Source: Vicinamibacterales bacterium | GTDB lineage: Bacteria > Acidobacteriota > Vicinamibacteria > Vicinamibacterales > UBA8438 | NCBI GenBank assembly: GCA_963663195.1 | Contig: OY760136.1 | Location: forward strand, 4,478,765 to 4,542,764 | DNA length: 64,000 bases | Direction: 5' to 3' | The notes under the pieces: generated by a model | Databases searched by the model: none | What the model saw: the letters and a program-made list of their open reading frames with translations, nothing else | What the model was told of the DNA's origin: nothing | Made by a program: the position numbers and the translations under genes | Shown here: positions 1 through 64,000 of the stretch, in pieces | Layout of the letters: the number at the start of each line of letters is the position of its first letter | How positions within the stretch are numbered: position 1 is the stretch's first letter

Positions 1-107
1 ATTCGGCGCCGGTGGAGTGCGGAGCGGATCGTTCCATGGGGGAACTAATGATAACGCGCGGCGCGGCGGCGTCCCGGGCGGCCGGCCGGGGCGGCTAGAA
101 TTTCGCG

Positions 108-1088
108 ATGGACGATTTCGTGCCGGCGGCGCGCGCCGCCGGCGGCCACCGCATGACGCTCTTCACCTGGGCGAGCGAGCGCTCGTTTCCCTCGCTGCCG
201 CCGCCGCGGCCGCGCTACTTCGACGTTGCGCCCGACGCACGGGTGCTGGCGCACTGCCACTGGCAGCCGCACCCGCCGGCCTGCCCCACGCTGCTCGCCC
301 TGCACGGCCTGGAGGGCTCGAGCCAGGCCCACTACATGCGCGGCCTGGCGGACAAGGCGTTCGCGCGCGGCTTCAACGTGGTGCTGCTGAACCAGCGCAA
401 CTGCGGCGGCACGGAGCACCTGTCCGCCGGCCTCTACCACTCCGGGCTGACCGGCGACCCGCAGGCGGTGATGAACGAGCTGGTCGCGCTCGACCGCCTT
501 GCCTCCATTTCCGTGGTCGGCTACTCGTTGGGCGGCAACGTCGCGCTCAAGCTGGCGGGCGAGTACGGCGCCGAGCCGCCGGCCGTCCTGCGGTCCGTTT
601 GCGCCGTCTCTCCGACCATGGATCTCGCGCGCTGCGTCGAGGCGCTGGAGCGGCGCGGCAATGTGCTGTACGAATGGAATTTCGTGCGCAACCTGAAGCG
701 GCGCATGCGCCGCAAGGCGCAACTGTCGCCGGGTCGCTTCGATCTCCGCCCGTTGCGCGGCGTCCGCACCGTGCGCGGATTCGACGAGGCGTTCACGGCG
801 CCGCACCACGGGTTCCGGGACGCCGGCGACTACTACTACCGCGCCAGCAGCCTGCGGGTGATCGAGCGCGTCGCCGTCCCGACGCTCATCGTCAGCGCCG
901 ACGACGATCCGTTCGTGCCCGCCGACCAGTTCCGGGCTCACGCGCTCATGGCCAATCCGCGGGTGCGCGTCGTCATTACGCGCGGCGGCGGCCACTGCGG
1001 CTTCTTCGCCGAGCCGGACGGGCCTTTCGACGGGTTCTGGGCAGAACGGACGGCGGTGGGATTCGCCGCGCGCCACGCCGGCGTCTGA
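108..1088 (+). CDS. Alpha/beta-fold hydrolase, YheT family
   Basis: LHGLEGS oxyanion motif, GYSLGG nucleophile elbow, DDPF acid and GGHCGF His motif; TAGAAT -10 six nt upstream of ATG. Confidence 0.85.
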   Translation: MDDFVPAARAAGGHRMTLFTWASERSFPSLPPPRPRYFDVAPDARVLAHCHWQPHPPACPTLLALHGLEGSSQAHYMRGLADKAFARGFNVVLLNQRNCGGTEHLSAGLYHSGLTGDPQAVMNELVALDRLASISVVGYSLGGNVALKLAGEYGAEPPAVLRSVCAVSPTMDLARCVEALERRGNVLYEWNFVRNLKRRMRRKAQLSPGRFDLRPLRGVRTVRGFDEAFTAPHHGFRDAGDYYYRASSLRVIERVAVPTLIVSADDDPFVPADQFRAHALMANPRVRVVITRGGGHCGFFAEPDGPFDGFWAERTAVGFAARHAGV

Positions 1089-1109
1089 CACCGAACGGCC
1101 GTGGTTTGG

Positions 1110-1412
1110 CTAGTCCAGGTCCCAGTCGCGCGTCGGCCGCTCGACCGGTTCCCTGGAGGCCTGCTTGAGCGCCTCCTCGAAGCGCTTGGAGAGCGCGGCG
1201 CCGCGGCCCTTCTCGTCGGCCACCGACTGCGTGAAAATGGCTTCGCGGCGGGCGGCCTCCTCGGCCAGTATGCGCTGCGCGTGGTCGAGTTGCGGCTTGT
1301 CTTCGCGCTCCGGTTCCTGGTGCGCGACAATCCGACGCAGGTTCAGGTCGAAGGTGAGCGTCGCCCCGCAGCAGGGGCATTCCAATTCGATTTCGGAAGA
1401 GAGCGTGGACAT
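1110..1412 (-). CDS. Small hypothetical protein with N-terminal CPCC knuckle and helical C-terminus
   Basis: Start re-placed at ATG 1412 (MSTLSSEIELECPCCGATL); protein-like charged composition. Confidence 0.65.
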   Translation of the reverse strand: MSTLSSEIELECPCCGATLTFDLNLRRIVAHQEPEREDKPQLDHAQRILAEEAARREAIFTQSVADEKGRGAALSKRFEEALKQASREPVERPTRDWDLD

Positions 1413-1425
1413 GCGGACCTTCCCG

Positions 1426-1650
1426 CTAGCCCTCTTCTTCGTACTCCCCTTCGGCGGGCGGGATGACGCGCGTCGAAGGCCGCAACGCCTCGCGATAGTC
1501 GTACACCGGCATGCCCTGAACGTGCAGCGAGAGGCGGCACCCGGATGCCTTGCGGTCGATGACGACGGCCACGGGACTGCCCTCGACACCGTCGCGGAAT
1601 CGGAGCCGACAGCCACAGGAGAGACGCGCGCGGGAGAAGCCCTTCAACAT
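1426..1650 (-). CDS. Small hypothetical protein with Cys/His pattern (SCGC...C...H)
   Basis: C-terminal part of ORF 1426..1995; TATCAT -10 seven nt upstream of ATG 1650; fills the gap between neighbours. Confidence 0.55.
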   Translation of the reverse strand: MLKGFSRARLSCGCRLRFRDGVEGSPVAVVIDRKASGCRLSLHVQGMPVYDYREALRPSTRVIPPAEGEYEEEG

Positions 1651-1685
1651 CAAGGGCATGATACTACACCGGGCCGGGCGAAGGG

Positions 1686-2294
1686 TTACAACAGGGTCTT
1701 GAGCGCGAGCTCCAGCTCGTCCTTGCTGGCGATCCCCATGTGGGTCTTGCAGAGCGTGCCCTCGCGGTCGATCCAGAAGCTGACCGGCAGCCCCCAGATC
1801 GGGCCATATGCGTCCTGGAAGTCGTCGCGGTCGAGTCCCACGAGCATCGGGTAGTTGACGTCGAGATCCTCGGCGAACGGGCGCATCTGCTCCGGCGTGT
1901 CGTCGACCGACAGGCCGAGCACCTGGAATCCCTGGTCGCCGTACTCGTCCTGGAGCTCGATGAACGCCGGGATCTCGATCTTGCACGGCCCGCACCAGGT
2001 CGCCCAGAAGTTGAGCAGAATCACCTGGCCCTTCAGCGACGCGAGGTTCAGCTCGTCTCCGTTCATGTCCGCGAGCGTGAAGTCCAACGGCGCCGGGCGG
2101 GCGTCGTCGTCACACTCCGCGGCGCCGGCCGCCGCGCTGCCGGCCTCGGCGCCGGCGATCTCGGCTACCGGCGCGGCGATTTCCGGCGCCTCCGCGGGCG
2201 CCCCCACGTTCAGGCTGCGGACCGCGGGCAACGTGAGCAGGGCGAGCGCCAGGCAGGCGCCCGCCGCGAGTATCCACCGCATTCCCATGTTCAT
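1686..2294 (-). CDS. TlpA/ResA-family thiol-disulfide oxidoreductase
   Basis: N-terminal hydrophobic anchor, NFWATWCGPC active site, GLP cis-Pro loop. Confidence 0.9.
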   Translation of the reverse strand: MNMGMRWILAAGACLALALLTLPAVRSLNVGAPAEAPEIAAPVAEIAGAEAGSAAAGAAECDDDARPAPLDFTLADMNGDELNLASLKGQVILLNFWATWCGPCKIEIPAFIELQDEYGDQGFQVLGLSVDDTPEQMRPFAEDLDVNYPMLVGLDRDDFQDAYGPIWGLPVSFWIDREGTLCKTHMGIASKDELELALKTLL

Positions 2295-2322
2295 TCCTCG
2301 CAGAAATGCCGACCGGGGCTTC

Positions 2323-3081
2323 TCAATTCACCGTCTGGCGGACGTGACGAGCTACCCGGCCGACGTCGACCGGCCCATGCTCGGCAACCAGCACGAACGT
2401 GTGACCGCCGTCCGACCAGATTAGCGCGTTGTGATTGATGATCTCAAGCAGTTGCTCCCCATGGGTGCGGTCGGGCACGACGAACATCGACACCGGATCG
2501 CCGCGCCAGCGGCACAGGATATGCCCCACGCCGCCGTGCTCGTATCCGCATTCCCGCACTTCCAGGACGTCAAAGTCGGACGACTCGAACGGCACGGCGA
2601 TGTCCGACCCGACGATGCCGGCCAACTGCACCCGCGCCTCCCGGTGGTCGAAATCGGGCGCCGTGGCGGGCTCGACCATGAAGCATCTCTCGTGATCGAT
2701 GGCCAACTGCGCGGCGAGCGCCCCGAGCCCCGGACTCTGCCGCTCCCCGGCCATGAAGAGCACGCCCGCGGCCAGCAGAAGGGTCGCCGCCATCGTCAGC
2801 GGCGCCCAGCGGAATGCGGGTCGCGCCCAGAACGGCGCTGCGGCGGCTGGAGCCGGCCGCGCGGCGGCCGCGCAGCGCGCCCACAACGCCGCGGGTGCCT
2901 GCTCCCCGAGCGTGGGCGCCGCGGCGCGCAGCCGTTCCCGCACGTCCTGCTCCGCCGACGCGCGGTCGCGGCAGGCGGGACAGCCGTCGAGGTGCGCGCG
3001 AACGGCCTGCGCCTCGGCCGCCGGGACCTCCCCGTCCACGTACGCGGTCATGATCGCGTCAACGTCGGCACAGTTCTTCAT
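2323..3081 (-). CDS. Zinc-binding (ZAS, zf-HC2) transmembrane anti-sigma factor
   Basis: YVDGE then HLDGCPAC (HxxxCxxC), one TM helix, periplasmic domain with several Cys/His; directly downstream of the ECF sigma gene. Confidence 0.85.
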   Translation of the reverse strand: MKNCADVDAIMTAYVDGEVPAAEAQAVRAHLDGCPACRDRASAEQDVRERLRAAAPTLGEQAPAALWARCAAAARPAPAAAAPFWARPAFRWAPLTMAATLLLAAGVLFMAGERQSPGLGALAAQLAIDHERCFMVEPATAPDFDHREARVQLAGIVGSDIAVPFESSDFDVLEVRECGYEHGGVGHILCRWRGDPVSMFVVPDRTHGEQLLEIINHNALIWSDGGHTFVLVAEHGPVDVGRVARHVRQTVN

Positions 3082-3100
3082 CACAGCCATCCCCTCGGCA

Positions 3101-3664
3101 TCACGGTGTCCGACGCCCGGCCAGACGATCGTGGAGCATCCGGCGGCCGCGTGAAATGCGCGACATGACGGTCCCTGGCGCCACCTGCAGAATATCGGCG
3201 ATTTCGCGATACGAGAATTCCTCGACGTCCCGCAGCCAGACAGCCTGGCGGAAAGCGTCGGGCAACGCATCGACGGCAGCCTGGAGGTCGCCGTCCAGCG
3301 CCCGCCGCATCAGCAGTTGCTCCGGGGTGGGCGACTGAGACTCCGGCGCCCCGGAATTCTCGACCGCATCGCCGACGGCGACGACCGGCTCGCGCGCCGC
3401 CTGGCGCCGGGTGTTCAGGAACGTGTTGTACAGAATCGTATGCAGCCACGCCTTGAGACTCGTGCCGGGCTGAAAGCGCGCCGCGAAGCGAAACGCCTTG
3501 AGATAGGTCTCCTGGACCAGATCCTCGGCGTCGGCCGGGTTGCGGGTGAACCGCAGCGCCGCGCCGTAGAAACTGTTGACGTACTGGAGCGCCTCCTCGG
3601 GCAGCACCGCGCCCTCCTCCCCTGCGGACTCCCAGGAAGTCTCCGCTTGTCGCCGTCGCAGCAT
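3101..3664 (-). CDS. ECF RNA polymerase sigma factor, SigH/SigR-like
   Basis: DAEDLVQETYLKAFR, FQPGTSLKAWLHTILYNTF (region 2), FSYREIADIL...GTVMSRISRGR (region 4); start approximate. Confidence 0.9.
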   Translation of the reverse strand: MLRRRQAETSWESAGEEGAVLPEEALQYVNSFYGAALRFTRNPADAEDLVQETYLKAFRFAARFQPGTSLKAWLHTILYNTFLNTRRQAAREPVVAVGDAVENSGAPESQSPTPEQLLMRRALDGDLQAAVDALPDAFRQAVWLRDVEEFSYREIADILQVAPGTVMSRISRGRRMLHDRLAGRRTP

Positions 3665-3716
3665 CTCGGATCGTAGCCATCCGGGTACCCGGGGAGGAAT
3701 GCGCCAATACAGGTTT

Positions 3717-3742
3717 AACACGAAGGCGCGGCTGTTTATTCC
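3717..3742 (-). promoter_or_regulatory. Putative autoregulatory ECF promoter GGAAT-N18-GTT
   Basis: Minus strand reads GGAAT AAACAGCCGCGCCTTCGT GTT(AAA), matching the SigR/SigH consensus, ~50 nt upstream of the sigma gene. Confidence 0.7.
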
Positions 3743-3862
3743 CGACCCGATCACGCGGACGTCGACGTCATTGTAACGCCCCGGGGGGGCGGACCCGGAA
3801 CGGTCCTCGAAACGGTTGCCCGGAGCTTTGCGCCGGAGTTGGCGCTGTAGTAACTTGGGGCC

Positions 3863-6800
3863 ATGAGAAGCAGTTGTACACGGTCCGGACGGCGAAGCTA
3901 CCTGTCCCTCCTGCTGGCGCTGGCCATAGCCGGCGGCGGCGGCGCCCAACTGCACGCGCAGCAGGACTTCTTCCCGTATTGGGGCAAGAACCGCGTCAAG
4001 TACGACCGCTTCGACTGGCACATCTACGAGACCGACCATTTCGAGATCTACTACTACCCGGAGCTCGAAGAGCACCTCGAGCGAATCGCCGGCTACGCGG
4101 AGAGCGCATACCAGGAGGTCAGCGCGCGGCTGCGGCACGACCTCGCCTTCGTCGTTCCGCTCATCGTCTTCAAGACGCACAGCGAATTCGAGCAGCAGAA
4201 CGTATTTCCCGGCGCGAGCCCCGAGGGTGTCGGCGCGTTCGCCGAGCCGTCGCGGAACCGCATCGTGCTGCCGATCGACGAGGGGCCGGACGGGCTGTAC
4301 CGCCTGATCACGCACGAGCTGACGCACATCTTCGAGTTCGACATCATCCCGCGCGGCATCATCCGCCAGGGCGTGCCGCTGTGGGTCGACGAGGGGCTCG
4401 CCGACTTCATGGCGGGCGTCTGGCGGCCGCTGGACATCATGCAGGTCCGCGACGTCGCCGTGACGGACACCGTGCCGTCGATGACCCGCTTCGATCGCTA
4501 CGGCGGGTTCGCCAGCGGCCGGGTCGTCTACAACCTGGGGCACGCCGTCTTCGAGTTCATCGAGAGCCGCTGGGGCGACGACGGCATCCGGCGCTTCATG
4601 TTCGGGCTGCGCCGCAGCTCCGTCGGCGGCGGCGGCGACCCCTACGAGGAAGTGTTCGACCTGGAGGCGGAGGAGTTCGACGACGAGTTCAAGAAATACC
4701 TGGACGAGCGGTTCGAGCCTTTCAAGGAAAAGGAGAGCCCGACGGACTACGGCCGGAACCTGGCGCCGGATCCGCTGCGCTCGCGGTATCCGCTGCTGAT
4801 CTCTATCGAGGCGTCACCCTCCGGCGAGGTGATTGCGGCGGTGGCCCTCAACCGCAAGAACCGCGAGCTCGACATCGTGCTGGTGTCGGCCCAGACCGGC
4901 GATGTCATCCGCAATCTGACCGAAGAGTTCGATCAGGATCTCGGGTTCCAGTACATCGCCACGCTCGGGTTGCGCTTCAATACCGTGCCCTGGCTGGCAT
5001 GGGCGCCGGACGGCGACCACCTGGCGTACTTCGTGCGCAAGAACAAGCACAAGTCGCTGGTGATCCAGAACATCGTGACGCGCGATATCGAGCAGATCAT
5101 CGACCTGGACATGGTCGACGAACCCGAGTCGCCCGACTTCTCCCCCGACGGCCGCAGCGTCGTCTTCTCGGCGCTGACGCGGGCGGTCGGCGACATCTAC
5201 CGCATCGACCTGGCGACCCATGAGGTCACGAACCTGACCGAGGACGCGCTGGCGGACTACGCGCCCGTCTACGCGCCGGACGGTGACAGCCTGCTGCACC
5301 TGAAGCGGATCAGCGGCAACAACAAGCTGTACCGCCTGGACCTCGCGACCGGTGAGCAGACGCAGCTTACGTTCGGCACCCACGACGAGGGCGGCGCGCA
5401 GTTCATCGACGAGCGCACGATCGTGTTCTCGTCCACGGCGGTCGATCCGAGCGATCCGATCGAGCCGGAGGTCGCCCGCGACGGCGAGATCTTCAACGTC
5501 TGGACGCTGGACCTGGAGAACGGCGAGTTGCGCCAGTACACCGATACCGCCACGGGCAACGTCAACCCCGTCCTCATCGCGCCGGAGGAGGACGGCGAGC
5601 CCGACCGGTTCGCGTTCATCACCTATTACAAGAGCGAGTACGGCCTGCACACGGTGGAGCGCGAGGAGCCCATATTCACGGCCGTCACCAGCGACTTCGG
5701 AACCGGCGGCGGGCCGGTCATCGACTTCCAGGCGCCGCTGACCCACACCCTGATCGGCGACAACTCCCGGCAGAAGGGCGCGTTCGAGAACATGTTCCTC
5801 GAAGGACGTCCGCCGCTGAACGTCGGCATGACCAGCAACGGGGACTTCCTGGGCGGCACCCAGATCACGTTCGCCGACGTGCTCGGCGACCAGCAGTTCA
5901 GCCTGCTGGCGTACTCGGTCATGCAGTACCGCACGCTCGGCGTCTCGTACGCCAATCTCGCCGGGCGCATGCAGTTCGCCGTGCAGGGATTCTCGCAGCA
6001 GCAGTTCTTCTACGGCTACGCCCCCGGCTACGCCTTCAATCCCGGACTCGGCTTCCTCAGCCGCGACGACGCCATCGCCGTCCGCTCCATAGACGGCGGC
6101 TCCATGTTCGTCATCTACCCGTTCGACCGCTTCCGGCGGGTGGAGCTGTCCGCCGGACTGTTCCGCTACCGCGAGCAGTTCGACAACGAGGCGCTCCAGG
6201 CGCAGTCGAACGCGTTCCAGCAGGCGAATTTCGGCGACGTGCTGTTCCGGGACGGCGCGTTCATGCCGCTGGGGATCAATTTCATACAGGAGACCACCGT
6301 CTTCCGTGAATTCGGCCCGATTGCCGGCAACACGTTCCGCGCCGCCTACGAGTACGCGCCGTCATTCGGCGGATTCCTCTCGCGCCAGTCTCTCGATCTC
6401 GACGGCCGCTACTACCTGCGGATCGCCGAGACCGGCGTGCTGGCGATGCGCGCGCGGGGGTTCCGGAGCTGGGGCCAGTATCCCGACTTCTTCTACTTCG
6501 GCGGCAACTCGGACATGCGCGGCTACGACTACCTGGAGTTCATCGGCCACAAGACGTTCTTCGCCAACGCCGAGCTGCGCTTCCCGCTGGTGGAGGCGAT
6601 GGCGACGCCAATCGGGATACTGGGCGGCATCCGCGGGTCGTTCTTCTTCGATTTCGGCATGGCGGGATTCAACAACCAGCCGCTTACCGCCTGGAATCGC
6701 GACCCGGGGCTCGTGCGCCCCATCGTCGGCTACACGATCAACCCGGACACCGGGCAGTATGCCGAAGTGTTCGGACCAGCCACCGCCATCAGCGGCTTCC

Positions 6801-6991
6801 GGCTGGTGAACGCCCGCGCCTCGTACGGGCTCAGCCTGGCCACGTTGGCCATCGGCATCCCGATCCACTTCGACTGGTCGTGGCGCACGCTGTTCAACAA
6901 GGAGTGGGAGGACATCGTCTTCGCATCCACCGGCGGCAGCGAGGACTTCCGCCGCGTGCGCTTCACGATGTGGATCGGTTACGACTTTTAG
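3863..6991 (+). CDS. Omp85/BamA-superfamily beta-barrel protein with N-terminal zinc metallopeptidase-like domain and PD40/TolB-like propeller
   Basis: Signal peptide; HELTH...WVDEGLA gluzincin motif; PDFSPDG/WAPDG repeats; FGGNSDMRGY and AELRFPL barrel motifs; C-terminal Phe. Confidence 0.8.
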   Translation: MRSSCTRSGRRSYLSLLLALAIAGGGGAQLHAQQDFFPYWGKNRVKYDRFDWHIYETDHFEIYYYPELEEHLERIAGYAESAYQEVSARLRHDLAFVVPLIVFKTHSEFEQQNVFPGASPEGVGAFAEPSRNRIVLPIDEGPDGLYRLITHELTHIFEFDIIPRGIIRQGVPLWVDEGLADFMAGVWRPLDIMQVRDVAVTDTVPSMTRFDRYGGFASGRVVYNLGHAVFEFIESRWGDDGIRRFMFGLRRSSVGGGGDPYEEVFDLEAEEFDDEFKKYLDERFEPFKEKESPTDYGRNLAPDPLRSRYPLLISIEASPSGEVIAAVALNRKNRELDIVLVSAQTGDVIRNLTEEFDQDLGFQYIATLGLRFNTVPWLAWAPDGDHLAYFVRKNKHKSLVIQNIVTRDIEQIIDLDMVDEPESPDFSPDGRSVVFSALTRAVGDIYRIDLATHEVTNLTEDALADYAPVYAPDGDSLLHLKRISGNNKLYRLDLATGEQTQLTFGTHDEGGAQFIDERTIVFSSTAVDPSDPIEPEVARDGEIFNVWTLDLENGELRQYTDTATGNVNPVLIAPEEDGEPDRFAFITYYKSEYGLHTVEREEPIFTAVTSDFGTGGGPVIDFQAPLTHTLIGDNSRQKGAFENMFLEGRPPLNVGMTSNGDFLGGTQITFADVLGDQQFSLLAYSVMQYRTLGVSYANLAGRMQFAVQGFSQQQFFYGYAPGYAFNPGLGFLSRDDAIAVRSIDGGSMFVIYPFDRFRRVELSAGLFRYREQFDNEALQAQSNAFQQANFGDVLFRDGAFMPLGINFIQETTVFREFGPIAGNTFRAAYEYAPSFGGFLSRQSLDLDGRYYLRIAETGVLAMRARGFRSWGQYPDFFYFGGNSDMRGYDYLEFIGHKTFFANAELRFPLVEAMATPIGILGGIRGSFFFDFGMAGFNNQPLTAWNRDPGLVRPIVGYTINPDTGQYAEVFGPATAISGFRLVNARASYGLSLATLAIGIPIHFDWSWRTLFNKEWEDIVFASTGGSEDFRRVRFTMWIGYDF

Positions 6992-6998
6992 AAATTGC

Positions 6999-8507
6999 TC
7001 AGATGCGGGTGAGCCGGAGGAGGGCGCGCTCCATGTCGATCACGACATGGTAGTTGCTCAGGAACCGGTGGCCGATGATCCCGCCGATGTGGAACCCCAG
7101 CAAGGCGCTCGGCCGGTGCAGGTTGAGCACCACGACGGCAAAGTTCTCATAGCTTATCTCGTCGAACGCGAGCCGCACGCCGGGCAGCAGGAACGCGTCC
7201 GAATCCCAGCCGGACGTGCCGTATACCCGTAGCGGGATGTGCCGCGGCGGCGCCGTGCCGATGGTGCCGGCGGTGCCGATGCTGAGCGAGATGACCTCGC
7301 CGCCGGTGTCGACCACGAAGCTGCGCGGAAACTCGCCGTTCACCACGCCGCGCACCACGGCGAGGCGGTCGACGCGCATCGGCAGCTCGATGTCGGCGGG
7401 TTGGTCCGGGAGACGCCGCGCCAGCGTCAGCTCGCGCGCTTCATAGTCGATCGCGGACGACAGTCCGAGCGCCACCGGCGAGATGCTGTCGGGCACGCGC
7501 CGCACCGGCAGGTCGGTCAGCGGCGGATTCTTGACGATCGTGGGCAGGTTGCGGACGAGCAGCGGACCGACCTCCAGCGAGTCGACGCGGCCCACCTCCA
7601 GGCCGCGGACGCCCACGTCGCCGACGCCGGCGCTGATCGTGGTCGCGATCACCTCGACGCCCATTTGCTCCGCCGTCTGCTGCGAGAGCACCATCTGCTC
7701 GGCGCCCGTGTCGACGACCAGGTCGATCAGCGGACCGCCGTTGACCCGCCCGCGCACGACGATCTTGTCCTGGCTTAGCTCGAAGGGAATGACGTGCAGT
7801 CCGTCGGGATCGTTGACGATCTCGAACGGCTGCGCGTCTCCGAACGAGCGCAGCAGGCGGGCCTCTGAACGCGCCCACTCGGTGCGCCGGTTCCGGCTGA
7901 CGTTGGGGAGCGTATCGGCGTAGTGATCCAGGGCCGCGGCCGCCTCCGGGTAGCGGCGCAGCTTGCGGTAGATCGAGCCCAGCGTGTGGTGGTACTCCGG
8001 ACGTGCGCCGGCGGCAATAGCCGCCTGCACCTCGACCAGCGCCTCTGCGGGCCGGTTGCTGGCCGTCAGGCTGCGGGCGAGGCCGTGGCGCGCGCTGGCG
8101 CTCGACGGGTGCGCGGACAAGATGTCGCGGTACATCCCCTCCGCCTCGTCGAAGAGGCCGGCCGCCCAGAATGCGTCGGCCCGCAACGTCCGGATGTCCG
8201 GGTCCGCCGGCTGCAGCTCGCCCAGGAACACCGCCTCCTGGAATGCGCGGTGGAACTCGGCGACGGAGATCGTCGATCGCAGTAGTCCGACCGCGGCGCG
8301 CAGGAGCTGCTCCGGCCTGGCGCCGGGCTTGGCCCGCTCGTACGCCGCAATGGCTTCCCAGTAGCGTTCGTCGTCGAGCAGCAGGTCGCCCAGCTCGAGC
8401 TGCAGCTCGCTGCGCGCGGAATCGGGGGTCGACTCGGATCCGGCGACAACCGACACGGCGGCGGCCAGCAACAGGAAGCAGAATACGTACCGCAGGTAGA
8501 TTGGCAT
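6999..8507 (-). CDS. Exported TPR-repeat protein with tandem retropepsin-like aspartyl protease domains
   Basis: Signal peptide from ATG 8507; TPR-like helices; VVDTGA and VVDTGG motifs; GIIGHRFL C-terminal motif. Confidence 0.8.
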   Translation of the reverse strand: MPIYLRYVFCFLLLAAAVSVVAGSESTPDSARSELQLELGDLLLDDERYWEAIAAYERAKPGARPEQLLRAAVGLLRSTISVAEFHRAFQEAVFLGELQPADPDIRTLRADAFWAAGLFDEAEGMYRDILSAHPSSASARHGLARSLTASNRPAEALVEVQAAIAAGARPEYHHTLGSIYRKLRRYPEAAAALDHYADTLPNVSRNRRTEWARSEARLLRSFGDAQPFEIVNDPDGLHVIPFELSQDKIVVRGRVNGGPLIDLVVDTGAEQMVLSQQTAEQMGVEVIATTISAGVGDVGVRGLEVGRVDSLEVGPLLVRNLPTIVKNPPLTDLPVRRVPDSISPVALGLSSAIDYEARELTLARRLPDQPADIELPMRVDRLAVVRGVVNGEFPRSFVVDTGGEVISLSIGTAGTIGTAPPRHIPLRVYGTSGWDSDAFLLPGVRLAFDEISYENFAVVVLNLHRPSALLGFHIGGIIGHRFLSNYHVVIDMERALLRLTRI

Positions 8508-8587
8508 GTGGATCGGCAGAAATATGCACCAACGGCGCGGCGATGGCAAGAAGGGAGACGCGGGGAGGGAATCGGCCGGCGCCGCGC

Positions 8588-9052
8588 TCAGCGGTTGTAC
8601 TGCTGAATCGGCAACCCGTCGTACATCTCGTCCACCCGCAACACCTGGGAATTGCGGCTGTAGGTGCCCAGCTCGTAGTCCTCGCTCATGATGAGCGCCT
8701 TGACCGGCTTCGTCGGGCATACCTCCGCGCACAGTCCGCAGAAACTGCAGCGCGACAGGTTGAAGTCGAAGTAGTCGAGCACCTTGATCTTGCGGCCCGG
8801 CTCGCGGTGCCCGCCGAGGTTGATCAGCTCGTCGGGGCACGCCTTGGCGCACTGATCGCAGACGATGCAGGTCTGGGCGCCGGTCTCCGGCTCGACCTGC
8901 AGGCGCAGCACACCCCGGAAGCGGGGCGCCACCGGACGCCGCTCGGCCGGGTACTGGAAGGTGAAGGCCGGCCGCGGCGTGTACTTGAGGGTGACGAACA
9001 GACCCTTGAGCAGGTCAACCAGAAAAATGCTTCGAAGCAGTCGCGCCAGCAC
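8588..9052 (-). CDS. nuoI: NADH-quinone oxidoreductase subunit I
   Basis: TFQYP...RFRG, CIVCDQCAKACP and CSFCGLCAEVCP 4Fe-4S motifs; GTG start. Confidence 0.92.
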   Translation of the reverse strand: MLARLLRSIFLVDLLKGLFVTLKYTPRPAFTFQYPAERRPVAPRFRGVLRLQVEPETGAQTCIVCDQCAKACPDELINLGGHREPGRKIKVLDYFDFNLSRCSFCGLCAEVCPTKPVKALIMSEDYELGTYSRNSQVLRVDEMYDGLPIQQYNR

Positions 9053-9055
9053 CCG

Positions 9056-9592
9056 CTACCCCCGATCCTCGACCATGATCGGCTCGGTCTGGCCCGCCAT
9101 GATCACCCGCTCGCGCCGCAGTACCGTGGTCTCCTTGCGGATCTTGTCCTGCAACCGCATCAGCCCGTAGAGCAGCGCCTCCGGGCGTGGCGGACAACCC
9201 GAGACGTACACGTCGACCGGCACGATCTTGTCCACGCCCTGCAGCACGCTGTAAGTCGGGAAAGGCCCGCCGGCGTTCGAGCAGCTGCCCATGGAGATGA
9301 CCCACTTCGGCTCCGGCATCTGGTCGTACAGACGGCGGAGCACCGGCGCCATCTTCTTCGTGACCGTGCCGGCCACAATCATCAGATCGGCCTGGCGGGG
9401 CGACGCGCGGAACACCTCGGCGCCGAAGCGGGCGATGTCGTAGCGCGACGTCGACGACGCGATCATCTCGATCGCGCAGCAGGCCAGCCCGAATCCCATG
9501 GGCCAGAGGGACGACTGGCGCGCCCAGTTCAGCACCTGGTCCACGTTGGTCGTTATGAAGTTGTCCGAAAAGCGGTGATCAATAAGACCCAT
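9056..9592 (-). CDS. nuoB: NADH-quinone oxidoreductase subunit B
   Basis: [47 protein letters not shown]. Confidence 0.95.
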
Positions 9593-9639
9593 CGGCGGAT
9601 ACTCGTACCCAGGCGGCGCCGGACGCGGGAGCGCGGCGG

Positions 9640-9903
9640 CTACTCGTCAGCGTAGTACGCCGCGTCGACGTCGATGTAGTTCGCCCATTCCTCGGGCACT
9701 TCGTCGTTGGCGAAGATCGCCTCGACCGGACAGGCCGGCACGCAGGCCCCGCAATCGATGCACTCGTCCGGATGGATGTACAGTTTCTCGGCCGACTCGA
9801 ATTCCTCTTCGTCCGCGCGAGGATGGATGCAATCAACCGGACACACGTCAACGCAGGCGGTGTCCTTGGTGCCGATGCACGGTTCACAAATCGTGTACGC
9901 CAT
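9640..9903 (-). CDS. Dicluster (7Fe-type) ferredoxin
   Basis: [26 protein letters not shown]...[16 protein letters not shown]; GGAGG RBS upstream of ATG 9903. Confidence 0.92.
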
Positions 9904-10028
9904 TGAAAATCCTCCGTCTCGACGCGGCCTGGAATCATGCGCTGGCCGACAGCGGGCAGCATACACCGCGCAGGAAAGTGGGCGCAAGCATACATCGTTA
10001 AATGGGGGGGCAGTGGTAACATCGCGGC

Positions 10029-10973
10029 GTGGCTGACACGACAACCACTCCGATCGCGCTGGTGCGCGGGCGCAGACCCCGCGCGGCGCCGGCCCGCCAG
10101 CCGAAACCGCGCTGGCTGCTGGTGCGGCCGCCGGGCAGCCCGGAGTACATCCGGCTCAAGCGGCTGATGCGGCAGCTCGACCTGCACACCGTCTGCGAGG
10201 AAGCCAGCTGTCCGAACATCGGCGAGTGCTGGGACCGCGGCACCGCCACGTTCATGATCCTGGGCGACGTGTGCACGCGCTCGTGCGGCTACTGCAATGT
10301 CATCCACGGGCGGCCGGGCGCGGTCGACAGCGGCGAGCCGGAGCGCGTGGCGGCGGCCACCGCCCGGCTGCAACTGCGGCACGTCGTGGTTACGTCGGTC
10401 GACCGGGACGACCTGGCGGACGGCGGCGCCGGCGTTTTCGCCGAGACGATCCGGGCCATCCGCGGGAGCGCGCCACGGTGCCGCATCGAGGTGCTGATCC
10501 CGGACTTCAGCGGACGGGAAGCCGACCTCGAGGCGGTACTCGAGGCCGGCCCCGACGTGCTGAACCACAACATCGAAACGGTGGAGCGGCTGTACCGCAG
10601 CGCGCGCCCCGGCGGAAAATACACCCGTGCGCTGGAGCTGCTCGAGCGCGCCGGCCGGCTGGCGCCGGCCGTCCCGACGAAGTCGGGGCTGATGGTCGGA
10701 CTCGGCGAGCGCTGGCCGGAGATTCACGCCACGCTGGCGGACCTGCGGCGCGCCGGTTGCGACCTGCTCACGATCGGCCAGTACCTGCGTCCGTCGGTGG
10801 CCCATCTGCCGGTGGAGCGCTACTACACGCCGGACGAGTTCGCGCGGCTCAAGGAAGCGGCCCTGCGGCTCGGATTCCGCCACGTCGAGTCGGGCCCACT
10901 CGTACGCAGCAGCTACCATGCCGACGAGCAGTACCTGGATGGGGCTGCGCCCCAAACCCCCGGCAAGCCCTAG
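10029..10973 (+). CDS. lipA: Lipoyl synthase
   Basis: [20 protein letters not shown] radical SAM motif, RSSYHA. Confidence 0.96.
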
Positions 10974-11030
10974 CGGGGACCCCTTCGCCCCGCGCCGGGC
11001 TTGCCGAGCCGCGCTGTGCGCGGCTTGGGG
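10938..11030. repeat. Palindromic REP/MITE-like repeat, longer copy
   Basis: GATGGGGCTGCGCCCCAAACCCCCGGCAAGCCCTAG recurs at 42326-42362; perfect stems CGGCAAGCCC/GGGCTTGCCG and AGCCGCGC/GCGCGGCT. Confidence 0.7.
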
Positions 11031-11076
11031 ACAACCGCGCTGACATACGTCGTCCCCCTTCCTGAACCGTGAGGTG

Positions 11077-11353
11077 CCTGCCTTGTCAGGCGGGCGGGTG
11101 GCGTCGGGCGGCGGGAGGGCGCAACGGTGCGGTACCGGGAATCGGTCACTGCAGCGCCGGTGGCATGAAGTCCTTTCCGGCGCGTGGACAGGCGAGGTAA
11201 GCGGGAGTCTGCAATCCACTGCCACATGATGGAGCGTACCCGGATGCTGCTGGGCCCGTACGTGGTGGCTTGAGCGCGGAAGAGTTAACGCGGGGGATGC
11301 GCCCGACAGACGCCGGACCGCTCGGTGACGGGACCCGCCGGGGCCGACGCCAC
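11077..11353 (+). ncRNA. Candidate structured non-coding RNA or internal part of a non-autonomous repeat element
   Basis: Nested stems: 11098-11107/11344-11353 (10 bp perfect), 11109-11115/11334-11340, 11117-11123/11298-11304 enclosing five hairpins; G.U wobbles favour the + strand. Confidence 0.4.
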
Positions 11354-11359
11354 GGGCTG

Positions 11360-12781
11360 CTAGCTCCGCCTGGGGCGGTAGAGGTGGGTGCACTCGCCGA
11401 AGAACAGATCCGCGGCCTCGGCCACCGTTTCCGACAGCGTCGGGTGGGGATGGATCGACAGCCGCAGGTCGGAGACGGTCGCGCCCATCTCGACCGCGAG
11501 CACCCCTTCCGCGATCAGCTCTCCCGCGCCCGCGCCGGCCATGCCGACCCCCAGCAGCTGCTCGCTTTCGGGATCCACGACCAGCTTGGTAACGCCCTCG
11601 GGACGGTCCAGGGTGAGTGCGCGGCCGGAGGCGCCCCAGGGAAAGCGTGACACCTTCACCGCGCGGCCCTCGACGGCCGCCCGGGTCTCCGTCAGGCCGC
11701 ACCACGCCACCTCGGGATCGGTGAACACGACGGCCGGCACCGCGAGCGGCTCGAACGCGGCCGGCCGGCCCGCGATGGTCTCGACGGCCGCCCGCGCCTC
11801 GTGGAACGCCTTGTGCGCCAGCATCGGCTCACCGGCGACGTCGCCTATGGCGAATATCGACGGCTCCGCGGTCCGCCGGTGCGCGTCGACCACGACAAAG
11901 CCGCGGCCGTCCAGCTCCACCGCCGTCCGCTCCAGCCCGGCAATGCGCGAGTTCGGAACGCGGCCGACCGCCACCAGCACCTGGTCGAAGAGGCGGGCAT
12001 CCGACTGTCCGTCCGGCCCCTCCAGCAGCGCCTCGATGCCGTCCGGCCGCGGCCGCAGCGCCGCCACCTTCGTGCGCAGCCGCACGCCGTCCAGCTCGCG
12101 GTCCATCTGGCGCGCGACCACCCGCACCAGGTCGGCGTCGACGCCCGGCAGCAGTCCCGCGGTCATCTCCACCACGGTCACCTTGCAGCCGAGCGCCGCG
12201 TATACGGCGCCCAGCTCCAGGCCGATGTAGCCGCCGCCCACCACCAGCAGCGACCCCGAGGCGCGGGTGATCTCGAGGGCGCCGGTGGAATCCATCACGC
12301 GCGGGTCGTCGAGCCCCAGCGCGGCGGGCCGCACCGGCCGCGAGCCGGTCGCGACGACGGCGTAGTCGAACGGCATGCTCAAGGGCTCTCCGCCGCCGGC
12401 CGGCTCGACCATGACGTTGTGCGGGTCGGCGAAGGCGGCGCGGCCCTGCAGAAAGGTCACCGCGCGCTGCCGCGCAAGGCGGCCCAGACCGCCCGTGAGC
12501 GCGGACACGACCTCGTCCTTCCAGCCGCGCAGCCGGTCGAGATCGACGGCCGGCGCGCCGAATGCAACGCCCCAGCGCGCCGCGCGGCGCGCGTCGCCGA
12601 TCACGCCGGCCGCGTGCAGCAGCGCCTTGGACGGAATGCAGCCGCGCTGCAGGCAGACGCCGCCCAGGCGCGCTGACTCGTCTATCAGCGTGACCCGCAT
12701 CCCGAGATCTGCGGCGTGAAACGCCGCGGTGTAACCGCCCGGGCCGGCGCCTATCACCACGAGTCGTGTTGCGTCAGGCAT
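11360..12781 (-). CDS. lpdA: Dihydrolipoyl dehydrogenase
   Basis: GAGPGGY FAD motif, GGVCLQRGCIPSK redox disulfide, GGGYIG, HPHPTLSE. Confidence 0.95.
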   Translation of the reverse strand: MPDATRLVVIGAGPGGYTAAFHAADLGMRVTLIDESARLGGVCLQRGCIPSKALLHAAGVIGDARRAARWGVAFGAPAVDLDRLRGWKDEVVSALTGGLGRLARQRAVTFLQGRAAFADPHNVMVEPAGGGEPLSMPFDYAVVATGSRPVRPAALGLDDPRVMDSTGALEITRASGSLLVVGGGYIGLELGAVYAALGCKVTVVEMTAGLLPGVDADLVRVVARQMDRELDGVRLRTKVAALRPRPDGIEALLEGPDGQSDARLFDQVLVAVGRVPNSRIAGLERTAVELDGRGFVVVDAHRRTAEPSIFAIGDVAGEPMLAHKAFHEARAAVETIAGRPAAFEPLAVPAVVFTDPEVAWCGLTETRAAVEGRAVKVSRFPWGASGRALTLDRPEGVTKLVVDPESEQLLGVGMAGAGAGELIAEGVLAVEMGATVSDLRLSIHPHPTLSETVAEAADLFFGECTHLYRPRRS

Positions 12782-12936
12782 GTGTCAGGGATGTTTCAAT
12801 TTCAACGCTACCACACGGCAAGCGCCGGGCGGTCTGGCGGCTTGCGGAGCGTATGCCTATAATGGCCCTCTGCTCGCGGCGCCCGGAAGGGGCCGCGCGG
12901 GTGCAACTGCGCGCAATCGCGAGAGAAAAGGTGAAC

Positions 12937-14793
12937 ATGTCGCAACCAGAACTCATTGTCGGCGTCGGCGGCGCGGCGGGTGACGGCGTTGCCTCGGCCG
13001 GCAACACGCTGGTGCTCTCGCTCGCTCGCCAGGGAATCGCCGCATACAGCTACAACAGCTACCAGTCGGTCATTCGCGGCGGCCACTCGTGGCTCCGACT
13101 GCGGTTTTCCGCGGACAAGCCGCTCGGCGTCGGCGACCAGGTCGATGCGGTCATCGCCCTGAACCAGGACACGCTCGACCGCCACATGCAGGAGCTGCAG
13201 CCGGGCGGCCTGGTGCTGTACAACGGCGCGCGGCTCAGCCCGTCGTACGATCCGCCGCCGGGCGTGCAGCTCTGCGCGCTGCCCGTGCCGGAGCTGTGCC
13301 CCGCGTCGAAGCGGCTGCCGGTCATGCAGAACACGGTGGCGGTCGGCGCGCTGATCCAGCTCATGGGCCTGGACATCAGCGGCCTGGAGTCGGTGCTGCA
13401 AACGACGTTCGCCAAGAAGCCGGCGGTGGTCCAGTCGAACATCGAGGCGGCCCAGGCCGGCTACGACTACGCCGCGGCCAACTTCACGCCGCCCGCCACG
13501 CAGCTCGAGCCCACGGACCAGAAGTGGGCCCAGGCCTCCGGCAACCATCTGTTCGCCATGGGCGCCGCGCTGGCCGGCTGCAAGTTCTACGTCGCCTATC
13601 CGATGAGCCCGGCCACCCACATTCTGGAGTGGTTCGCCACGCATGCCCAGCGGCTGAACATCTGCGTCCGCCAGGTCGAGGACGAGATCTCCGTCATCAA
13701 CATGGCGATCGGCGCCGGTCACATGGGCGTGCGGAGCATGTGCGCCACCTCCGGCGGCGGCTTCGCGCTGATGACCGAGGCCATCGGCATGGCCGGCATC
13801 ATCGAGACACCGGTCGTCGCCATCAACGTCATGCGCGCGGGCCCCTCCACGGGCGTGCCGACCAAGACCGAACAGGCCGACCTGAACCAGGCATTCGGGG
13901 CGAGCCAGGGCGACTTCCAGCGGGTGATCATCGCGCCGCTGAGCATGACCGACTGCTTCAATACGCCGCACGAGGCGTTCAACGTCGCCGAGCGCTACCA
14001 GATCCCCGTGATCATCCTGTCCGACCTGCTGATGAGCGAGGGTAGCGAGACCGTCGACCCGGCGCTGCTCGACGTCGACTTCCCAATCGACCGGGGCGAG
14101 GTGATCACCGCCCCGACCGGCGGCGACGAGCCGTACCTGCGCTACAAGAACACGCCCTCCGGCATCTCGCCGCGGGCGCTGCCGGGCACGCCGGATCATC
14201 TCTACGTGTCGGGCACGGACGAGCACGACGAGGACGGCGTGCTCATCAGCGACGTCTACACCGACCCCGTCCGGCGCAAGAAGATGGTGGACAAGCGGGT
14301 CCGCAAGTTCGAGACGGTGAGCCGCTACCTGCCGGCGCCGGAGCTCGACGGGCCGGCCGACGCCGACGTGACGCTGCTCGGCTGGGGCTCCACCTGGGGC
14401 ACGCTCGTCGAGGCGGCCGAGCACCTGCGGCAGGCAGGCATCTCGACCAACCACCTGCAGATCAAGTTCCTGGTGCCGCTGCACGTGGAGGAGATCTCCG
14501 CCATCCTCGCTCGCAGCCGGCGCACCATCATCGTCGAGAACAACCAGAGCGGCCAGTTTGCGCGGCATCTGCGCGCCGAGACCGGCATCGTGGCCGACGG
14601 GCACATCCGCAAGTACGACGGCGAGCCGTTCGAGCCGAAGCACATCGTGGCCGGCGTGAAGGACGTGCTGGCCGGCGCCGAGGTCGTCGACGTGCTGTCG
14701 TCCGAGTCGGGCTGGAGAACCGACCACCCGACCGGCACGAGCGGGCCGTGGCACGGCCTGCGCGTGGGCGAGGAATCGAAGACGTTCGCCTGA
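12937..14793 (+). CDS. korA: 2-oxoacid:ferredoxin oxidoreductase alpha subunit (gamma-alpha fusion)
   Basis: GGAAGDGV, IRGGHS, YPMSPAT, EDEIS, TSGGGFALM, RAGPSTGVPT; start re-placed at ATG 12937; substrate specificity not determinable. Confidence 0.88.
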   Translation: MSQPELIVGVGGAAGDGVASAGNTLVLSLARQGIAAYSYNSYQSVIRGGHSWLRLRFSADKPLGVGDQVDAVIALNQDTLDRHMQELQPGGLVLYNGARLSPSYDPPPGVQLCALPVPELCPASKRLPVMQNTVAVGALIQLMGLDISGLESVLQTTFAKKPAVVQSNIEAAQAGYDYAAANFTPPATQLEPTDQKWAQASGNHLFAMGAALAGCKFYVAYPMSPATHILEWFATHAQRLNICVRQVEDEISVINMAIGAGHMGVRSMCATSGGGFALMTEAIGMAGIIETPVVAINVMRAGPSTGVPTKTEQADLNQAFGASQGDFQRVIIAPLSMTDCFNTPHEAFNVAERYQIPVIILSDLLMSEGSETVDPALLDVDFPIDRGEVITAPTGGDEPYLRYKNTPSGISPRALPGTPDHLYVSGTDEHDEDGVLISDVYTDPVRRKKMVDKRVRKFETVSRYLPAPELDGPADADVTLLGWGSTWGTLVEAAEHLRQAGISTNHLQIKFLVPLHVEEISAILARSRRTIIVENNQSGQFARHLRAETGIVADGHIRKYDGEPFEPKHIVAGVKDVLAGAEVVDVLSSESGWRTDHPTGTSGPWHGLRVGEESKTFA

Positions 14794-14833
14794 ACAGCCC
14801 GGATGAATCCGCGGCAGAGGGGATAGATACGAC

Positions 14834-15721
14834 ATGGCAACGGCAGCTGTTGCAGTAGAACCCAAGGTATTCAAGCCGGAAGTCCCGCCCGACTGGTGTC
14901 CGGGATGCGGCGACTTCGGTGTGCTTAACGGCATGTTCCAGGCGTGCGCCGCCCTCGGGCTCGAGCCGGCCCAGGTGCTGGTGGTGTCCGGCATCGGCTG
15001 CTCGTCGAACCTGCCCGGCTTCTTCCGGTCGTTCGGCGTGCACAGCCTGCACGGCCGGGCGCTGCCGTTCGCGACGGGCGCCAAGCTCGCCAATACGTCG
15101 ATGACCGTCATCGCGACCGGCGGCGACGGCGACGGCTACGGCATCGGCCTGAACCACTTCATCCAGGCGATGCGCCGCAACATCGACGTGACGTACATCG
15201 TGATGAACAACGAGATCTACGGGCTGACGACCGGCCAGGTCTCCCCCACCAGCGAGACGGGGATGAAGACCAAGACAACGCCGCTCGGCAACCTGGAGGG
15301 CATGCTCAATCCGCTCGCGCTCGCCATGGCGTCGGGCTGCGGCTTCGTCGCTCGCGGGTTCAGCGGCCAGCCGAAGCATCTGACGGAGCTGTACAAGCAG
15401 GGCATCGAACACAAGGGATTCGCGCTGATCGACGTGTTCAGCCCGTGCGTCACCTTCAACAAGGTGAACACCTATCCCTGGTTCCGCGAGCGCGTCTACA
15501 AGGTCGAGGATACCGACCACGACCCCACGGACTTCCACGGCGCGATGGACAAGGCGATGGAGTGGGATGAACGGATCCCGATCGGCCTGGTGTACCGCGA
15601 CCCCGACCCGCGGCCGTCGATCGACTCGCTCGATACGGCGCTGCAGGGCGAGGCGCTCGTGCGTCAGGGCTACACCATCGCCCCCGAGACGCGGCGGGAC
15701 ATGATTCACGAATTCATGTAG
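14834..15721 (+). CDS. korB: 2-oxoacid:ferredoxin oxidoreductase beta subunit
   Basis: WCPGCGD, SGIGCS, HGRA, GGDGD...NN TPP motif, SPCVTFN. Confidence 0.9.
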   Translation: MATAAVAVEPKVFKPEVPPDWCPGCGDFGVLNGMFQACAALGLEPAQVLVVSGIGCSSNLPGFFRSFGVHSLHGRALPFATGAKLANTSMTVIATGGDGDGYGIGLNHFIQAMRRNIDVTYIVMNNEIYGLTTGQVSPTSETGMKTKTTPLGNLEGMLNPLALAMASGCGFVARGFSGQPKHLTELYKQGIEHKGFALIDVFSPCVTFNKVNTYPWFRERVYKVEDTDHDPTDFHGAMDKAMEWDERIPIGLVYRDPDPRPSIDSLDTALQGEALVRQGYTIAPETRRDMIHEFM

Positions 15722-15729
15722 GTCCCGAT

Positions 15730-17232
<1,503 letters not shown>

Positions 17233-17233
17233 C

Positions 17234-18523
17234 GTGCGGTATCGGTACACCCGCTACACCGGCAGTGCGCTAGACGAGATCGATCTCGAGGCGCTGGTAT
17301 CGAAGCTGTCCGACCTGCTCTTGTCCAGCGGCTTCGACAATCCGTACGGCGACCCCTACTCCGACAGCGGCGACGACCGCACCCTGGAGACGCTCCACGA
17401 CGCCATCCTCGAAGCGCTGCTGCACGGCGGGCTGCTGCCGGACGACGCGCTGTCGAAGCTCCTCGGCGACCCGGCCGACGCCGATCAGGACGTGGACCCA
17501 TCGCCGCTCTCCGAGCTGATCCAACAGCTGGTCGACCGGCTTGCCGAGCAGGGGTACATCTCGATTCAGCCGGGGGCCGAGGCGGGCGGCGGACAGGGCG
17601 CCGCCGGCGAACAGGCGCAGGGCGAGCCGCCGCCCGCGCAATTCGAGATCACCGACAAGAGCCTCGACTTCCTGGGCTATCGGGCGCTGCGCGACCTGCT
17701 GGGCGCGGTCGGCCACGGCAGCAGCGGCCGCCACGACGTGCGGGACGTCGCCACCGGCATCGAGGCCGGCGGGGGATCGAAGCCGTACGAGTTCGGCGAC
17801 ACGCTGAACATCGACGCGAGCGGCACCATCCTCAACGCGGTGCGGCGGGCGGGAACGCCGGCGGACGCGCACGGCGGCGGCCCGGGGGCGATCGACGTGC
17901 AGTACCCCGACCTGATGGTGGCGCAGGGCGAGTACCAGAGCTCCTGCGCCACGGTGCTCATGCTCGACTGCAGCCACAGCATGATCCTGTACGGCGAAGA
18001 TCGCTTCACCCCGGCCAAGCAGGTGGCGCTGGCGCTGGCGACGCTGATCCGCAACCAGTACCCGGGCGACGCGCTGAGCGCCGTCCTCTTCCACGACTCG
18101 GCCGAGGAGATCCCGCTGCGCCGGCTCGCGCGCGTGCGGGTCGGGCCGTACTACACCAACACGCGCGAAGGACTGCGGCGCGCCCGGCGCATCCTCGAGC
18201 GGCAGCGCAAGGACATGCGCCAGATCATCATGATCACCGACGGCAAGCCGTCGGCGCTGACGCTGCCCGACGGCCGCATCTACCGCAACCCGTTCGGACT
18301 CGACCCGCGCATCATCGCGGAGACGTTCGCGGAGGTGGGCAGCTGCCGCAAGGCCGGGATCATGATCAACACGTTCATGCTCGCCCGCGACCCGGAGCTG
18401 GTCGCGTTCGTGCGGCGGGTGGCGTCCATCTGCCGCGGCAAGGCGTACTTCACCACGCCCTATACGCTGGGCCGCTACGTGCTGATGGACTACCTCACCC
18501 GCAAGACGCAGACGGTGCACTAG
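17234..18523 (+). CDS. vWA-domain protein, partner of the AAA+ ATPase
   Basis: DCSHS MIDAS motif, YTNT, ITDGKPS; GTG start right after the ATPase stop. Confidence 0.85.
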
Positions 18524-18551
18524 CGGGAGTCCGAGTCCGAGGCCGCGACCG

Positions 18552-19151
18552 ATGGTGCCGCTCTTCCCGCTGCCGAACGTCGTGCTGTTTCCGCACGTAT
18601 TCCTGCCGCTGCACATCTTCGAGCCGCGCTACCGCGAGATGGTGCGCGACGCCCTGGCCGGCGACCGCATCATCGGCATGGTGCTGCTGCGGGCGGGCGG
18701 CGGCGAGGAAGAAGCCGACAATCCGCCGGTGTACCCCATGGGGTGCGCCGGACTGATAACGCACTGCGAGCGGCTGGCGGACGGGCGCTACAACATCGTG
18801 CTGCGCGGCCTGTACAAGTTCAGCATCCTGGCGGAGGACCGCACCCGCAGCTATCGCCGCGCGCGCGTGGAGACGATTGCGGAGGCGGACGATGTCGAGG
18901 GGCTGCGCGAGGGGCGCCGGCGCCTGGAGCGGCTGCTCACCGGAACCGGGTCGAACCTCAAGCTGCCGGGCGGCATGAACGACGCCGACCTGGTCAACGC
19001 GCTGTCGCAGTACCTCGAGTTCGACCCTGTCGAGAAGCAGGCGCTGCTGGAACGCAGCGGCCTGGTCGAGCGCTGCCGGGCGCTGGGCGACCTGCTGGAG
19101 ATGCAGTCGCTCGCGGCCAGCGGCAACTTCCGGCTCACCCCGGCGCAGTAG
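18552..19151 (+). CDS. Stand-alone Lon N-terminal substrate-binding domain protein
   Basis: PLFPLPNVVLFPHVFLPLHIFEPRYREMV, DGRYNIVLRG, EKQALLE. Confidence 0.88.
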   Translation: MVPLFPLPNVVLFPHVFLPLHIFEPRYREMVRDALAGDRIIGMVLLRAGGGEEEADNPPVYPMGCAGLITHCERLADGRYNIVLRGLYKFSILAEDRTRSYRRARVETIAEADDVEGLREGRRRLERLLTGTGSNLKLPGGMNDADLVNALSQYLEFDPVEKQALLERSGLVERCRALGDLLEMQSLAASGNFRLTPAQ

Positions 19152-19158
19152 AAGGAGT

Positions 19159-20199
19159 TCAGACCTCTGTCGCTACGCCGCGCAGCTTGCGGATGACGTC
19201 GCGCACCACAACCTGTCCGTGGAAGCGCCCGTTCTCGATGAACACCTCCCCGCGGTTGGCGCCGGCGACGACCGATCCGGCAAGGTACAGCCGCGGCACG
19301 TTGGTCTCGAACGTTTCCGGATCGTGGCGCGGCACGTTCGTCGCGGCGTCGACCGCGACGCCGCACTGGCGCAGAAAATCCAGGTCCGCCAGGTAGCCGG
19401 TCAGCAGGAACACCGCGTCGGCGGGCAGCACGCGGCGCCCGCCGGCGTCAGCCCGCTCGCCGCCGCCCTCGCCGATCGGCTCCACAACCACCCCGGCGGG
19501 TCGGATTTCGACGACCCGCGTCTCGAAGTGCGCCTGGATCGAGCCCTCCTTGATGCGATTCTCGATATCCGGCTTGACCCAGTACTTGATCGACGCGCCG
19601 AGCTCCGCGCGGCGGTGGACGAGCGTCACCTGCACGCCGTTGCGGAACAGATCGAGCGCCGCTTCGGCGGCCGAATTCTTGCCGCCCACGATCACTACCG
19701 ACTTGCGGTAGAACGGGTGCGGCTCGGCGTAGTAGTGGGACACGTGCGGGAGGTCCTCGCCGGGCACGCCCAGCCGGTTGGGATGGTCGTACGTGCCGGT
19801 GGCCAGCAGCACGCAGCGGCCGGTCCAGCGGGCCGCGCGCCCGTCTCCGTCGACGGTGTCCACCGTTAACGGGCCGTCCGCCGCGCCGCCGTCGCGCGCG
19901 ACCGCCGTCACCGTGTGCGAGAACGCCACTTCGATGCCGCACGCATCGACCACCCGACGGTAGTAGCGCAACGTCTCGTCCCGCGTCGGCTTCTCGCGCG
20001 GCGACACGAACGGCAGCCCGCCGATCTCGAGCAGCTCCGGCGTGGTGAAGAACACCATCTGGCTGGGAAACCGGAAAATTGAATTGACGAGCGCCCCTTT
20101 TTCGAAGATCCGGAAATCCAGCCCGGCGCGCTTGGCGGCAATGGCGGCGGCCAGCCCGGCCGGGCCGGCGCCGATGATGATCAGATCGTGACAGCGCAT
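19159..20199 (-). CDS. ypdA: YpdA-family putative bacillithiol disulfide reductase
   Basis: GAGPAGL, FFTTPELLEIG, KPTRDETLRYY, HYYAEPHP, GGKNSA, IKYWVKPDIENRI, FIENGRFH. Confidence 0.88.
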   Translation of the reverse strand: MRCHDLIIIGAGPAGLAAAIAAKRAGLDFRIFEKGALVNSIFRFPSQMVFFTTPELLEIGGLPFVSPREKPTRDETLRYYRRVVDACGIEVAFSHTVTAVARDGGAADGPLTVDTVDGDGRAARWTGRCVLLATGTYDHPNRLGVPGEDLPHVSHYYAEPHPFYRKSVVIVGGKNSAAEAALDLFRNGVQVTLVHRRAELGASIKYWVKPDIENRIKEGSIQAHFETRVVEIRPAGVVVEPIGEGGGERADAGGRRVLPADAVFLLTGYLADLDFLRQCGVAVDAATNVPRHDPETFETNVPRLYLAGSVVAGANRGEVFIENGRFHGQVVVRDVIRKLRGVATEV

Positions 20200-20236
20200 C
20201 TAACAGCCTTTGGGAGACGCCGACGGTGTTGCGCCA

Positions 20237-20830
20237 TCAGCGTGGACGGTAGGACAGGGTGGCATTGCTCATGACCGCAATCGGCCGCCCGGCCGTATTG
20301 AACGTGTCGCGGCCGTCCGCGCGCAGCACGTCCAGGCTCTGGCCGACGACGGACACCTGGTCGATACCGGCCGGCAGCGTAACGAACAGCCGCTCGACGC
20401 CGATCGGCGCGACGGCCGAGAGCGCGCCCGATCCCGCGCCGTCGCCCACGCGGTCGATCAGGTCCCCGACCGAGCGGAACTCGCTCAGCACGATGCCCCG
20501 GGCGATGACCTCGCCCTCCATGGTCGCCACGGCAATCGACGCCTGGTACTGGGTGTAGGCGCGTCCGGCGCGCGTCTCGGTCTCGGAATAGGCGTGGCGG
20601 TTGTGCAGGTCGAACGTTAGCGTCGCCTCGCCGCGGTGCGGCGGCAGCACCACCAGCACGCCGAGGCCGGGGTCGTTCTGCACCTCGATGTCGCAGAACG
20701 GCACCTCGGTCGCCACGCCGACGCCGAGCACCGACGGGCAGCGCACCTCTACGGGCTCCGCCTCGCGGCCCTGCGCCGCGGCGCCGGCGGCGAGCGCCAG
20801 CACGCCGACAAGGACGCGCAACCCGGTCAC
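20237..20830 (-). CDS. Exported hypothetical protein
   Basis: Signal peptide, two Cys, beta-rich sequence; GTG start overlapping the folE stop. Confidence 0.65.
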
Positions 20831-21447
20831 CGCGCCGACTCTACCCTTGCCGCCGGCGAGACGGATTCCAGCAACGCCCGCGAGCCGTCACGCCGGCCGA
20901 TCAGCTCGAGGAACTCCATGCGCGTGCGCGCGTCGTCGCGGAAGCCGCCCAGCATGGCGCTGGTGGTCGCGAACGCGTTCTGTTTCTCCACGCCGCGCAT
21001 GCGGATGCAAAGGTGGGTCGCCTCGATGACCACCCCCACGCCCAGCGGATCCAGAATGTCCTCGAGACTGGTTGCAATCTGGTTCGTGAGCCGCTCCTGC
21101 ACCTGCAACCGCCGGCTGAACATCTCGATCAGGCGCGGGATCTTGCTCAGGCCTATCACCCGTTCGCGGGGCAGGTACGCGACGTGGCAGCGGCCGAAGA
21201 ACGGCAGCAGGTGATGCTCGCAGAGGCTGTAGAAGTCGATGTCGCGGACGATAACCATTTCGCTGCCGTCGACAGCGAACAACGCGTCGTTGACCACCTC
21301 TTCGATGTTGGTGTCGTAGCCGCTCGTCAGGAACCGCATCGCGCGCGCCACGCGGTCCGGCGTGCGCACCAGCCCCTCGCGGGTGGGATCCTCGCCCACC
21401 TCCGCCAGCAGCAACTCCACCGCCTCGCGTACCCGCTCCTCGTCCAT
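20827..21447 (-). CDS. folE: GTP cyclohydrolase I
   Basis: [51 protein letters not shown]. Confidence 0.95.
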
Positions 21448-21464
21448 CTCGCGCCGCCGCAATC

Positions 21465-22307
21465 TCAATAAGTGTAGAAGCCGCGCCCGCTCTTGCGGCC
21501 CAGCCGGCCCGCCGTCACCATCCGGCGCAGCAGCGGCGGCGGTGCGTAGGCCGGGTCGCGGAACTCCTCGTACATGATGCCGGCGATGTAGTACGTCGTG
21601 TCGAGTCCGATGAAGTCCAGCAGCGTGAACGGACCCATGGGATGGCCGCACCCCATCTTCATGCCCTTGTCGATGTCCTCTATGGTGCCGACGCCGGACT
21701 CGTGGGCCCGGATGGCGTCCAGCAGGTAGGGGATCAACAGCCGGTTGACAATGAATCCCGGCCGGTCCGGGGCGGTCACCGGGTCCTTGCCGAGCGACGC
21801 GGCGAACTCCATCCCCCGCCGGTACGCATCGTCGCTGGTGGCCAGGCCGCGAATCACCTCGACCAGCTTCATCACCGGCACCGGGCTGAAGAAGTGCAGG
21901 CCCAGGAAGCGGTCGGGATGCCGCATCGCCGCAGCCATCTCGGTGATGCAGAGCGACGACGTATTCGAGGCAACCAGCGTATGCGGCCCGACGACCGCCT
22001 CCAGCGCGGTGAGCATCTCGCGCTTGACCTCCAGGTTCTCCACGATCGCCTCGACGACGACGTCGGCGTCGTCGAGATCGGCAACGTCGGTCGTGCCCGA
22101 AAGGTTGGCCAGGGTCGCGTCGCGCGCCGCCGGGGTGGTCTTCCCGCGCGCCACGCCGGCGTCCAGAAACGCACGGATCCGGCCGAGACCCTGCTCGACC
22201 AGCGCGTCGTCCACCTCGCGAACGATGGTCCGGTGACCCGCTTGCGCGCAGACCTGCGCGATTCCGGATCCCATCAACCCGCATCCCAGCACGCCTACCG
22301 TCAACAT
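21465..22307 (-). CDS. 3-hydroxyacyl(butyryl)-CoA dehydrogenase
   Basis: [43 protein letters not shown]. Confidence 0.92.
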
Positions 22308-22413
22308 CCGCACCTCCGGTCCGGCGGCAACCGCCGGACTAGCCTCGCGGCCCATGGCAAAAGGCCCCGCCGCAGCCGACAGGCCAGGCAGGACTCGACC
22401 ACGGGCCGCGAGA

Positions 22414-22941
22414 TCATAACAAAGTCCGCCCGGCCGGCCGGGCGCCGGCGGCGCCTGCGGAGGAGGGCCGGCGGCGGACGCGGGCCACGTACTCCCGGTA
22501 GTCTCCCGACGGAATCCGAACGGCGTCCACCAGCGGCTGCGCGTAGTAGTAGATCCAGGCGGTGCAGCGCTCTCCGCCCTCCAGGGCGACCGGCGCCGCC
22601 GCGCGCACGTACTCGCTGCGGGCGGGATCGTCCGGCAGGTAGCACTCCACGGCGTCCACGCGCGGCAGCAGCCGGCCGGGGTCCGTCACCGCGTACACCT
22701 CGCCGCGGACTGTCCCCTCCGCCCGCACGACCGCCGGATACGGTCCCAGGTCGTAGAGCGCGCCGCGCGCGGCGCCCGCCCCGACGAGGCGCAGCAGCGA
22801 GTCGATGCCCGTGCGGCGGCGCAGGTCGAACCCGCGCATCAATGTGCCGTAGAAGAGTATGTAGCCGGGATCGGGGTGCGCTACGACGCCGCGCGCGCCA
22901 GCCGGGTGCACCGCCGATCCCGGTGCGATGCGCGGTTTCAC
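22414..22941 (-). CDS. Gamma-glutamylcyclotransferase (AIG2-like) family protein
   Basis: FYGTLMRG, LYDLGPYPA, VRGEVY, DAVE, AWIY; start uncertain (GTG 22911 or 22941). Confidence 0.8.
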   Translation of the reverse strand: MKPRIAPGSAVHPAGARGVVAHPDPGYILFYGTLMRGFDLRRRTGIDSLLRLVGAGAARGALYDLGPYPAVVRAEGTVRGEVYAVTDPGRLLPRVDAVECYLPDDPARSEYVRAAAPVALEGGERCTAWIYYYAQPLVDAVRIPSGDYREYVARVRRRPSSAGAAGARPAGRTLL

Positions 22942-23056
22942 CACGGGTTGCCAGCCGATGGCTGTTGACAAACGGGGACGATGTCCGCAAAGAATGGAGC
23001 GTTCATGATGGAGGAGATTCTCGCGGAGTAGCATCCTGCCCGCAAGGAGGCATGAC

Positions 23057-24022
23057 ATGAGGCGTCTGAACAAGCGTATGTTGCAGTCGGCGGCGGTCGC
23101 GGCGGTCGTCACCGTGTTTGGCGTCGCGTCCCTCGCAGCGCAGGAGACGCCGCGCACGCCGTGGGGCGACCCCGACCTGCAGGGCGTCTGGACGAACCGG
23201 ACGACGACGCCGATCGAGCGGCCCGACGACTTCGAGGGCCAGGAGCGGCTCTCCGCCGAGCAGCGCGCCGACCTTGACGCGCAGGCCGCGGCGAACACCG
23301 ACCGCCCGCCGCCGCCAGGACGGACCGGGGCCTACAACAGCTTCTGGCTCGACCGCGGCCTGCGGAGCGACCGGACGTCGCTCATCGTCGATCCGCCCGA
23401 CGGCAGGTATCCCGCGAAGACCGACCGCGTGCGCGAGCGCGATGCGGCGTTCGCCGCCATGCGCGACGGCACGGATTTTGCCACCTGGGAGGACCTGAAC
23501 CTCTACGACCGCTGCATCACGCGCGGCATGCCCGGCGCCATGGTGCCCGGCTTCTACAACCACAATTACCAGATTCTGCAGACGCCCGACCACGTCGTGA
23601 TCCTCGTGGAGATGATCCACGACGCGCGGATCATCCCGTTGGACGGCCGCGCGCACCTGCCCTCGCAGCTCGGACTGTGGCTGGGCGACTCGCGCGCCCG
23701 CTGGGAGGGCGACACGCTCGTGGTCGAGACGACCAACCTGACCCCGAAGGGCGACGAACACGTGCGGAACCTCGTGCACGCGGCGAGCGCGGAGGCCCGC
23801 GTCGTTGAGCGGTTCACGCGCGTCGCCGACGACCGGATCGACTACAGCTTCACGCTGACCGACCCGGCCAGCTTCGCGGGCCCGTGGACCGCGGACATCC
23901 CCATGTTGCCGCTCGGCGGCGAAATCTTCGAGTACGCCTGTCACGAGGGCAACTACGGGCTGCCGAACATCCTGGCGGGCGCCCGCTCCGCGGAGCTGGA
24001 GCAAGCGGCCGGCTCGCGCTGA
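23057..24022 (+). CDS. Secreted uncharacterised protein, EYACHEGNY family paralog 1
   Basis: Signal peptide, PRTPWGDPDLQGVW, DRC, EMIH, WEGDTLVVET, EYACHEGNY; AAGGAGG RBS. Confidence 0.85.
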   Translation: MRRLNKRMLQSAAVAAVVTVFGVASLAAQETPRTPWGDPDLQGVWTNRTTTPIERPDDFEGQERLSAEQRADLDAQAAANTDRPPPPGRTGAYNSFWLDRGLRSDRTSLIVDPPDGRYPAKTDRVRERDAAFAAMRDGTDFATWEDLNLYDRCITRGMPGAMVPGFYNHNYQILQTPDHVVILVEMIHDARIIPLDGRAHLPSQLGLWLGDSRARWEGDTLVVETTNLTPKGDEHVRNLVHAASAEARVVERFTRVADDRIDYSFTLTDPASFAGPWTADIPMLPLGGEIFEYACHEGNYGLPNILAGARSAELEQAAGSR

Positions 24023-24072
24023 GCCGCCTCCCGTGCCGCGGCACGGAAGGCGCCGCGGACGCCGTGGGACTG

Positions 24073-24645
24073 CTACGCCTGGTGGCCCGCCAGGCCGAGG
24101 GCGGGGGCCTGCTCGCGCATGAAGCGGATCACGTTGGCGACGTGTTCCCCGAGCGGCAGTCCCAGCTCCTCCGCCCCGAGGCGGAGGTCGTCGCGGCTGA
24201 CGGCGCGTGCGAACGCCTTGTCCTTCATCCGCTTCAGGACCGAGCGCGCCTCCAGGTCAAGGATGCTCTTCGACGGCCGCACGAGCGCGGCCGCGGTCAC
24301 GAAACCGGCCATCTCGTCGCAGGCGAACAGCGTGTGCTCGACCGGCGCCTCGCGCGCGACGCCGGTATAGTCGGCGTGCGACAGGATCGCCCGGACGATC
24401 CACTCCGGATAGTCGAGCGAACGCAGGATTTCGCTGCCGCGGAACGGGTGATCGGCCAGGTCGGGCCAGCGCTCGTAGTCGAAGTCGTGGAGCAGACCGA
24501 CGATGCCCCACGCCTCTTCGTCGGCGTCCGCCATCCGCGCGTACCCGCGCATCGCCGCCTCGACGGCCAGCGCGTGCCGGCGCAGGCTCTCGCCGCGCGT
24601 GTATTCAGTCAGCAGCGTCCAGGCCTGCTCGCGGGTAAGCGCCAT
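24073..24645 (-). CDS. HD/HDIG-domain metal-dependent phosphohydrolase
   Basis: RRHALAVE, GLLHDFDYE, ILSHA, CDE. Confidence 0.85.
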   Translation of the reverse strand: MALTREQAWTLLTEYTRGESLRRHALAVEAAMRGYARMADADEEAWGIVGLLHDFDYERWPDLADHPFRGSEILRSLDYPEWIVRAILSHADYTGVAREAPVEHTLFACDEMAGFVTAAALVRPSKSILDLEARSVLKRMKDKAFARAVSRDDLRLGAEELGLPLGEHVANVIRFMREQAPALGLAGHQA

Positions 24646-25742
24646 TACTTCATCGGCAGGGCGGCGTCGGCGTTCAGGTCGAGTGCGCCCGTGCGGCCGG
24701 CGCGCAGGTTGCGTAAGCCGGCCGCGGCGATCATCGCCGCGTTGTCCGTGGCCAGCGGCAGGCTCGGCAGCAGCAGCGGCAGGCCCGCCGCGGCGCTGCG
24801 CGCGGCCGCGTCGGCGCGCAGCCGGCTGTTGGCCGAAACGCCGCCGGCAATGCCGATGCTGCGGGCGCCGAACCAGCGCGCGGCCTCGAACGTGCGGTCG
24901 AGCAGCGCCTCGACCACCACGCGCTGGAAGCTGGCGCAGATGCCCGCCACCTCGGCGCCCGGCAGCGCCTCGACGCCGAGCGCGGTCCGGCGCGCCGCCA
25001 CGTGCCGCTTGACGGCGGTCTTCAGGCCGCTGAAGCTGAACTCCGTGCGGCCGCCCAGCTTGCCCGGAAAGCCGGCGGGGCGGGCCAGTTCCGGCGCCGC
25101 GTTGCGGTCCGCGTGCGTAATCCGCGCGACCGGCAGCGCGACGGCGCGGTCGTCGGCGCCGCGCGCGACGCGGTCGATCACCGGGCCGCCCGGATACTCG
25201 AGGCCGAGCAGCTTCGCCACCTTGTCGAACGCCTCTCCGGCGGCGTCGTCGCGCGTCCGCCCGGCGAGCCGGTAGTCACCCTCCGCGGGTACGAAGTAGA
25301 GGCTCGTGTGGCCGCCCGAAACCACGAGCACCACCGCCGGCAGCGGCTGGGCGCCATTGTCGACCACCAGCGACTCGATATGCCCCGCCAGGTGATGGAC
25401 CGGGACCAGCGGCAAATCGAGGGCCGCGGCGGCCGACTTGGCGAACGCCACGCCGACCAGCAGGGATCCGACCAGCCCGGGGCCCTGCGTCACCGCGATG
25501 GCGTCGAGGTCGGACCATGCGGCTTCCGCCTCGTCCAATGCCCGCTCGACGACGCCGCAGATGTCGCGGACGTGCTGGCGCGACGCGAACTCCGGCACGA
25601 CGCCGCCCCACTCCCGGTGGATCTCGACCTGCGAAGCGATGACGTTCGACCGCATGCGCCAGGGGCGGGCCGCGTCGCCGGTCTCGGCAACGACCGCCGC
25701 CGCGGTCTCGTCGCACGACGTCTCGATGCCCAGGATGATCAC
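24645..25742 (-). CDS. tsaD: tRNA N6-adenosine threonylcarbamoyltransferase
   Basis: [58 protein letters not shown]; GTG start 25742. Confidence 0.95.
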
Positions 25743-26803
25743 CGCTCCGCTCCGTCCCCGTCTTGCGCGCACGCGGCCGGCAGGCTCTCGGCATACGGCG
25801 GGCGGCAGATGCCGTGCTCCGTGATGATGCCCGCTATCAGGGCGTGCGGCGTGACGTCGAACGCCGGGTTCCAGACGCCGGCGCCGTCCGGCACCATCCG
25901 CTTCGCGCCGATGTGCGTCAATTCGCGCTCGCCGCGCTCCTCGATGGGAATGCCGTCGCCGCTGGCCACCGACAGGTCGATCGTCGACACGGGCGCCGCC
26001 ACGTAGAACGGCACGTCGTGCTCGCGCGCCAGCACGGCGACCGTATAGGTGCCGATCTTGTTCGCCACGTCGCCGTTGGCGGCAATCCGGTCCGCGCCGA
26101 CGACCACCACGTCGACGCGCTTCTCCCGCAGCAGCGGCCCGGCCATGCCGTCGGCGATCACGGTCGTGTCGATGCCGTCGCGCAGCAGCTCCCACGCCGT
26201 CAGCCGGGCGCCCTGGAGGAACGGCCGCGTCTCGTCGGCGAACACCGCCACCTGCTTGCCGTGCTCCACCGCCGCGCGGATCACCCCGAGCGCGGTGCCG
26301 TAGCCGCCCGTGGCCAGCGCCCCGGCATTGCAGTGGGTCAGCACGCGGCCGGCATCCGGCACGACCGCCGCGCCGTGCGCGCCGATCGCCCGGCAACCCG
26401 CGACGTCCTCGTCATGGATCCGCCGGGCCGCCGCGACGAGCACGTCCGCAATCTCCGCCGGCGACCGTCCCGCGCGCGCCGCCTCGCTGAAGGCCGCCTT
26501 CATCCGGTCGATCGCCCAGAACAGGTTGACGGCGGTCGGGCGCGATGCCGCCATCAGCTCGCACAACCCGTGAAACTCCGCCGCGAGCTTGACCGCGCCG
26601 CGGGCCCGGCTGCGCCTGACGCCGAGCGCCAGCCCCATCGCCGCCGCAACGCCGATGGCCGGCGCGCCGCGGATCACCATGTTGCGGATCGCGCGCGCCA
26701 CGTCGCGGGCGCTGCGGCATTCGACGTACGTCTCCTGCTCCGGCAGCTTGCGCTGATCGACCATCACGACGGTGTCGTCGCGCCACTCGATGGTGGGCAG
26801 CAT
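25739..26803 (-). CDS. mtnA: S-methyl-5-thioribose-1-phosphate isomerase
   Basis: [63 protein letters not shown]. Confidence 0.94.
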
Positions 26804-26850
26804 GCCGCAGATCATACCCGCGCGCCGGAGCCCGCGGCGCAACGGGAGCC

Positions 26851-28200
26851 TCAAATGAGCAAGGCCGCGATGGCGGCGTTGATGAGCGTGGCGGTGAAGC
26901 CGCCGAGCAGCGCCCGCAGGCTGAGCCCCGCCAGCTCGGCGCGGCGCTCCGGGGCAATCGCCCCGATGCCGCCCAGCAGGATGCCGATGGAGCCGACGTT
27001 GGCGAAGCCGGTCAGGGCGAAGGTGGCCAGCATGCGCGAGCGCTCGCTCAGCACCCCTTCGTACTCCTGCGCCAGCTTGACGTAGGCCACGAACTCGTTG
27101 GCGACCAGCTTCGTGCCGAGCAGGTCGGCCAGCGCCGGCACGTCCGCCGCCGCCACGCCGACCAGGGCGGCGACCGGGGTGAAGACCACGGCGCCGATGC
27201 GCGCCAGCGACAGGCCGGGGTGGATCAGGCCGAGGCCGAAGTCGACCATGGCAATCAGCGCCAGGAACGCAATCAGCATCGCCGCAATGTTGAGGGCGAC
27301 CCGCATCCCGTCGATCGCGCCGCCGGCCGCCGCGTCGATGATGTTCGCGTGGCCGCCGCGCCGGGCGACCACCGCGACGCCGGCCGTGGCGGACTGCGCC
27401 GTCTCCGGCAGCAGGATCTTCGCCACGTACAGGCTGCAGGGCGCCGCCATCACGCTTGTGGCGAGCAGCGCCACCGGGTCGGCGCCGAGGGTGAGATAGA
27501 CGCCCAGCACGCTGCCGGCGATGGTCGCCAGCCCGCCCGTCATCAGCGTCAGCAGCTCCGAGCGCGTCATGCCGGCGACGTACGGCTTGACGACGAGCGG
27601 CGCCTCGGTCTGGCCGATGAACACGTTCGCCGCCACCGACAGCGTCTCCGCGCCGCTCGTACGCATCAGCGGCATCATCAGCCGCGCCATCAGCGCCACC
27701 ACGTACTGCAGCACCCCCAGGTGGTACAGCACGGCGGAGAGCGCCGAGGCGAATATGACGATGGGGAGGCCGGTAAAGGCGAAGATCAGACCGTCGGGAA
27801 ATACCCTGCCCAGCGCTTCCGGATCGGCGAGCACGCCGAAGACGAGCCGCGTGCCGGCATCGGTGAAGCTGAACATCCGCGTCGCGGCCGCCGCCAGCCC
27901 CGAGAACAGCTCGAATCCGGGCCGCACACCACCTATCTCCAGCCGCAGAATCAGCACCGCCAGCACCAGCTGCAGGCCGATCCCCCAGCCGACCGTCCGC
28001 CAGCGGATGGCGCGGATGTCCGCGGAGCAGGCAACCAGGGCGGCAATGAAGCAGACCACGCCGATCAGCGCGCGCACGCGGCCGGGCAGCGTGTCCTGCA
28101 GCAGCAGCACGACCAGCGCCCCCAGCAGCGCCCCGCCGCCCAGCAGCAGGCGCAGGCGGAGGGCGTCGGACGGGGCCGATTCGGGGGCGTCCGTGCGCAT
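26851..28200 (-). CDS. Concentrative nucleoside transporter (CNT/NupC family)
   Basis: [39 protein letters not shown]; many TM helices. Confidence 0.9.
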
Positions 28201-28227
28201 CGGGCCGCTCACGGTATACTGCCGCCG

Positions 28228-30909
28228 ATGCACCGTCAAGGTCTCCGCATGCTCCCGGCGCTGGCGCTGCTGACAGCCTTGCTGGCGCTGCCCGCAGCTG
28301 CGCAGCAGGCGCCGGCCATTCCGACACCGGAGGAATTCTTCGGCTTTCCGATGGGCGCGGACCGCCAGCTGGCCCACTGGGACGACATGGTCGATTACTT
28401 CAACCTGGTTGGAGAACGGTCGGATCGCGTCCGGGTCCGCGAGCTGGGCAAGACCACGCTAGGGCATCCGTATCTGCTGGCCGTCGTCTCGACGCCCGAA
28501 ACCATCGGAGACCTGCCGCGCTACCAGGCCATGCAGCGGGAGCTGGCCGACCCGCGCGCCACGCCCCCCGCGCGGGCGGACGAGATCGCCCGGACCGGCA
28601 AGACCGTGGTGCTGATCGGCGCGAACGTCCACGCCACCGAGATCGGCACGAATCAGGCGATGAACGACCTGATCCACCGGCTCGCCACGGAGCAGTCCGC
28701 CTGGATGGACCACCTGCTCGAGCACGCCATCGTGCTGCTCATCCCGTCCCAGAACCCGGACGGCCAGCGGATGGTGGTCGAATGGTACCGGCGCAACCTC
28801 GGGACCGCCTACGAGGGCTCGCCGCTGCCGGACCTGTACCACAAGTACGCCGGCCACGATAACAACCGAGACAGCTACATGCTGACCCAGGTGGAGACGC
28901 GCTATCTCAACCAGGTGCTGTACCAGGAATGGCTGCCCGAGGTATACCTGGACACCCACCAGATGGGCAACCGCAACGCGCGCATCTTCGTGCCGCCGTT
29001 CAAGAACCCGCCCAACCCCAACGTCGACCCGCTCATCTGGACGCAGGTGAACCAGTTCGGGCAGGCCATGGCGAGCAAGCTGCACGAAGCGGACAAGCCG
29101 GGCGTCATCTGGGGCGAGCTCTACAGCGGATTCTGGCAGGGGGCGAACAACACCAACCCGTGGTGGCACAACATGGTGGGCCTGCTGACCGAGGTCGCCA
29201 GCGCCGAGCTCGGCACGCCGGTGCGCCAGCAGCGCGTCGCGCCGTACCGCCGGCTGCGGGTCCGTCGCGGCGAGTCGCTCGGGCCCCGCCGCGGGCTCGG
29301 CCTGCCGCTGGCGCCGCCGCGCGACACGCAGGCGCGGATGAATTACCCGCGTCCGTGGCACGGAGGGCTCTGGACGCCCGCCGACGTGGTCGAGTACCAC
29401 GCCCTGTCGATGGAGGGGCTGCTCGAGAGCGCGGCCAACAACCGGACGACGCTCAAGCGCAACTTCTACACGATGAACCGGCGCGCCATCGAGCGCTTCG
29501 CCGACGGCGGCCCGTACGCATTCGTGGTCCCGGCCGGGCAGCGCGACCCGGCCGCGGTCGCCCGGCTCGTCCAGCTGCTGCAGGCGGAAGCGGCCGAAGT
29601 GGATGTAGCCGAGAGCGCGTTCGTGGCCGACGGATCGGTGCATCCGGCCGGTTCGTACGTCGTGCGTCTCGCGCAACCGTTCGGCCGCTGGGTAAAGGAC
29701 ATCCTCGAGCCGCAGCAGTACCCGGACATCCGCTGGCCGCATCCGAATGCGCCGATCGACAAGCCCTACGACGTGACCGCGTGGTCACTGGGGATGCTGC
29801 TGGGCGTCGAGACGGTGCAGGTGGAGCGTCCGTTCGAAACCGATCTGCGACCGCTGGCCGGTCCGGCGGCGATCCCGGCCGGGCGCGTCGCCGGCGAGGG
29901 CGGCACCTACCTGATCTCCCACGATACCAACCGCAGCTTCACGGCGCTGAACCGGCTGCTGGCGGCCGGCGCATCCGTCAGTTGGGCGACGGAAGAAATC
30001 GAGCTCGGATCGAACGGTCGCTACGGGCGCGGGGCGATGTTGATTGGCGACACCGACCGGGCCGTGCTGGAGGAAGTGGCCGCCGACCTTCGCCTCGAGG
30101 TGGTGGCTGCGGATCTGCCGGACGATCTGCCGCGGCTGTCCATCCACGCGCCGCGCCTGGCGCTGTACGAGCCGTGGGGCGGCAACATGGACGCCGGCTG
30201 GACCCGCTGGGTGCTCGACCAGCACGAATTTCCCTACACGCACGTCCGCGGCGCCGACCTGCGGTCGGGCGATCTGCACGAGCGGTTCGACGTCATCGTC
30301 CTGCCGGAAATGAACTCCATCCGCTTGATTCAGGGCCTTCGGGCGCCCAACGTGCGTCCCGAGTACCGCGACGGCATCGGCGCACCGGGCATCCACAATC
30401 TGCTGCGCTTCGTGGAGGAGGGCGGCACCCTGATCACGCTGGGCAACACGGCCGCGTTCGCCATCGAGCACCTGGGCGTGCCGCTGGTCAACGTCGTCCG
30501 GGGACAATCCGAGGAGGCGTTCTACTGCCCGGGCTCGCTGCTGCGGATAACCGTCGATCCGACCCATCCAATCGGATTCGGCATGCCGCGCGAGGCGGAC
30601 GCCATGTTCGTCGCCAACGGCGGCTACCGCCGGGCGCGCACCCGCAGCACGTCCGAAGTGCGCGCCATCGCCCGCTATCCGGACGCGCCGCTGCTGCGCA
30701 GCGGCTGGCTCGTCGGCGAGGAGCGCCTGCGCGGGACCGGAGCAGTCATGGAAGTGTCTTCCGGCAAGGGGCGGGTCATCCTGCACACATTCCGCGTGCA
30801 GCACCGCGGACAGACCGAGGGCACCTTCCGGCTGCTGTTCAACTCGATATTCTACGGGCCGGCAACCAGCGGCCTGAACGCGGCTACCACCACGCTCGAC
30901 GCGCACTAG
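28228..30909 (+). CDS. Secreted M14 zinc carboxypeptidase-family protein with C-terminal amidotransferase-like domain
   Basis: Signal peptide; HATE (HxxE), NPDG, DNNRD, DTHQMG, LTEV; FVEEGGTL. Confidence 0.85.
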
Positions 30910-30924
30910 CCGCGGCTCGCGCGC

Positions 30925-31245
30925 GTGACTGAAAGCCGATTCCAGCGGCGGGTGCTGGCGATGGTCCGGCGCATTCCGTCCGGGCAGGTCGCGACGTACG
31001 GAGACATCGCGGCGCTCGCGGGCCGGCCGGCCGCCTGCCGCGCCGTCGGCAACATCATGCGGCGCTGCCGGCAGCCCGGCGTGCCGTGCCACCGCGTGGT
31101 CGCTGCGGGCGGGCGGCTCGGCGGCTACGGCGAGCCGCTGGCCAAGCAGGCGCTGCTCGCGGCCGAGGGCGTGCGGGTGAGCGGCAGCCGCTTGCGGGGA
31201 TTCGCGGCGATCCGCTGGCAGCCGGACGCCGGCCAGGCGGGCTAG
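30925..31245 (+). CDS. MGMT-family DNA alkyltransferase (short, C-terminal domain only)
   Basis: IPSGQVATYGDIA, RAVG, PCHRVV with catalytic Cys retained. Confidence 0.88.
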   Translation: MTESRFQRRVLAMVRRIPSGQVATYGDIAALAGRPAACRAVGNIMRRCRQPGVPCHRVVAAGGRLGGYGEPLAKQALLAAEGVRVSGSRLRGFAAIRWQPDAGQAG

Positions 31246-32780
31246 CGTTTCGGCAGCGTCATCACGTCGAACTGCTCGTGGTGCAGTTGGGCGTCGGCCT
31301 TGATCGTGACACGCCGGCCGAGGATCTGCTCCACGTCGCGGAGTACGCCGCGCTCCTCTTTCTCGAGCGCGCGCGCGATGTCCGGGTTGACCCGCAGCAG
31401 CACGCGGTGGCCGTTCAGCTCACCGCCCAGCTTGCGCATCTCCGACAGGATGTCGAAGCAAATCGTCGGGGTCGCCTTGATCACGGCGCTGCCGGAACAG
31501 TACGGACACGGCTCGGTGAGCTGGCGCTCGAGGCTCTGCTTGGCCCGCTTGCGCGTCACGACGATCAAGCCGAACTCCGAGACCTGCACCGCCTTGGACG
31601 GCGACCGATCCTTGCGCAGCTCCTGCTCCAGCAGCTGGTGGACCCGCAGGCGGTTCTTGCGCTCCTCCATGTCGATGAAGTCGAGCACAATGATGCCGCC
31701 GAGATCGCGCAGGCGGATCTGCCGCACGATCTCCTTGGCCGCCTCGAGGTTGGTCTTGACGATCGTGTCCTCCAGCCGGCCCGTCCGCTTGCCGACGTAG
31801 CGGCCGGTGTTCACGTCGATCGCCACGAGCGCCTCGGTGTGGTTGACGACGATGTAGCCGCCGGACTTGAGCCACACCTTGCTCCGCAACGCCTTGTCGA
31901 GCTCCGCCTGGACGCCGTACTCCTCCAGAATCGGGAATTCCTTCTTGTAACGCTGCGTCTTGGGCACCAGGCCCGGTATGACGCGCTCGATGAACCGCAG
32001 CGAACGCGCGTATTCCTGCTCGTCGTCGATGCGGATAGCCTGGAAGTCATCGGTCAGGTAGTCGCGCAGCAGCTTCGCGGCCAGGTTCTCCTCGCGGTGG
32101 ATGATTGCCGGCGCGCGCGCCTTCTCCATCTTTTCCCGCGCGTCGGTCCAGAGCTGGTGGAAGTACGACAGGTCGGCGACGATGTCCTCCTCGGGACGGC
32201 CGCCCGCCGCCGTGCGCAGCACGATGCCGCCGGTGAAACCGTGCTCCTCGCGGAAGCGCTTCACGATGCCGCGCAGCCGACCGCGCTCGTTGCGGGCGTC
32301 GATCTTGCGCGACACGCCGATATGGTCGATGGTCGGCATGAACACGAGGAAGCGCCCCGGAATGGCCACGTGCGACGTGATCCGCGCGCCCTTCGTACCG
32401 AGCGGGTCCTTGACGACCTGGACGAGAATCTCCTGTCCCGCCTCGAGCAGCTGCTCGATCTTGTCGGTCTTGTCGCTTCTGGCGTTGGTCGAGGCCCGCT
32501 GCGGCTGGTCGTCTTCCGCGTCACCCGTGTCGAGCCGCTCGAACTGCTCGTCCGTATCGACCACGTCCGACACGTACAGAAAGGCGTCGCGCTCGAGCCC
32601 GATGTCGACGAAGGCGCACTGCATGCCCGGCAGCACCTTCGAGACCCGGCCCTTGTAGATGTTACCTACCGAGCCGCGCTGGCTGTTGCGCTCGATGAAT
32701 ATCTCGGCAACCTGGTCGTCCTCGATGATCGCGGCCATCGTCTCGTGGCGCGACGAGGAGATGATCAACTCCTTGTTCAT
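31242..32780 (-). CDS. rng: Rne/Rng family endoribonuclease (RNase G size)
   Basis: GNIYKGRVSKVLPGMQCAFVDIG S1 domain, IDVNTG, LRDLGGIIVLDFIDM, CPYC. Confidence 0.9.
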   Translation of the reverse strand: MNKELIISSSRHETMAAIIEDDQVAEIFIERNSQRGSVGNIYKGRVSKVLPGMQCAFVDIGLERDAFLYVSDVVDTDEQFERLDTGDAEDDQPQRASTNARSDKTDKIEQLLEAGQEILVQVVKDPLGTKGARITSHVAIPGRFLVFMPTIDHIGVSRKIDARNERGRLRGIVKRFREEHGFTGGIVLRTAAGGRPEEDIVADLSYFHQLWTDAREKMEKARAPAIIHREENLAAKLLRDYLTDDFQAIRIDDEQEYARSLRFIERVIPGLVPKTQRYKKEFPILEEYGVQAELDKALRSKVWLKSGGYIVVNHTEALVAIDVNTGRYVGKRTGRLEDTIVKTNLEAAKEIVRQIRLRDLGGIIVLDFIDMEERKNRLRVHQLLEQELRKDRSPSKAVQVSEFGLIVVTRKRAKQSLERQLTEPCPYCSGSAVIKATPTICFDILSEMRKLGGELNGHRVLLRVNPDIARALEKEERGVLRDVEQILGRRVTIKADAQLHHEQFDVMTLPKR

Positions 32781-32964
32781 TCGTATAAGTCTCCGTGGGA
32801 CCGGTCGCAGGAGCGCGCCGGACGTCCGGCGTCCGCGGCGGCGGCGCGGCGGCGGACTGCCACAGGGCAGCCCCCCGCGTTCGCGCGGCCAGCGCAGCGG
32901 CACTCGACGTCATTCGCGCACCTTCAATCCCGGTCACCGATATCTCCGTCCCCAGCGGGGGCGG

Positions 32965-34065
32965 TCAGTTTGTAAAGCGACGCATCCTGACGTTCAGGAT
33001 GAGTCCGAATCCAATCAGCGTCGCGATGATCGACGACCCGCCGTAACTCATCAACGGGAGTGGCAACCCCTTGACGGGCGCCAGGCCGGCCGACATCGTG
33101 ATGTTGTATATCACCTGAAACGCGAAGCCGGTCGTGATCCCCACGACCAGCAGCATGCCCATCCGATCCGCCGCGACGCGGGCGGCATCGAACGATCGCA
33201 TGATGATGAACAGATAGAGGCCGAGCGCCACGAGCACGCCGAGGAAGCCATGCTCCTCGGCCAGCACCGAGAAGATGAAGTCGCTGTGCGCGGCCGGCAG
33301 GAAGTTGTACTGGCTCTGCGTCCCCTGCAGGAATCCCTTGCCGCCGAGCCCGCCCGAACCGACGGTGATGCGCGCCTGGATCTGCTGGTAGCCGGCGCCG
33401 CGGGGATCCTGCTCCGGATTGGCGAATGTGGATAGCCGCTCGCGCTGGTAGTCTTCCAGCGCGTACGTCCACACGATCGGAGTGGACAGTATGCCCACCA
33501 CGCCCAGCACCATCAGGAACTTCAGGCGCAACCCCGCGAACGCCATGACGGCGAGGCAGACCGGCAGCAGGGTGACCGCCGTTCCCAGATCCGGCTGGCG
33601 CACGATCAGCAGGAACGGCCCGGCCAGGATCAATCCGCCAGCCAGCCAGCCTACCCTGCGCCACTGCTTGTTCCAGGCCCTCGCGTACAGCGCCGCCAGC
33701 GCCAGCGACAGCACCGCGCGCGCGAATTCCGACACCTGGAGATTGAATGGACCGACCTCGATCCAGCGCTGGCCGCCGCCGCGCGATATGCCGAACAGCG
33801 CCGTATAGACCAGCATCGCGAGCAGCCCGACGTAAATGGCCGTGACGCGCCCGGCACGCAGGCGGTAGTCGACGCCCAGGCAGCACATCATGGCGACCAG
33901 GCCGATCCCCAGCGCCACGAGCTGGCGGAACAGCTGCGGCCCCACACGACCGGTTGTCGGCTCGTAGGTGGTGCTGTAGATCATCACCAGCCCGATCATG
34001 CTGGTGGTGAGAATGGCAGTGACCAGCCACCAGTCGATGTGGGCGTAGAGGCGTCGGTCAAGCAC
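32965..34065 (-). CDS. rodA: Rod shape-determining peptidoglycan glycosyltransferase RodA
   Basis: QPDLGT, GYQQIQ, HSDFIF, PLMSYGGSS; follows mrdA. Confidence 0.93.
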   Translation of the reverse strand: MLDRRLYAHIDWWLVTAILTTSMIGLVMIYSTTYEPTTGRVGPQLFRQLVALGIGLVAMMCCLGVDYRLRAGRVTAIYVGLLAMLVYTALFGISRGGGQRWIEVGPFNLQVSEFARAVLSLALAALYARAWNKQWRRVGWLAGGLILAGPFLLIVRQPDLGTAVTLLPVCLAVMAFAGLRLKFLMVLGVVGILSTPIVWTYALEDYQRERLSTFANPEQDPRGAGYQQIQARITVGSGGLGGKGFLQGTQSQYNFLPAAHSDFIFSVLAEEHGFLGVLVALGLYLFIIMRSFDAARVAADRMGMLLVVGITTGFAFQVIYNITMSAGLAPVKGLPLPLMSYGGSSIIATLIGFGLILNVRMRRFTN

Positions 34066-35899
34066 CGTTCGGACGCTCCTCAGGCTCGTCGTGCTTGGCG
34101 AAGTAGGCCTCGATCATCGCCTTGGCGATCGGCGCGGCCAGGTAGCCGTGCTCGGCATGCTCGCCGAACACGACGCCGGCAATCCGCGGATCGTCCCGCG
34201 GCGCCGCGAACACGAACCAGCCATGGTCGCGGAACCGCCGGCCGCTGTCGCCCTCCGCCTTCACCGCCGCGAGGCCCTCCAGCGAGATCACCTGCGCCGT
34301 GCCGGTCTTGCCGATGACGTCGCGTCCCGTAATCCGCGCCCGGCGGGCCGTGCCGGCGCGATTCACCGCCATCCAGAGCCCCTCGCGGACCGCCGCTACC
34401 GTTTCGGGTTTCAGGCCTACCCGCTCCGGCGCCGGATGGTCCGCCGCCACCCAGCCGTTCCCCGAGCGCACGGCCTGCAGCATGTGCGGCACCGGCCGCA
34501 GGCCGCCGGAGGCGACCGTGGACATCATCACGGCCAGCGATACGGGCGTCACCGACACCGCGCCCTGGCCGATCGCCACCGACAGCGTCTCGCCGGGGTA
34601 CCACGGCTGGTTGAACTGCAACCGCTTCCACGCCCGCGACGGAACGAGCCCCGGCACCTCGTGCGGCAGGTCGATGCCGCTCGGCTCGCCGAGTCCGAGC
34701 GCCGCGGCCCAGTGATGGATCCGGTCGATGTCCAGCATGCTGCCCAGCGTGTAGAAATAGGTATTGCAGGACTTCTCCAGCGCCTCGTGCAGGGCCACCC
34801 GGCCGTGCCGCGTGTGGCAGCGGAAGAAGCGCTGGTAGAAGCGGGCGCCGCCGGCGCAGTTGACGGAGAAGTCGGGCGTGATCGCACCCTCCTCCAACGC
34901 CGCGACCGCCATGGCCACCTTGAACGTGGAGCCGGGCGCATAGCGTCCCTGCAACCCGCGGTTCTGCAGCGGCCTGCGCGCGTCGCTGTTGAGCGTCGAC
35001 CAGGTCTGCCGGTCGACGCGCGGGACGAAGTCGGCCGGGTCATAGGCGGGCAGGCTGACCAGCGCCAGCACTTCTCCCGTGCGCGGGTCGAGCGCCACGG
35101 CGGCGCCGTCGAATCCGGAGCTCGCGAAGGCCTCCTCCGCGGCCTGCTGCACGTCCAGGTCGATAGTCAGCCGCAGTTGCCGCCCCTGCTGCGGAGAAAC
35201 CTGGTCGATCGTCTCGATCTCGCGACCGACGTTGTTGACGGCCACGCGCCGCGCGCCGTTCTCGCCCATCAGCAGCAGGTTGTACGACTGCTCGACACCC
35301 GACTGCCCGATGATCGAGCCCAGCCTCACCCGCGGATCGCTCGCTTCGCGGAGCTGGTGCTCCTGCGCTTTGCCCACGTATCCGAACAGGTGCGACGCCG
35401 TCTCCTGGCTCGGATAGTAGCGCGCCGGGTCGTGCTCGACGATCACGCCCGGAAGCTCGAGAGCACGGGCCTGGACGGCGGCAACCTGCGCCAGCGACGC
35501 GTCCGGCACGATCACGACTGGCCGAAACGCCGGAATGCCGCGCTGGTCCTGGACCGCCGCCCGCAACGCGTCCACATCGGCGCCGGTCACCCTGCCGATC
35601 AGGTCGAGCGAGCTGTCCAGATCCGCAACGCGCTCTCGAATGACGGAGATGTTGAACGTATAGCGGTTGTCGACGAGCACTTGCCCGTTGCGGTCGACGA
35701 GCGCGCCGCGCGGCGCGCGCAGGCTGATGGTGCGGTCATGGTTGTTCTCGGCCATCTCCGCGAGGCGGTCGTACTGGCCGATCTGGAGGCTCCAGAAGCT
35801 GAGCGCGAGCAGGCCGAAAACGACGCCGACGATGACGCGGCCCAGGATCAGCAGGCTGTCCGTCTGCTCCCGCCAGCGGCTGCTGCTCAGGTTGACCAT
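34058..35899 (-). CDS. mrdA: Penicillin-binding protein 2
   Basis: APRG dimerisation domain, STFK, SCN, KTGTAQ transpeptidase motifs. Confidence 0.93.
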   Translation of the reverse strand: MVNLSSSRWREQTDSLLILGRVIVGVVFGLLALSFWSLQIGQYDRLAEMAENNHDRTISLRAPRGALVDRNGQVLVDNRYTFNISVIRERVADLDSSLDLIGRVTGADVDALRAAVQDQRGIPAFRPVVIVPDASLAQVAAVQARALELPGVIVEHDPARYYPSQETASHLFGYVGKAQEHQLREASDPRVRLGSIIGQSGVEQSYNLLLMGENGARRVAVNNVGREIETIDQVSPQQGRQLRLTIDLDVQQAAEEAFASSGFDGAAVALDPRTGEVLALVSLPAYDPADFVPRVDRQTWSTLNSDARRPLQNRGLQGRYAPGSTFKVAMAVAALEEGAITPDFSVNCAGGARFYQRFFRCHTRHGRVALHEALEKSCNTYFYTLGSMLDIDRIHHWAAALGLGEPSGIDLPHEVPGLVPSRAWKRLQFNQPWYPGETLSVAIGQGAVSVTPVSLAVMMSTVASGGLRPVPHMLQAVRSGNGWVAADHPAPERVGLKPETVAAVREGLWMAVNRAGTARRARITGRDVIGKTGTAQVISLEGLAAVKAEGDSGRRFRDHGWFVFAAPRDDPRIAGVVFGEHAEHGYLAAPIAKAMIEAYFAKHDEPEERPNGA

Positions 35900-35903
35900 G
35901 GTC

Positions 35904-36431
35904 CTATTGGATGACCCAGCGCCCGTGCGAGAACGGCGTCACGAGCTGCCACAGCCGCCGCAAGGCGCCGGGCGCCGTGCGCAGGAGCCAGACTCCGATG
36001 ACGCCCGCCACGCCGTTCACCACCGCCTGGGTCAGCAGAAACGCCCCGCTGGCGGCCGGTGCGCCGGTGTCAATCAGCAGGTACACGCCGAAAAAGCAAA
36101 CGGCGTGCAGCAGACTGGCCGCCAGATAGGTAAAAAAGCGGCTCACGGAGTTGCCGACAAAGAACCGCGTGCCGCTCAATCCGACCACCGCGCCCGTGAG
36201 GCACTTGGCGAGACCGCTCACGCCGACGATACCACCCGACAGCACGTCCTGCAGCAATCCGGCGGCGGTGCCGGTCCACACCCCGGCCGCGGGCCCGCGC
36301 GACAACGCGGTGTAGACGACGACGACCAGCACCAGGTCCACCGGCGCCTGCCCGGACGCAATCATGCGCAGGAGCGCGGTCTGGACGAGCAGCGCGGCCC
36401 CGAGCCCCAGCGCGACTTGCGTATTCTTCAC
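35904..36431 (-). CDS. mreD: Rod shape-determining protein MreD
   Basis: Small multi-TM protein with GLLQD motif between mreC and mrdA. Confidence 0.85.
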   Translation of the reverse strand: MKNTQVALGLGAALLVQTALLRMIASGQAPVDLVLVVVVYTALSRGPAAGVWTGTAAGLLQDVLSGGIVGVSGLAKCLTGAVVGLSGTRFFVGNSVSRFFTYLAASLLHAVCFFGVYLLIDTGAPAASGAFLLTQAVVNGVAGVIGVWLLRTAPGALRRLWQLVTPFSHGRWVIQ

Positions 36432-37270
36432 TCGTTCTCCGCTACAACCTCGACCGGACCGCGCTCTCCCACCACGACGAGGACCACCTCCAGCCGGGAG
36501 AACTCCACCGCGGGCACCACGCTAACCTCCAGGTGCAGCCCGGAGTCGTGGCGCACCTCCGATACCTCGCCGATGACGAACCCGGGCGGGTAGATGCCGT
36601 CAATCCCCGACGTCACAATCCGATCTCCGACGCGGACGTCCTCCGTGTTGGAGACGAATTCCATGCGCATCAGGTGCTCGTCGTCGGAACCGCGCACGAT
36701 GCCCGCCGCGCGCGAGCGCTCGATGCGCGCGCCGGCGGCCGCGTTGCGATCGTTCAGCAGTTGCACCTGCGCGGCGCCCCACGCGGGATCGCCCAGCACC
36801 CGCCCCACGACACCTTCCGGCGCGATAACCGCCGCGTCGGCAACCACGCCGTGCGCACTGCCCCGGTCGAACGTCAGCGTCCGAATGTAGGGCGTCGCGC
36901 CCGCGGCGACCACGCGCGCGCTCACGGTGTCCAACTCGATGTCACGCCGCAGGTCGAGCAGCGCCTGCAGGCTGCGGGCGCGGTGCGCCAGCGCGCGCTG
37001 CGCCTGCAACGCGAGCTTGAGATCGTCCACTTCGGCGGCCAGCGTGTCGTTGCGCGCCTGCAGATCCCGCAAGGTCAGGAAATCCGACCAGGTGCCCGCC
37101 GCCGTGCTCCAGGCGAACGTCAGCATCTGCTGCATCTCGGCGAATGCGCCGAACGTCACCTGCTCCAGAACGCTGTTGCGGGGCCCGGCCTTGACCTGCG
37201 CGGAGATGAGAATCAGATGGCCGACGACGACGGCCAGGATGAGATAACCGGTGCGCTGGCGGCGATCCAC
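36428..37270 (-). CDS. mreC: Rod shape-determining protein MreC
   Basis: TM plus coiled coil, DRGSAHGV, GVVGRV, VTSGIDGIYPPG. Confidence 0.92.
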   Translation of the reverse strand: MDRRQRTGYLILAVVVGHLILISAQVKAGPRNSVLEQVTFGAFAEMQQMLTFAWSTAAGTWSDFLTLRDLQARNDTLAAEVDDLKLALQAQRALAHRARSLQALLDLRRDIELDTVSARVVAAGATPYIRTLTFDRGSAHGVVADAAVIAPEGVVGRVLGDPAWGAAQVQLLNDRNAAAGARIERSRAAGIVRGSDDEHLMRMEFVSNTEDVRVGDRIVTSGIDGIYPPGFVIGEVSEVRHDSGLHLEVSVVPAVEFSRLEVVLVVVGERGPVEVVAENE

Positions 37271-37339
37271 AGTCGGTGCCTTGGCTCTCCCGCCTTATTC
37301 GGGTGCTGAACCAGCCGGTTCCAAAATACGTCTATCCGT

Positions 37340-38365
37340 TCAGTTTCGCGAAATCTTTCGCAGGAGATCGAAGTCGGACAACATCTTGCCGACCCCCAGG
37401 ACCACGCACGAGAGCGGATCCTCCGCCATCTCGAGACACAGCCCCGTATCGTCGCGCAGCCGCTTGTCCAGATTCCTCAGCAACGCGCCGCCGCCGGTCA
37501 TCACGATGCCGCGGTCGACGATGTCGGCGGAAAGCTCGGGCGGCGTCTGCTCCAGTGTCACGCGGACCGCGTCGACAATCACATTGACCTTGTCGACCAG
37601 AGCCTCGCGGATCTCGTCGTCTCCGACCTCGATTGTCCGCGGAATGCCGTCGACCAGGTGCCGGCCCTTGATCTCCATGGTCTTCGGCTCGTCGAGCGGA
37701 GCAGCCGAACCAATCTCGATCTTGATCCGCTCCGCCGTGCGCTCGCCGATCAGCAGGCTGTACTTCTTCCTGACGTGCTGCATGATGGCGTCGTCCATCT
37801 CGTTGCCGGCGACCCGCACCGCCTTGCTGTAAACGATACCGGAAAGCGAAATGACGGCGATGTCGGTGGTCCCGCCGCCGACGTCGACAATCATGTTGCC
37901 GGCCGGCTCGGTGATCGGCATCCCGGCGCCGATGGCCGCCGCCATCGCCTCCTCCACGAGATAGACCTCGCTGGCCTTCGCGCGGTAGGCGCTGTCCTTG
38001 ACGGCGCGCCGCTCCACCTGCGTAATCTCGGACGGCACGCCCACGATGATGCGCGGCCGGACCCAGACGTTGCGGTTGTGCGCCTTGCGGATGAAATAGG
38101 TGAGCATCTTCTCGGTGACCTCGAAGTCGGCGATCACGCCGTCCTTCATCGGCTTGATCGCGACGATGTCACCGGGCGTCCGCCCCAGCATCTCCTTCGC
38201 CTCGTGGCCGACCGCCTCGACGCTGCCGTCGCGCCGGTTGATGGCGACAATGGACGGCTCGCTGAGCACGACTCCCTTGCCGCGCACGAATACGCAGGTG
38301 TTGGCGGTGCCGAGATCGATCGCGAGATCGCTGGAAAATATCGAGAAGATTGAACCGAGGGTCAC
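37340..38365 (-). CDS. mreB: Actin-like rod shape-determining protein MreB
   Basis: [41 protein letters not shown]. Confidence 0.97.
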
Positions 38366-38522
38366 GGGGACCGGGCCTCTTGAAGCTGTACGGAAATCAC
38401 GAATATATCGATCACATCAGCGTAAATATAACACGAAATTCGGTTTCGGCCCGCGGCGGCGGCGGCGCCCGGGCTCCGGCGGATGACAAGACTCGTCCCT
38501 CGCGGCTAGAATCAACAGCGCA

Positions 38523-40448
38523 ATGACGATGCTCGATGGCATGCGGCGGCACAAGGGCTGGCTCAAGTGGAGCCTCGCCCTGGTCTGCCTGGCGTTCGTG
38601 TTCCTGTACGTCCCGGGGTTCGTCGATCAGACGGCCCTCGAGGGGTTTCCCAACGATGTCGTGGCGCAGGTCGGAGAGTACGACATCACCGTGGCGCAAT
38701 TCCGCCAGATGTACCTCCTCCAACTGGAGAACTACCGGCAGCAATCTTCCGGAGAGGTCTCCGAGGAGGTGCTTCGGTCGCTCGGGATCGATCGCCAGAT
38801 CCTGCAGGGCATGATCGCGCGCTACGCGGCCGTGGCCGAAGCCGAGCGGCTGGGGTTGTCGGTCAGCGACGCCGAGGTGCGCCACCGCATCGTCAACCTG
38901 CCCGGATTCCAGGTAAACGGGCAGTTCGTCGGCGAGGCGCGCTACCGGCAGGCGCTGCAGTTCCAGCGCCCGCCGATGACGCCTGCGCAATTCGAGGAGG
39001 AAGTGCGCCGCGACATCATGTTCGAACGGCTGGAGGCGGCCGTCACCGGATGGATCGCCGTATCGGACGATGAGATTGCCGCGGAGCACCGGCGGCGGAA
39101 CGAGAAGGTCAGGGTGCAGGTGGTCGCCTTCCGCGGCGACGACTATCTGGAGGATATCGAGGCGACGGACGAGGAGGTCGAGGCGCAGTTCGAGGAGAAT
39201 CCGCTGTCGTACGAAGTGCCCGAGAAGCGCCAGCTGCGATTCCTCCTCGTCGACGAGTCGGCCATCTTCGAGAACATCAGCCCCGGCGACGATGAAGTGC
39301 AGCAGTACTACGACGCGAACATCTCGCAGTACACGACGCCGGGCCAGGTGCGCGCCAGCCACATCCTGCTGCGCGTCGGAGACCAGGACGAGGCCGAGGT
39401 CGAGGCCCGCGCGGCGGAGCTCGCGGCGGAGGCGCGCGCCGGCGCCGACTTCGCGGAGCTGGCGCGGGAGCACTCGGAGGACGAGGCGAACGCGGAAGAC
39501 GGCGGCGACCTCGGGATGTTCGGCCGCGGCCGCATGGTGGCGGAGGTCGAGGCGGCGGCCTTCGACCTGGACGTCGACACCGTGTCGGACCCGGTGCGAA
39601 GCGCGTTCGGCTTCCACGTCCTGCGCGTGACGGAGAAGCAGGAAGAGACGGCCCAACCGCTCGAGGAAGTACGCGAGGCGATCGAGAACACCCTGAAGAA
39701 CGAGCGCGCCACGTCGCGCGCCGACGCACTGGCGCGGGCGATCGCGGCCGAGGTCGAAACGCCGGAGGATCTGGAGCGCGCGGCCGGCGCCCGGGGCTTC
39801 GAGCTGCAGGAATCGGGCTTCGTCGGGCGCGGCGAGCCGATTCTCGGTCTCGGATTCGCGCAGCAGGTGTCGGCGGAAGCGTTCCAGATGGAGCAGGGCG
39901 AAGTGGCCGGGCCGATCCAGACGCCGACCGGACCGGCATTCGTGACCGTCACCGCCCTGCAGGATCCCGTCATTCCGCCGCTCGAAGAGGTGCGCGAGGA
40001 CGTGGCCCGCGACGTGCGCAGCCGCAAGGCGCTGGAGCGGGCGCGCGAGCAGGCCGACGCGGCGGCCGCGAGCCTGCGCGGCGGCGAGGACTTCGAGGCG
40101 GCGGCCGAGGAGGCCGGCCTCACCGTCGCCACGAGCGAGCTGATCACGCGCGGCGCGGCCTTCCCGGAGGTCGGCGTCAGCTCGGCGCTCGAGCAAGCGG
40201 CGTTCGATCTGCCGATCGGCGGCGTGAGCGGCGTCCTGGAGGGTGGCGGCCAGACGCTGGCCATCGTGCGGCTGCTGGAGCGCGAGGACGTCACGCCGGA
40301 GCAGATTGCCGAGGCGAGCGACGCGGTCCGCGGCGAGCTGCTACAGACCCGCCGCAACGAGTTCTACAGCACCTACATGTCCCGCGTGCAGGAGCAGCTG
40401 GGCGTCGACATCGACTACGCCGCCTTCGAGAACGCTGTAGGGACCTGA
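38523..40448 (+). CDS. ppiD: PpiD/SurA-type periplasmic chaperone with parvulin domain
   Basis: N-terminal TM anchor, SurA_N domain, VRASHIL...FAELAREHSED...GGDLG...FGFHV. Confidence 0.85.
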   Translation: MTMLDGMRRHKGWLKWSLALVCLAFVFLYVPGFVDQTALEGFPNDVVAQVGEYDITVAQFRQMYLLQLENYRQQSSGEVSEEVLRSLGIDRQILQGMIARYAAVAEAERLGLSVSDAEVRHRIVNLPGFQVNGQFVGEARYRQALQFQRPPMTPAQFEEEVRRDIMFERLEAAVTGWIAVSDDEIAAEHRRRNEKVRVQVVAFRGDDYLEDIEATDEEVEAQFEENPLSYEVPEKRQLRFLLVDESAIFENISPGDDEVQQYYDANISQYTTPGQVRASHILLRVGDQDEAEVEARAAELAAEARAGADFAELAREHSEDEANAEDGGDLGMFGRGRMVAEVEAAAFDLDVDTVSDPVRSAFGFHVLRVTEKQEETAQPLEEVREAIENTLKNERATSRADALARAIAAEVETPEDLERAAGARGFELQESGFVGRGEPILGLGFAQQVSAEAFQMEQGEVAGPIQTPTGPAFVTVTALQDPVIPPLEEVREDVARDVRSRKALERAREQADAAAASLRGGEDFEAAAEEAGLTVATSELITRGAAFPEVGVSSALEQAAFDLPIGGVSGVLEGGGQTLAIVRLLEREDVTPEQIAEASDAVRGELLQTRRNEFYSTYMSRVQEQLGVDIDYAAFENAVGT

Positions 40449-40460
40449 GCGCAGCCCCAT

Positions 40461-42194
40461 CTAACGAATAACGACCTGCGGCATCAGCGCGAGCGGCTCG
40501 CCCGGACGGAAGAGGCGCAGCCGCGCGGCGGCGGCATCCACGGCGGCGTCCGCCGGCGAAACCGGCCGCAGCGCGTTCAGCAGACCGGCGCGCAACGCGA
40601 ATCCGTCGTTGAGCACCTCGAAGAACGAGCGCGGCCGCGGGTACGGCACCAGCGTCACCTCCCGGTCGGCGTCGACGCCGGCCAGCCGCTTCGCCGCGGA
40701 AACGGCGGCGTCCATGCCGCCCAGCTCGTCGACCAGCCCGATATCGCGCGCCTGGCGGCCGGTCCATACGCGGCCCTGGGCGACGGCGTGCACGGCGTCG
40801 CGGGTCATGCCGCGGCCCTCGGCCGCACGCGCCAGGAATTCCTCGTAGATCGCATCGATCTGCTGCTGTACGCGTACGCGCGCCTCGTCGGAATAGGGCG
40901 TCGCAATGGAGTTCATCTCGGCCATGCGGCCGGCCGAGACGGCCTCGACGGAAACGCCGAGCTTCTCGAAGGCGCCGCCGAGCGCCAGCTTGCCGCCCAC
41001 CACGCCGATCGACCCGGTCAACGTGCCCGGCTGCGCCACGATGACGTCGGCCGGCATGGCCACGTAGTACCCGCCTGACGCGGCCAGGTCGGACATCGAC
41101 GCGACGACCGGCTTCTCCTCTCCGGCCAGCATGATCTCGCGCCAGATCAGGTCGGAGGCGATGGCGCCGCCTCCGGGACTGTTGATGCGCACGATGATCG
41201 CCTCTATGTCCTCGTCCGCTCGCGCCGCGCGCAGGGAGTTCATCAACGTCGCGGCGCCGGCCGTCCCGTCCAGGCCGCCTCCGTCGCCGTGCACGATGGC
41301 GCCGACGACGTACACCACCGCGATGGCGGGACCGCCGCCCAGTCCGAGCGACGCGGGATCGATGCGCCGGTAGTCGGCGAACGACAGACGCTCGGCCGGT
41401 TCGTCACTTTCGGCGACCCGCTCCAGCAGCTCGTCCTCGTACAACAGGTCGTCGACCAGCCCCCGCGCAAGCGCCGCGTCCCCCAGGAACGGACCCTCGT
41501 CAATCAGGGCCCGCACGTCTGCCACCGGCAGGCCGCGGCCGCGGGCGATGCCGATGACGAGCTGATCGTAGAAATCGCGCGCGAGCGCCTCGTCCATCTC
41601 GCGGTGCGCCGGCGTGAAAGTCGTCTCGGTGTAGATGTTCGCGGCGGTCTTGAAGTCTCCCGCGTGGAGCATGTCGGGATATACCCCGATCTTGTCCAGG
41701 GCGTTGCGGGCGAACAACTCGTAGATGCTGACGCCGACCAGATCGAGCGGGCTGGTGGGCGCGAGATACACCTCGTCGCAGGCGGACGCGAGGTAGTACG
41801 CCTGGCTGACGCCCAACTCCAGGTAGGCGACGATGCGCTTGCCGGACGCCCGGAACGCCTCGACCGCGCCGCGGATCTCCTGCGCCGTCGCCCACGGCAC
41901 CGGCTGCGGCGAGGGCGCCAGCACGACGGTCCGGATGCGCTCGTCGGCGGCCGCCTTGCGCAACGCCCCCACCACGGAGGACACGGTCGCGCGCGGGCCG
42001 CCAAGCTGCGAAAGGAGGTCGTCGGGCTGCCGTTCGGCGAGCTCGGCGGGCAGGCGCAGCCAGAGCACCGATTCATCGGGCACGTCGGGGCCGCGCGTGG
42101 CGAGCACGACGGCGGCCGCCACTGCCGCAGCCGAAACGACCGCAATCGCGATGACGATGGTGATGACGATACGGGCGCCCGGGGTCAGTGCCAC
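40461..42194 (-). CDS. sppA: Signal peptide peptidase SppA (two-domain type)
   Basis: GDFKTA, RINSPGG, AASGGYY, TGSIGV, GRVWTG; GGGAGG RBS. Confidence 0.92.
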   Translation of the reverse strand: MALTPGARIVITIVIAIAVVSAAAVAAAVVLATRGPDVPDESVLWLRLPAELAERQPDDLLSQLGGPRATVSSVVGALRKAAADERIRTVVLAPSPQPVPWATAQEIRGAVEAFRASGKRIVAYLELGVSQAYYLASACDEVYLAPTSPLDLVGVSIYELFARNALDKIGVYPDMLHAGDFKTAANIYTETTFTPAHREMDEALARDFYDQLVIGIARGRGLPVADVRALIDEGPFLGDAALARGLVDDLLYEDELLERVAESDEPAERLSFADYRRIDPASLGLGGGPAIAVVYVVGAIVHGDGGGLDGTAGAATLMNSLRAARADEDIEAIIVRINSPGGGAIASDLIWREIMLAGEEKPVVASMSDLAASGGYYVAMPADVIVAQPGTLTGSIGVVGGKLALGGAFEKLGVSVEAVSAGRMAEMNSIATPYSDEARVRVQQQIDAIYEEFLARAAEGRGMTRDAVHAVAQGRVWTGRQARDIGLVDELGGMDAAVSAAKRLAGVDADREVTLVPYPRPRSFFEVLNDGFALRAGLLNALRPVSPADAAVDAAAARLRLFRPGEPLALMPQVVIR

Positions 42195-42231
42195 GTGGTT
42201 GCCTCCCTTGCTATACTTCGTGATTCCCGCT

Positions 42232-42315
42232 GCGGAAGTGGCGGAACTGGCAGACGCGCAAGCCTCAGGAGCTTGTGGGCTTCGGCTCGTGGGGGTTCAA
42301 ATCCCCCCTTCCGCA
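42232..42315 (+). tRNA. tRNA-Leu(CAG)
   Basis: Acceptor GCGGAAG/CTTCCGC+A, D-loop with GG, anticodon stem CAAGC/GCTTG around CT-CAG-GA, long variable arm, GTTCAAATC T-loop; CCA not encoded; TATACT -10 at 42212. Confidence 0.95.
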
Positions 42316-42325
42316 TTCATTACCA

Positions 42326-42369
42326 GATGGGGCTACCGCCCCAAACCCCCGGCAAGCCCTAGAGGGGCC
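42326..42369. repeat. Truncated copy of the repeat at 10938
   Basis: GATGGGGCTACCGCCCCAAACCCCCGGCAAGCCCTAGAGGGGCC vs GATGGGGCTGCGCCCCAAACCCCCGGCAAGCCCTAGCGGGGAC. Confidence 0.75.
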
Positions 42370-42377
42370 GGGTGCGG

Positions 42378-42824
42378 CTACTGTTCGGAGGGCGCGGGGC
42401 GGTCGCCTGACTCCGCGGTGCCCAGCAGTCCCAGATAGCCGATGAAGAACTCGCGCCCGTCGTCGTACAGCAGCGTCTGGCCGTTGGCCCGCAGCGCCCC
42501 GTCCTTGGACTGATAACCGTCGATCGTGACGCGCGCGCCGGGCGGTATGGAGTCCGGCGAGAAGCCGCGTCGCAGCAGGTTCATCGGCGCGGCCGCCTCG
42601 ATCGCCCACTCGTGCGTTCGCCCGTCCTCTCCGATGACGTTGATGTGGATCCAGGGGTGCGGGTTGATCCACTGCACCTTCACCACCTCGCCCGTCAGCG
42701 TGACCGGCCGGCTGCGGTCGAACTCGTTCACCTCGATATGGTGCGCGCGCACCGCCGCGCCCCCGAGCACCAGGCCCGCCAGCAGCACCGCCGCGGCCAT
42801 CGCCGCGCCACGCTTCCCGCTCAT
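42378..42824 (-). CDS. DUF6152-like exported protein
   Basis: Signal peptide ending AVRA, then HH; FD...LTGEV...WINPH...WAIE pattern; GGAGG RBS. Confidence 0.8.
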   Translation of the reverse strand: MSGKRGAAMAAAVLLAGLVLGGAAVRAHHIEVNEFDRSRPVTLTGEVVKVQWINPHPWIHINVIGEDGRTHEWAIEAAAPMNLLRRGFSPDSIPPGARVTIDGYQSKDGALRANGQTLLYDDGREFFIGYLGLLGTAESGDRPAPSEQ

Positions 42825-42843
42825 CGCACACCTCCCCGAAGCG

Positions 42844-43818
42844 CTACCGGGCACCGTCTTCCGCCGTGGCGCCTGCCAGGATGTTGTACAGCCCGTAGTT
42901 CCCTTCGTGGCAGGCGTACTCGTACATCGTGTCCGGGTTCCGCTGCATCGGCAGGGAGAACGTCCAGGCGCTCGACCAGACGGTCGGATCGTCGACCGTA
43001 ACCTCGTACTGCAACGTGTTGTCGGCAACCCGCGTGAAGCGCTCGGTCAGGCGCAGGTTCGCGCCGGAGTTGCTGAACATGGTCTCGCGCAGGAAGTTGG
43101 TCGTCTCGACCACGAGGGTATCGCCGTCCCAGTGCGCGCGGGGATCCCCGCTCCACTGGCGCACGGCGGCGGGCAGGTGCGGCCGCCCGTCGAGCGGGAC
43201 GATGCGGGCGTCGTGAATCATCTCGTTCAGAATCACGACGTGATCCTCGGTCTGGAACACCTGCATGTTGTTGTTGTAGGCGCCGGGCGTCATCGGCGGG
43301 CCGGTGTTGAAGCCCAGGATGCAGCGGACGCGCAGCGCGCCCGGTCCGAGATCCTCGACGAACCCGCCGGGCGTCGGGGCGTCCGGGTCCACGCCGCGGC
43401 GGGCGCGCGTCACCTCCGCGCGGCGGTGCTCGACCGTCGGCGTCAGCGCCGGTATGCGCCCGTCGGGCGGGTCGATCACCAGCGACGTCCGGTCGGTCGT
43501 CACGGACGTGCCCTCGTCGAACCAGAAGTCGTTGTACGGCACCACCCGGCCGGAAGTGTCGTTGTCGCGGCTGCGCCGGCGGATGGTCTCCTCGGAGAAC
43601 TCGGCCGCCGCCTCCTCCGTGAACACCTCGTTCGCCGCCAGGTCCTCCGGACGCTCCATCGGCGTCAGGCTGCGGAAATCCCACACGCCCTGGAGATCGG
43701 GCGCGCCCCACGGCGTGCGCGGCGCGGCGTACGGCTCGGACTGTGCGCCGGCCCCGGCCGGCGCCAGGACGCCGCCCACGGCGATGGTCAACAACGCGAC
43801 GAGCAATCGATGACGCAT
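42844..43818 (-). CDS. Secreted uncharacterised protein, EYACHEGNY family paralog 2
   Basis: Signal peptide from ATG 43818; PRTPWGAPDLQGVW, VRC, EMIH, EYACHEGNY. Confidence 0.85.
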   Translation of the reverse strand: MRHRLLVALLTIAVGGVLAPAGAGAQSEPYAAPRTPWGAPDLQGVWDFRSLTPMERPEDLAANEVFTEEAAAEFSEETIRRRSRDNDTSGRVVPYNDFWFDEGTSVTTDRTSLVIDPPDGRIPALTPTVEHRRAEVTRARRGVDPDAPTPGGFVEDLGPGALRVRCILGFNTGPPMTPGAYNNNMQVFQTEDHVVILNEMIHDARIVPLDGRPHLPAAVRQWSGDPRAHWDGDTLVVETTNFLRETMFSNSGANLRLTERFTRVADNTLQYEVTVDDPTVWSSAWTFSLPMQRNPDTMYEYACHEGNYGLYNILAGATAEDGAR

Positions 43819-43892
43819 GCTGCACCTCCCCTGCGAGCGGCGGGCCCTCCGCGCGCCCACTCGTGCAGTATACCGCTGGTGAGAAATGCGGG

Positions 43893-45041
43893 TTAAGGGT
43901 GCGTTCCCCAGACCAGCTCGGCCAGAAAACCGGCCGGGATGCCGACGACGAACAGCGCCAGGCTGACCAGCAGCAGGCGGGGATATATCGGTGTCCTGAC
44001 GGCGCGGTGCGACAGCTCGACGCGGACCGCCTCCAGCTCGTCGATCGCCTCGTAGGCGCGCGTCAGGCTGCGCTCGTCCGTCACGTCGAAGTAGTCGCCG
44101 CCAAACTCCCGGATCATGTCGATCAGCGGGGGCGCCTCGCTCGACTCCGCGCCGCTGCCCGCGTCGCGAATGTTGATGTAGATCATGTATGGCACGATGT
44201 TGCGCTGATTCAGCGCCGCCAATTCGGCCGACGGCACCTCATCCACATCGGCATCCGTGATGATCAGCACCGCGCGGTGCTGGTTGGACCCACCCCCGGA
44301 CGTAGTCTCGTCGCTGTCGAAGTGCTTCACGATCGACTGCAAGGCGCGAATCAGGTTGGTGTTGCCCTCGGTCGGAATGATGCGCACCTTGTCGGGCGGC
44401 ACGTGGATCTGGTCGCGGCTGGAGCGGAACTGCGGCGCCAGCAGACGCACGGTCACATACGGCGCCTCGAACACCTGGAAGTAGTACAGCTCGTCGTCGA
44501 CGATGAAGTCGTCCACCATGTACGGATAGGACGAGAACATCCACAGCGACACGCGGTCGTTCTTGTCCTGCCGCATGTCCAGGAACCGGAGGTGCGCCTC
44601 GCGCGCCACTTCCGCGCGTGAGCGGCCGGTCTCCGGGAATTCCCACGCCATCGACAGCGACGTGTCGACGAGATCGACGCGCACCCGCGACTCGACGTCG
44701 CCCTGAACCTCTTCCGTACCGGTCAGGAACGGGTCGGAAACCGCCAGCAGCAGCGTGGCGACGGCCAGCAGCAGCACCAGCTTCGGCACGTGGTAGAGCG
44801 CCCGCACGAACGCGCCGCGCTGCAGTTTCTGATGGATGAGGTGGCCGGAGTGGTGGCGCGAGTGGCCGCGCGGCAGAAAGAAAATGCGATACGCCGTCAG
44901 CACGAGGGCGCCGGCGACGACCGCGGCCAGCATGATGGCCAGGCCGACGTCGCCGTAGCGCACCTGATCGAACTGCGTGGCGCCCAGCTCCTGGACGCGG
45001 GTACGCAGGAATTCGATGAACTCGGCCCAGTCGATCAGCAT
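43893..45041 (-). CDS. Membrane-anchored vWA-domain protein, MxaC/BatA-like
   Basis: Two N-terminal TM helices, DTSLS MIDAS, IITD, C-terminal TM. Confidence 0.72.
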   Translation of the reverse strand: MLIDWAEFIEFLRTRVQELGATQFDQVRYGDVGLAIMLAAVVAGALVLTAYRIFFLPRGHSRHHSGHLIHQKLQRGAFVRALYHVPKLVLLLAVATLLLAVSDPFLTGTEEVQGDVESRVRVDLVDTSLSMAWEFPETGRSRAEVAREAHLRFLDMRQDKNDRVSLWMFSSYPYMVDDFIVDDELYYFQVFEAPYVTVRLLAPQFRSSRDQIHVPPDKVRIIPTEGNTNLIRALQSIVKHFDSDETTSGGGSNQHRAVLIITDADVDEVPSAELAALNQRNIVPYMIYINIRDAGSGAESSEAPPLIDMIREFGGDYFDVTDERSLTRAYEAIDELEAVRVELSHRAVRTPIYPRLLLVSLALFVVGIPAGFLAELVWGTHP

Positions 45042-45093
45042 CGTGGTGCGCGGCGCCGGGCCGGCGCTGGCGTTCTACCGTCCGGAACCGGCA

Positions 45094-46107
45094 CTACCGC
45101 GACCCGGCCGCCGGCTGCGTGTTCTTGTTGCGCGCGCCGGCCAGGATCCCCTCGAGGCCGTAGTTGCCTTCGTGGCAGGCGTACTCGTACAGCGGCCCGT
45201 CGGTCCGCCGCATCGGGAACAGCGCGGTCCAGGGGCGCGTGAACGAGTTGGGATCCTCGACCGTGAACTCGTACAGCACCGTATCGGCGTCGACGCGCCA
45301 CAGCCGCTCCACGAGCTGCGTGTCGGCCGTCGAGCCGCGGAACGCGGTCTCGCGCAGGAAGTTGGTCGTCTCGATCACCAGCACGTCGCCTTCCCAGCGG
45401 GCGCGGGAGTCGCCGCTCCACTGGCGCAGATCGCCGTGCGGGCCGCCGTCGGTCGAAATGATCCGGGCGTTGTGGACCATCTCGTTGTAAATCACCACCT
45501 GGCCAGGCGTCTGGAAGATCATGACGTTGTTGTTGTAGGCGCTCGGCACCATCGGCGGTCCCGCGTTGAAGCCCATGATGCAGCGGTCCTGGAGGCTCCG
45601 GTCGGTGTACGAATCGGCGAACCCGGCGGTGAGGTTGGCGCGCGTGATGCGGTTCTTCTCGCGCGCCGCGTCGGTGTAGGGAATCCTGCCGCTCGGCGGG
45701 TCCACGACGAGCGACGTCCGCTTGTCACGCGTCATCTCGACGCCGCGCTCGTACCAGAACTCGTTATAGGACAGGACCCCGCCCTCGGCGCGCGGCGCGT
45801 AGCCGGCCCAGGGTGCGCCCGTGACCGGGTCGAACAGGTCGCGGTTCTGGGCGCGGCGGCGCGCCTCCTCGAACTCCGCGGCCTCCTCCGCCGACAGCGT
45901 CACCTTGCCCTCGAGCTCGTTGGGCCGCTCCATCGGCGTGATCGTGCGGAACGTGTACGTGCCCTGCAGGTCCGGCACCCCCTCCGGCGTACGCGGCGGG
46001 GTCCAGCCGTCCTGCGCTTCGCGCTCGATCTGTGCGGCGGCGGTTGCGGGAACGAGAAATGCGAACGACACGGCCATAAGCAGCGCGGCGCGGTAGCGGC
46101 GGCTCAT
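45094..46107 (-). CDS. Secreted uncharacterised protein, EYACHEGNY family paralog 3
   Basis: Signal peptide from ATG 46107; PRTPEGVPDLQG, DRC, EMVH, EYACHEGNY; AGGAGG RBS. Confidence 0.85.
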   Translation of the reverse strand: MSRRYRAALLMAVSFAFLVPATAAAQIEREAQDGWTPPRTPEGVPDLQGTYTFRTITPMERPNELEGKVTLSAEEAAEFEEARRRAQNRDLFDPVTGAPWAGYAPRAEGGVLSYNEFWYERGVEMTRDKRTSLVVDPPSGRIPYTDAAREKNRITRANLTAGFADSYTDRSLQDRCIMGFNAGPPMVPSAYNNNVMIFQTPGQVVIYNEMVHNARIISTDGGPHGDLRQWSGDSRARWEGDVLVIETTNFLRETAFRGSTADTQLVERLWRVDADTVLYEFTVEDPNSFTRPWTALFPMRRTDGPLYEYACHEGNYGLEGILAGARNKNTQPAAGSR

Positions 46108-46179
46108 CTTCAACCCTCCTGATGACATTGCAGGCAATACTGTCCCACCACGCCGGTCGGACGCAAGTACAGGCGCGTT

Positions 46180-46800
46180 TCACGCGGGCGGGAGCTTGCG
46201 GTAGACCGACAGCCGCCAGGGTGCCGCAACGCCGACCGGCACGTCGCGCCGCGCGTGCAGCGGCAGCTCGTCGATGTCCAGCGAGCGGTCGTGCGTGAAC
46301 AGGCAGAGCGTGGCGCCGGGGGCGCCGTGCCGAACGACGAACTGCTCGAGCCGCCGCTCGTTGCCGTCCGGGTAGTTGACGATGACAAGCGGGTTGCGCA
46401 GGTCGAGCCCGCACGACGCGTACGTCGCCGGATCGCAGTAGTCGCCCTCGACCAGGCGCACCGCGCGGTAGCCGCGGCTCCAGCGCCGCAGGGCCGCCAG
46501 ATTCTCGACCGCCCGGGCGTACAGCTCCGGATCCCATTCGATCCCGTACACCGGCCGTGCGGGTTCGAAGTGCGCCAGCACCGCCGCGACCCGGCCGTCG
46601 CCCATGCCGGCCTCCACCACCGGCGCCGGAGGCGCCGCGGCGCCCAGCACGCCCATCTCGTGCAGCAGCGTGACGACGCCAACGAGCTCGTCAATCGACG
46701 ACGGCACCCAGATGCCCGCGGCCGTCTTGCGGATCGGCACGCCGCGCGCCAATGCCCGCTCCGACCGGTCGAAAACGGCCCGCATCCGCCTGACGGACAT
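46180..46800 (-). CDS. Putative class I SAM-dependent methyltransferase
   Basis: VVEAGMGDGRV motif I, YGIEWD motif II, VEGDY motif III. Confidence 0.65.
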   Translation of the reverse strand: MSVRRMRAVFDRSERALARGVPIRKTAAGIWVPSSIDELVGVVTLLHEMGVLGAAAPPAPVVEAGMGDGRVAAVLAHFEPARPVYGIEWDPELYARAVENLAALRRWSRGYRAVRLVEGDYCDPATYASCGLDLRNPLVIVNYPDGNERRLEQFVVRHGAPGATLCLFTHDRSLDIDELPLHARRDVPVGVAAPWRLSVYRKLPPA

Positions 46801-46904
46801 CCAGCAACAATGTAACCGACCTGTGCCCCGCGGCGCATGACTCCGCCGCCATCCGGCCGCGCGCTGCTATACTGCGCGAAACCCTGAAATCCGGGAGGTG
46901 GCCG

Positions 46905-47900
46905 ATGCACCGCTCTTCAAGCCCGGCGCTGCGCGCCCTTTCGTTGCCCGCCCTGTTGCTGATCCTGCTCGCCGCGGGCGGCGGCCCGCCGGCTGCCGCC
47001 GAACAGGGCCAGGCCGGCTGGAGCGCGCCCCGCACGTCCTGGGGCGATCCGGACCTGCAGGGCGTGTGGACCGCGAACGAGATGCACGCGGTCCCGGTGC
47101 AGCGGCCCGAGGACCTCGAAGCTTCCGACGCGCTCTCCGACGAAGCGGCCGCCGAACGCCGCGAGGCGGCCACGCAGCGCACGGTCAACGCCGAGGGGAT
47201 CGGCAACTACGACCGCGCGTTCCGCGATACCGCGCTCGGCTACACCAGGCAGCAGCCGTCCACCCAGATGTCGCTTGTCGTCGACCCGCAGAACGGCCGC
47301 TTCCCGCCGCTGACGGCCGAGGAGCAGCGCCGCCGCGAGGCGGCGGGGCCACAGCGGTACAACCTGCGCGCCACGACGTGGGAGGAGATGGGCAACTGGC
47401 CGCGCTGCATCACGCGCGGCGCGCTGACCATCGTCCAGCCGAGCGGCTACAACAACGGCGTGCAGATCGTGCAGGGGCCGGGCTACGTCGCCATCACCAA
47501 GGAGATGCTGCACGAGACGCGCATCGTTCCGGTCCAGGACGGCCCGCACGTCGGCGCGGACGTGACCACCTGGTCGGGTGACGCGCGCGGCCGCTGGGAC
47601 GGCGACACGCTGGTGGTCGAGATTGCCAATTTCAACGGCAGGAGCAGCCTGTTCGGCGCGAGCGCGAGCGCCCGCCTCACCGAGCGGTTCACCCGCATCG
47701 GCCCGGACCAGATCGAGTACCTGTTCACCGTCGAGGACCCGACGGTCTGGACCCGGCCGTGGACCGGCCGGATGACCATCTCGAAGGACGATTCGCAGTA
47801 CGAGCTGGTCGAGTACGCGTGCCACGAAGGCAACTACGCCATGGTCAATTCGCTGAGCGGCGCGAGCGCCGCGCTGGAGGCCGAAGGCGGCGCACGGTAG
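46905..47900 (+). CDS. Secreted uncharacterised protein, EYACHEGNY family paralog 4
   Basis: Signal peptide; PRTSWGDPDLQGVW, PRC, EMLH, EYACHEGNY; GGAGG RBS. Confidence 0.85.
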   Translation: MHRSSSPALRALSLPALLLILLAAGGGPPAAAEQGQAGWSAPRTSWGDPDLQGVWTANEMHAVPVQRPEDLEASDALSDEAAAERREAATQRTVNAEGIGNYDRAFRDTALGYTRQQPSTQMSLVVDPQNGRFPPLTAEEQRRREAAGPQRYNLRATTWEEMGNWPRCITRGALTIVQPSGYNNGVQIVQGPGYVAITKEMLHETRIVPVQDGPHVGADVTTWSGDARGRWDGDTLVVEIANFNGRSSLFGASASARLTERFTRIGPDQIEYLFTVEDPTVWTRPWTGRMTISKDDSQYELVEYACHEGNYAMVNSLSGASAALEAEGGAR

Positions 47901-47945
47901 CCGCCGGTCAGGTTATTTTCCCGGCACCCGGGACGGAGGCACGAA

Positions 47946-48866
47946 ATGAAACGCAGCATCGTTCTCGCCCTGCTGATCGGCATCGGCGCCGTCTCGCTGG
48001 CCGTGGTCGCGGCCCAGGACGGCCCGATGGAAATCGAGGTCGAGCAGCTCCGGGACAACCTGTACGTCCTCCGCGGCCAGGGCGGCGGCGGCAACACGGC
48101 GGTCTTCGTCACCACGGACGGCGTCGTTGTCGTCGATTCGAAGAACCCGGGCTGGGGTACGCCGATCCTCGAGACCATCGGCGAGTTGACGAGCAACCCG
48201 ATAACAACGCTCATCAACACCCACAGCCACCACGATCACGTGAGCGGCAACGTGGCCTTCGCGGAAACGGTCGAGGTCGTAACGCACGAGACCACCCGGG
48301 ACAACATGCGGGTGATGCGGCCCTACACCGGACGGACGGAGCCGCCCGCCAACGTGTTCCGCGACTCGAACGGCCGCGGCCTGCCCACGCGCACGTTTCT
48401 GGACCGGCTGACGCTCGGCAGCGGCGCCGACCGCGTCGAGCTGTACTACTTCGGCCGCGGCCACACGGGCGGCGACGCCTGGGTCGCCTTCCCGGCCCTG
48501 CGGACGCTCCATTCCGGCGACGTCTTCCTGGGCCAGCGCGTGCCCTTCCTCGACGCGGAGAACGGCGGCAGCGGCGTCGACATCCCCGACACGCTGCAGG
48601 AGGCCCACGACAACATCCAGGGCATCGACACCATCATCACCGGCCACAGCACGCAGATGACGTGGGCCGACCTGAACGAGTGGGCCGCCTTCAACCGCGA
48701 CTTCCTGCAGATGGTGCTCGACGGCCGCGAGCAGGGCCGCTCGGTCGATGAAATAGCCGCCGCCTGGTCGCTGCCGGCTGCCTACGCGCACTACGACGCG
48801 CCCAACGAAGCCGGCGTGCGGCGCAACGTCCAGGTTATTGTCGACGAGCTCGACGGCGGCCGGTAG
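47946..48866 (+). CDS. Secreted metallo-beta-lactamase-fold hydrolase
   Basis: Signal peptide; THSHHDH, GHTGGD, SGD, TGH. Confidence 0.88.
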   Translation: MKRSIVLALLIGIGAVSLAVVAAQDGPMEIEVEQLRDNLYVLRGQGGGGNTAVFVTTDGVVVVDSKNPGWGTPILETIGELTSNPITTLINTHSHHDHVSGNVAFAETVEVVTHETTRDNMRVMRPYTGRTEPPANVFRDSNGRGLPTRTFLDRLTLGSGADRVELYYFGRGHTGGDAWVAFPALRTLHSGDVFLGQRVPFLDAENGGSGVDIPDTLQEAHDNIQGIDTIITGHSTQMTWADLNEWAAFNRDFLQMVLDGREQGRSVDEIAAAWSLPAAYAHYDAPNEAGVRRNVQVIVDELDGGR

Positions 48867-50598
48867 CCGCGACCACCACGTCCGCTACGAGCCCGACGAG
48901 CGGCCGCCGCTGCCGCTCACCGTGGGCCTCGGGCTGCAGTACGCCATCCTCACTGTCGCCAGCGTCGTGCTGTCGCCGGTGATCCTCATCGGCACGGTCG
49001 GCGGCAGCGAGGCGTACCTGTCCTGGGTCGTCTTCGCGGCGCTCCTGGTCAGCGGCACCAGCACGGTAATCCAGGTCGCGCGCGTCGGCCGGATCGGCTC
49101 CGGCTACCTACTGCTGATGGGCAGCAGCAGCGCCTTCCTCGCGATCTGCGTCACGGCGCTCGAGCGGGGCGGCGGCGGGCTGCTGGCAAGCCTGATCATC
49201 GCCTCTTCCCTGTGCCAGTTCCTGCTCGCCGCGAAGCTCTCGCTGCTGCGGAAGATCTTCACGCCGACGGTGGCGGGCACCGTGCTGATGCTGATTCCGA
49301 TCACGCTGTCGGGAATCATCCTGCGCAAGCTGACGGACGTGCCGGCGGACGCCTCCCCCCTGGCGGCCCCGGTGACCGCGGCGGTCACCCTCGGTGTGAT
49401 AACGCTGATCTCCATCCGCGGCAGCGGCCAGTGGCGGCTCTGGGCCGCCGCCCTGGGCATCGTCGCCGGCTGCGCCGTGGGCGGCCTGGTCTATGGCATC
49501 TACGACACCGAGCGGGTCGTGGAAGCGGCATGGATCGGGCTTCCCGAGCTGGCCTGGCCCGGTATCGACCTCGGTTTCGGTCCCGAATTCTGGGCGCTGC
49601 TGCCAGTGTTCGTCATCCTGACGCTCGTTGGCGCCCTGGACACGATCGGCGACGGCATCGCCATCCAGCGGATCTCGTGGCGCCGGCCGCGGGCCATCGA
49701 TTTCCAGTCGATTCAGGGCGCGCTGGCCGCCGACGGCGTGGGCAACCTGCTGTCCGGCCTGATGGGCACGGTTCCGAATACGACCTACGTGCACAGCATC
49801 GCGGTGGCCGACCTCACGCGGGTGACGGCCCGCGCCGTCGGCGTATGCGTCGGGGTCATATTCGTGGTGCTGGCGTTCCTGCCGAAGCTGGTGGCGGTCA
49901 TCGTCGCCATGCCGGGTCCGGTGGCCGCCGCCTACTACATCGTGATCGTGGCGTCGCTCTTCGTGCTCGGCATGCGGGTCCTCCTGCACGACGGCCTTGA
50001 CTACCGCAAGGGCATAGCCGTGGGACTCGCCTTCTGGCTGGGGATCGCGTTCGAGCTCGACTGGATTTTCCCCGAGTTCCTGCAGGGTGGGTGGAACGAC
50101 CTGCTCGGCAACGGCCTGACCGTCGGCGGCGTGACCGTTATTGCGCTGACGCAGTTCGTGGAGTTGACGGCGCCGCGCGCGCGGCGCCTCAAGACCGAGC
50201 TGACGCTCGAGAATTTTCCGAAGATCGATGCGTTTCTGGCCGAGTTCGCCGCGCGCGGCAAGCGCGACGGCGAAATGACCGAGCGCCTGCGCGCGGTCGG
50301 CGAGGAGCTGCTGGTTACCCTGACGCGGCAGGAAGGCGAGCGGGCGCAAGCCGCGCGGCGCCTCCTGCTCGTCGCGCGAGACGACGGCGACGCCGTCGAT
50401 CTGGAGTTTGCGGCAAGCAGCGGCGAGGCCAATCTCGAGGACCAGCTCGCGCTGCTCGGCGACCAGGTTGCCGGTCCCCCGGTCGAGGAGGAAGTCTCCC
50501 TGCGGCTGCTACGCCACTACGCGTCGTCCGTGCGCCACCAGCAGTTCCACGACACGGACGTGATTACGGTCCGCGTCGGACCGCCCCGTTCACTCTGA
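48838..50598 (+). CDS. NCS2/NAT-family permease with C-terminal soluble RsbW/HATPase-like extension
   Basis: YEPDERPP, GLQY, DTIGD, ADGVGN, many TM helices; ~140 aa hydrophilic tail; TTG start. Confidence 0.78.
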   Translation: MSTSSTAAGSRDHHVRYEPDERPPLPLTVGLGLQYAILTVASVVLSPVILIGTVGGSEAYLSWVVFAALLVSGTSTVIQVARVGRIGSGYLLLMGSSSAFLAICVTALERGGGGLLASLIIASSLCQFLLAAKLSLLRKIFTPTVAGTVLMLIPITLSGIILRKLTDVPADASPLAAPVTAAVTLGVITLISIRGSGQWRLWAAALGIVAGCAVGGLVYGIYDTERVVEAAWIGLPELAWPGIDLGFGPEFWALLPVFVILTLVGALDTIGDGIAIQRISWRRPRAIDFQSIQGALAADGVGNLLSGLMGTVPNTTYVHSIAVADLTRVTARAVGVCVGVIFVVLAFLPKLVAVIVAMPGPVAAAYYIVIVASLFVLGMRVLLHDGLDYRKGIAVGLAFWLGIAFELDWIFPEFLQGGWNDLLGNGLTVGGVTVIALTQFVELTAPRARRLKTELTLENFPKIDAFLAEFAARGKRDGEMTERLRAVGEELLVTLTRQEGERAQAARRLLLVARDDGDAVDLEFAASSGEANLEDQLALLGDQVAGPPVEEEVSLRLLRHYASSVRHQQFHDTDVITVRVGPPRSL

Positions 50599-51603
50599 GG
50601 CGGCGGCTTCGCGCGCCTCCTCGGCGCGGTGGCCGGCCAGGATGCCCTCCATGCCATAGTTGCCCTCGTGGCAGGCGTACTCGTAGATGGCGTCGCTGCT
50701 GCGCGAAAGCGGGATCGACGCGGTCCACGAGCTGGTCCAGATGGTCGGGTCGTCGATCGTGACGGCGTACTCCAGCGTGTCGGGCCCCGCGCGCGTGAAC
50801 CTCTCCACCACCCGCAGGTTGTCCGACGCTCCGCGGAAGCGGCTCTTGGGCGAGTAGTTGCGCGTCTCGACCACCAGCGTGTCGCCCTCCCAGCGGCCCC
50901 TCGAGTCGCCGTGCCACTGGCGCACGGCCGAGTCGAGCGGCGGGCGGGCGTCGATCGGGATGATCCGCGCGTCGTGGTTCATCTCCATGTAGAACACCAC
51001 GTAGTCCGCGGTCTGGAAGATCTGGTAGTAGCTGTTGTAGCCGGCGCCGAGCCGTGGCACGCCGTAGGTGACGCAGCGCTCCTGGAGCGGCACGTCGGTC
51101 CACGTGTCGGCCGGGTGCTCGGCGCTGTGGGCCGCGCGCGCGGCCAGCAGCCGCTCGGCGGCCGGCGTCAGCGGCGGGATGCGGCCGTCCGGCGGTTCGA
51201 CCACCAGCGACGTGCGGTCGTTGAAATCGCGCTCGACGACCCAGAACCCGTTGTAGTTGCCGGTGCTCGGATCGTACGACTCCGCCTTGGTCCTGGCGAT
51301 GGCGGCCAGCACGAGCTGATCGCCGAACAGCGCATCCTGGCCCGGGTCGGTGGCCTCCGCCGCGGCGGCCTGCAGGTTGGCCAGCTCCTCCCCGCTCAGG
51401 CGGGCCTTGCCGGCCCACTCGGCCGGGCGCTCCAGCGGCGTCGCGTTGTTGTTCGCCCAGACGCCCTGCAGGTCCGGATGCCCGTCGGCGGTGCGGGGCG
51501 CGGCCCAGCCCTCCCCCGCCGGCTGCGCGGCCGCGGGCGCGGCGGTCAGGACGGCCAGGACAAAGGCAATCAGGCCAAGTGCCGTAAACGTTTTCTGCGA
51601 CAT
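50590..51603 (-). CDS. Secreted uncharacterised protein, EYACHEGNY family paralog 5
   Basis: Signal peptide; PRTADGHPDLQGVW, ERC, EMNH, EYACHEGNY; GAGGAGG RBS. Confidence 0.85.
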   Translation of the reverse strand: MSQKTFTALGLIAFVLAVLTAAPAAAQPAGEGWAAPRTADGHPDLQGVWANNNATPLERPAEWAGKARLSGEELANLQAAAAEATDPGQDALFGDQLVLAAIARTKAESYDPSTGNYNGFWVVERDFNDRTSLVVEPPDGRIPPLTPAAERLLAARAAHSAEHPADTWTDVPLQERCVTYGVPRLGAGYNSYYQIFQTADYVVFYMEMNHDARIIPIDARPPLDSAVRQWHGDSRGRWEGDTLVVETRNYSPKSRFRGASDNLRVVERFTRAGPDTLEYAVTIDDPTIWTSSWTASIPLSRSSDAIYEYACHEGNYGMEGILAGHRAEEAREAAASE

Positions 51604-51745
51604 GGAAGTCCTCCTCGCGGACCGCTGCGAGCGGCGCCGGCGCCCGTGCGAACGACCGGGTGGACGCCAGCCCTATGGTAGCATCCGGCGACGGCGGCGG
51701 CGGCCGGAATCCGGCCGGCGACACCCGTCGGGCGAAGGAGACGAG

Positions 51746-52780
51746 ATGCGAGCGTTCAGCAGCCGGGCGGCGCGATCGGCGGTCGGCGGGGCGGCCGCGG
51801 CGGCGGTGATCATCGGCCTCTCGGCAACCTGCGTCGACACGCAGGACCGCCAGTCCATGAGCACCCGGGCGGACTTCCTGCGGGCCATGGAAGAGCTGTC
51901 CAACTGGGGCCGCTGGGGCGACGACGACGAGCTCGGCGCGGCCAACCTGATCACGCCGGACAAGCGGCGCGCGGCGGCGGCGCTCGTCAGCGAGGGGCTC
52001 AGCGTATCGCTCGCCCACGACGTCATCCAGGTGGAGGCGATCGACGCGCAGTCGATTCTCGAGCGCCAGGCCTACGGCATCTCGCCGACGCGCGGCTACG
52101 ATCGCCTGGCGTACACCGGCAGCTACCACGGCACCATCCACAGCCACCTCGACTCCATCGCCTGCCACATCATGTGGGAGGGGCGCGGCTACAACGGCTA
52201 CCGCATGGAGGACATCGAGGCCGCCGGCGCCTGCCCGCAGGGGCATATCAACAACCTGAAGGACGGCATCGTGACGCGCGGCATCCTGTTCGACGCGACG
52301 CAACTGCCCGGCAAGGCGACGGCCGAGGGCTGGCTGGAGCCGGGCACCGCCGTGCGCAAGGCCGACCTGGAGGCGCTGGAGGAGCTGCACGGGGTGCGCG
52401 TATCGGAGGGCGACGTCATCCTGCTCTACACCGGCCGCTGGAAGCGGCGCGCCGCGGTGGGGCCGTGGGTGGGGGCCGAGGACGGCGTCGCCGGCTACCA
52501 CGCCGACGTGGCGTACTTCCTGAAGGAGCGCGGCGTCTCGTTCATCGGCCACGACATGTCGAACGACGTCGAGCCGCACGAGTTCTACGACGAGGTGCGC
52601 CTGCCGCTGCACTACCTGGCGCTGGTGGCCCTCGGCGTCGGCATCTTCGACAACCTGGACTTCGAGCGCGCCGTCGAGACGGCGCGGCGGCTCGGCAAGT
52701 ACGAATTCCTGTTCACCGCCTCGCCGCTGCGCATCGAGGGCGGCATGGGCTCGCCGCTCAACCCGATCGCGACCTTCTGA
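51746..52780 (+). CDS. Exported cyclase/kynurenine-formamidase-family metal hydrolase
   Basis: NWGRWGDDDELGAAN, HGTIHSHLD, TRGILFD, GDVILLYTG, GSPLNPIATF; AAGGAG RBS. Confidence 0.85.
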   Translation: MRAFSSRAARSAVGGAAAAAVIIGLSATCVDTQDRQSMSTRADFLRAMEELSNWGRWGDDDELGAANLITPDKRRAAAALVSEGLSVSLAHDVIQVEAIDAQSILERQAYGISPTRGYDRLAYTGSYHGTIHSHLDSIACHIMWEGRGYNGYRMEDIEAAGACPQGHINNLKDGIVTRGILFDATQLPGKATAEGWLEPGTAVRKADLEALEELHGVRVSEGDVILLYTGRWKRRAAVGPWVGAEDGVAGYHADVAYFLKERGVSFIGHDMSNDVEPHEFYDEVRLPLHYLALVALGVGIFDNLDFERAVETARRLGKYEFLFTASPLRIEGGMGSPLNPIATF

Positions 52781-52796
52781 CCCGCCGCGTCGGACG

Positions 52797-54176
52797 TCAG
52801 TTCGTCGCCGCGGCGGTCGCCATCCGCGCGTCGAACAGCGCCAGGTCGACCGCCTCGGCCATCACCCGGTAGCCGTCGTCGTTGCCGTGAATCGCGTCGC
52901 CCGGGTCGTACGCCGGGAGGATGCGCGCCGGATGGTCCGGGTCGCGGATGGCCAGGTCGAATTCGATCACGGCGTCGTACGCGCTGTCGGTCCGCATCCA
53001 CTCGTTGAACGCCTGCCGCTTGGCCTCGCCCGTCTCCGAGTAGGTAATCGCGCCCTCGAACGGCGTCAGCGTGCCGCCGTAGATGCGCAGGCCGCGCGCG
53101 TGCGCCCGCTGCACGAGGGCGGTGTGTCCCGCAATCAGGTCCTCGACCGCGGGCCATGCATGGTCATAGGCGAACCCGACGTCGTTGATCGATTCGAGCA
53201 CGACGACGTGCGTGACGCCCGCCTGCAGCAGCACGTCGCGGTCGAACCGCGAGAGCGCGGAGGGGCCGAAGAACGCGTTCGGGTCGGGCGGCGTCTCGTC
53301 TGGACCGAACGGCGCGCCGCGGCGCAGGATGGTCTCCATGCCGCCGTTGTGGCTCAGCACGCGATTGCCCCCAATGCCGACGTTCAGCACGCCGGGCGCC
53401 GCGTCGCCGTATTCCGCCACGAGCCGCGCGGCGAGGAAGTCGGGCCAGCGGCTGTTGGTATCGGGCGTCGACGCGGTGCCGTCGGTGATGGAATCCCCCA
53501 GCGTGACGATGGCGCCGGGCGCGGTGCGCGTGCTGACGTCAACGCGGGCCAGGTAGAACCAGGTCAGCGTGGTCTCGTCGACCGGCAGCTCCGGCTCGCC
53601 GGCGTGGTCGCCCGGCGCGGACAGATACGTGGTCGACAGCGCGGTGCGGTGCGCCGTCCCCGCCGAATCGGTCGCCCACGTATCGCCCGGCAGGAACAGG
53701 TCGATGGCCAGCTCGGCCAGCGGCGGCACGGCCATTTCGGCCGGGTCGCTCAGCAGCACCGCGCCGCGCTCGATCGTGGCGGACGGCGCGCCGCCGAACG
53801 TCAACGAGCGGCCCGACGCGGCGTCGATCGCCGGGCCGGCCGCGCGCAGGGCGACGTGCGCGCCGCCAATCTCCAGCGGCTCGCTGCCGTACTGGTTGCT
53901 GAACAGCACCCGCACGCCCTCGCCGCCGATGCTTGTGCGCACCACCTGGCGCAGCGTCTGGCCGGCGATGCGCGGCGGCGTGCCCGGTTGGGCGGCGGCT
54001 TCTTCGTCGGGCACCGGCAGCGACACCGGACCGGTCGCCCACGTGCCTATCCACCTCGCCTCCGCCGGCGCCTCCGGCGCCGGCTGCGGCGCGGTCCCGC
54101 AGGCTGCGACCAGCGCCAGGAGCGACGCCGCGATCAACCGCCGGTCAAGCCATGTCCGCCGGGTCAAATTACTCAT
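52797..54176 (-). CDS. SGNH/GDSL hydrolase, probable lipoprotein
   Basis: LVAAC lipobox, WIGTW, GDSITDG, GIGGNR, SIND, DAIH. Confidence 0.88.
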   Translation of the reverse strand: MSNLTRRTWLDRRLIAASLLALVAACGTAPQPAPEAPAEARWIGTWATGPVSLPVPDEEAAAQPGTPPRIAGQTLRQVVRTSIGGEGVRVLFSNQYGSEPLEIGGAHVALRAAGPAIDAASGRSLTFGGAPSATIERGAVLLSDPAEMAVPPLAELAIDLFLPGDTWATDSAGTAHRTALSTTYLSAPGDHAGEPELPVDETTLTWFYLARVDVSTRTAPGAIVTLGDSITDGTASTPDTNSRWPDFLAARLVAEYGDAAPGVLNVGIGGNRVLSHNGGMETILRRGAPFGPDETPPDPNAFFGPSALSRFDRDVLLQAGVTHVVVLESINDVGFAYDHAWPAVEDLIAGHTALVQRAHARGLRIYGGTLTPFEGAITYSETGEAKRQAFNEWMRTDSAYDAVIEFDLAIRDPDHPARILPAYDPGDAIHGNDDGYRVMAEAVDLALFDARMATAAATN

Positions 54177-54469
54177 CTTCTCTCCAGTCCCTGGGCCACG
54201 ATCAGGGTGCCGGGCGCCGCCTCGAAACGTTGCGGAAGAATCGCCTGGTACTCCGGCGAGTCGTACCACGCGCGGAAGGCCTCGCGCGTCGCGAACTCGA
54301 CGATGACGGTGCGCGGATACTCGACCTCGCCCTCGACCACCTCGGGCGTCTCGTCGAATGCCACGACGCGCCCGCCGTGGGCGCTGATGGTCGGCAACGC
54401 CTTGGCAACGTATTGCGCGAGTTGTTCCGGTTTCTCGATGCGTCCCTGCGCCACGACATAGACCGGCAT
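54173..54469 (-). CDS. DUF1330-family protein
   Basis: HGGR...VVEG...VIVEF...AWYDSPEYQ; GGAGGAGG RBS. Confidence 0.85.
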   Translation of the reverse strand: MPVYVVAQGRIEKPEQLAQYVAKALPTISAHGGRVVAFDETPEVVEGEVEYPRTVIVEFATREAFRAWYDSPEYQAILPQRFEAAPGTLIVAQGLERR

Positions 54470-54546
54470 GGGTCTGCCTCCTCCGCCCCGCGGGCGGGTC
54501 CGATCATACCCCCCGTCGCCAACCGCGCGGCGCATCACCTATAGTC

Positions 54547-56904
54547 TTGACGCCCGTGCGCCGCCTTTCCGCATTGCTGCCGACCCTGCTGCTCGCCGCC
54601 GCGCTGCCGGCCGCGGCCGGCCAGCGGCCGGACCCGCAGAGCGCGCGCCCGACCGGCGGCAGCGGCCTGGGCATCAACCTGACCGCAACGCTGGACGGTC
54701 CGCCGCCGCCCGCGCCGCCGGCCGTAGTCGCGCGCGACGAGCGGGGCCGGGCCACCGTGCGCGCCGTACGGGTTGAGGAGCCGATCCGCCTCGACGGCCG
54801 GCTGGACGAGGCGGTGTACCGCGACGTACAGCCGATCACGGGGTTCATCCAGCAGGTGCCTGACGAGGGCGAGCCCGCAACCGAGCAGACCGAGGCCTGG
54901 CTGCTGTTCGACGGCGAGAACATCTACATTGGCGTGCGCTGCCACGACTCCGCCCCGCCGGGCGAGTGGGTCGCCAACGACATGCGCCGCGACACGCCGC
55001 AGCTGCGCCAGAACGACACGTTCGCGGTGATCTTCGACACCTTTTATGACCGCCGCAACGGCGTGGCGTTCTACACCAACCCGCTCGGCGCGCGGGCCGA
55101 CTTCGCCATCACGAACGAAGGCAATCCGAACAGCGACTGGAACCCGGTGTGGGACGTCCGCACCGGCCGCTTCGAGGGCGGCTGGACCGCCGAGATGGAA
55201 ATCCCGTTCAAGTCGCTGCGCTACCGGCCCGGCGCGGCGCAGGTGTGGGGCTTCCAGATGCGGCGCGTCGTGCGGCGCAAGAACGAAGGCTCGTACATCA
55301 CGCCGCTGCCCATCTCCGCGGTCAACCGCAGCGGGGCGATCGGCGGCATCTTCCGCGTGTCGGACGCCGCCACGCTCGTCGGCCTCGAGGCGCCGCAGGG
55401 CAGCCGCAACCTGGAGGTCAAGCCGTACGCCATCGGCGGCGTGGTTACCGACCGTGAAGCCGCGGCGGACGAGGATGAGCTGTGGGGCGGCAACGCCGGG
55501 CTGGACGTGAAGGTCGGCGTCACCCAGAACCTGACGGCGGACTTCACCTACCGCACCGACTTCGCCCAGGTCGAGGTGGACGAGCAGCAGATCAATCTGA
55601 CCCGCTTCAACCTGTTCTTTCCGGAAAAGCGCGAGTTCTTCCTGGAGGGTCGCGGCATCTTCGAGTTCGCCACCGGCGGGGTCACCGGCGGGCCGGGCGG
55701 CTTCCGCGATCCCAATGCCCCGCTGCTCTTCTACAGCCGCCGCATCGGCCTGCAGGACAACCACGTGGTGCCCATCGTCGGCGGCGGCCGGCTGACCGGC
55801 AAGGTCGGCGCGTTCGACGTCGGGGCGCTCAGCATCCAGACCGACCACGACGACGCGTCCGGCGCCCTGGGCACGAACTTCAGCGTCCTGCGCATCAAGC
55901 GCGACGTGTTGCGCAAGAGCAGCATCGGCGCGCTGGTCACCAACCGCTCGGTCTCCACGGTGGGCGACGGCGCCGGCCAGACCTACGGCGTCGACGGCAC
56001 GTTCAGCTTCTACGAGAACGTCCACTTCCTGGCGTACGCCGCGCGCACCAACGCGCCCGGGCGCAGCGACGAGAACACCAGCTACCAGGGCAAGTTCGAC
56101 TACACCGGCGACCTGTACGGCATCCGCGTCAACCACCTGCTCGTCGAGAAGGACTTCAACCCGGAAGTCGGGTTCGTGCGCCGCGACAACTTTCGCCAGT
56201 CGCAGTTCGTCGGGCGCTTCAGCCCGCGGCCGGATATCGACCTCGTGCGGCAGTTCCGCATGGGCTTCAACTTCGAGTACACGCTGACGGCCGATACGTC
56301 ACAGCTCGAGACGCGCATGCGGCTGCTCGGCGGCGAGGCCGAATTCGAGAACGGCGACCAGCTCACCTTCACGGTTAGAGACAACTACGAGCTGCTGCAC
56401 GAGCCGTTCTCGCCGGGCGGCGGCATGGATATTCCAATCGGCGGGTACGCCTTCACCGACTACTCGGTGCAGTACCGCCTCGGGCAGCAGCACCGCGCCA
56501 ACGGACACGTCTCGCTGCAGCGGGGCGGCTACTTCAACGGCGACATCACCTCGCTCGCGTTCTTCGCCGGCTACGTGGAAATGACCTCGCAGCTCTCCAT
56601 CGAGCCGAGCTTCTGGTTCAACTGGATCGACCTCCCGCAAGGCTCGTTCCGCACCGACCTGGCGCTGGCGCGCATCAACTACACCTTCACGCCGCGGATG
56701 TTCTTCGCCGGGCTGGTGCAGTACAACTCCAGCAACGACACGCTCGGCGCCAACCTCCGCTTCCGCTGGGAGTACAGCCCGGGCAGCGAGCTGTTCGTGG
56801 TCTACACGGAGGAACGCGACACGCTGTCGCTGCGCCCCGACCGCTCCACCCACCTGCGCGGCCGCGGCCTGGTGGTGAAGATCAACCGGCTGCTCCAGTT
56901 CTGA
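54547..56904 (+). CDS. CBM9-like/DUF5916 outer-membrane protein
   Basis: Signal peptide, LDGRLDEA CBM9-like domain, DFAQVEVD...FPEKREFFLEG, FYSRRIG, C-terminal Phe; start may be GTG 54556. Confidence 0.8.
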   Translation: MTPVRRLSALLPTLLLAAALPAAAGQRPDPQSARPTGGSGLGINLTATLDGPPPPAPPAVVARDERGRATVRAVRVEEPIRLDGRLDEAVYRDVQPITGFIQQVPDEGEPATEQTEAWLLFDGENIYIGVRCHDSAPPGEWVANDMRRDTPQLRQNDTFAVIFDTFYDRRNGVAFYTNPLGARADFAITNEGNPNSDWNPVWDVRTGRFEGGWTAEMEIPFKSLRYRPGAAQVWGFQMRRVVRRKNEGSYITPLPISAVNRSGAIGGIFRVSDAATLVGLEAPQGSRNLEVKPYAIGGVVTDREAAADEDELWGGNAGLDVKVGVTQNLTADFTYRTDFAQVEVDEQQINLTRFNLFFPEKREFFLEGRGIFEFATGGVTGGPGGFRDPNAPLLFYSRRIGLQDNHVVPIVGGGRLTGKVGAFDVGALSIQTDHDDASGALGTNFSVLRIKRDVLRKSSIGALVTNRSVSTVGDGAGQTYGVDGTFSFYENVHFLAYAARTNAPGRSDENTSYQGKFDYTGDLYGIRVNHLLVEKDFNPEVGFVRRDNFRQSQFVGRFSPRPDIDLVRQFRMGFNFEYTLTADTSQLETRMRLLGGEAEFENGDQLTFTVRDNYELLHEPFSPGGGMDIPIGGYAFTDYSVQYRLGQQHRANGHVSLQRGGYFNGDITSLAFFAGYVEMTSQLSIEPSFWFNWIDLPQGSFRTDLALARINYTFTPRMFFAGLVQYNSSNDTLGANLRFRWEYSPGSELFVVYTEERDTLSLRPDRSTHLRGRGLVVKINRLLQF

Positions 56905-56983
56905 GCGGCGCGGCGCCGGAGGCAGCTGAATCTCGGCTACCATCAGCAAGCGCGAATCAGGTTGAATGCAATCGGGAGGATAT

Positions 56984-58738
56984 ATGTCTGCGATCCGTTG
57001 GGCGCTCGTGGCGTGTCTCGTGATGTCCGCAGGACAGGCGCTGGCTCAGCCGGGGAGCGGCTTCGCCCCCGTGACCGACGCGGAGCTGCAGGATCCCGAT
57101 CCGGCCGACTGGCTCATGTGGCGGCGCACGCTCGACAGCTGGGGCTACAGCCCGCTCGACGAGATCGACCGCGACAACGTGGCCGACCTGCGGATGGTCT
57201 GGTCGCGCGCCCTCGCGCCGGGCCTCCAGCAGGGCACTCCGCTGATCCATGACGGCGTCATGTACATGCCCAACCCGCGCGACGTCATCCAGGCGATCGA
57301 CGCCGCGAGCGGCGATCTCATCTGGGAATACCGGCGGTCGCTGCCCGACGATGTGGACGAGTACTTCATCACCATCCTCGCCGACGTCAACCGCAACCTC
57401 GCCATCTACGACAACCTCATCATCGACACCAGCGTCGACGACTACATATTCGCGCTCGACGCCGCGACGGGCCGCCTGGTCTGGGAGACGGAGATCCTCG
57501 ACTACCGGACGCACCCCGCCAACCAGACCTCCGGGCCCATCATCGCCGGCGGCAAGGTCGTCTCGGGCCGCAGCTGCGCGCCGAGTGGCGGTCCCCACGC
57601 GTGCGTCATCACGGCCCACGACCCCGCGACCGGCGCGGAGCTGTGGCGGACGCGCCTGATCCCCGGGCCCGGCGAACCGGGGGACGAGAGCTGGGGGGAC
57701 GTGCCGTTCGAGGAGCGCAAGCACGTCGGCGCCTGGATGGTGCCCAGCTACGACCCGGCGCTCAACCTCCTCTACATCGGCACGTCGGTTACGTCGCCCG
57801 CCCCGAAGTTCATGCTCGGCGGCGTCGACAGGAAGCACCTGTACCACAACTCGACGCTGGCGCTCGACGCCGACACCGGAGACATCGTCTGGTACTACCA
57901 GCACCTGAACGACCACTGGGATCTCGATCACCCGTTCGAACGCATCTTGCTCGACACGGCCGTCGCGCCGGACCCGGCGGCGGTGAGCTGGATCAACCCG
58001 CGCCTGCGGCACGGCGAGGTCCGCAAGGTCGTCACCGGCATTCCCGGCAAGACCGGCATCGTCTACACCCTCGACCGCGAGACCGGGGAGTTCCTGTGGG
58101 CGACGCCGACAACCACGCAGAACGTGATCAGCAACATCGACGGCGCCACCGGCGCGGTGACGGAGAACTCGGAGGTCGTCTTCACGGGCGACGGACAGAC
58201 GGTGCTGGCCTGCCCGACGCTGGTCGGCGGCAAGGACTGGGAGGCGGGTTCCTACAGCCCGCAGACCGGGCTGATGTATTTCCCGCTGCGCAACGCCTGC
58301 GCGCGGATGATGGCTACGGCCGACAGCAGCAGCGTCGCCGCTTCGCTCTATGCCCTCGTCGTGAGGACCGAGATGGCGCCCGGCGCCGACCAGCTCGGCA
58401 CCGTCCAGGCGATCTCTCCGGAGACCGGCGAGCTCGCCTGGAAGTACGAGCAGCGGGCCGCGACCACGTCGCTCGTCGCGACCGCCGGCGGACTCGTGTT
58501 CGGCGGCGATCTCAACGGCCGGTTCCGCGCCCTGGACGCGCAGACCGGGGACGTGCTGTGGGAGGTGAACCTGGGCTCACCGATCACCGGGTTTCCAATC
58601 ACGTTCGCCGTCGACGGCCGGCAGTACGTCGCGGCCAGCACCGGCAACTCGCGCACCGTCTTCTACTTCACGCCGCTCACTCCGGAGCTGCGCCCGAGCA
58701 TGGGCAACAACCTGTTCGTCTTCGCCCTGCCGGACTGA
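56984..58738 (+). CDS. PQQ-binding beta-propeller dehydrogenase-like protein
   Basis: Signal peptide; YSPLDEI, ALDAATG-W repeats, WDLD, FRALDAQTG, GRQYV; GGAGGA RBS. Confidence 0.88.
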   Translation: MSAIRWALVACLVMSAGQALAQPGSGFAPVTDAELQDPDPADWLMWRRTLDSWGYSPLDEIDRDNVADLRMVWSRALAPGLQQGTPLIHDGVMYMPNPRDVIQAIDAASGDLIWEYRRSLPDDVDEYFITILADVNRNLAIYDNLIIDTSVDDYIFALDAATGRLVWETEILDYRTHPANQTSGPIIAGGKVVSGRSCAPSGGPHACVITAHDPATGAELWRTRLIPGPGEPGDESWGDVPFEERKHVGAWMVPSYDPALNLLYIGTSVTSPAPKFMLGGVDRKHLYHNSTLALDADTGDIVWYYQHLNDHWDLDHPFERILLDTAVAPDPAAVSWINPRLRHGEVRKVVTGIPGKTGIVYTLDRETGEFLWATPTTTQNVISNIDGATGAVTENSEVVFTGDGQTVLACPTLVGGKDWEAGSYSPQTGLMYFPLRNACARMMATADSSSVAASLYALVVRTEMAPGADQLGTVQAISPETGELAWKYEQRAATTSLVATAGGLVFGGDLNGRFRALDAQTGDVLWEVNLGSPITGFPITFAVDGRQYVAASTGNSRTVFYFTPLTPELRPSMGNNLFVFALPD

Positions 58739-58864
58739 GTAGCCGCGGACAGGCCACGCCGCCATCCCGCGGATCAGGCTGGCGCCAGGGCGTGCTCTAC
58801 GAGAGGCGCGGCGGCCCTTAAGTAGAACTCGACTTCCGTCTCGGGACACCGGAAACGGGTGGAA

Positions 58865-59263
58865 TCAGCTCAACGTGTTGACCAGGTCAGCCTCGACGAT
58901 GCGGCGATCCTGCGTCAGCAGCGTGGCGCCGAGGACGCGCGCGGTCGCCACCAGAATGCGGTCGGCGGGATCGCGGTGGAACGAGTCGGGCAATCCGGCA
59001 AGCTCTGCCGCAATGGCCGGAGAGATGGCGTGCAGCCTCACGAGAGGCGGAGCGATCGCTGCTTCGAGCCAGTCGCGCAACGGCACCGCCAGCCGGATGC
59101 GTCCGAGGCCGTGCAAAGTCGCCACTTCCCAGAGCGAGACGCCGGACACGCGCAGCGGCGACCCCGGGGCGGCTGACGCAACGACTTCCTGCTGCGCCGG
59201 CGAAAGCCGCGCCCTGTCTGTCAGCCACCAGATCAGGACGTGCGTATCGAGCAGGGCGATCAC
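58865..59263 (-). CDS. vapC: PIN-domain VapC toxin
   Basis: LLDTHVLIW, SLWEV, HRDPADRILVATA, LLTQD. Confidence 0.9.
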   Translation of the reverse strand: MIALLDTHVLIWWLTDRARLSPAQQEVVASAAPGSPLRVSGVSLWEVATLHGLGRIRLAVPLRDWLEAAIAPPLVRLHAISPAIAAELAGLPDSFHRDPADRILVATARVLGATLLTQDRRIVEADLVNTLS

Positions 59264-59499
59264 CGCCGCAGGCTCTCCCAGTGATCTTCCGGGACCGCCG
59301 GTCCCACGATGTCGCCCACCACGGTAACGCTGCCCTCGAGCGACAACTGTGGATACGCGGCGGCGGTCCGGGTGGCCGGCCCCAACTCGGCAACCGCTCG
59401 GCCGCGCTTCAGAATCACCACCCGTTCACCCGTTTCCGCGACGCGATCGAGGATGGCGAGGCAGCGCGCCTTGAAGTCGGACGCGTTGATGGTCTCCAT
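59260..59499 (-). CDS. Phd/YefM-family antitoxin
   Basis: INASDFKARCLAILDRV...VVILKRGRAVAEL; 4 bp overlap with the toxin gene. Confidence 0.88.
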   Translation of the reverse strand: METINASDFKARCLAILDRVAETGERVVILKRGRAVAELGPATRTAAAYPQLSLEGSVTVVGDIVGPAVPEDHWESLRR

Positions 59500-59500
59500 A

Positions 59501-59535
59501 TAACCAGTTTTCGTGACCAGTCACATAGATGTCAA
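59501..59535 (-). promoter_or_regulatory. TA operon promoter/operator
   Basis: TTGACA -35 (59530-59535), palindrome GTGAC-N2-GTCAC (59513-59524) and related AAC-N2-GTT box just upstream of the antitoxin ATG. Confidence 0.6.
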
Positions 59536-59552
59536 GGAAAGTGCCTGCCGGG

Positions 59553-61265
59553 CTAATCGTCAGGCAGCGTGAAGGCGAACATCGTCGAGCCCTGGCGCGC
59601 GCCGCGCAGCTCCGGGTAGAACAGCGCGAGCATCGCCCCGGCCGACGACCCCCATCCGGACGGCGTCGCGATGTACTGCTTGCCGTCCACCGAGTACGAG
59701 ATCGGTCCGCCGCGGTGGCCGGAGCCGGTCGGGAAGCTCCACAGCTTCTCGCCCGTGCGGTCGTCCAGCGCGAAGAAGTTGCCCTCCGGGTCGCCCGTGA
59801 ACACCAGCCCTCCGGCGGTGGAGAGCAGCGCCGCCAGCAGCGGGTGCTTCGTGTCGAGCCGCCAGACCCGCTCTCCGGTGAGCGGGTCGAAGGCGTCGAG
59901 GTGCGACTCCACCTCTCCGGACGGCAGCGGCAGCAGCTTGCTCGATCCGCCCAGCCAGCGGTCGCCCTGCTCGACCTCCTCCTCGCGGGCGATGAACTCG
60001 CCGCACCACTCGATGCCGATGTTGTAGAGCAACCCGGAGGTCGGGCTGAACGTCGCCTGGTTCCAGCTGCGGCTGCCGAACAGGTTCGGACAGATGATCG
60101 TCGAGTAGTCCAGCTTGGGCTCCAGCCGCCCCTGCGGCACGCCGGCCTCGTCGAGCCCGGTGCTCCAGGTCAGCGTGTCCACGAATTTCCAGCCGGCGAT
60201 GTACTCGCCGTCCGTGCGGTCGAGCACGTAGACGTAGCCGTTCTTGTCCGGGTGGATCAGCAGCTTCCGGGGCACGCCCTCGACCGGCAGGTCGACCAGG
60301 ATGTTCTCGTACGCCGTATCGAAGTCCCAGACGTCGTGCGGGATGGTCTGGAAATACCACTCCAGCTCCCCCGTCTGCGCCCGCAGCGCGACGATGCTGT
60401 TCGTGTACAGGTTGGCGCCGGTGCGGTGGCCGCCGTAGAAGTCGGACGAGGCGTTGCCGGTGCCCCAGTAGATCAGGTCGAGCTCCGGGTCGTAGGAGCC
60501 GGTCATCCAGGCGGCGCCGCCGCCGAACCGCCAGCTGTCCCCCGCCCAGGTCTCGTTGCCCGGCTCGCCGGGGCCGGGGATGATGTGGAACCACCAGCGC
60601 TGCTCGCCGGTGCGCGCGTCGAACGCCACGATGTGGCCGCGGTGCGCAAGGTCGCCGCCGCGCGAGCCCACCACGACGATGTCGTTGACCAGCAGCGGCG
60701 CCGCCCGCATGAAGCAGCCGAACTCGGCGCGGTCCTCCACCAGCGTGCGCCACGACTCCTCGCCCGTCTCGACGTCGACCGCCACGACGTAGTTGTCGTC
60801 GGTGCCGAAGTACAGGTTGCCGTGGCCCAGCGCCAGCCCGCGCACCGTCTCGACCGGCCGCCGCCCGTCGCCCGTGTGCGGCGCCGAGTGCTCGTAGACG
60901 TAGCGCCAGATCTCGCGCCCCGTCGCCGCGTCGAGCGCGTAGACGCGGGTCCCCGAGGTGGAGAGATACATGACGCCGTCCGCCACCAGCGGCGTGCTCT
61001 GCAGGCCGTGCTGCTGCACGCCGCCCTGAAACGCCCAGGCAGCCTTCAGCTCATGGACGTTGTCCGCGTTGATCTGGTCCAGGGCGCTGTGGCGCAGCGA
61101 GCGGTACGTGCCGCCGTAGACCAGCCAGTTCTCCGGCTCGCTGTCGGCGTTGCGCAGGCGCTCCAGGGTCACCTCGCCCTGCGCGCCCAACCCGGCAACC
61201 GCCAGCAGTCCCGCACATGCGGCCAGCAGCAACGCGCGTCCCGGTTTCGAGTGGACCATCTGCAT
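59553..61265 (-). CDS. PQQ-dependent dehydrogenase, alcohol dehydrogenase-like
   Basis: Signal peptide; NWLVYGG, TPLVADG, YWGTGN, PHDVWDFD, KNGYVYVLDR, GKQYI; no vicinal CC. Confidence 0.9.
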   Translation of the reverse strand: MQMVHSKPGRALLLAACAGLLAVAGLGAQGEVTLERLRNADSEPENWLVYGGTYRSLRHSALDQINADNVHELKAAWAFQGGVQQHGLQSTPLVADGVMYLSTSGTRVYALDAATGREIWRYVYEHSAPHTGDGRRPVETVRGLALGHGNLYFGTDDNYVVAVDVETGEESWRTLVEDRAEFGCFMRAAPLLVNDIVVVGSRGGDLAHRGHIVAFDARTGEQRWWFHIIPGPGEPGNETWAGDSWRFGGGAAWMTGSYDPELDLIYWGTGNASSDFYGGHRTGANLYTNSIVALRAQTGELEWYFQTIPHDVWDFDTAYENILVDLPVEGVPRKLLIHPDKNGYVYVLDRTDGEYIAGWKFVDTLTWSTGLDEAGVPQGRLEPKLDYSTIICPNLFGSRSWNQATFSPTSGLLYNIGIEWCGEFIAREEEVEQGDRWLGGSSKLLPLPSGEVESHLDAFDPLTGERVWRLDTKHPLLAALLSTAGGLVFTGDPEGNFFALDDRTGEKLWSFPTGSGHRGGPISYSVDGKQYIATPSGWGSSAGAMLALFYPELRGARQGSTMFAFTLPDD

Positions 61266-61310
61266 GCCATCCCCCCTGTTTCTTGCGCCGCGCGCAGGCG
61301 GCGCCCCGGC

Positions 61311-62981
61311 TCAATCGCGCAGGCCGAAGACGAACAGCGAGTGGCCCGCGGCGATGGCGACGTACTGCCGGCCGCCGGCCTCGTAGCTGATCGGCGCGGA
61401 CAGCGTGTTGCCGCCGGTGACCGCCCGCCACAGCCGCTCGCCGCTGCGCGCGTTCAGCGCCTGGAAGTATCCCTCGCGGCCGCCCACGAACAGCAGGTCC
61501 GTCGCCGTTGTCAGGATACCGCTGTTCATGACGTCGTACGTCTCCCACTGCCACACCTTCTCGCCGCTGACCGGGTTGAAGGCGAGCACGGAGCCGTGTC
61601 CGACCGCCGACGTCCAGGTGTTGACGTGCCCGCGGCCGACCGGCGGCGGCTCCGGGACGCCCTTGACCAGGCTGCGGTTGCGGCTGCCGGTGTAGAGCTG
61701 GCCCGGCACGTACTCCACCGGCGCGGAGTCGAACACCGTGGCGTAGTCCTCCCACGTGGAGAAGTACATCAGCCCGGTCCGCGGGCTGTAGGACGGCGAA
61801 TACCAGTTCGTGCCGCCCTGCTTGCCGGGGTAGGTCGGAAGGTCGGGACCCTGCGGCGTCTGGATCGGCCGGCCGCTGTCGTCGAGCCCTTCCGCCCAGT
61901 TGATCCGCGTGAACGGGTTGCCGGTCAGGAAGCGGCCGGTCACGCGGTCGAGGATGTAGAAGAAGCCGTTGCGGTTGGCCCACAGCATCGCCTTGAGGAG
62001 CGACCCGTTGATGTCGAGATCGGCCAGCACCGGGATCTGCACGGCGTCGTAGTCGTAGCGGTCGCCGGGGGTGAACTGGAAGTACCACGCGAGCTCCCCG
62101 TTGTCGGCGTTCAGCGCGACGACGGAGCTGGCGTACAGGTTGTCGCCCGGGCGCTGGTACCAGGCATAGTCGGGACCGGGGTTCCCGATGCCCCAGAACG
62201 TCAGGTTCGTCTGCGGGTCGTACGACCCCGTCAGCCAGACCGCCGCGCCGCCGGTTTGCCACGCGTCGGGGTCGCAATGCTCCATCTCGGGCGTGCAACG
62301 CTCCCAGGTCTCGGACCCCGGCTCGCCGGGCGCCGGAATGGTGTAGAAGCGCCACGCCTCCTCTCCCGTGTGGATGTCCAGGGCCGCGATGAACCCGCGG
62401 ATGCCCATGTCGCCGCCCGACGTCCCGACAATCACCTTGTCCTTGACCACCAGCGGGGCGTGCGTGATCGCGTAGGCGTAGGTCGGGTCCGCCAGCTGCG
62501 TCTCCCACAGCGGGCCGCCGCTCCTGGCGTCGACCGCCACGACCATCGCGTCGACGGTGCCCATCAGCAGCGTGTCGCCGGCGATGGCGAGGCCGCGGTT
62601 GGTGAAGCCGCAGCACGGCCGCGCGTCGGGCGACGGGACGTGCTCGTAGATCCAGAACACGCGGCCCGTGCGGGCGTCGAGCGCCACCACGTCGTTGGGC
62701 GGCTGGGTGAGGTACATGACGCCGTCGACCACCAGCGGCGTCGCCTGGAAGTTGTGCGACGTCTGCGACTGGAACACCCACTTCATCTCCAGGTCGCCGA
62801 CGTTGTCGAGCGTGATCTGGTCCAGGGCGCTGTGGCGCTGGCTGGAGAACGTGCCGGAATAGGTGAGCCAGTTGTGCGGCTCGTCCGCGGCGTTGACCAG
62901 CCGCTCCCAGGTGACCTGCGCGCCGGCCGGCCATGGCAGCAGCAGCACGAATCCCACCAGCGCGATGAGCGCCCGCGTCAT
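61311..62981 (-). CDS. PQQ-dependent dehydrogenase, methanol/ethanol family
   Basis: Signal peptide from ATG 62981; NWLTYSG, vicinal PCCG..NRG, WGIGNP, PGDNLY, YDYD, NRNGFFY, GRQYV. Confidence 0.92.
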   Translation of the reverse strand: MTRALIALVGFVLLLPWPAGAQVTWERLVNAADEPHNWLTYSGTFSSQRHSALDQITLDNVGDLEMKWVFQSQTSHNFQATPLVVDGVMYLTQPPNDVVALDARTGRVFWIYEHVPSPDARPCCGFTNRGLAIAGDTLLMGTVDAMVVAVDARSGGPLWETQLADPTYAYAITHAPLVVKDKVIVGTSGGDMGIRGFIAALDIHTGEEAWRFYTIPAPGEPGSETWERCTPEMEHCDPDAWQTGGAAVWLTGSYDPQTNLTFWGIGNPGPDYAWYQRPGDNLYASSVVALNADNGELAWYFQFTPGDRYDYDAVQIPVLADLDINGSLLKAMLWANRNGFFYILDRVTGRFLTGNPFTRINWAEGLDDSGRPIQTPQGPDLPTYPGKQGGTNWYSPSYSPRTGLMYFSTWEDYATVFDSAPVEYVPGQLYTGSRNRSLVKGVPEPPPVGRGHVNTWTSAVGHGSVLAFNPVSGEKVWQWETYDVMNSGILTTATDLLFVGGREGYFQALNARSGERLWRAVTGGNTLSAPISYEAGGRQYVAIAAGHSLFVFGLRD

Positions 62982-63769
62982 TGCGTCACCAGTCCCTTCA
63001 GGGTCACGAGATACGCCAGCAGGTCCGCCAGCTCCGGCTCGCTCAGCGTCCCGGCGTACGACGGCATGGGCGACGTCTCGAGCGCCGTCAGCTCCCGCAG
63101 GTCCGCCTTGTCGAGGGACACCAGGCGCTCCCGCGCGTCGAAGATCTGCACCGTGTAGGTGTCCTCGTTGAGCCGCCGGCCGGTGATCACCTCGCCGCCG
63201 CGCGTGACCGCGCGCAGCGGGCGGTTCAAGGGCAGCATGGAGCCGCTCGGGTCGAGCAGGGTCTCGCGCATCGAGCCCGCCCCCCGGACGGCGCCGATGG
63301 ACGTCAGGTCGGGCGCCAGCCTGGAGCCGCGGCCGGCCACGCGGTGGCAGCGCGCGCAGTCGCCCTTGCCCTCGAAGATGGCCCGTCCGCGCGCGGCGTC
63401 GCCCAGCGTCACGACGCCGCCGTCGTAGTCGCGCATGGTGCGGACGTAGGCGACCAGGGCCACCAGGTCGGCGCCGGAATAGGCGCCCGGCGGCATGCCG
63501 GTGCCGGGGATGCCGCGCGTGATGACGCGGCGCAGGTTCTGGTCGGTCGTGGCCTGGCGGAACTGGCCGGCCATGAGGTTGACGCCGGATACGCCGTCGC
63601 CCTCCGAGCCGTGGCAGTTGGAGCAGAACTCGTCGTAGAGCTGCGCGCCGCGCTCGATGTCGGCGCGCTCGTACTCCACCGGATGATCCTGCGCCGGCGC
63701 GGGCGCGGCGCCGAGCGCGGACGCGCCGGCCACCATCGCCGCCGCCAGCCGCAGGAGCCGGAATCGCAT
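62978..63769 (-). CDS. Exported di-heme c-type cytochrome
   Basis: Signal peptide, CSNCH and CARCH motifs, GIPGTGMP, APDLTSIG, SPMP; translationally coupled to the PQQ gene. Confidence 0.88.
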   Translation of the reverse strand: MRFRLLRLAAAMVAGASALGAAPAPAQDHPVEYERADIERGAQLYDEFCSNCHGSEGDGVSGVNLMAGQFRQATTDQNLRRVITRGIPGTGMPPGAYSGADLVALVAYVRTMRDYDGGVVTLGDAARGRAIFEGKGDCARCHRVAGRGSRLAPDLTSIGAVRGAGSMRETLLDPSGSMLPLNRPLRAVTRGGEVITGRRLNEDTYTVQIFDARERLVSLDKADLRELTALETSPMPSYAGTLSEPELADLLAYLVTLKGLVTQ

Positions 63770-63785
63770 CCACAAACTGAACGCG

Positions 63786-63814
63786 ATTATTGTGCCGCGC
63801 CGAACGGCTGTCAA
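63786..63814 (-). promoter_or_regulatory. Sigma70-type promoter for the cytochrome c-PQQ operon
   Basis: TTGACA-N17-AATAAT on the minus strand, 16 nt upstream of ATG 63769. Confidence 0.55.
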
Positions 63815-63901
63815 TGCGCGCCGGCGGCCGCGCGCGCCGCCTTACAATACCGCTCGATACCGGATCATCAACCCGTCGTTCCCCACAGCGGAGGTGCTGA
63901 C

Positions 63902-64000
63902 ATGCGGAAATCCCATAACTTGATCGCGTTCGGACTGCTCGGCGTGCTGGCCGTGGCCGGCTGGAGCCAGACCGCGGGCAGCGCCCAGCAGGGGTTCACG
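63902..64000 (+). CDS. 5' fragment of an exported protein (runs off the window)
   Basis: GGAGGT RBS, MRKSHNLIAFGLLGVLAVAGWSQTAGSAQQGFT signal-peptide-like sequence, TACAAT upstream. Confidence 0.6.
   Translation, partial: MRKSHNLIAFGLLGVLAVAGWSQTAGSAQQGFT

Follow-up and report, generated by a model that had tools for sequence, protein, structure and literature searches.

The window, that is the whole 64,000-nucleotide stretch of DNA analysed here, carries five related genes (paralogs 1 to 5) on the strands and at the coordinates that the initial annotation had assigned to them; none has an internal stop and all five products bear a signal peptide. Four of them are clustered within 8.8 kb (42844-51603), and a sixth family copy begins about 0.5 kb beyond the end of the window. 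The neighbours that had been named, a DUF6152 protein, a VWA protein, three PQQ dehydrogenases and a di-haem cytochrome c, are real genes as well. The features are as follows:

23057..24022, + strand: paralog 1, 321 aa; no family neighbour, housekeeping genes around; orthologues elsewhere 87-93% identical
42378..42824, - strand: DUF6152 protein, 148 aa, signal peptide; Pfam PF19649, 95.2 bits against a cut-off of 27
42844..43860, - strand: paralog 2, 338 aa, the copy modelled with AlphaFold; orthologues 83% identical
43893..45041, - strand: membrane VWA protein, 382 aa; VWA_2, 30.9 bits against 27; D-T-S-L-S MIDAS-type motif
45094..46137, - strand: paralog 3, 347 aa; orthologues 87-90% identical
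46905..47900, + strand: paralog 4, 331 aa; orthologues 90-98% identical
47946..48866, + strand: exported metallo-beta-lactamase-fold protein, 306 aa; Lactamase_B, 52.8 bits
48838..50598, + strand: NCS2 nucleobase-type permease, 586 aa; Xan_ur_permease, 153.5 bits, and NCBIfam matches; overlaps the end of the preceding gene
50590..51603, - strand: paralog 5, 337 aa; its orthologue makes up the C-terminal half of P0277, a fused GDSL-family protein
51350..52780, + strand: Cyclase-family gene, between the GDSL gene and paralog 5; PF04199, 40 bits against a cut-off of 23.1
52797..54269, - strand: exported GDSL/SGNH hydrolase (Pfam), 490 aa; orthologue is the N-terminal half of P0277
56966..58738, + strand: PQQ-type beta-propeller dehydrogenase; PF01011, E 2.5e-61
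59553..61265, - strand: PQQ-type beta-propeller dehydrogenase; PF01011, E 2.8e-98
61311..62934, - strand: PQQ-type dehydrogenase; PF01011, E 1.1e-80, match from residue 302; start approximate
62978..63814, - strand: di-haem cytochrome c, 278 aa, with CSNCH and CARCH; just upstream of a PQQ dehydrogenase

Paralog 3 is the first gene of a run that continues with the VWA gene, placed between paralogs 3 and 2, and ends with DUF6152, whose start lies 19 nt from the stop of paralog 2; the same order is found in two close relatives. On the 3' side of paralog 4, the metallo-beta-lactamase-fold gene follows after 45 nt and is overlapped by the permease gene. The best NCBIfam match of the former, TIGR04559 ('quinoprotein relay system zinc metallohydrolase 2'), scores 72.6 bits and is under the cut-off of 280. 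The true start of the Cyclase-family gene is probably later than 51350, since the listed reading frame overlaps paralog 5, and the 820-aa frame listed for the PQQ gene at 61311..62934 is over-extended upstream into the cytochrome gene. The GDSL protein is 82% identical over 408 aa to residues 43-450 of P0277, a 768-aa protein of a relative, and paralog 5 is 82% identical over 299 aa to its residues 468-766; the two window genes thus correspond to one fused protein in that relative.

Aligned over their full length, paralogs 2-5 are 41-50% identical to paralog 1, with 65 invariant columns, a similarity far above chance given that profile matches in the genome go down to E of about 1e-140. The motifs PRT..G.PDLQG, EM.H, GD.R..W.GD.LV.E, ER..R and EYACHEGNY occur once per copy, at homologous positions, in all five, and each mature chain has two cysteines (RC and ACH), as had been noticed; an additional third cysteine of paralog 2, at residue 13, is upstream of the hydrophobic signal segment. 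The count of five paralogs, on the other hand, was far too low. The 4.56 Mb genome encodes 193 full-length copies, all intact, so nothing singles out the window as a five-copy locus, and a hydrophobic segment precedes the mature start in 191 of them. Median pairwise identity among these copies is 40%, only four have a paralog more than 90% identical, and every window copy has its own orthologues in other genomes at 83-98% identity. Searches of Pfam (E <= 0.01) and NCBIfam gave no curated family for the five copies and the PDB (E <= 10) no solved relative by sequence, in agreement with the earlier view of a family lacking a known function. The five genes are thus true members of a very large, uncurated family of exported proteins, with 25,682 clusters in public sequence data. 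Variable loops around a fixed core had been described, and this is borne out: mean entropy is 2.41 bits in the insert (residues 62-197) versus 1.85 in the barrel, three segments differ in length by up to 83 residues, and the insert is the most variable region both by sequence and by length.

The AlphaFold2 model of paralog 2 (pLDDT 72, pTM 0.71) predicts a calycin/FABP-like beta-barrel with about 135 variable residues in place of the FABP lid. Of the 50 Foldseek matches listed against the PDB, 49 are barrels of the FABP/CRBP/SAHS/UnaG type (best E 4e-4). VIA-align, which is independent of Foldseek, gave matches covering residues 45-309, with Z 9.0 to the 19-kDa Oplophorus luciferase 5b0u (3.5 A, 124 aligned), 8.9 to CRBP4 6at8 and 8.6 to SAHS 5xn9, values that are only moderate since Z 7-8 is common among models without true relatives. 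With these proteins, and with CRABP, the family would share a ten-strand antiparallel barrel, an element between strands A and B over the barrel mouth, and the calycin G-x-W signature, predicted to sit on the first strand (G58 in 170 and W60 in 163 of the 193 copies). Barrels of the FABP group usually bind a single small molecule of hydrophobic or amphipathic character. Unlike the FABP group, to which it has no sequence similarity, the family is bacterial and Sec-exported, measures about 300 residues instead of 130, reaches about 190 copies per genome with frequent fusion to exported enzymes, and carries an invariant cysteine pair and a C-terminal E-x-x-C-H-E-G-N-Y tail; its variable insert would occupy the place of the helix-turn-helix lid. 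One cysteine belongs to the R-C of the insert and the other to the A-C-H past the last strand, and they probably form a disulfide stapling the C-terminal tail to the insert. Among bacterial and plant calycin-fold proteins, the nitrobindin/THAP4 haem barrels (3ia8, 3wjb), Rv0813 (2fwv) and DUF3598 (2o62) resemble the family as prokaryotic barrels of similar size; they have no sequence relation to it, and their structural scores (VIA Z 6.3-6.8) are below those of the FABP group. YceI-type proteins are periplasmic isoprenoid-binding barrels encoded next to a membrane cytochrome b561, a pairing echoed by the DUF6644 membrane-protein neighbourhood of the family described below. To our knowledge, none of these four groups is expanded or fused in the same way.

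The initial annotation had suggested that a fixed set of Cys, His, Glu and Met marks a metal or disulfide active site in a periplasmic metal/redox system. On this reading, a metal or redox centre built from these residues of RC, EMxH and CHEGNY would work with DUF6152, the VWA protein, PQQ enzymes and cytochromes, moving electrons or handling metals in the periplasm. We regard such a centre as improbable. From the proposed set the cysteine pair stands, being near-universal (181 of 193 genome copies, 261 of 264 database proteins), and in a Sec-exported protein its simplest reading is a disulfide. The Met and His positions do vary: of the 193 copies, 107 retain Met214, 138 retain His216 and 170 retain His318. 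Loss of His216 is independent of His318, as none of 94 sequences without His216 also lacked His318, and one paired subfamily, in which C-V-E replaces C-H-E, is without Met214, His216 and His318. CxxCH is absent from all five window copies. Of the motifs RC, EMxH and CHE, which might converge in space, two fall in low-confidence parts of the paralog 2 model.

What is conserved is a dozen polar residues shared by 95% or more of the 193 copies (Q203, R219, W244, E273, R274, D291, E314, C317 and others), and 41 columns are invariant in an alignment of 43 diverse members. Their pattern would suit an active site or a partner interface just as well as a binding floor. Conservation of this grade among old paralogs exceeds the usual level for binding proteins with varied ligands, and would fit calycin-fold enzymes, for example isomerases, hydratases, cyclases or lyases, in which the polar barrel site would perform catalysis and the insert choose the substrate, acting before or after the fused or neighbouring enzymes. 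Besides the luciferase, the VIA matches include spirocyclase OlmO (7sfn, Z 6.2), phycobiliprotein lyase (4tq2, Z 6.4) and lipocalin-type prostaglandin D synthase (4orr, Z 4.7); the pairing of CHE-type copies with CVE-type copies resembles pairs of active and inactive paralogs, and enzymes for successive steps of a pathway are often fused. However, the sequence searches revealed no catalytic motif of a known enzyme family, His216 and Met214 are often substituted, and the two cysteines, which in an exported protein are more probably disulfide-bonded, would leave no free thiol. An enzymatic role is conceivable but unlikely, all the more as the fusion partners are chemically so varied that a common follow-up reaction is hard to name.

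The family domain was found (E <= 1e-10) in 236 longer proteins of 609-2000 aa. By our own count over 120 listed of these 236, the partners are GDSL hydrolases (32), lactonase-like NHL/SGL propellers (18), tannase/feruloyl esterases (17), PQQ dehydrogenases (9, six of them also with a cytochrome c domain), Big_7 (6) and amidohydrolases (5), the remainder being scattered and including ankyrin and LRR repeats and one reaction-centre-type cytochrome. The same count gives 75 hydrolases, which need no redox partner and no electron or metal donor, and this argues against the metal/redox reading, whereas the PQQ and cytochrome fusions would agree with it. Examination of 128 long proteins placed the domain at the C-terminus in 94, at the N-terminus in 22 and twice in tandem in 6. 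Carbohydrate-binding modules offer an analogy only: like them, the family domain would be non-catalytic, with binding loops that vary while the beta scaffold stays fixed, and it occurs both free and on many unrelated exported catalytic domains, mostly C-terminally. Their fold is different, however, and in place of glycoside hydrolases the family has esterases, amidohydrolases, lactonase-like propellers and PQQ dehydrogenases as partners.

The association with PQQ dehydrogenases that had been expected from the window is present in the genome, where such a gene has a direct family neighbour in 27 of 143 cases against 14.3 +/- 3.6 expected from 1000 shuffles, about two-fold; the other enzyme classes in the same analysis showed no enrichment beside family copies. 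Across 31 related genomes PQQ counts rise with family counts (Spearman 0.87 overall, 0.71 within one family, f1), these being rough first-look counts from kin that are not independent. Distances of adjacent family and PQQ genes showed no co-diversification (Mantel r 0.01, P 0.43, 26 pairs), and hence no sign of cognate one-to-one pairs.

Taking these observations together, we tentatively favour, while granting it somewhat less than an even chance, a model in which the family is a diversified periplasmic module for holding small molecules. In the model, the conserved barrel floor would grip a group common to the ligands, and the variable insert and loops would decide which ligand fits. The module may capture, solubilise or hand over small organic substrates or products, probably hydrophobic or amphipathic, of exported hydrolases and PQQ dehydrogenases. 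This Vicinamibacterales-type bacterium has very many genes for such enzymes, and in many relatives the same domain is joined directly to them.

The DUF6152 neighbour introduces a different context. In a 151-genome sample of the phylum, DUF6152 was detected in 13 of 13 family-positive genomes and, weakly, in one of 138 negative genomes. A family copy lies within 1.5 kb of a DUF6152 gene in 20 of 21 cases, so that co-occurrence and adjacency both hold. Together with the PQQ association, this is a part of the periplasmic metal/redox proposal that stands. The mature DUF6152 protein starts with His-His, and H28, H29 and H56 are invariant across 33 sequences, an arrangement that we take to resemble the N-terminal-histidine copper sites of CopC, YcnI and LPMOs. 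Its AlphaFold2 model (pLDDT 84.5; VIA Z 9.4 to SSB/PriB OB folds) predicts an OB fold. Within the same GTDB family the VWA protein has an orthologue in every one of 18 genomes, and 12 other families of that order yielded none. Its gene adjoins DUF6152 or a family copy at 12 of 12 loci. Pairs of DUF6644 membrane proteins, with a faint DUF2214 match, flank the module at 8 of 18 loci examined, other loci having cytochromes, and the complete modules of this genome include a cytochrome c fused to a barrel of the family and encoded between a PQQ dehydrogenase and DUF6152, as well as cytochrome c'-like and ferredoxin genes, all of which would suit the metal/redox reading.

The order CVE-type, CHE-type, DUF6152, in overlapping or near-touching genes, recurs at 7 of 80 unselected loci and in 8 of 8 low-copy genomes of the phylum sample compared by coordinates. 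It could reflect a barrel that serves mainly in protein-protein docking or tethering rather than in binding small molecules: DUF6152 and the DUF6644 membrane pair would be the binding partners of an ancestral couple of one CVE-type and one CHE-type protein, and fused or free copies would anchor exported enzymes to the membrane or within an assembly. Consistent with docking are the mostly C-terminal position of the domain, the protein-binding repeats (ankyrin, LRR) among its partners and the fact that conservation peaks at E-x-x-C-x-E, in a tail that the paralog 2 model places beyond the barrel strands. Against it, some 180 free copies would be left without a partner to hold in place, DUF6152 lies near only 32 of 193 copies, the genome has only three DUF6644 pairs, and sequence distances of family and adjacent DUF6152 proteins do not track significantly (Mantel r 0.26, P 0.06, 16 pairs). 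Docking as the main function is thus rather improbable.

For DUF6152 with DUF6644, the closest analogy is provided by the periplasmic copper proteins CopC-CopD, YcnI-YcnJ and CusF, which similarly combine a small exported beta protein with a mature N-terminal His and paired small multi-helix membrane proteins; CusF is an OB fold, as predicted for DUF6152. DUF6152 differs from them in having no sequence match to any and in its constant company of the barrel family, which those systems lack. Low-copy genomes keep the family together with DUF6152 and DUF6644 membrane proteins, frequently with cytochromes as well, as one conserved module, which points to a more specific ancestral role, possibly redox- or metal-linked.

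The first 42 kb of the window are taken up by housekeeping genes (lipoyl synthase, 2-oxoacid:ferredoxin oxidoreductase, mreBCD, PBP2, rodA, RNase G and SppA), and a run of genes for exported proteins extends from 42.3 kb to the window end. The five copies of the exported EYACHEGNY family (the barrel family, paralogs 1 to 5) and their neighbours are placed as follows.

Features of the window (coordinates, strand, description)
23057-24022 (+): paralog 1, ORF
42378-42824 (-): DUF6152 protein, Pfam PF19649, 95.2 bits (cut-off 27), mature chain beginning His-His
42844-43860 (-): paralog 2, ORF
43893-45041 (-): membrane VWA protein, VWA_2, 30.9 bits (cut-off 27), with a D-T-S-L-S MIDAS motif
45094-46137 (-): paralog 3, ORF
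46905-47900 (+): paralog 4, ORF
47946-48866 (+): exported metallo-beta-lactamase-fold (MBL) protein, 3' neighbour of paralog 4
50590-51603 (-): paralog 5, ORF
52797-54269 (-): GDSL protein, same strand as paralog 5
56966-58738 (+): PQQ-type dehydrogenase
59553-61265 (-): PQQ-type dehydrogenase
61311-~62934 (-): PQQ-type dehydrogenase
62978-63814 (-): di-haem cytochrome c

The five ORFs lie where the initial annotation had located them, and all the motifs it listed, among them Y-N, EMxH and EYACHEGNY, occur once each and at homologous positions in the five copies. Paralogs 1 to 5 align end to end with 41-50% identity and 65 invariant columns; all begin with a signal-like hydrophobic segment ending A-x-A/Q, and each mature chain holds, as claimed, exactly two cysteines, one in R-C and one in A-C-H. 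The neighbours named with them (the DUF6152 protein, the VWA protein, three PQQ-type dehydrogenases and the di-haem cytochrome c) were borne out.

On the minus strand paralog 3, the VWA gene, paralog 2 and the DUF6152 gene follow one another with gaps of 52, 32 and 19 nt. This exact order is kept in two close relatives, DUF6152 comes directly after the VWA gene in eight genomes, and the VWA gene adjoins DUF6152 or a barrel copy in 12 of 12 loci. All 18 sampled genomes of the GTDB family have an orthologue of the VWA protein, against none in 12 other families of the order (E <= 1e-20). Compared with NCBIfam, the VWA protein, termed MxaC-like in the initial annotation, gave a weak BatA-type match only (15.9 bits, cut-off 380). 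Downstream of paralog 4, the exported MBL-fold gene is followed by an overlapping NCS2 permease gene. The best NCBIfam matches of the MBL-fold protein (47946-48866) are two 'quinoprotein relay system zinc metallohydrolase' models, with 72.6 and 55.7 bits, far below their cut-offs of 280 and 300; judged from this likeness, the protein may be a distant relative of the hydrolases accompanying PQQ enzymes.

Several further genes of the region deserve mention. The di-haem cytochrome c gene (62978-63814) lies directly upstream of the PQQ dehydrogenase gene at 61311-62934, whose 820-aa ORF runs too far upstream, crossing the cytochrome gene in a different frame. A 132-aa PIN-domain ORF (58865-59263, minus strand) is found between two PQQ dehydrogenase genes, and one of the genome's 28 DUF5916 paralogs, a protein of 785 aa, is encoded at 54547-56904 (plus strand), after the GDSL gene and before the first gene for a PQQ dehydrogenase. 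Immediately 5' of paralog 3, a 206-aa ORF, likewise on the minus strand (46180-46800), carries a SAM-methyltransferase-like G-x-G-x-G motif, lacks a signal peptide and gave weak NCBIfam matches (E 5e-4 to 9e-3). The database protein P0263 has a barrel domain fused to a methyltransferase-like domain, which differs from this ORF; a link between the two was discarded, there being no real similarity (best E 0.018). A sixth family copy, with the motif ...FEYACHEGNYGLIGILA, is located about 0.5 kb beyond the window end on the minus strand (contig position C1:~4543291, equivalent to window position ~64527).

None of paralogs 1 to 5 matched Pfam-A or NCBIfam at E <= 0.01, and PDB sequence searches with a single sequence and with a 43-sequence profile returned three chance-level rows at E <= 10, the best at E 0.26. 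The nearest clusters in the ESM Atlas are all unnamed. A word-indexed database search yielded at least 8000 matches at E <= 1e-3, called 'hypothetical protein' where a name was given, and an exhaustive search of 1.84 billion cluster representatives retrieved 25,682 at E <= 1e-3, 13,564 at E <= 1e-10 and 2,844 at E <= 1e-30. In the literature, a text search for the string 'ACHEGN' returned surnames only; nothing was found on DUF6152 or DUF6644, and nothing related on PQQ dehydrogenase expansion in Vicinamibacter, on quinoprotein paralogs or lanthanide in Acidobacteria, or on PQQ in sponge-associated Acidobacteriota symbionts. The searches brought up neither a curated model nor a solved relative nor a paper for the family; the fold is a known one, and the family and its module are undescribed. 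An unnamed family of more than 25,000 sequence clusters, with neither a Pfam or NCBIfam model nor a solved structure, deserves a curated model, by which hundreds of genes per genome would cease to be 'hypothetical'.

The initial annotation had reported five copies; a profile search of all six-frame ORFs in the genome, a single contig of 4,558,230 bases with 68.5% G+C, recovered 193, each covering more than 80% of the model (160 by a strict motif search). With genes of about 1 kb, the family takes up some 4-5% of the 4.56 Mb. The median pairwise identity of the copies is 40%, that to the nearest paralog is 63%, and only four share more than 90% identity with any other copy. For every one of the five in the window, separate orthologues with 83-98% identity exist in other genomes or metagenomes; on these sequence comparisons we regard the copies as old, intact paralogs. 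A hydrophobic segment precedes the mature start in 191 of the 193, and the remaining two sit behind another domain, in one case a cytochrome c. Among 30 relatives, the 18 genomes of the same GTDB family were all positive, 17 with at least 71 matches and one, of 2.4 Mb, with 18; first-look candidates in this family number 42-296 per genome. Of 12 other families of the order, six gave one to six matches and six gave none. In an even sample of the phylum the barrel family occurs in 13 of 151 genomes, confined to four GTDB families, and related loci were seen in Vicinamibacterales/Vicinamibacteraceae, Bryobacterales, Thermoanaerobaculia, Terriglobia and a few Gammaproteobacteria MAGs. The 9.2 kb stretch with paralogs 2 to 5 was found, whole or in part, in DNA contigs from 20 runs of 9 studies, with no RNA data set among those listed. 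One low-share row for it is labelled sponge metagenome, which is no evidence of habitat.

An AlphaFold2 model of paralog 2, whose residue numbers are used throughout, was built on a 43-sequence alignment (pLDDT 72, pTM 0.71). It contains ten strands, most of them with pLDDT 82-97; helices fall within residues 82-182. The low-confidence stretches are 106-115, 168-194 (which holds R-C) and 319-332 (which holds H-E-G-N-Y), with values below 50 in the last two. All but one of the 50 PDB matches listed by Foldseek are barrels of the FABP, CRBP, CRABP, SAHS and UnaG types (best E 4e-4, four matches at <= 1e-3, probability 1.00 to FABP/CRBP chains). VIA-align, which is independent of Foldseek, gave Z 9.0 to the FABP-like Oplophorus luciferase 5b0u (rmsd 3.5 A, 124 residues aligned), 8.9 to CRBP4 6at8, 8.6 to SAHS 5xn9 and 6.7-6.8 to nitrobindins, the matches covering model residues 45-309. 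The protein is predicted to form a closed antiparallel calycin/FABP-like barrel, a fold of 8-10 strands, an assignment of moderate strength only, since VIA Z values of 7-8 are common without true kinship. Strand 58-61 contains G58-V-W60, and G-x-W in the first strand is a calycin signature; the glycine is kept in 170 of 193 genome copies and 259 of 264 database proteins, the tryptophan in 163 and 234, respectively.

In the model the chain leaves the barrel after the first strand and re-enters it at residue 198, so that residues 62-197 would form a length-variable insert of about 135 residues with several helices. FABP and CRBP have at this place, between strands A and B, a two-helix (helix-turn-helix) lid, and their total length is about 130 residues, whereas the mature barrel-family protein has about 300. 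Nor do the sequences match the intracellular lipid-binding family (FABP/CRBP, Lipocalin PF00061), there being no Pfam match at E <= 0.01. The claim of variable loops on a fixed core was upheld: over the 193 copies, entropy is 2.41 bits in the insert against 1.85 in the barrel, 1.28 in the first-strand region and 1.62 in the tail, and length varies by up to 83 residues in W60-Y109, 83 in S126-C180 and 36 in W244-E273. Residues Q203, R219, G238, W244, G246, L249, V250, E273, R274, D291, E314 and C317 are kept in at least 95% of the copies. The many invariant polar residues would allow barrel proteins that are themselves enzymes, a reading that we consider unlikely. The Cys pair is found in 181 of the 193 copies and in 261 of 264 database proteins shorter than 460 aa, the exceptions being truncated or poorly aligned in the insert. 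Given Sec export, the simplest reading would be a disulfide between the insert and the C-terminal tail. A direct-coupling analysis aimed at a contact between the R-C and C-H-E regions (mean-field, 677 sequences, Meff 496) gave as top pairs gap-caused runs of neighbouring columns, free of strand ladders.

Twelve genome copies read E-[FY]-[RK]-C-V-E (CVE-type) in place of E-Y-A-C-H-E (CHE-type) near the C-terminus and lack the His and Met of EMxH. A DUF6152 gene adjoins 10 of these 12. In other genomes, the order CVE-type, CHE-type, DUF6152, hereafter the core module, with genes overlapping or nearly touching, was seen in 7 of 80 unselected loci, 15 of which contain DUF6152, and also in four loci from low-copy genomes. 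Similarly, in 8 of 8 low-copy genomes of the phylum sample whose coordinates were compared, a match scoring over the barrel only is followed by a full-length match and then by DUF6152. The expected co-occurrence and adjacency with DUF6152 held: the domain was detected in 14 of 151 genomes, namely all 13 barrel-positive ones and one with a weak match (E 5e-9), and 20 of its 21 ORFs in the window's genome lie within 1.5 kb of a barrel copy, 19 on the same strand. Pfam annotation of 18 module loci found DUF6644 membrane proteins, singly or in twos, in 8 of them, PQQ dehydrogenases in 6, an amidohydrolase or amidase in 3, and reaction-centre-type cytochromes and TonB-dependent receptors in 2 each. 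The genome has three DUF6644 pairs, all beside DUF6152-barrel modules and none within the window. One of its modules consists of a PQQ dehydrogenase, a cytochrome c fused to a family barrel, DUF6152 and a CHE-type copy; a second contains genes for cytochrome c, a cytochrome c'-like protein and a ferredoxin. At the locus L136 (C1:3199865-3205921), a histidine kinase and a response regulator lie beside three DUF6152 genes, a small cytochrome c and a CVE-type barrel, together with a DUF6644 pair, a cytochrome c'-like protein and a 4Fe-4S ferredoxin; here the core module may be complete and also under regulation.

The redox flavour of the core module would allow a metal or redox role for the barrel proteins themselves, as the initial annotation had suggested from a fixed set of Cys, His, Glu and Met residues. 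The set is not fixed: Met214 is kept in 107 of the 193 copies, His216 in 138 and His318 in 170, and the CVE-type subfamily does without all three. Among 677 family sequences, loss of His216 tracks that of Met214 and of the Y-N motif (odds ratios 4-6) and bears no relation to His318, which is retained in all 94 sequences without His216; hence EMxH and C-H-E are not one unit. A type-1 copper site or another fixed His/Cys/Met site requires invariant ligands, which the family does not have. The c-type cytochromes have CxxCH, whereas this haem motif is absent from all five window copies, with only R-C and A-C-H present, and a cytochrome appears in some barrel relatives only as a separate fused domain. 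We therefore retain from that interpretation the periplasmic scavenging context and the partnership with DUF6152, and not the fixed metal ligands; a metal or redox role of the barrel is very unlikely.

The model of the DUF6152 protein itself (pLDDT 84.5) shows an OB fold, with VIA Z 9.4 to SSB/PriB and a Foldseek E of 1e-3 at best; its invariant residues include H28 and H29 at the mature N-terminus, P55, H56, W73 and E76. A barrel serving to dock on DUF6152 and DUF6644 would agree with the conserved module and the tail motif. Prediction of a complex between mature paralog 2 and mature DUF6152 gave a score of 0.19, the mark being 0.32, which counts neither for nor against a contact. Adjacent barrel and DUF6152 genes did not significantly track each other in diversification (r 0.26, P 0.06). 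Such a docking role appears very unlikely.

The barrel expansion, common to all 18 sampled genomes of one Vicinamibacterales family, is paralleled by one of PQQ dehydrogenases. In the genome's gene calls PQQ-type propeller dehydrogenases form a BLAST cluster of 145; a local profile matches 152 ORFs, and in 122 the match covers more than 70% of its length. Some 120-150 such genes are an extreme expansion for 4.56 Mb, and it appears common to relatives of the same GTDB family. The anticipated adjacency was found as well, 27 of 143 PQQ genes lying directly beside a family gene against 14.3 +/- 3.6 in 1000 shuffles (maximum 27). By the same test DUF6152 is beside a family gene in 11 of 15 cases (1.7 expected) and family-family pairs number 34 (9.4 expected); other neighbour classes were not enriched. 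These counts are conservative because the rough, GC3-based gene calls (3089 genes) contain only 171 of the 193 copies. Over 31 related genomes, first-look barrel and PQQ counts, which are rough proxies from kin that are not independent, correlate with Spearman coefficients of 0.87 over all genomes, 0.71 inside the GTDB family and 0.85 inside the genus. Adjacent barrel and PQQ genes showed no co-diversification (Mantel r 0.01, P 0.43).

In a wider reading, the barrel family would belong to an undescribed periplasmic system together with DUF6152, the DUF6644 membrane pair and, for this lineage, the VWA protein. Here a CHE-type barrel, bearing His and Met, would pair with a CVE-type barrel as a heterodimer which, with a histidine-brace-like OB-fold metalloprotein and a small membrane partner, would couple the oxidation of small organics in the periplasm by PQQ dehydrogenases and cytochromes to the membrane; the CHE-type would have been multiplied nearly 200-fold in one Vicinamibacterales family beside 120-150 PQQ dehydrogenases. 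We hold this reading to be distinctly unlikely; if true, it would provide the substrate-capture arm of a lifestyle in which complex organic matter in solution is oxidised and hydrolysed outside the cytoplasm.

Other paralog sets of the genome, sized from the rough gene calls, include PSD/PSCyt (DUF1592/1588/1587/1595/1585; 34) with DUF1552 (27-28), ankyrin-repeat (35), CarboxypepD_reg (33), DUF5916 (28), NHL (23), Cyclase (18), MBL (16), SnoaL_4 (15), GSDH (13) and DUF3604 (13). An unannotated family of about 444 aa has 62 copies, often beside a cytochrome c protein of about 506 aa (36-38 copies). Examples of such sets lie at C1:1749526-1752384 and C1:1734026-1737822.

The barrel domain (E <= 1e-10) is also carried by 236 proteins of 609-2000 aa. 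Among the 120 of these that were listed by partner, it is joined to a GDSL hydrolase in 32, NHL/SGL lactonase-like propellers in 18, a tannase/feruloyl esterase in 17, a PQQ dehydrogenase in 9 (6 with cytochrome c), Big_7 in 6, an amidohydrolase in 5, a second barrel in tandem in 6 (3 with LRR), Lipocalin_5, ankyrin, glyoxalase or no other domain in 3 each, M28 peptidase, DUF2911 or a prenyltransferase-like domain in 2 each, and nine further partners once each. In 128 long proteins the domain was placed C-terminally in 94, N-terminally in 22 and as a tandem double in 6, and Pfam scans of 16 of these proteins confirmed partner domains beside it. A link to DUF3471 was rejected: in the barrel-bearing protein P0341 the DUF3471 match (255-339) lies beside the family-like stretches and not on them.

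The fused exported enzymes act on small esters, amides, lactones and alcohols. Taking into account (i) the FABP-like fold, the export and a constant scaffold whose variable insert lies over the barrel mouth, and (ii) the old paralogs kept across species and the promiscuous fusion to exported enzymes, the reading that fits best is that of an accessory module holding small molecules, which would also work as a free periplasmic protein; we propose it tentatively, as a possible rather than an established function. Three points count against this reading and leave room for the rival roles: the many invariant polar residues (enzyme), the redox flavour of the core module (metal or redox), and the conserved module together with the tail motif (docking). 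A ligand-holding module would be a specificity module of a new kind, serving exported esterases, amidohydrolases and quinoprotein dehydrogenases, and would give a handle on the use of complex organic matter by abundant soil and marine Acidobacteriota.

The GDSL protein and paralog 5 illustrate the split and fused states. Their genes lie 1.2 kb apart on the same strand, separated by a cyclase-family gene of opposite orientation; GDSL homologues in the genome are only three, too few for adjacency statistics, and the rough gene calls missed paralog 5. In the GDSL-barrel fusion P0277 (768 aa; NCBI, ENA), one half is 82% identical over 408 aa to the GDSL protein of the window and the other 82% over 299 aa to paralog 5, the two being joined by a short Ala/Pro linker at the position of the signal peptide of paralog 5. 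Split and fused, the pair constitutes a directly testable enzyme-plus-module system.
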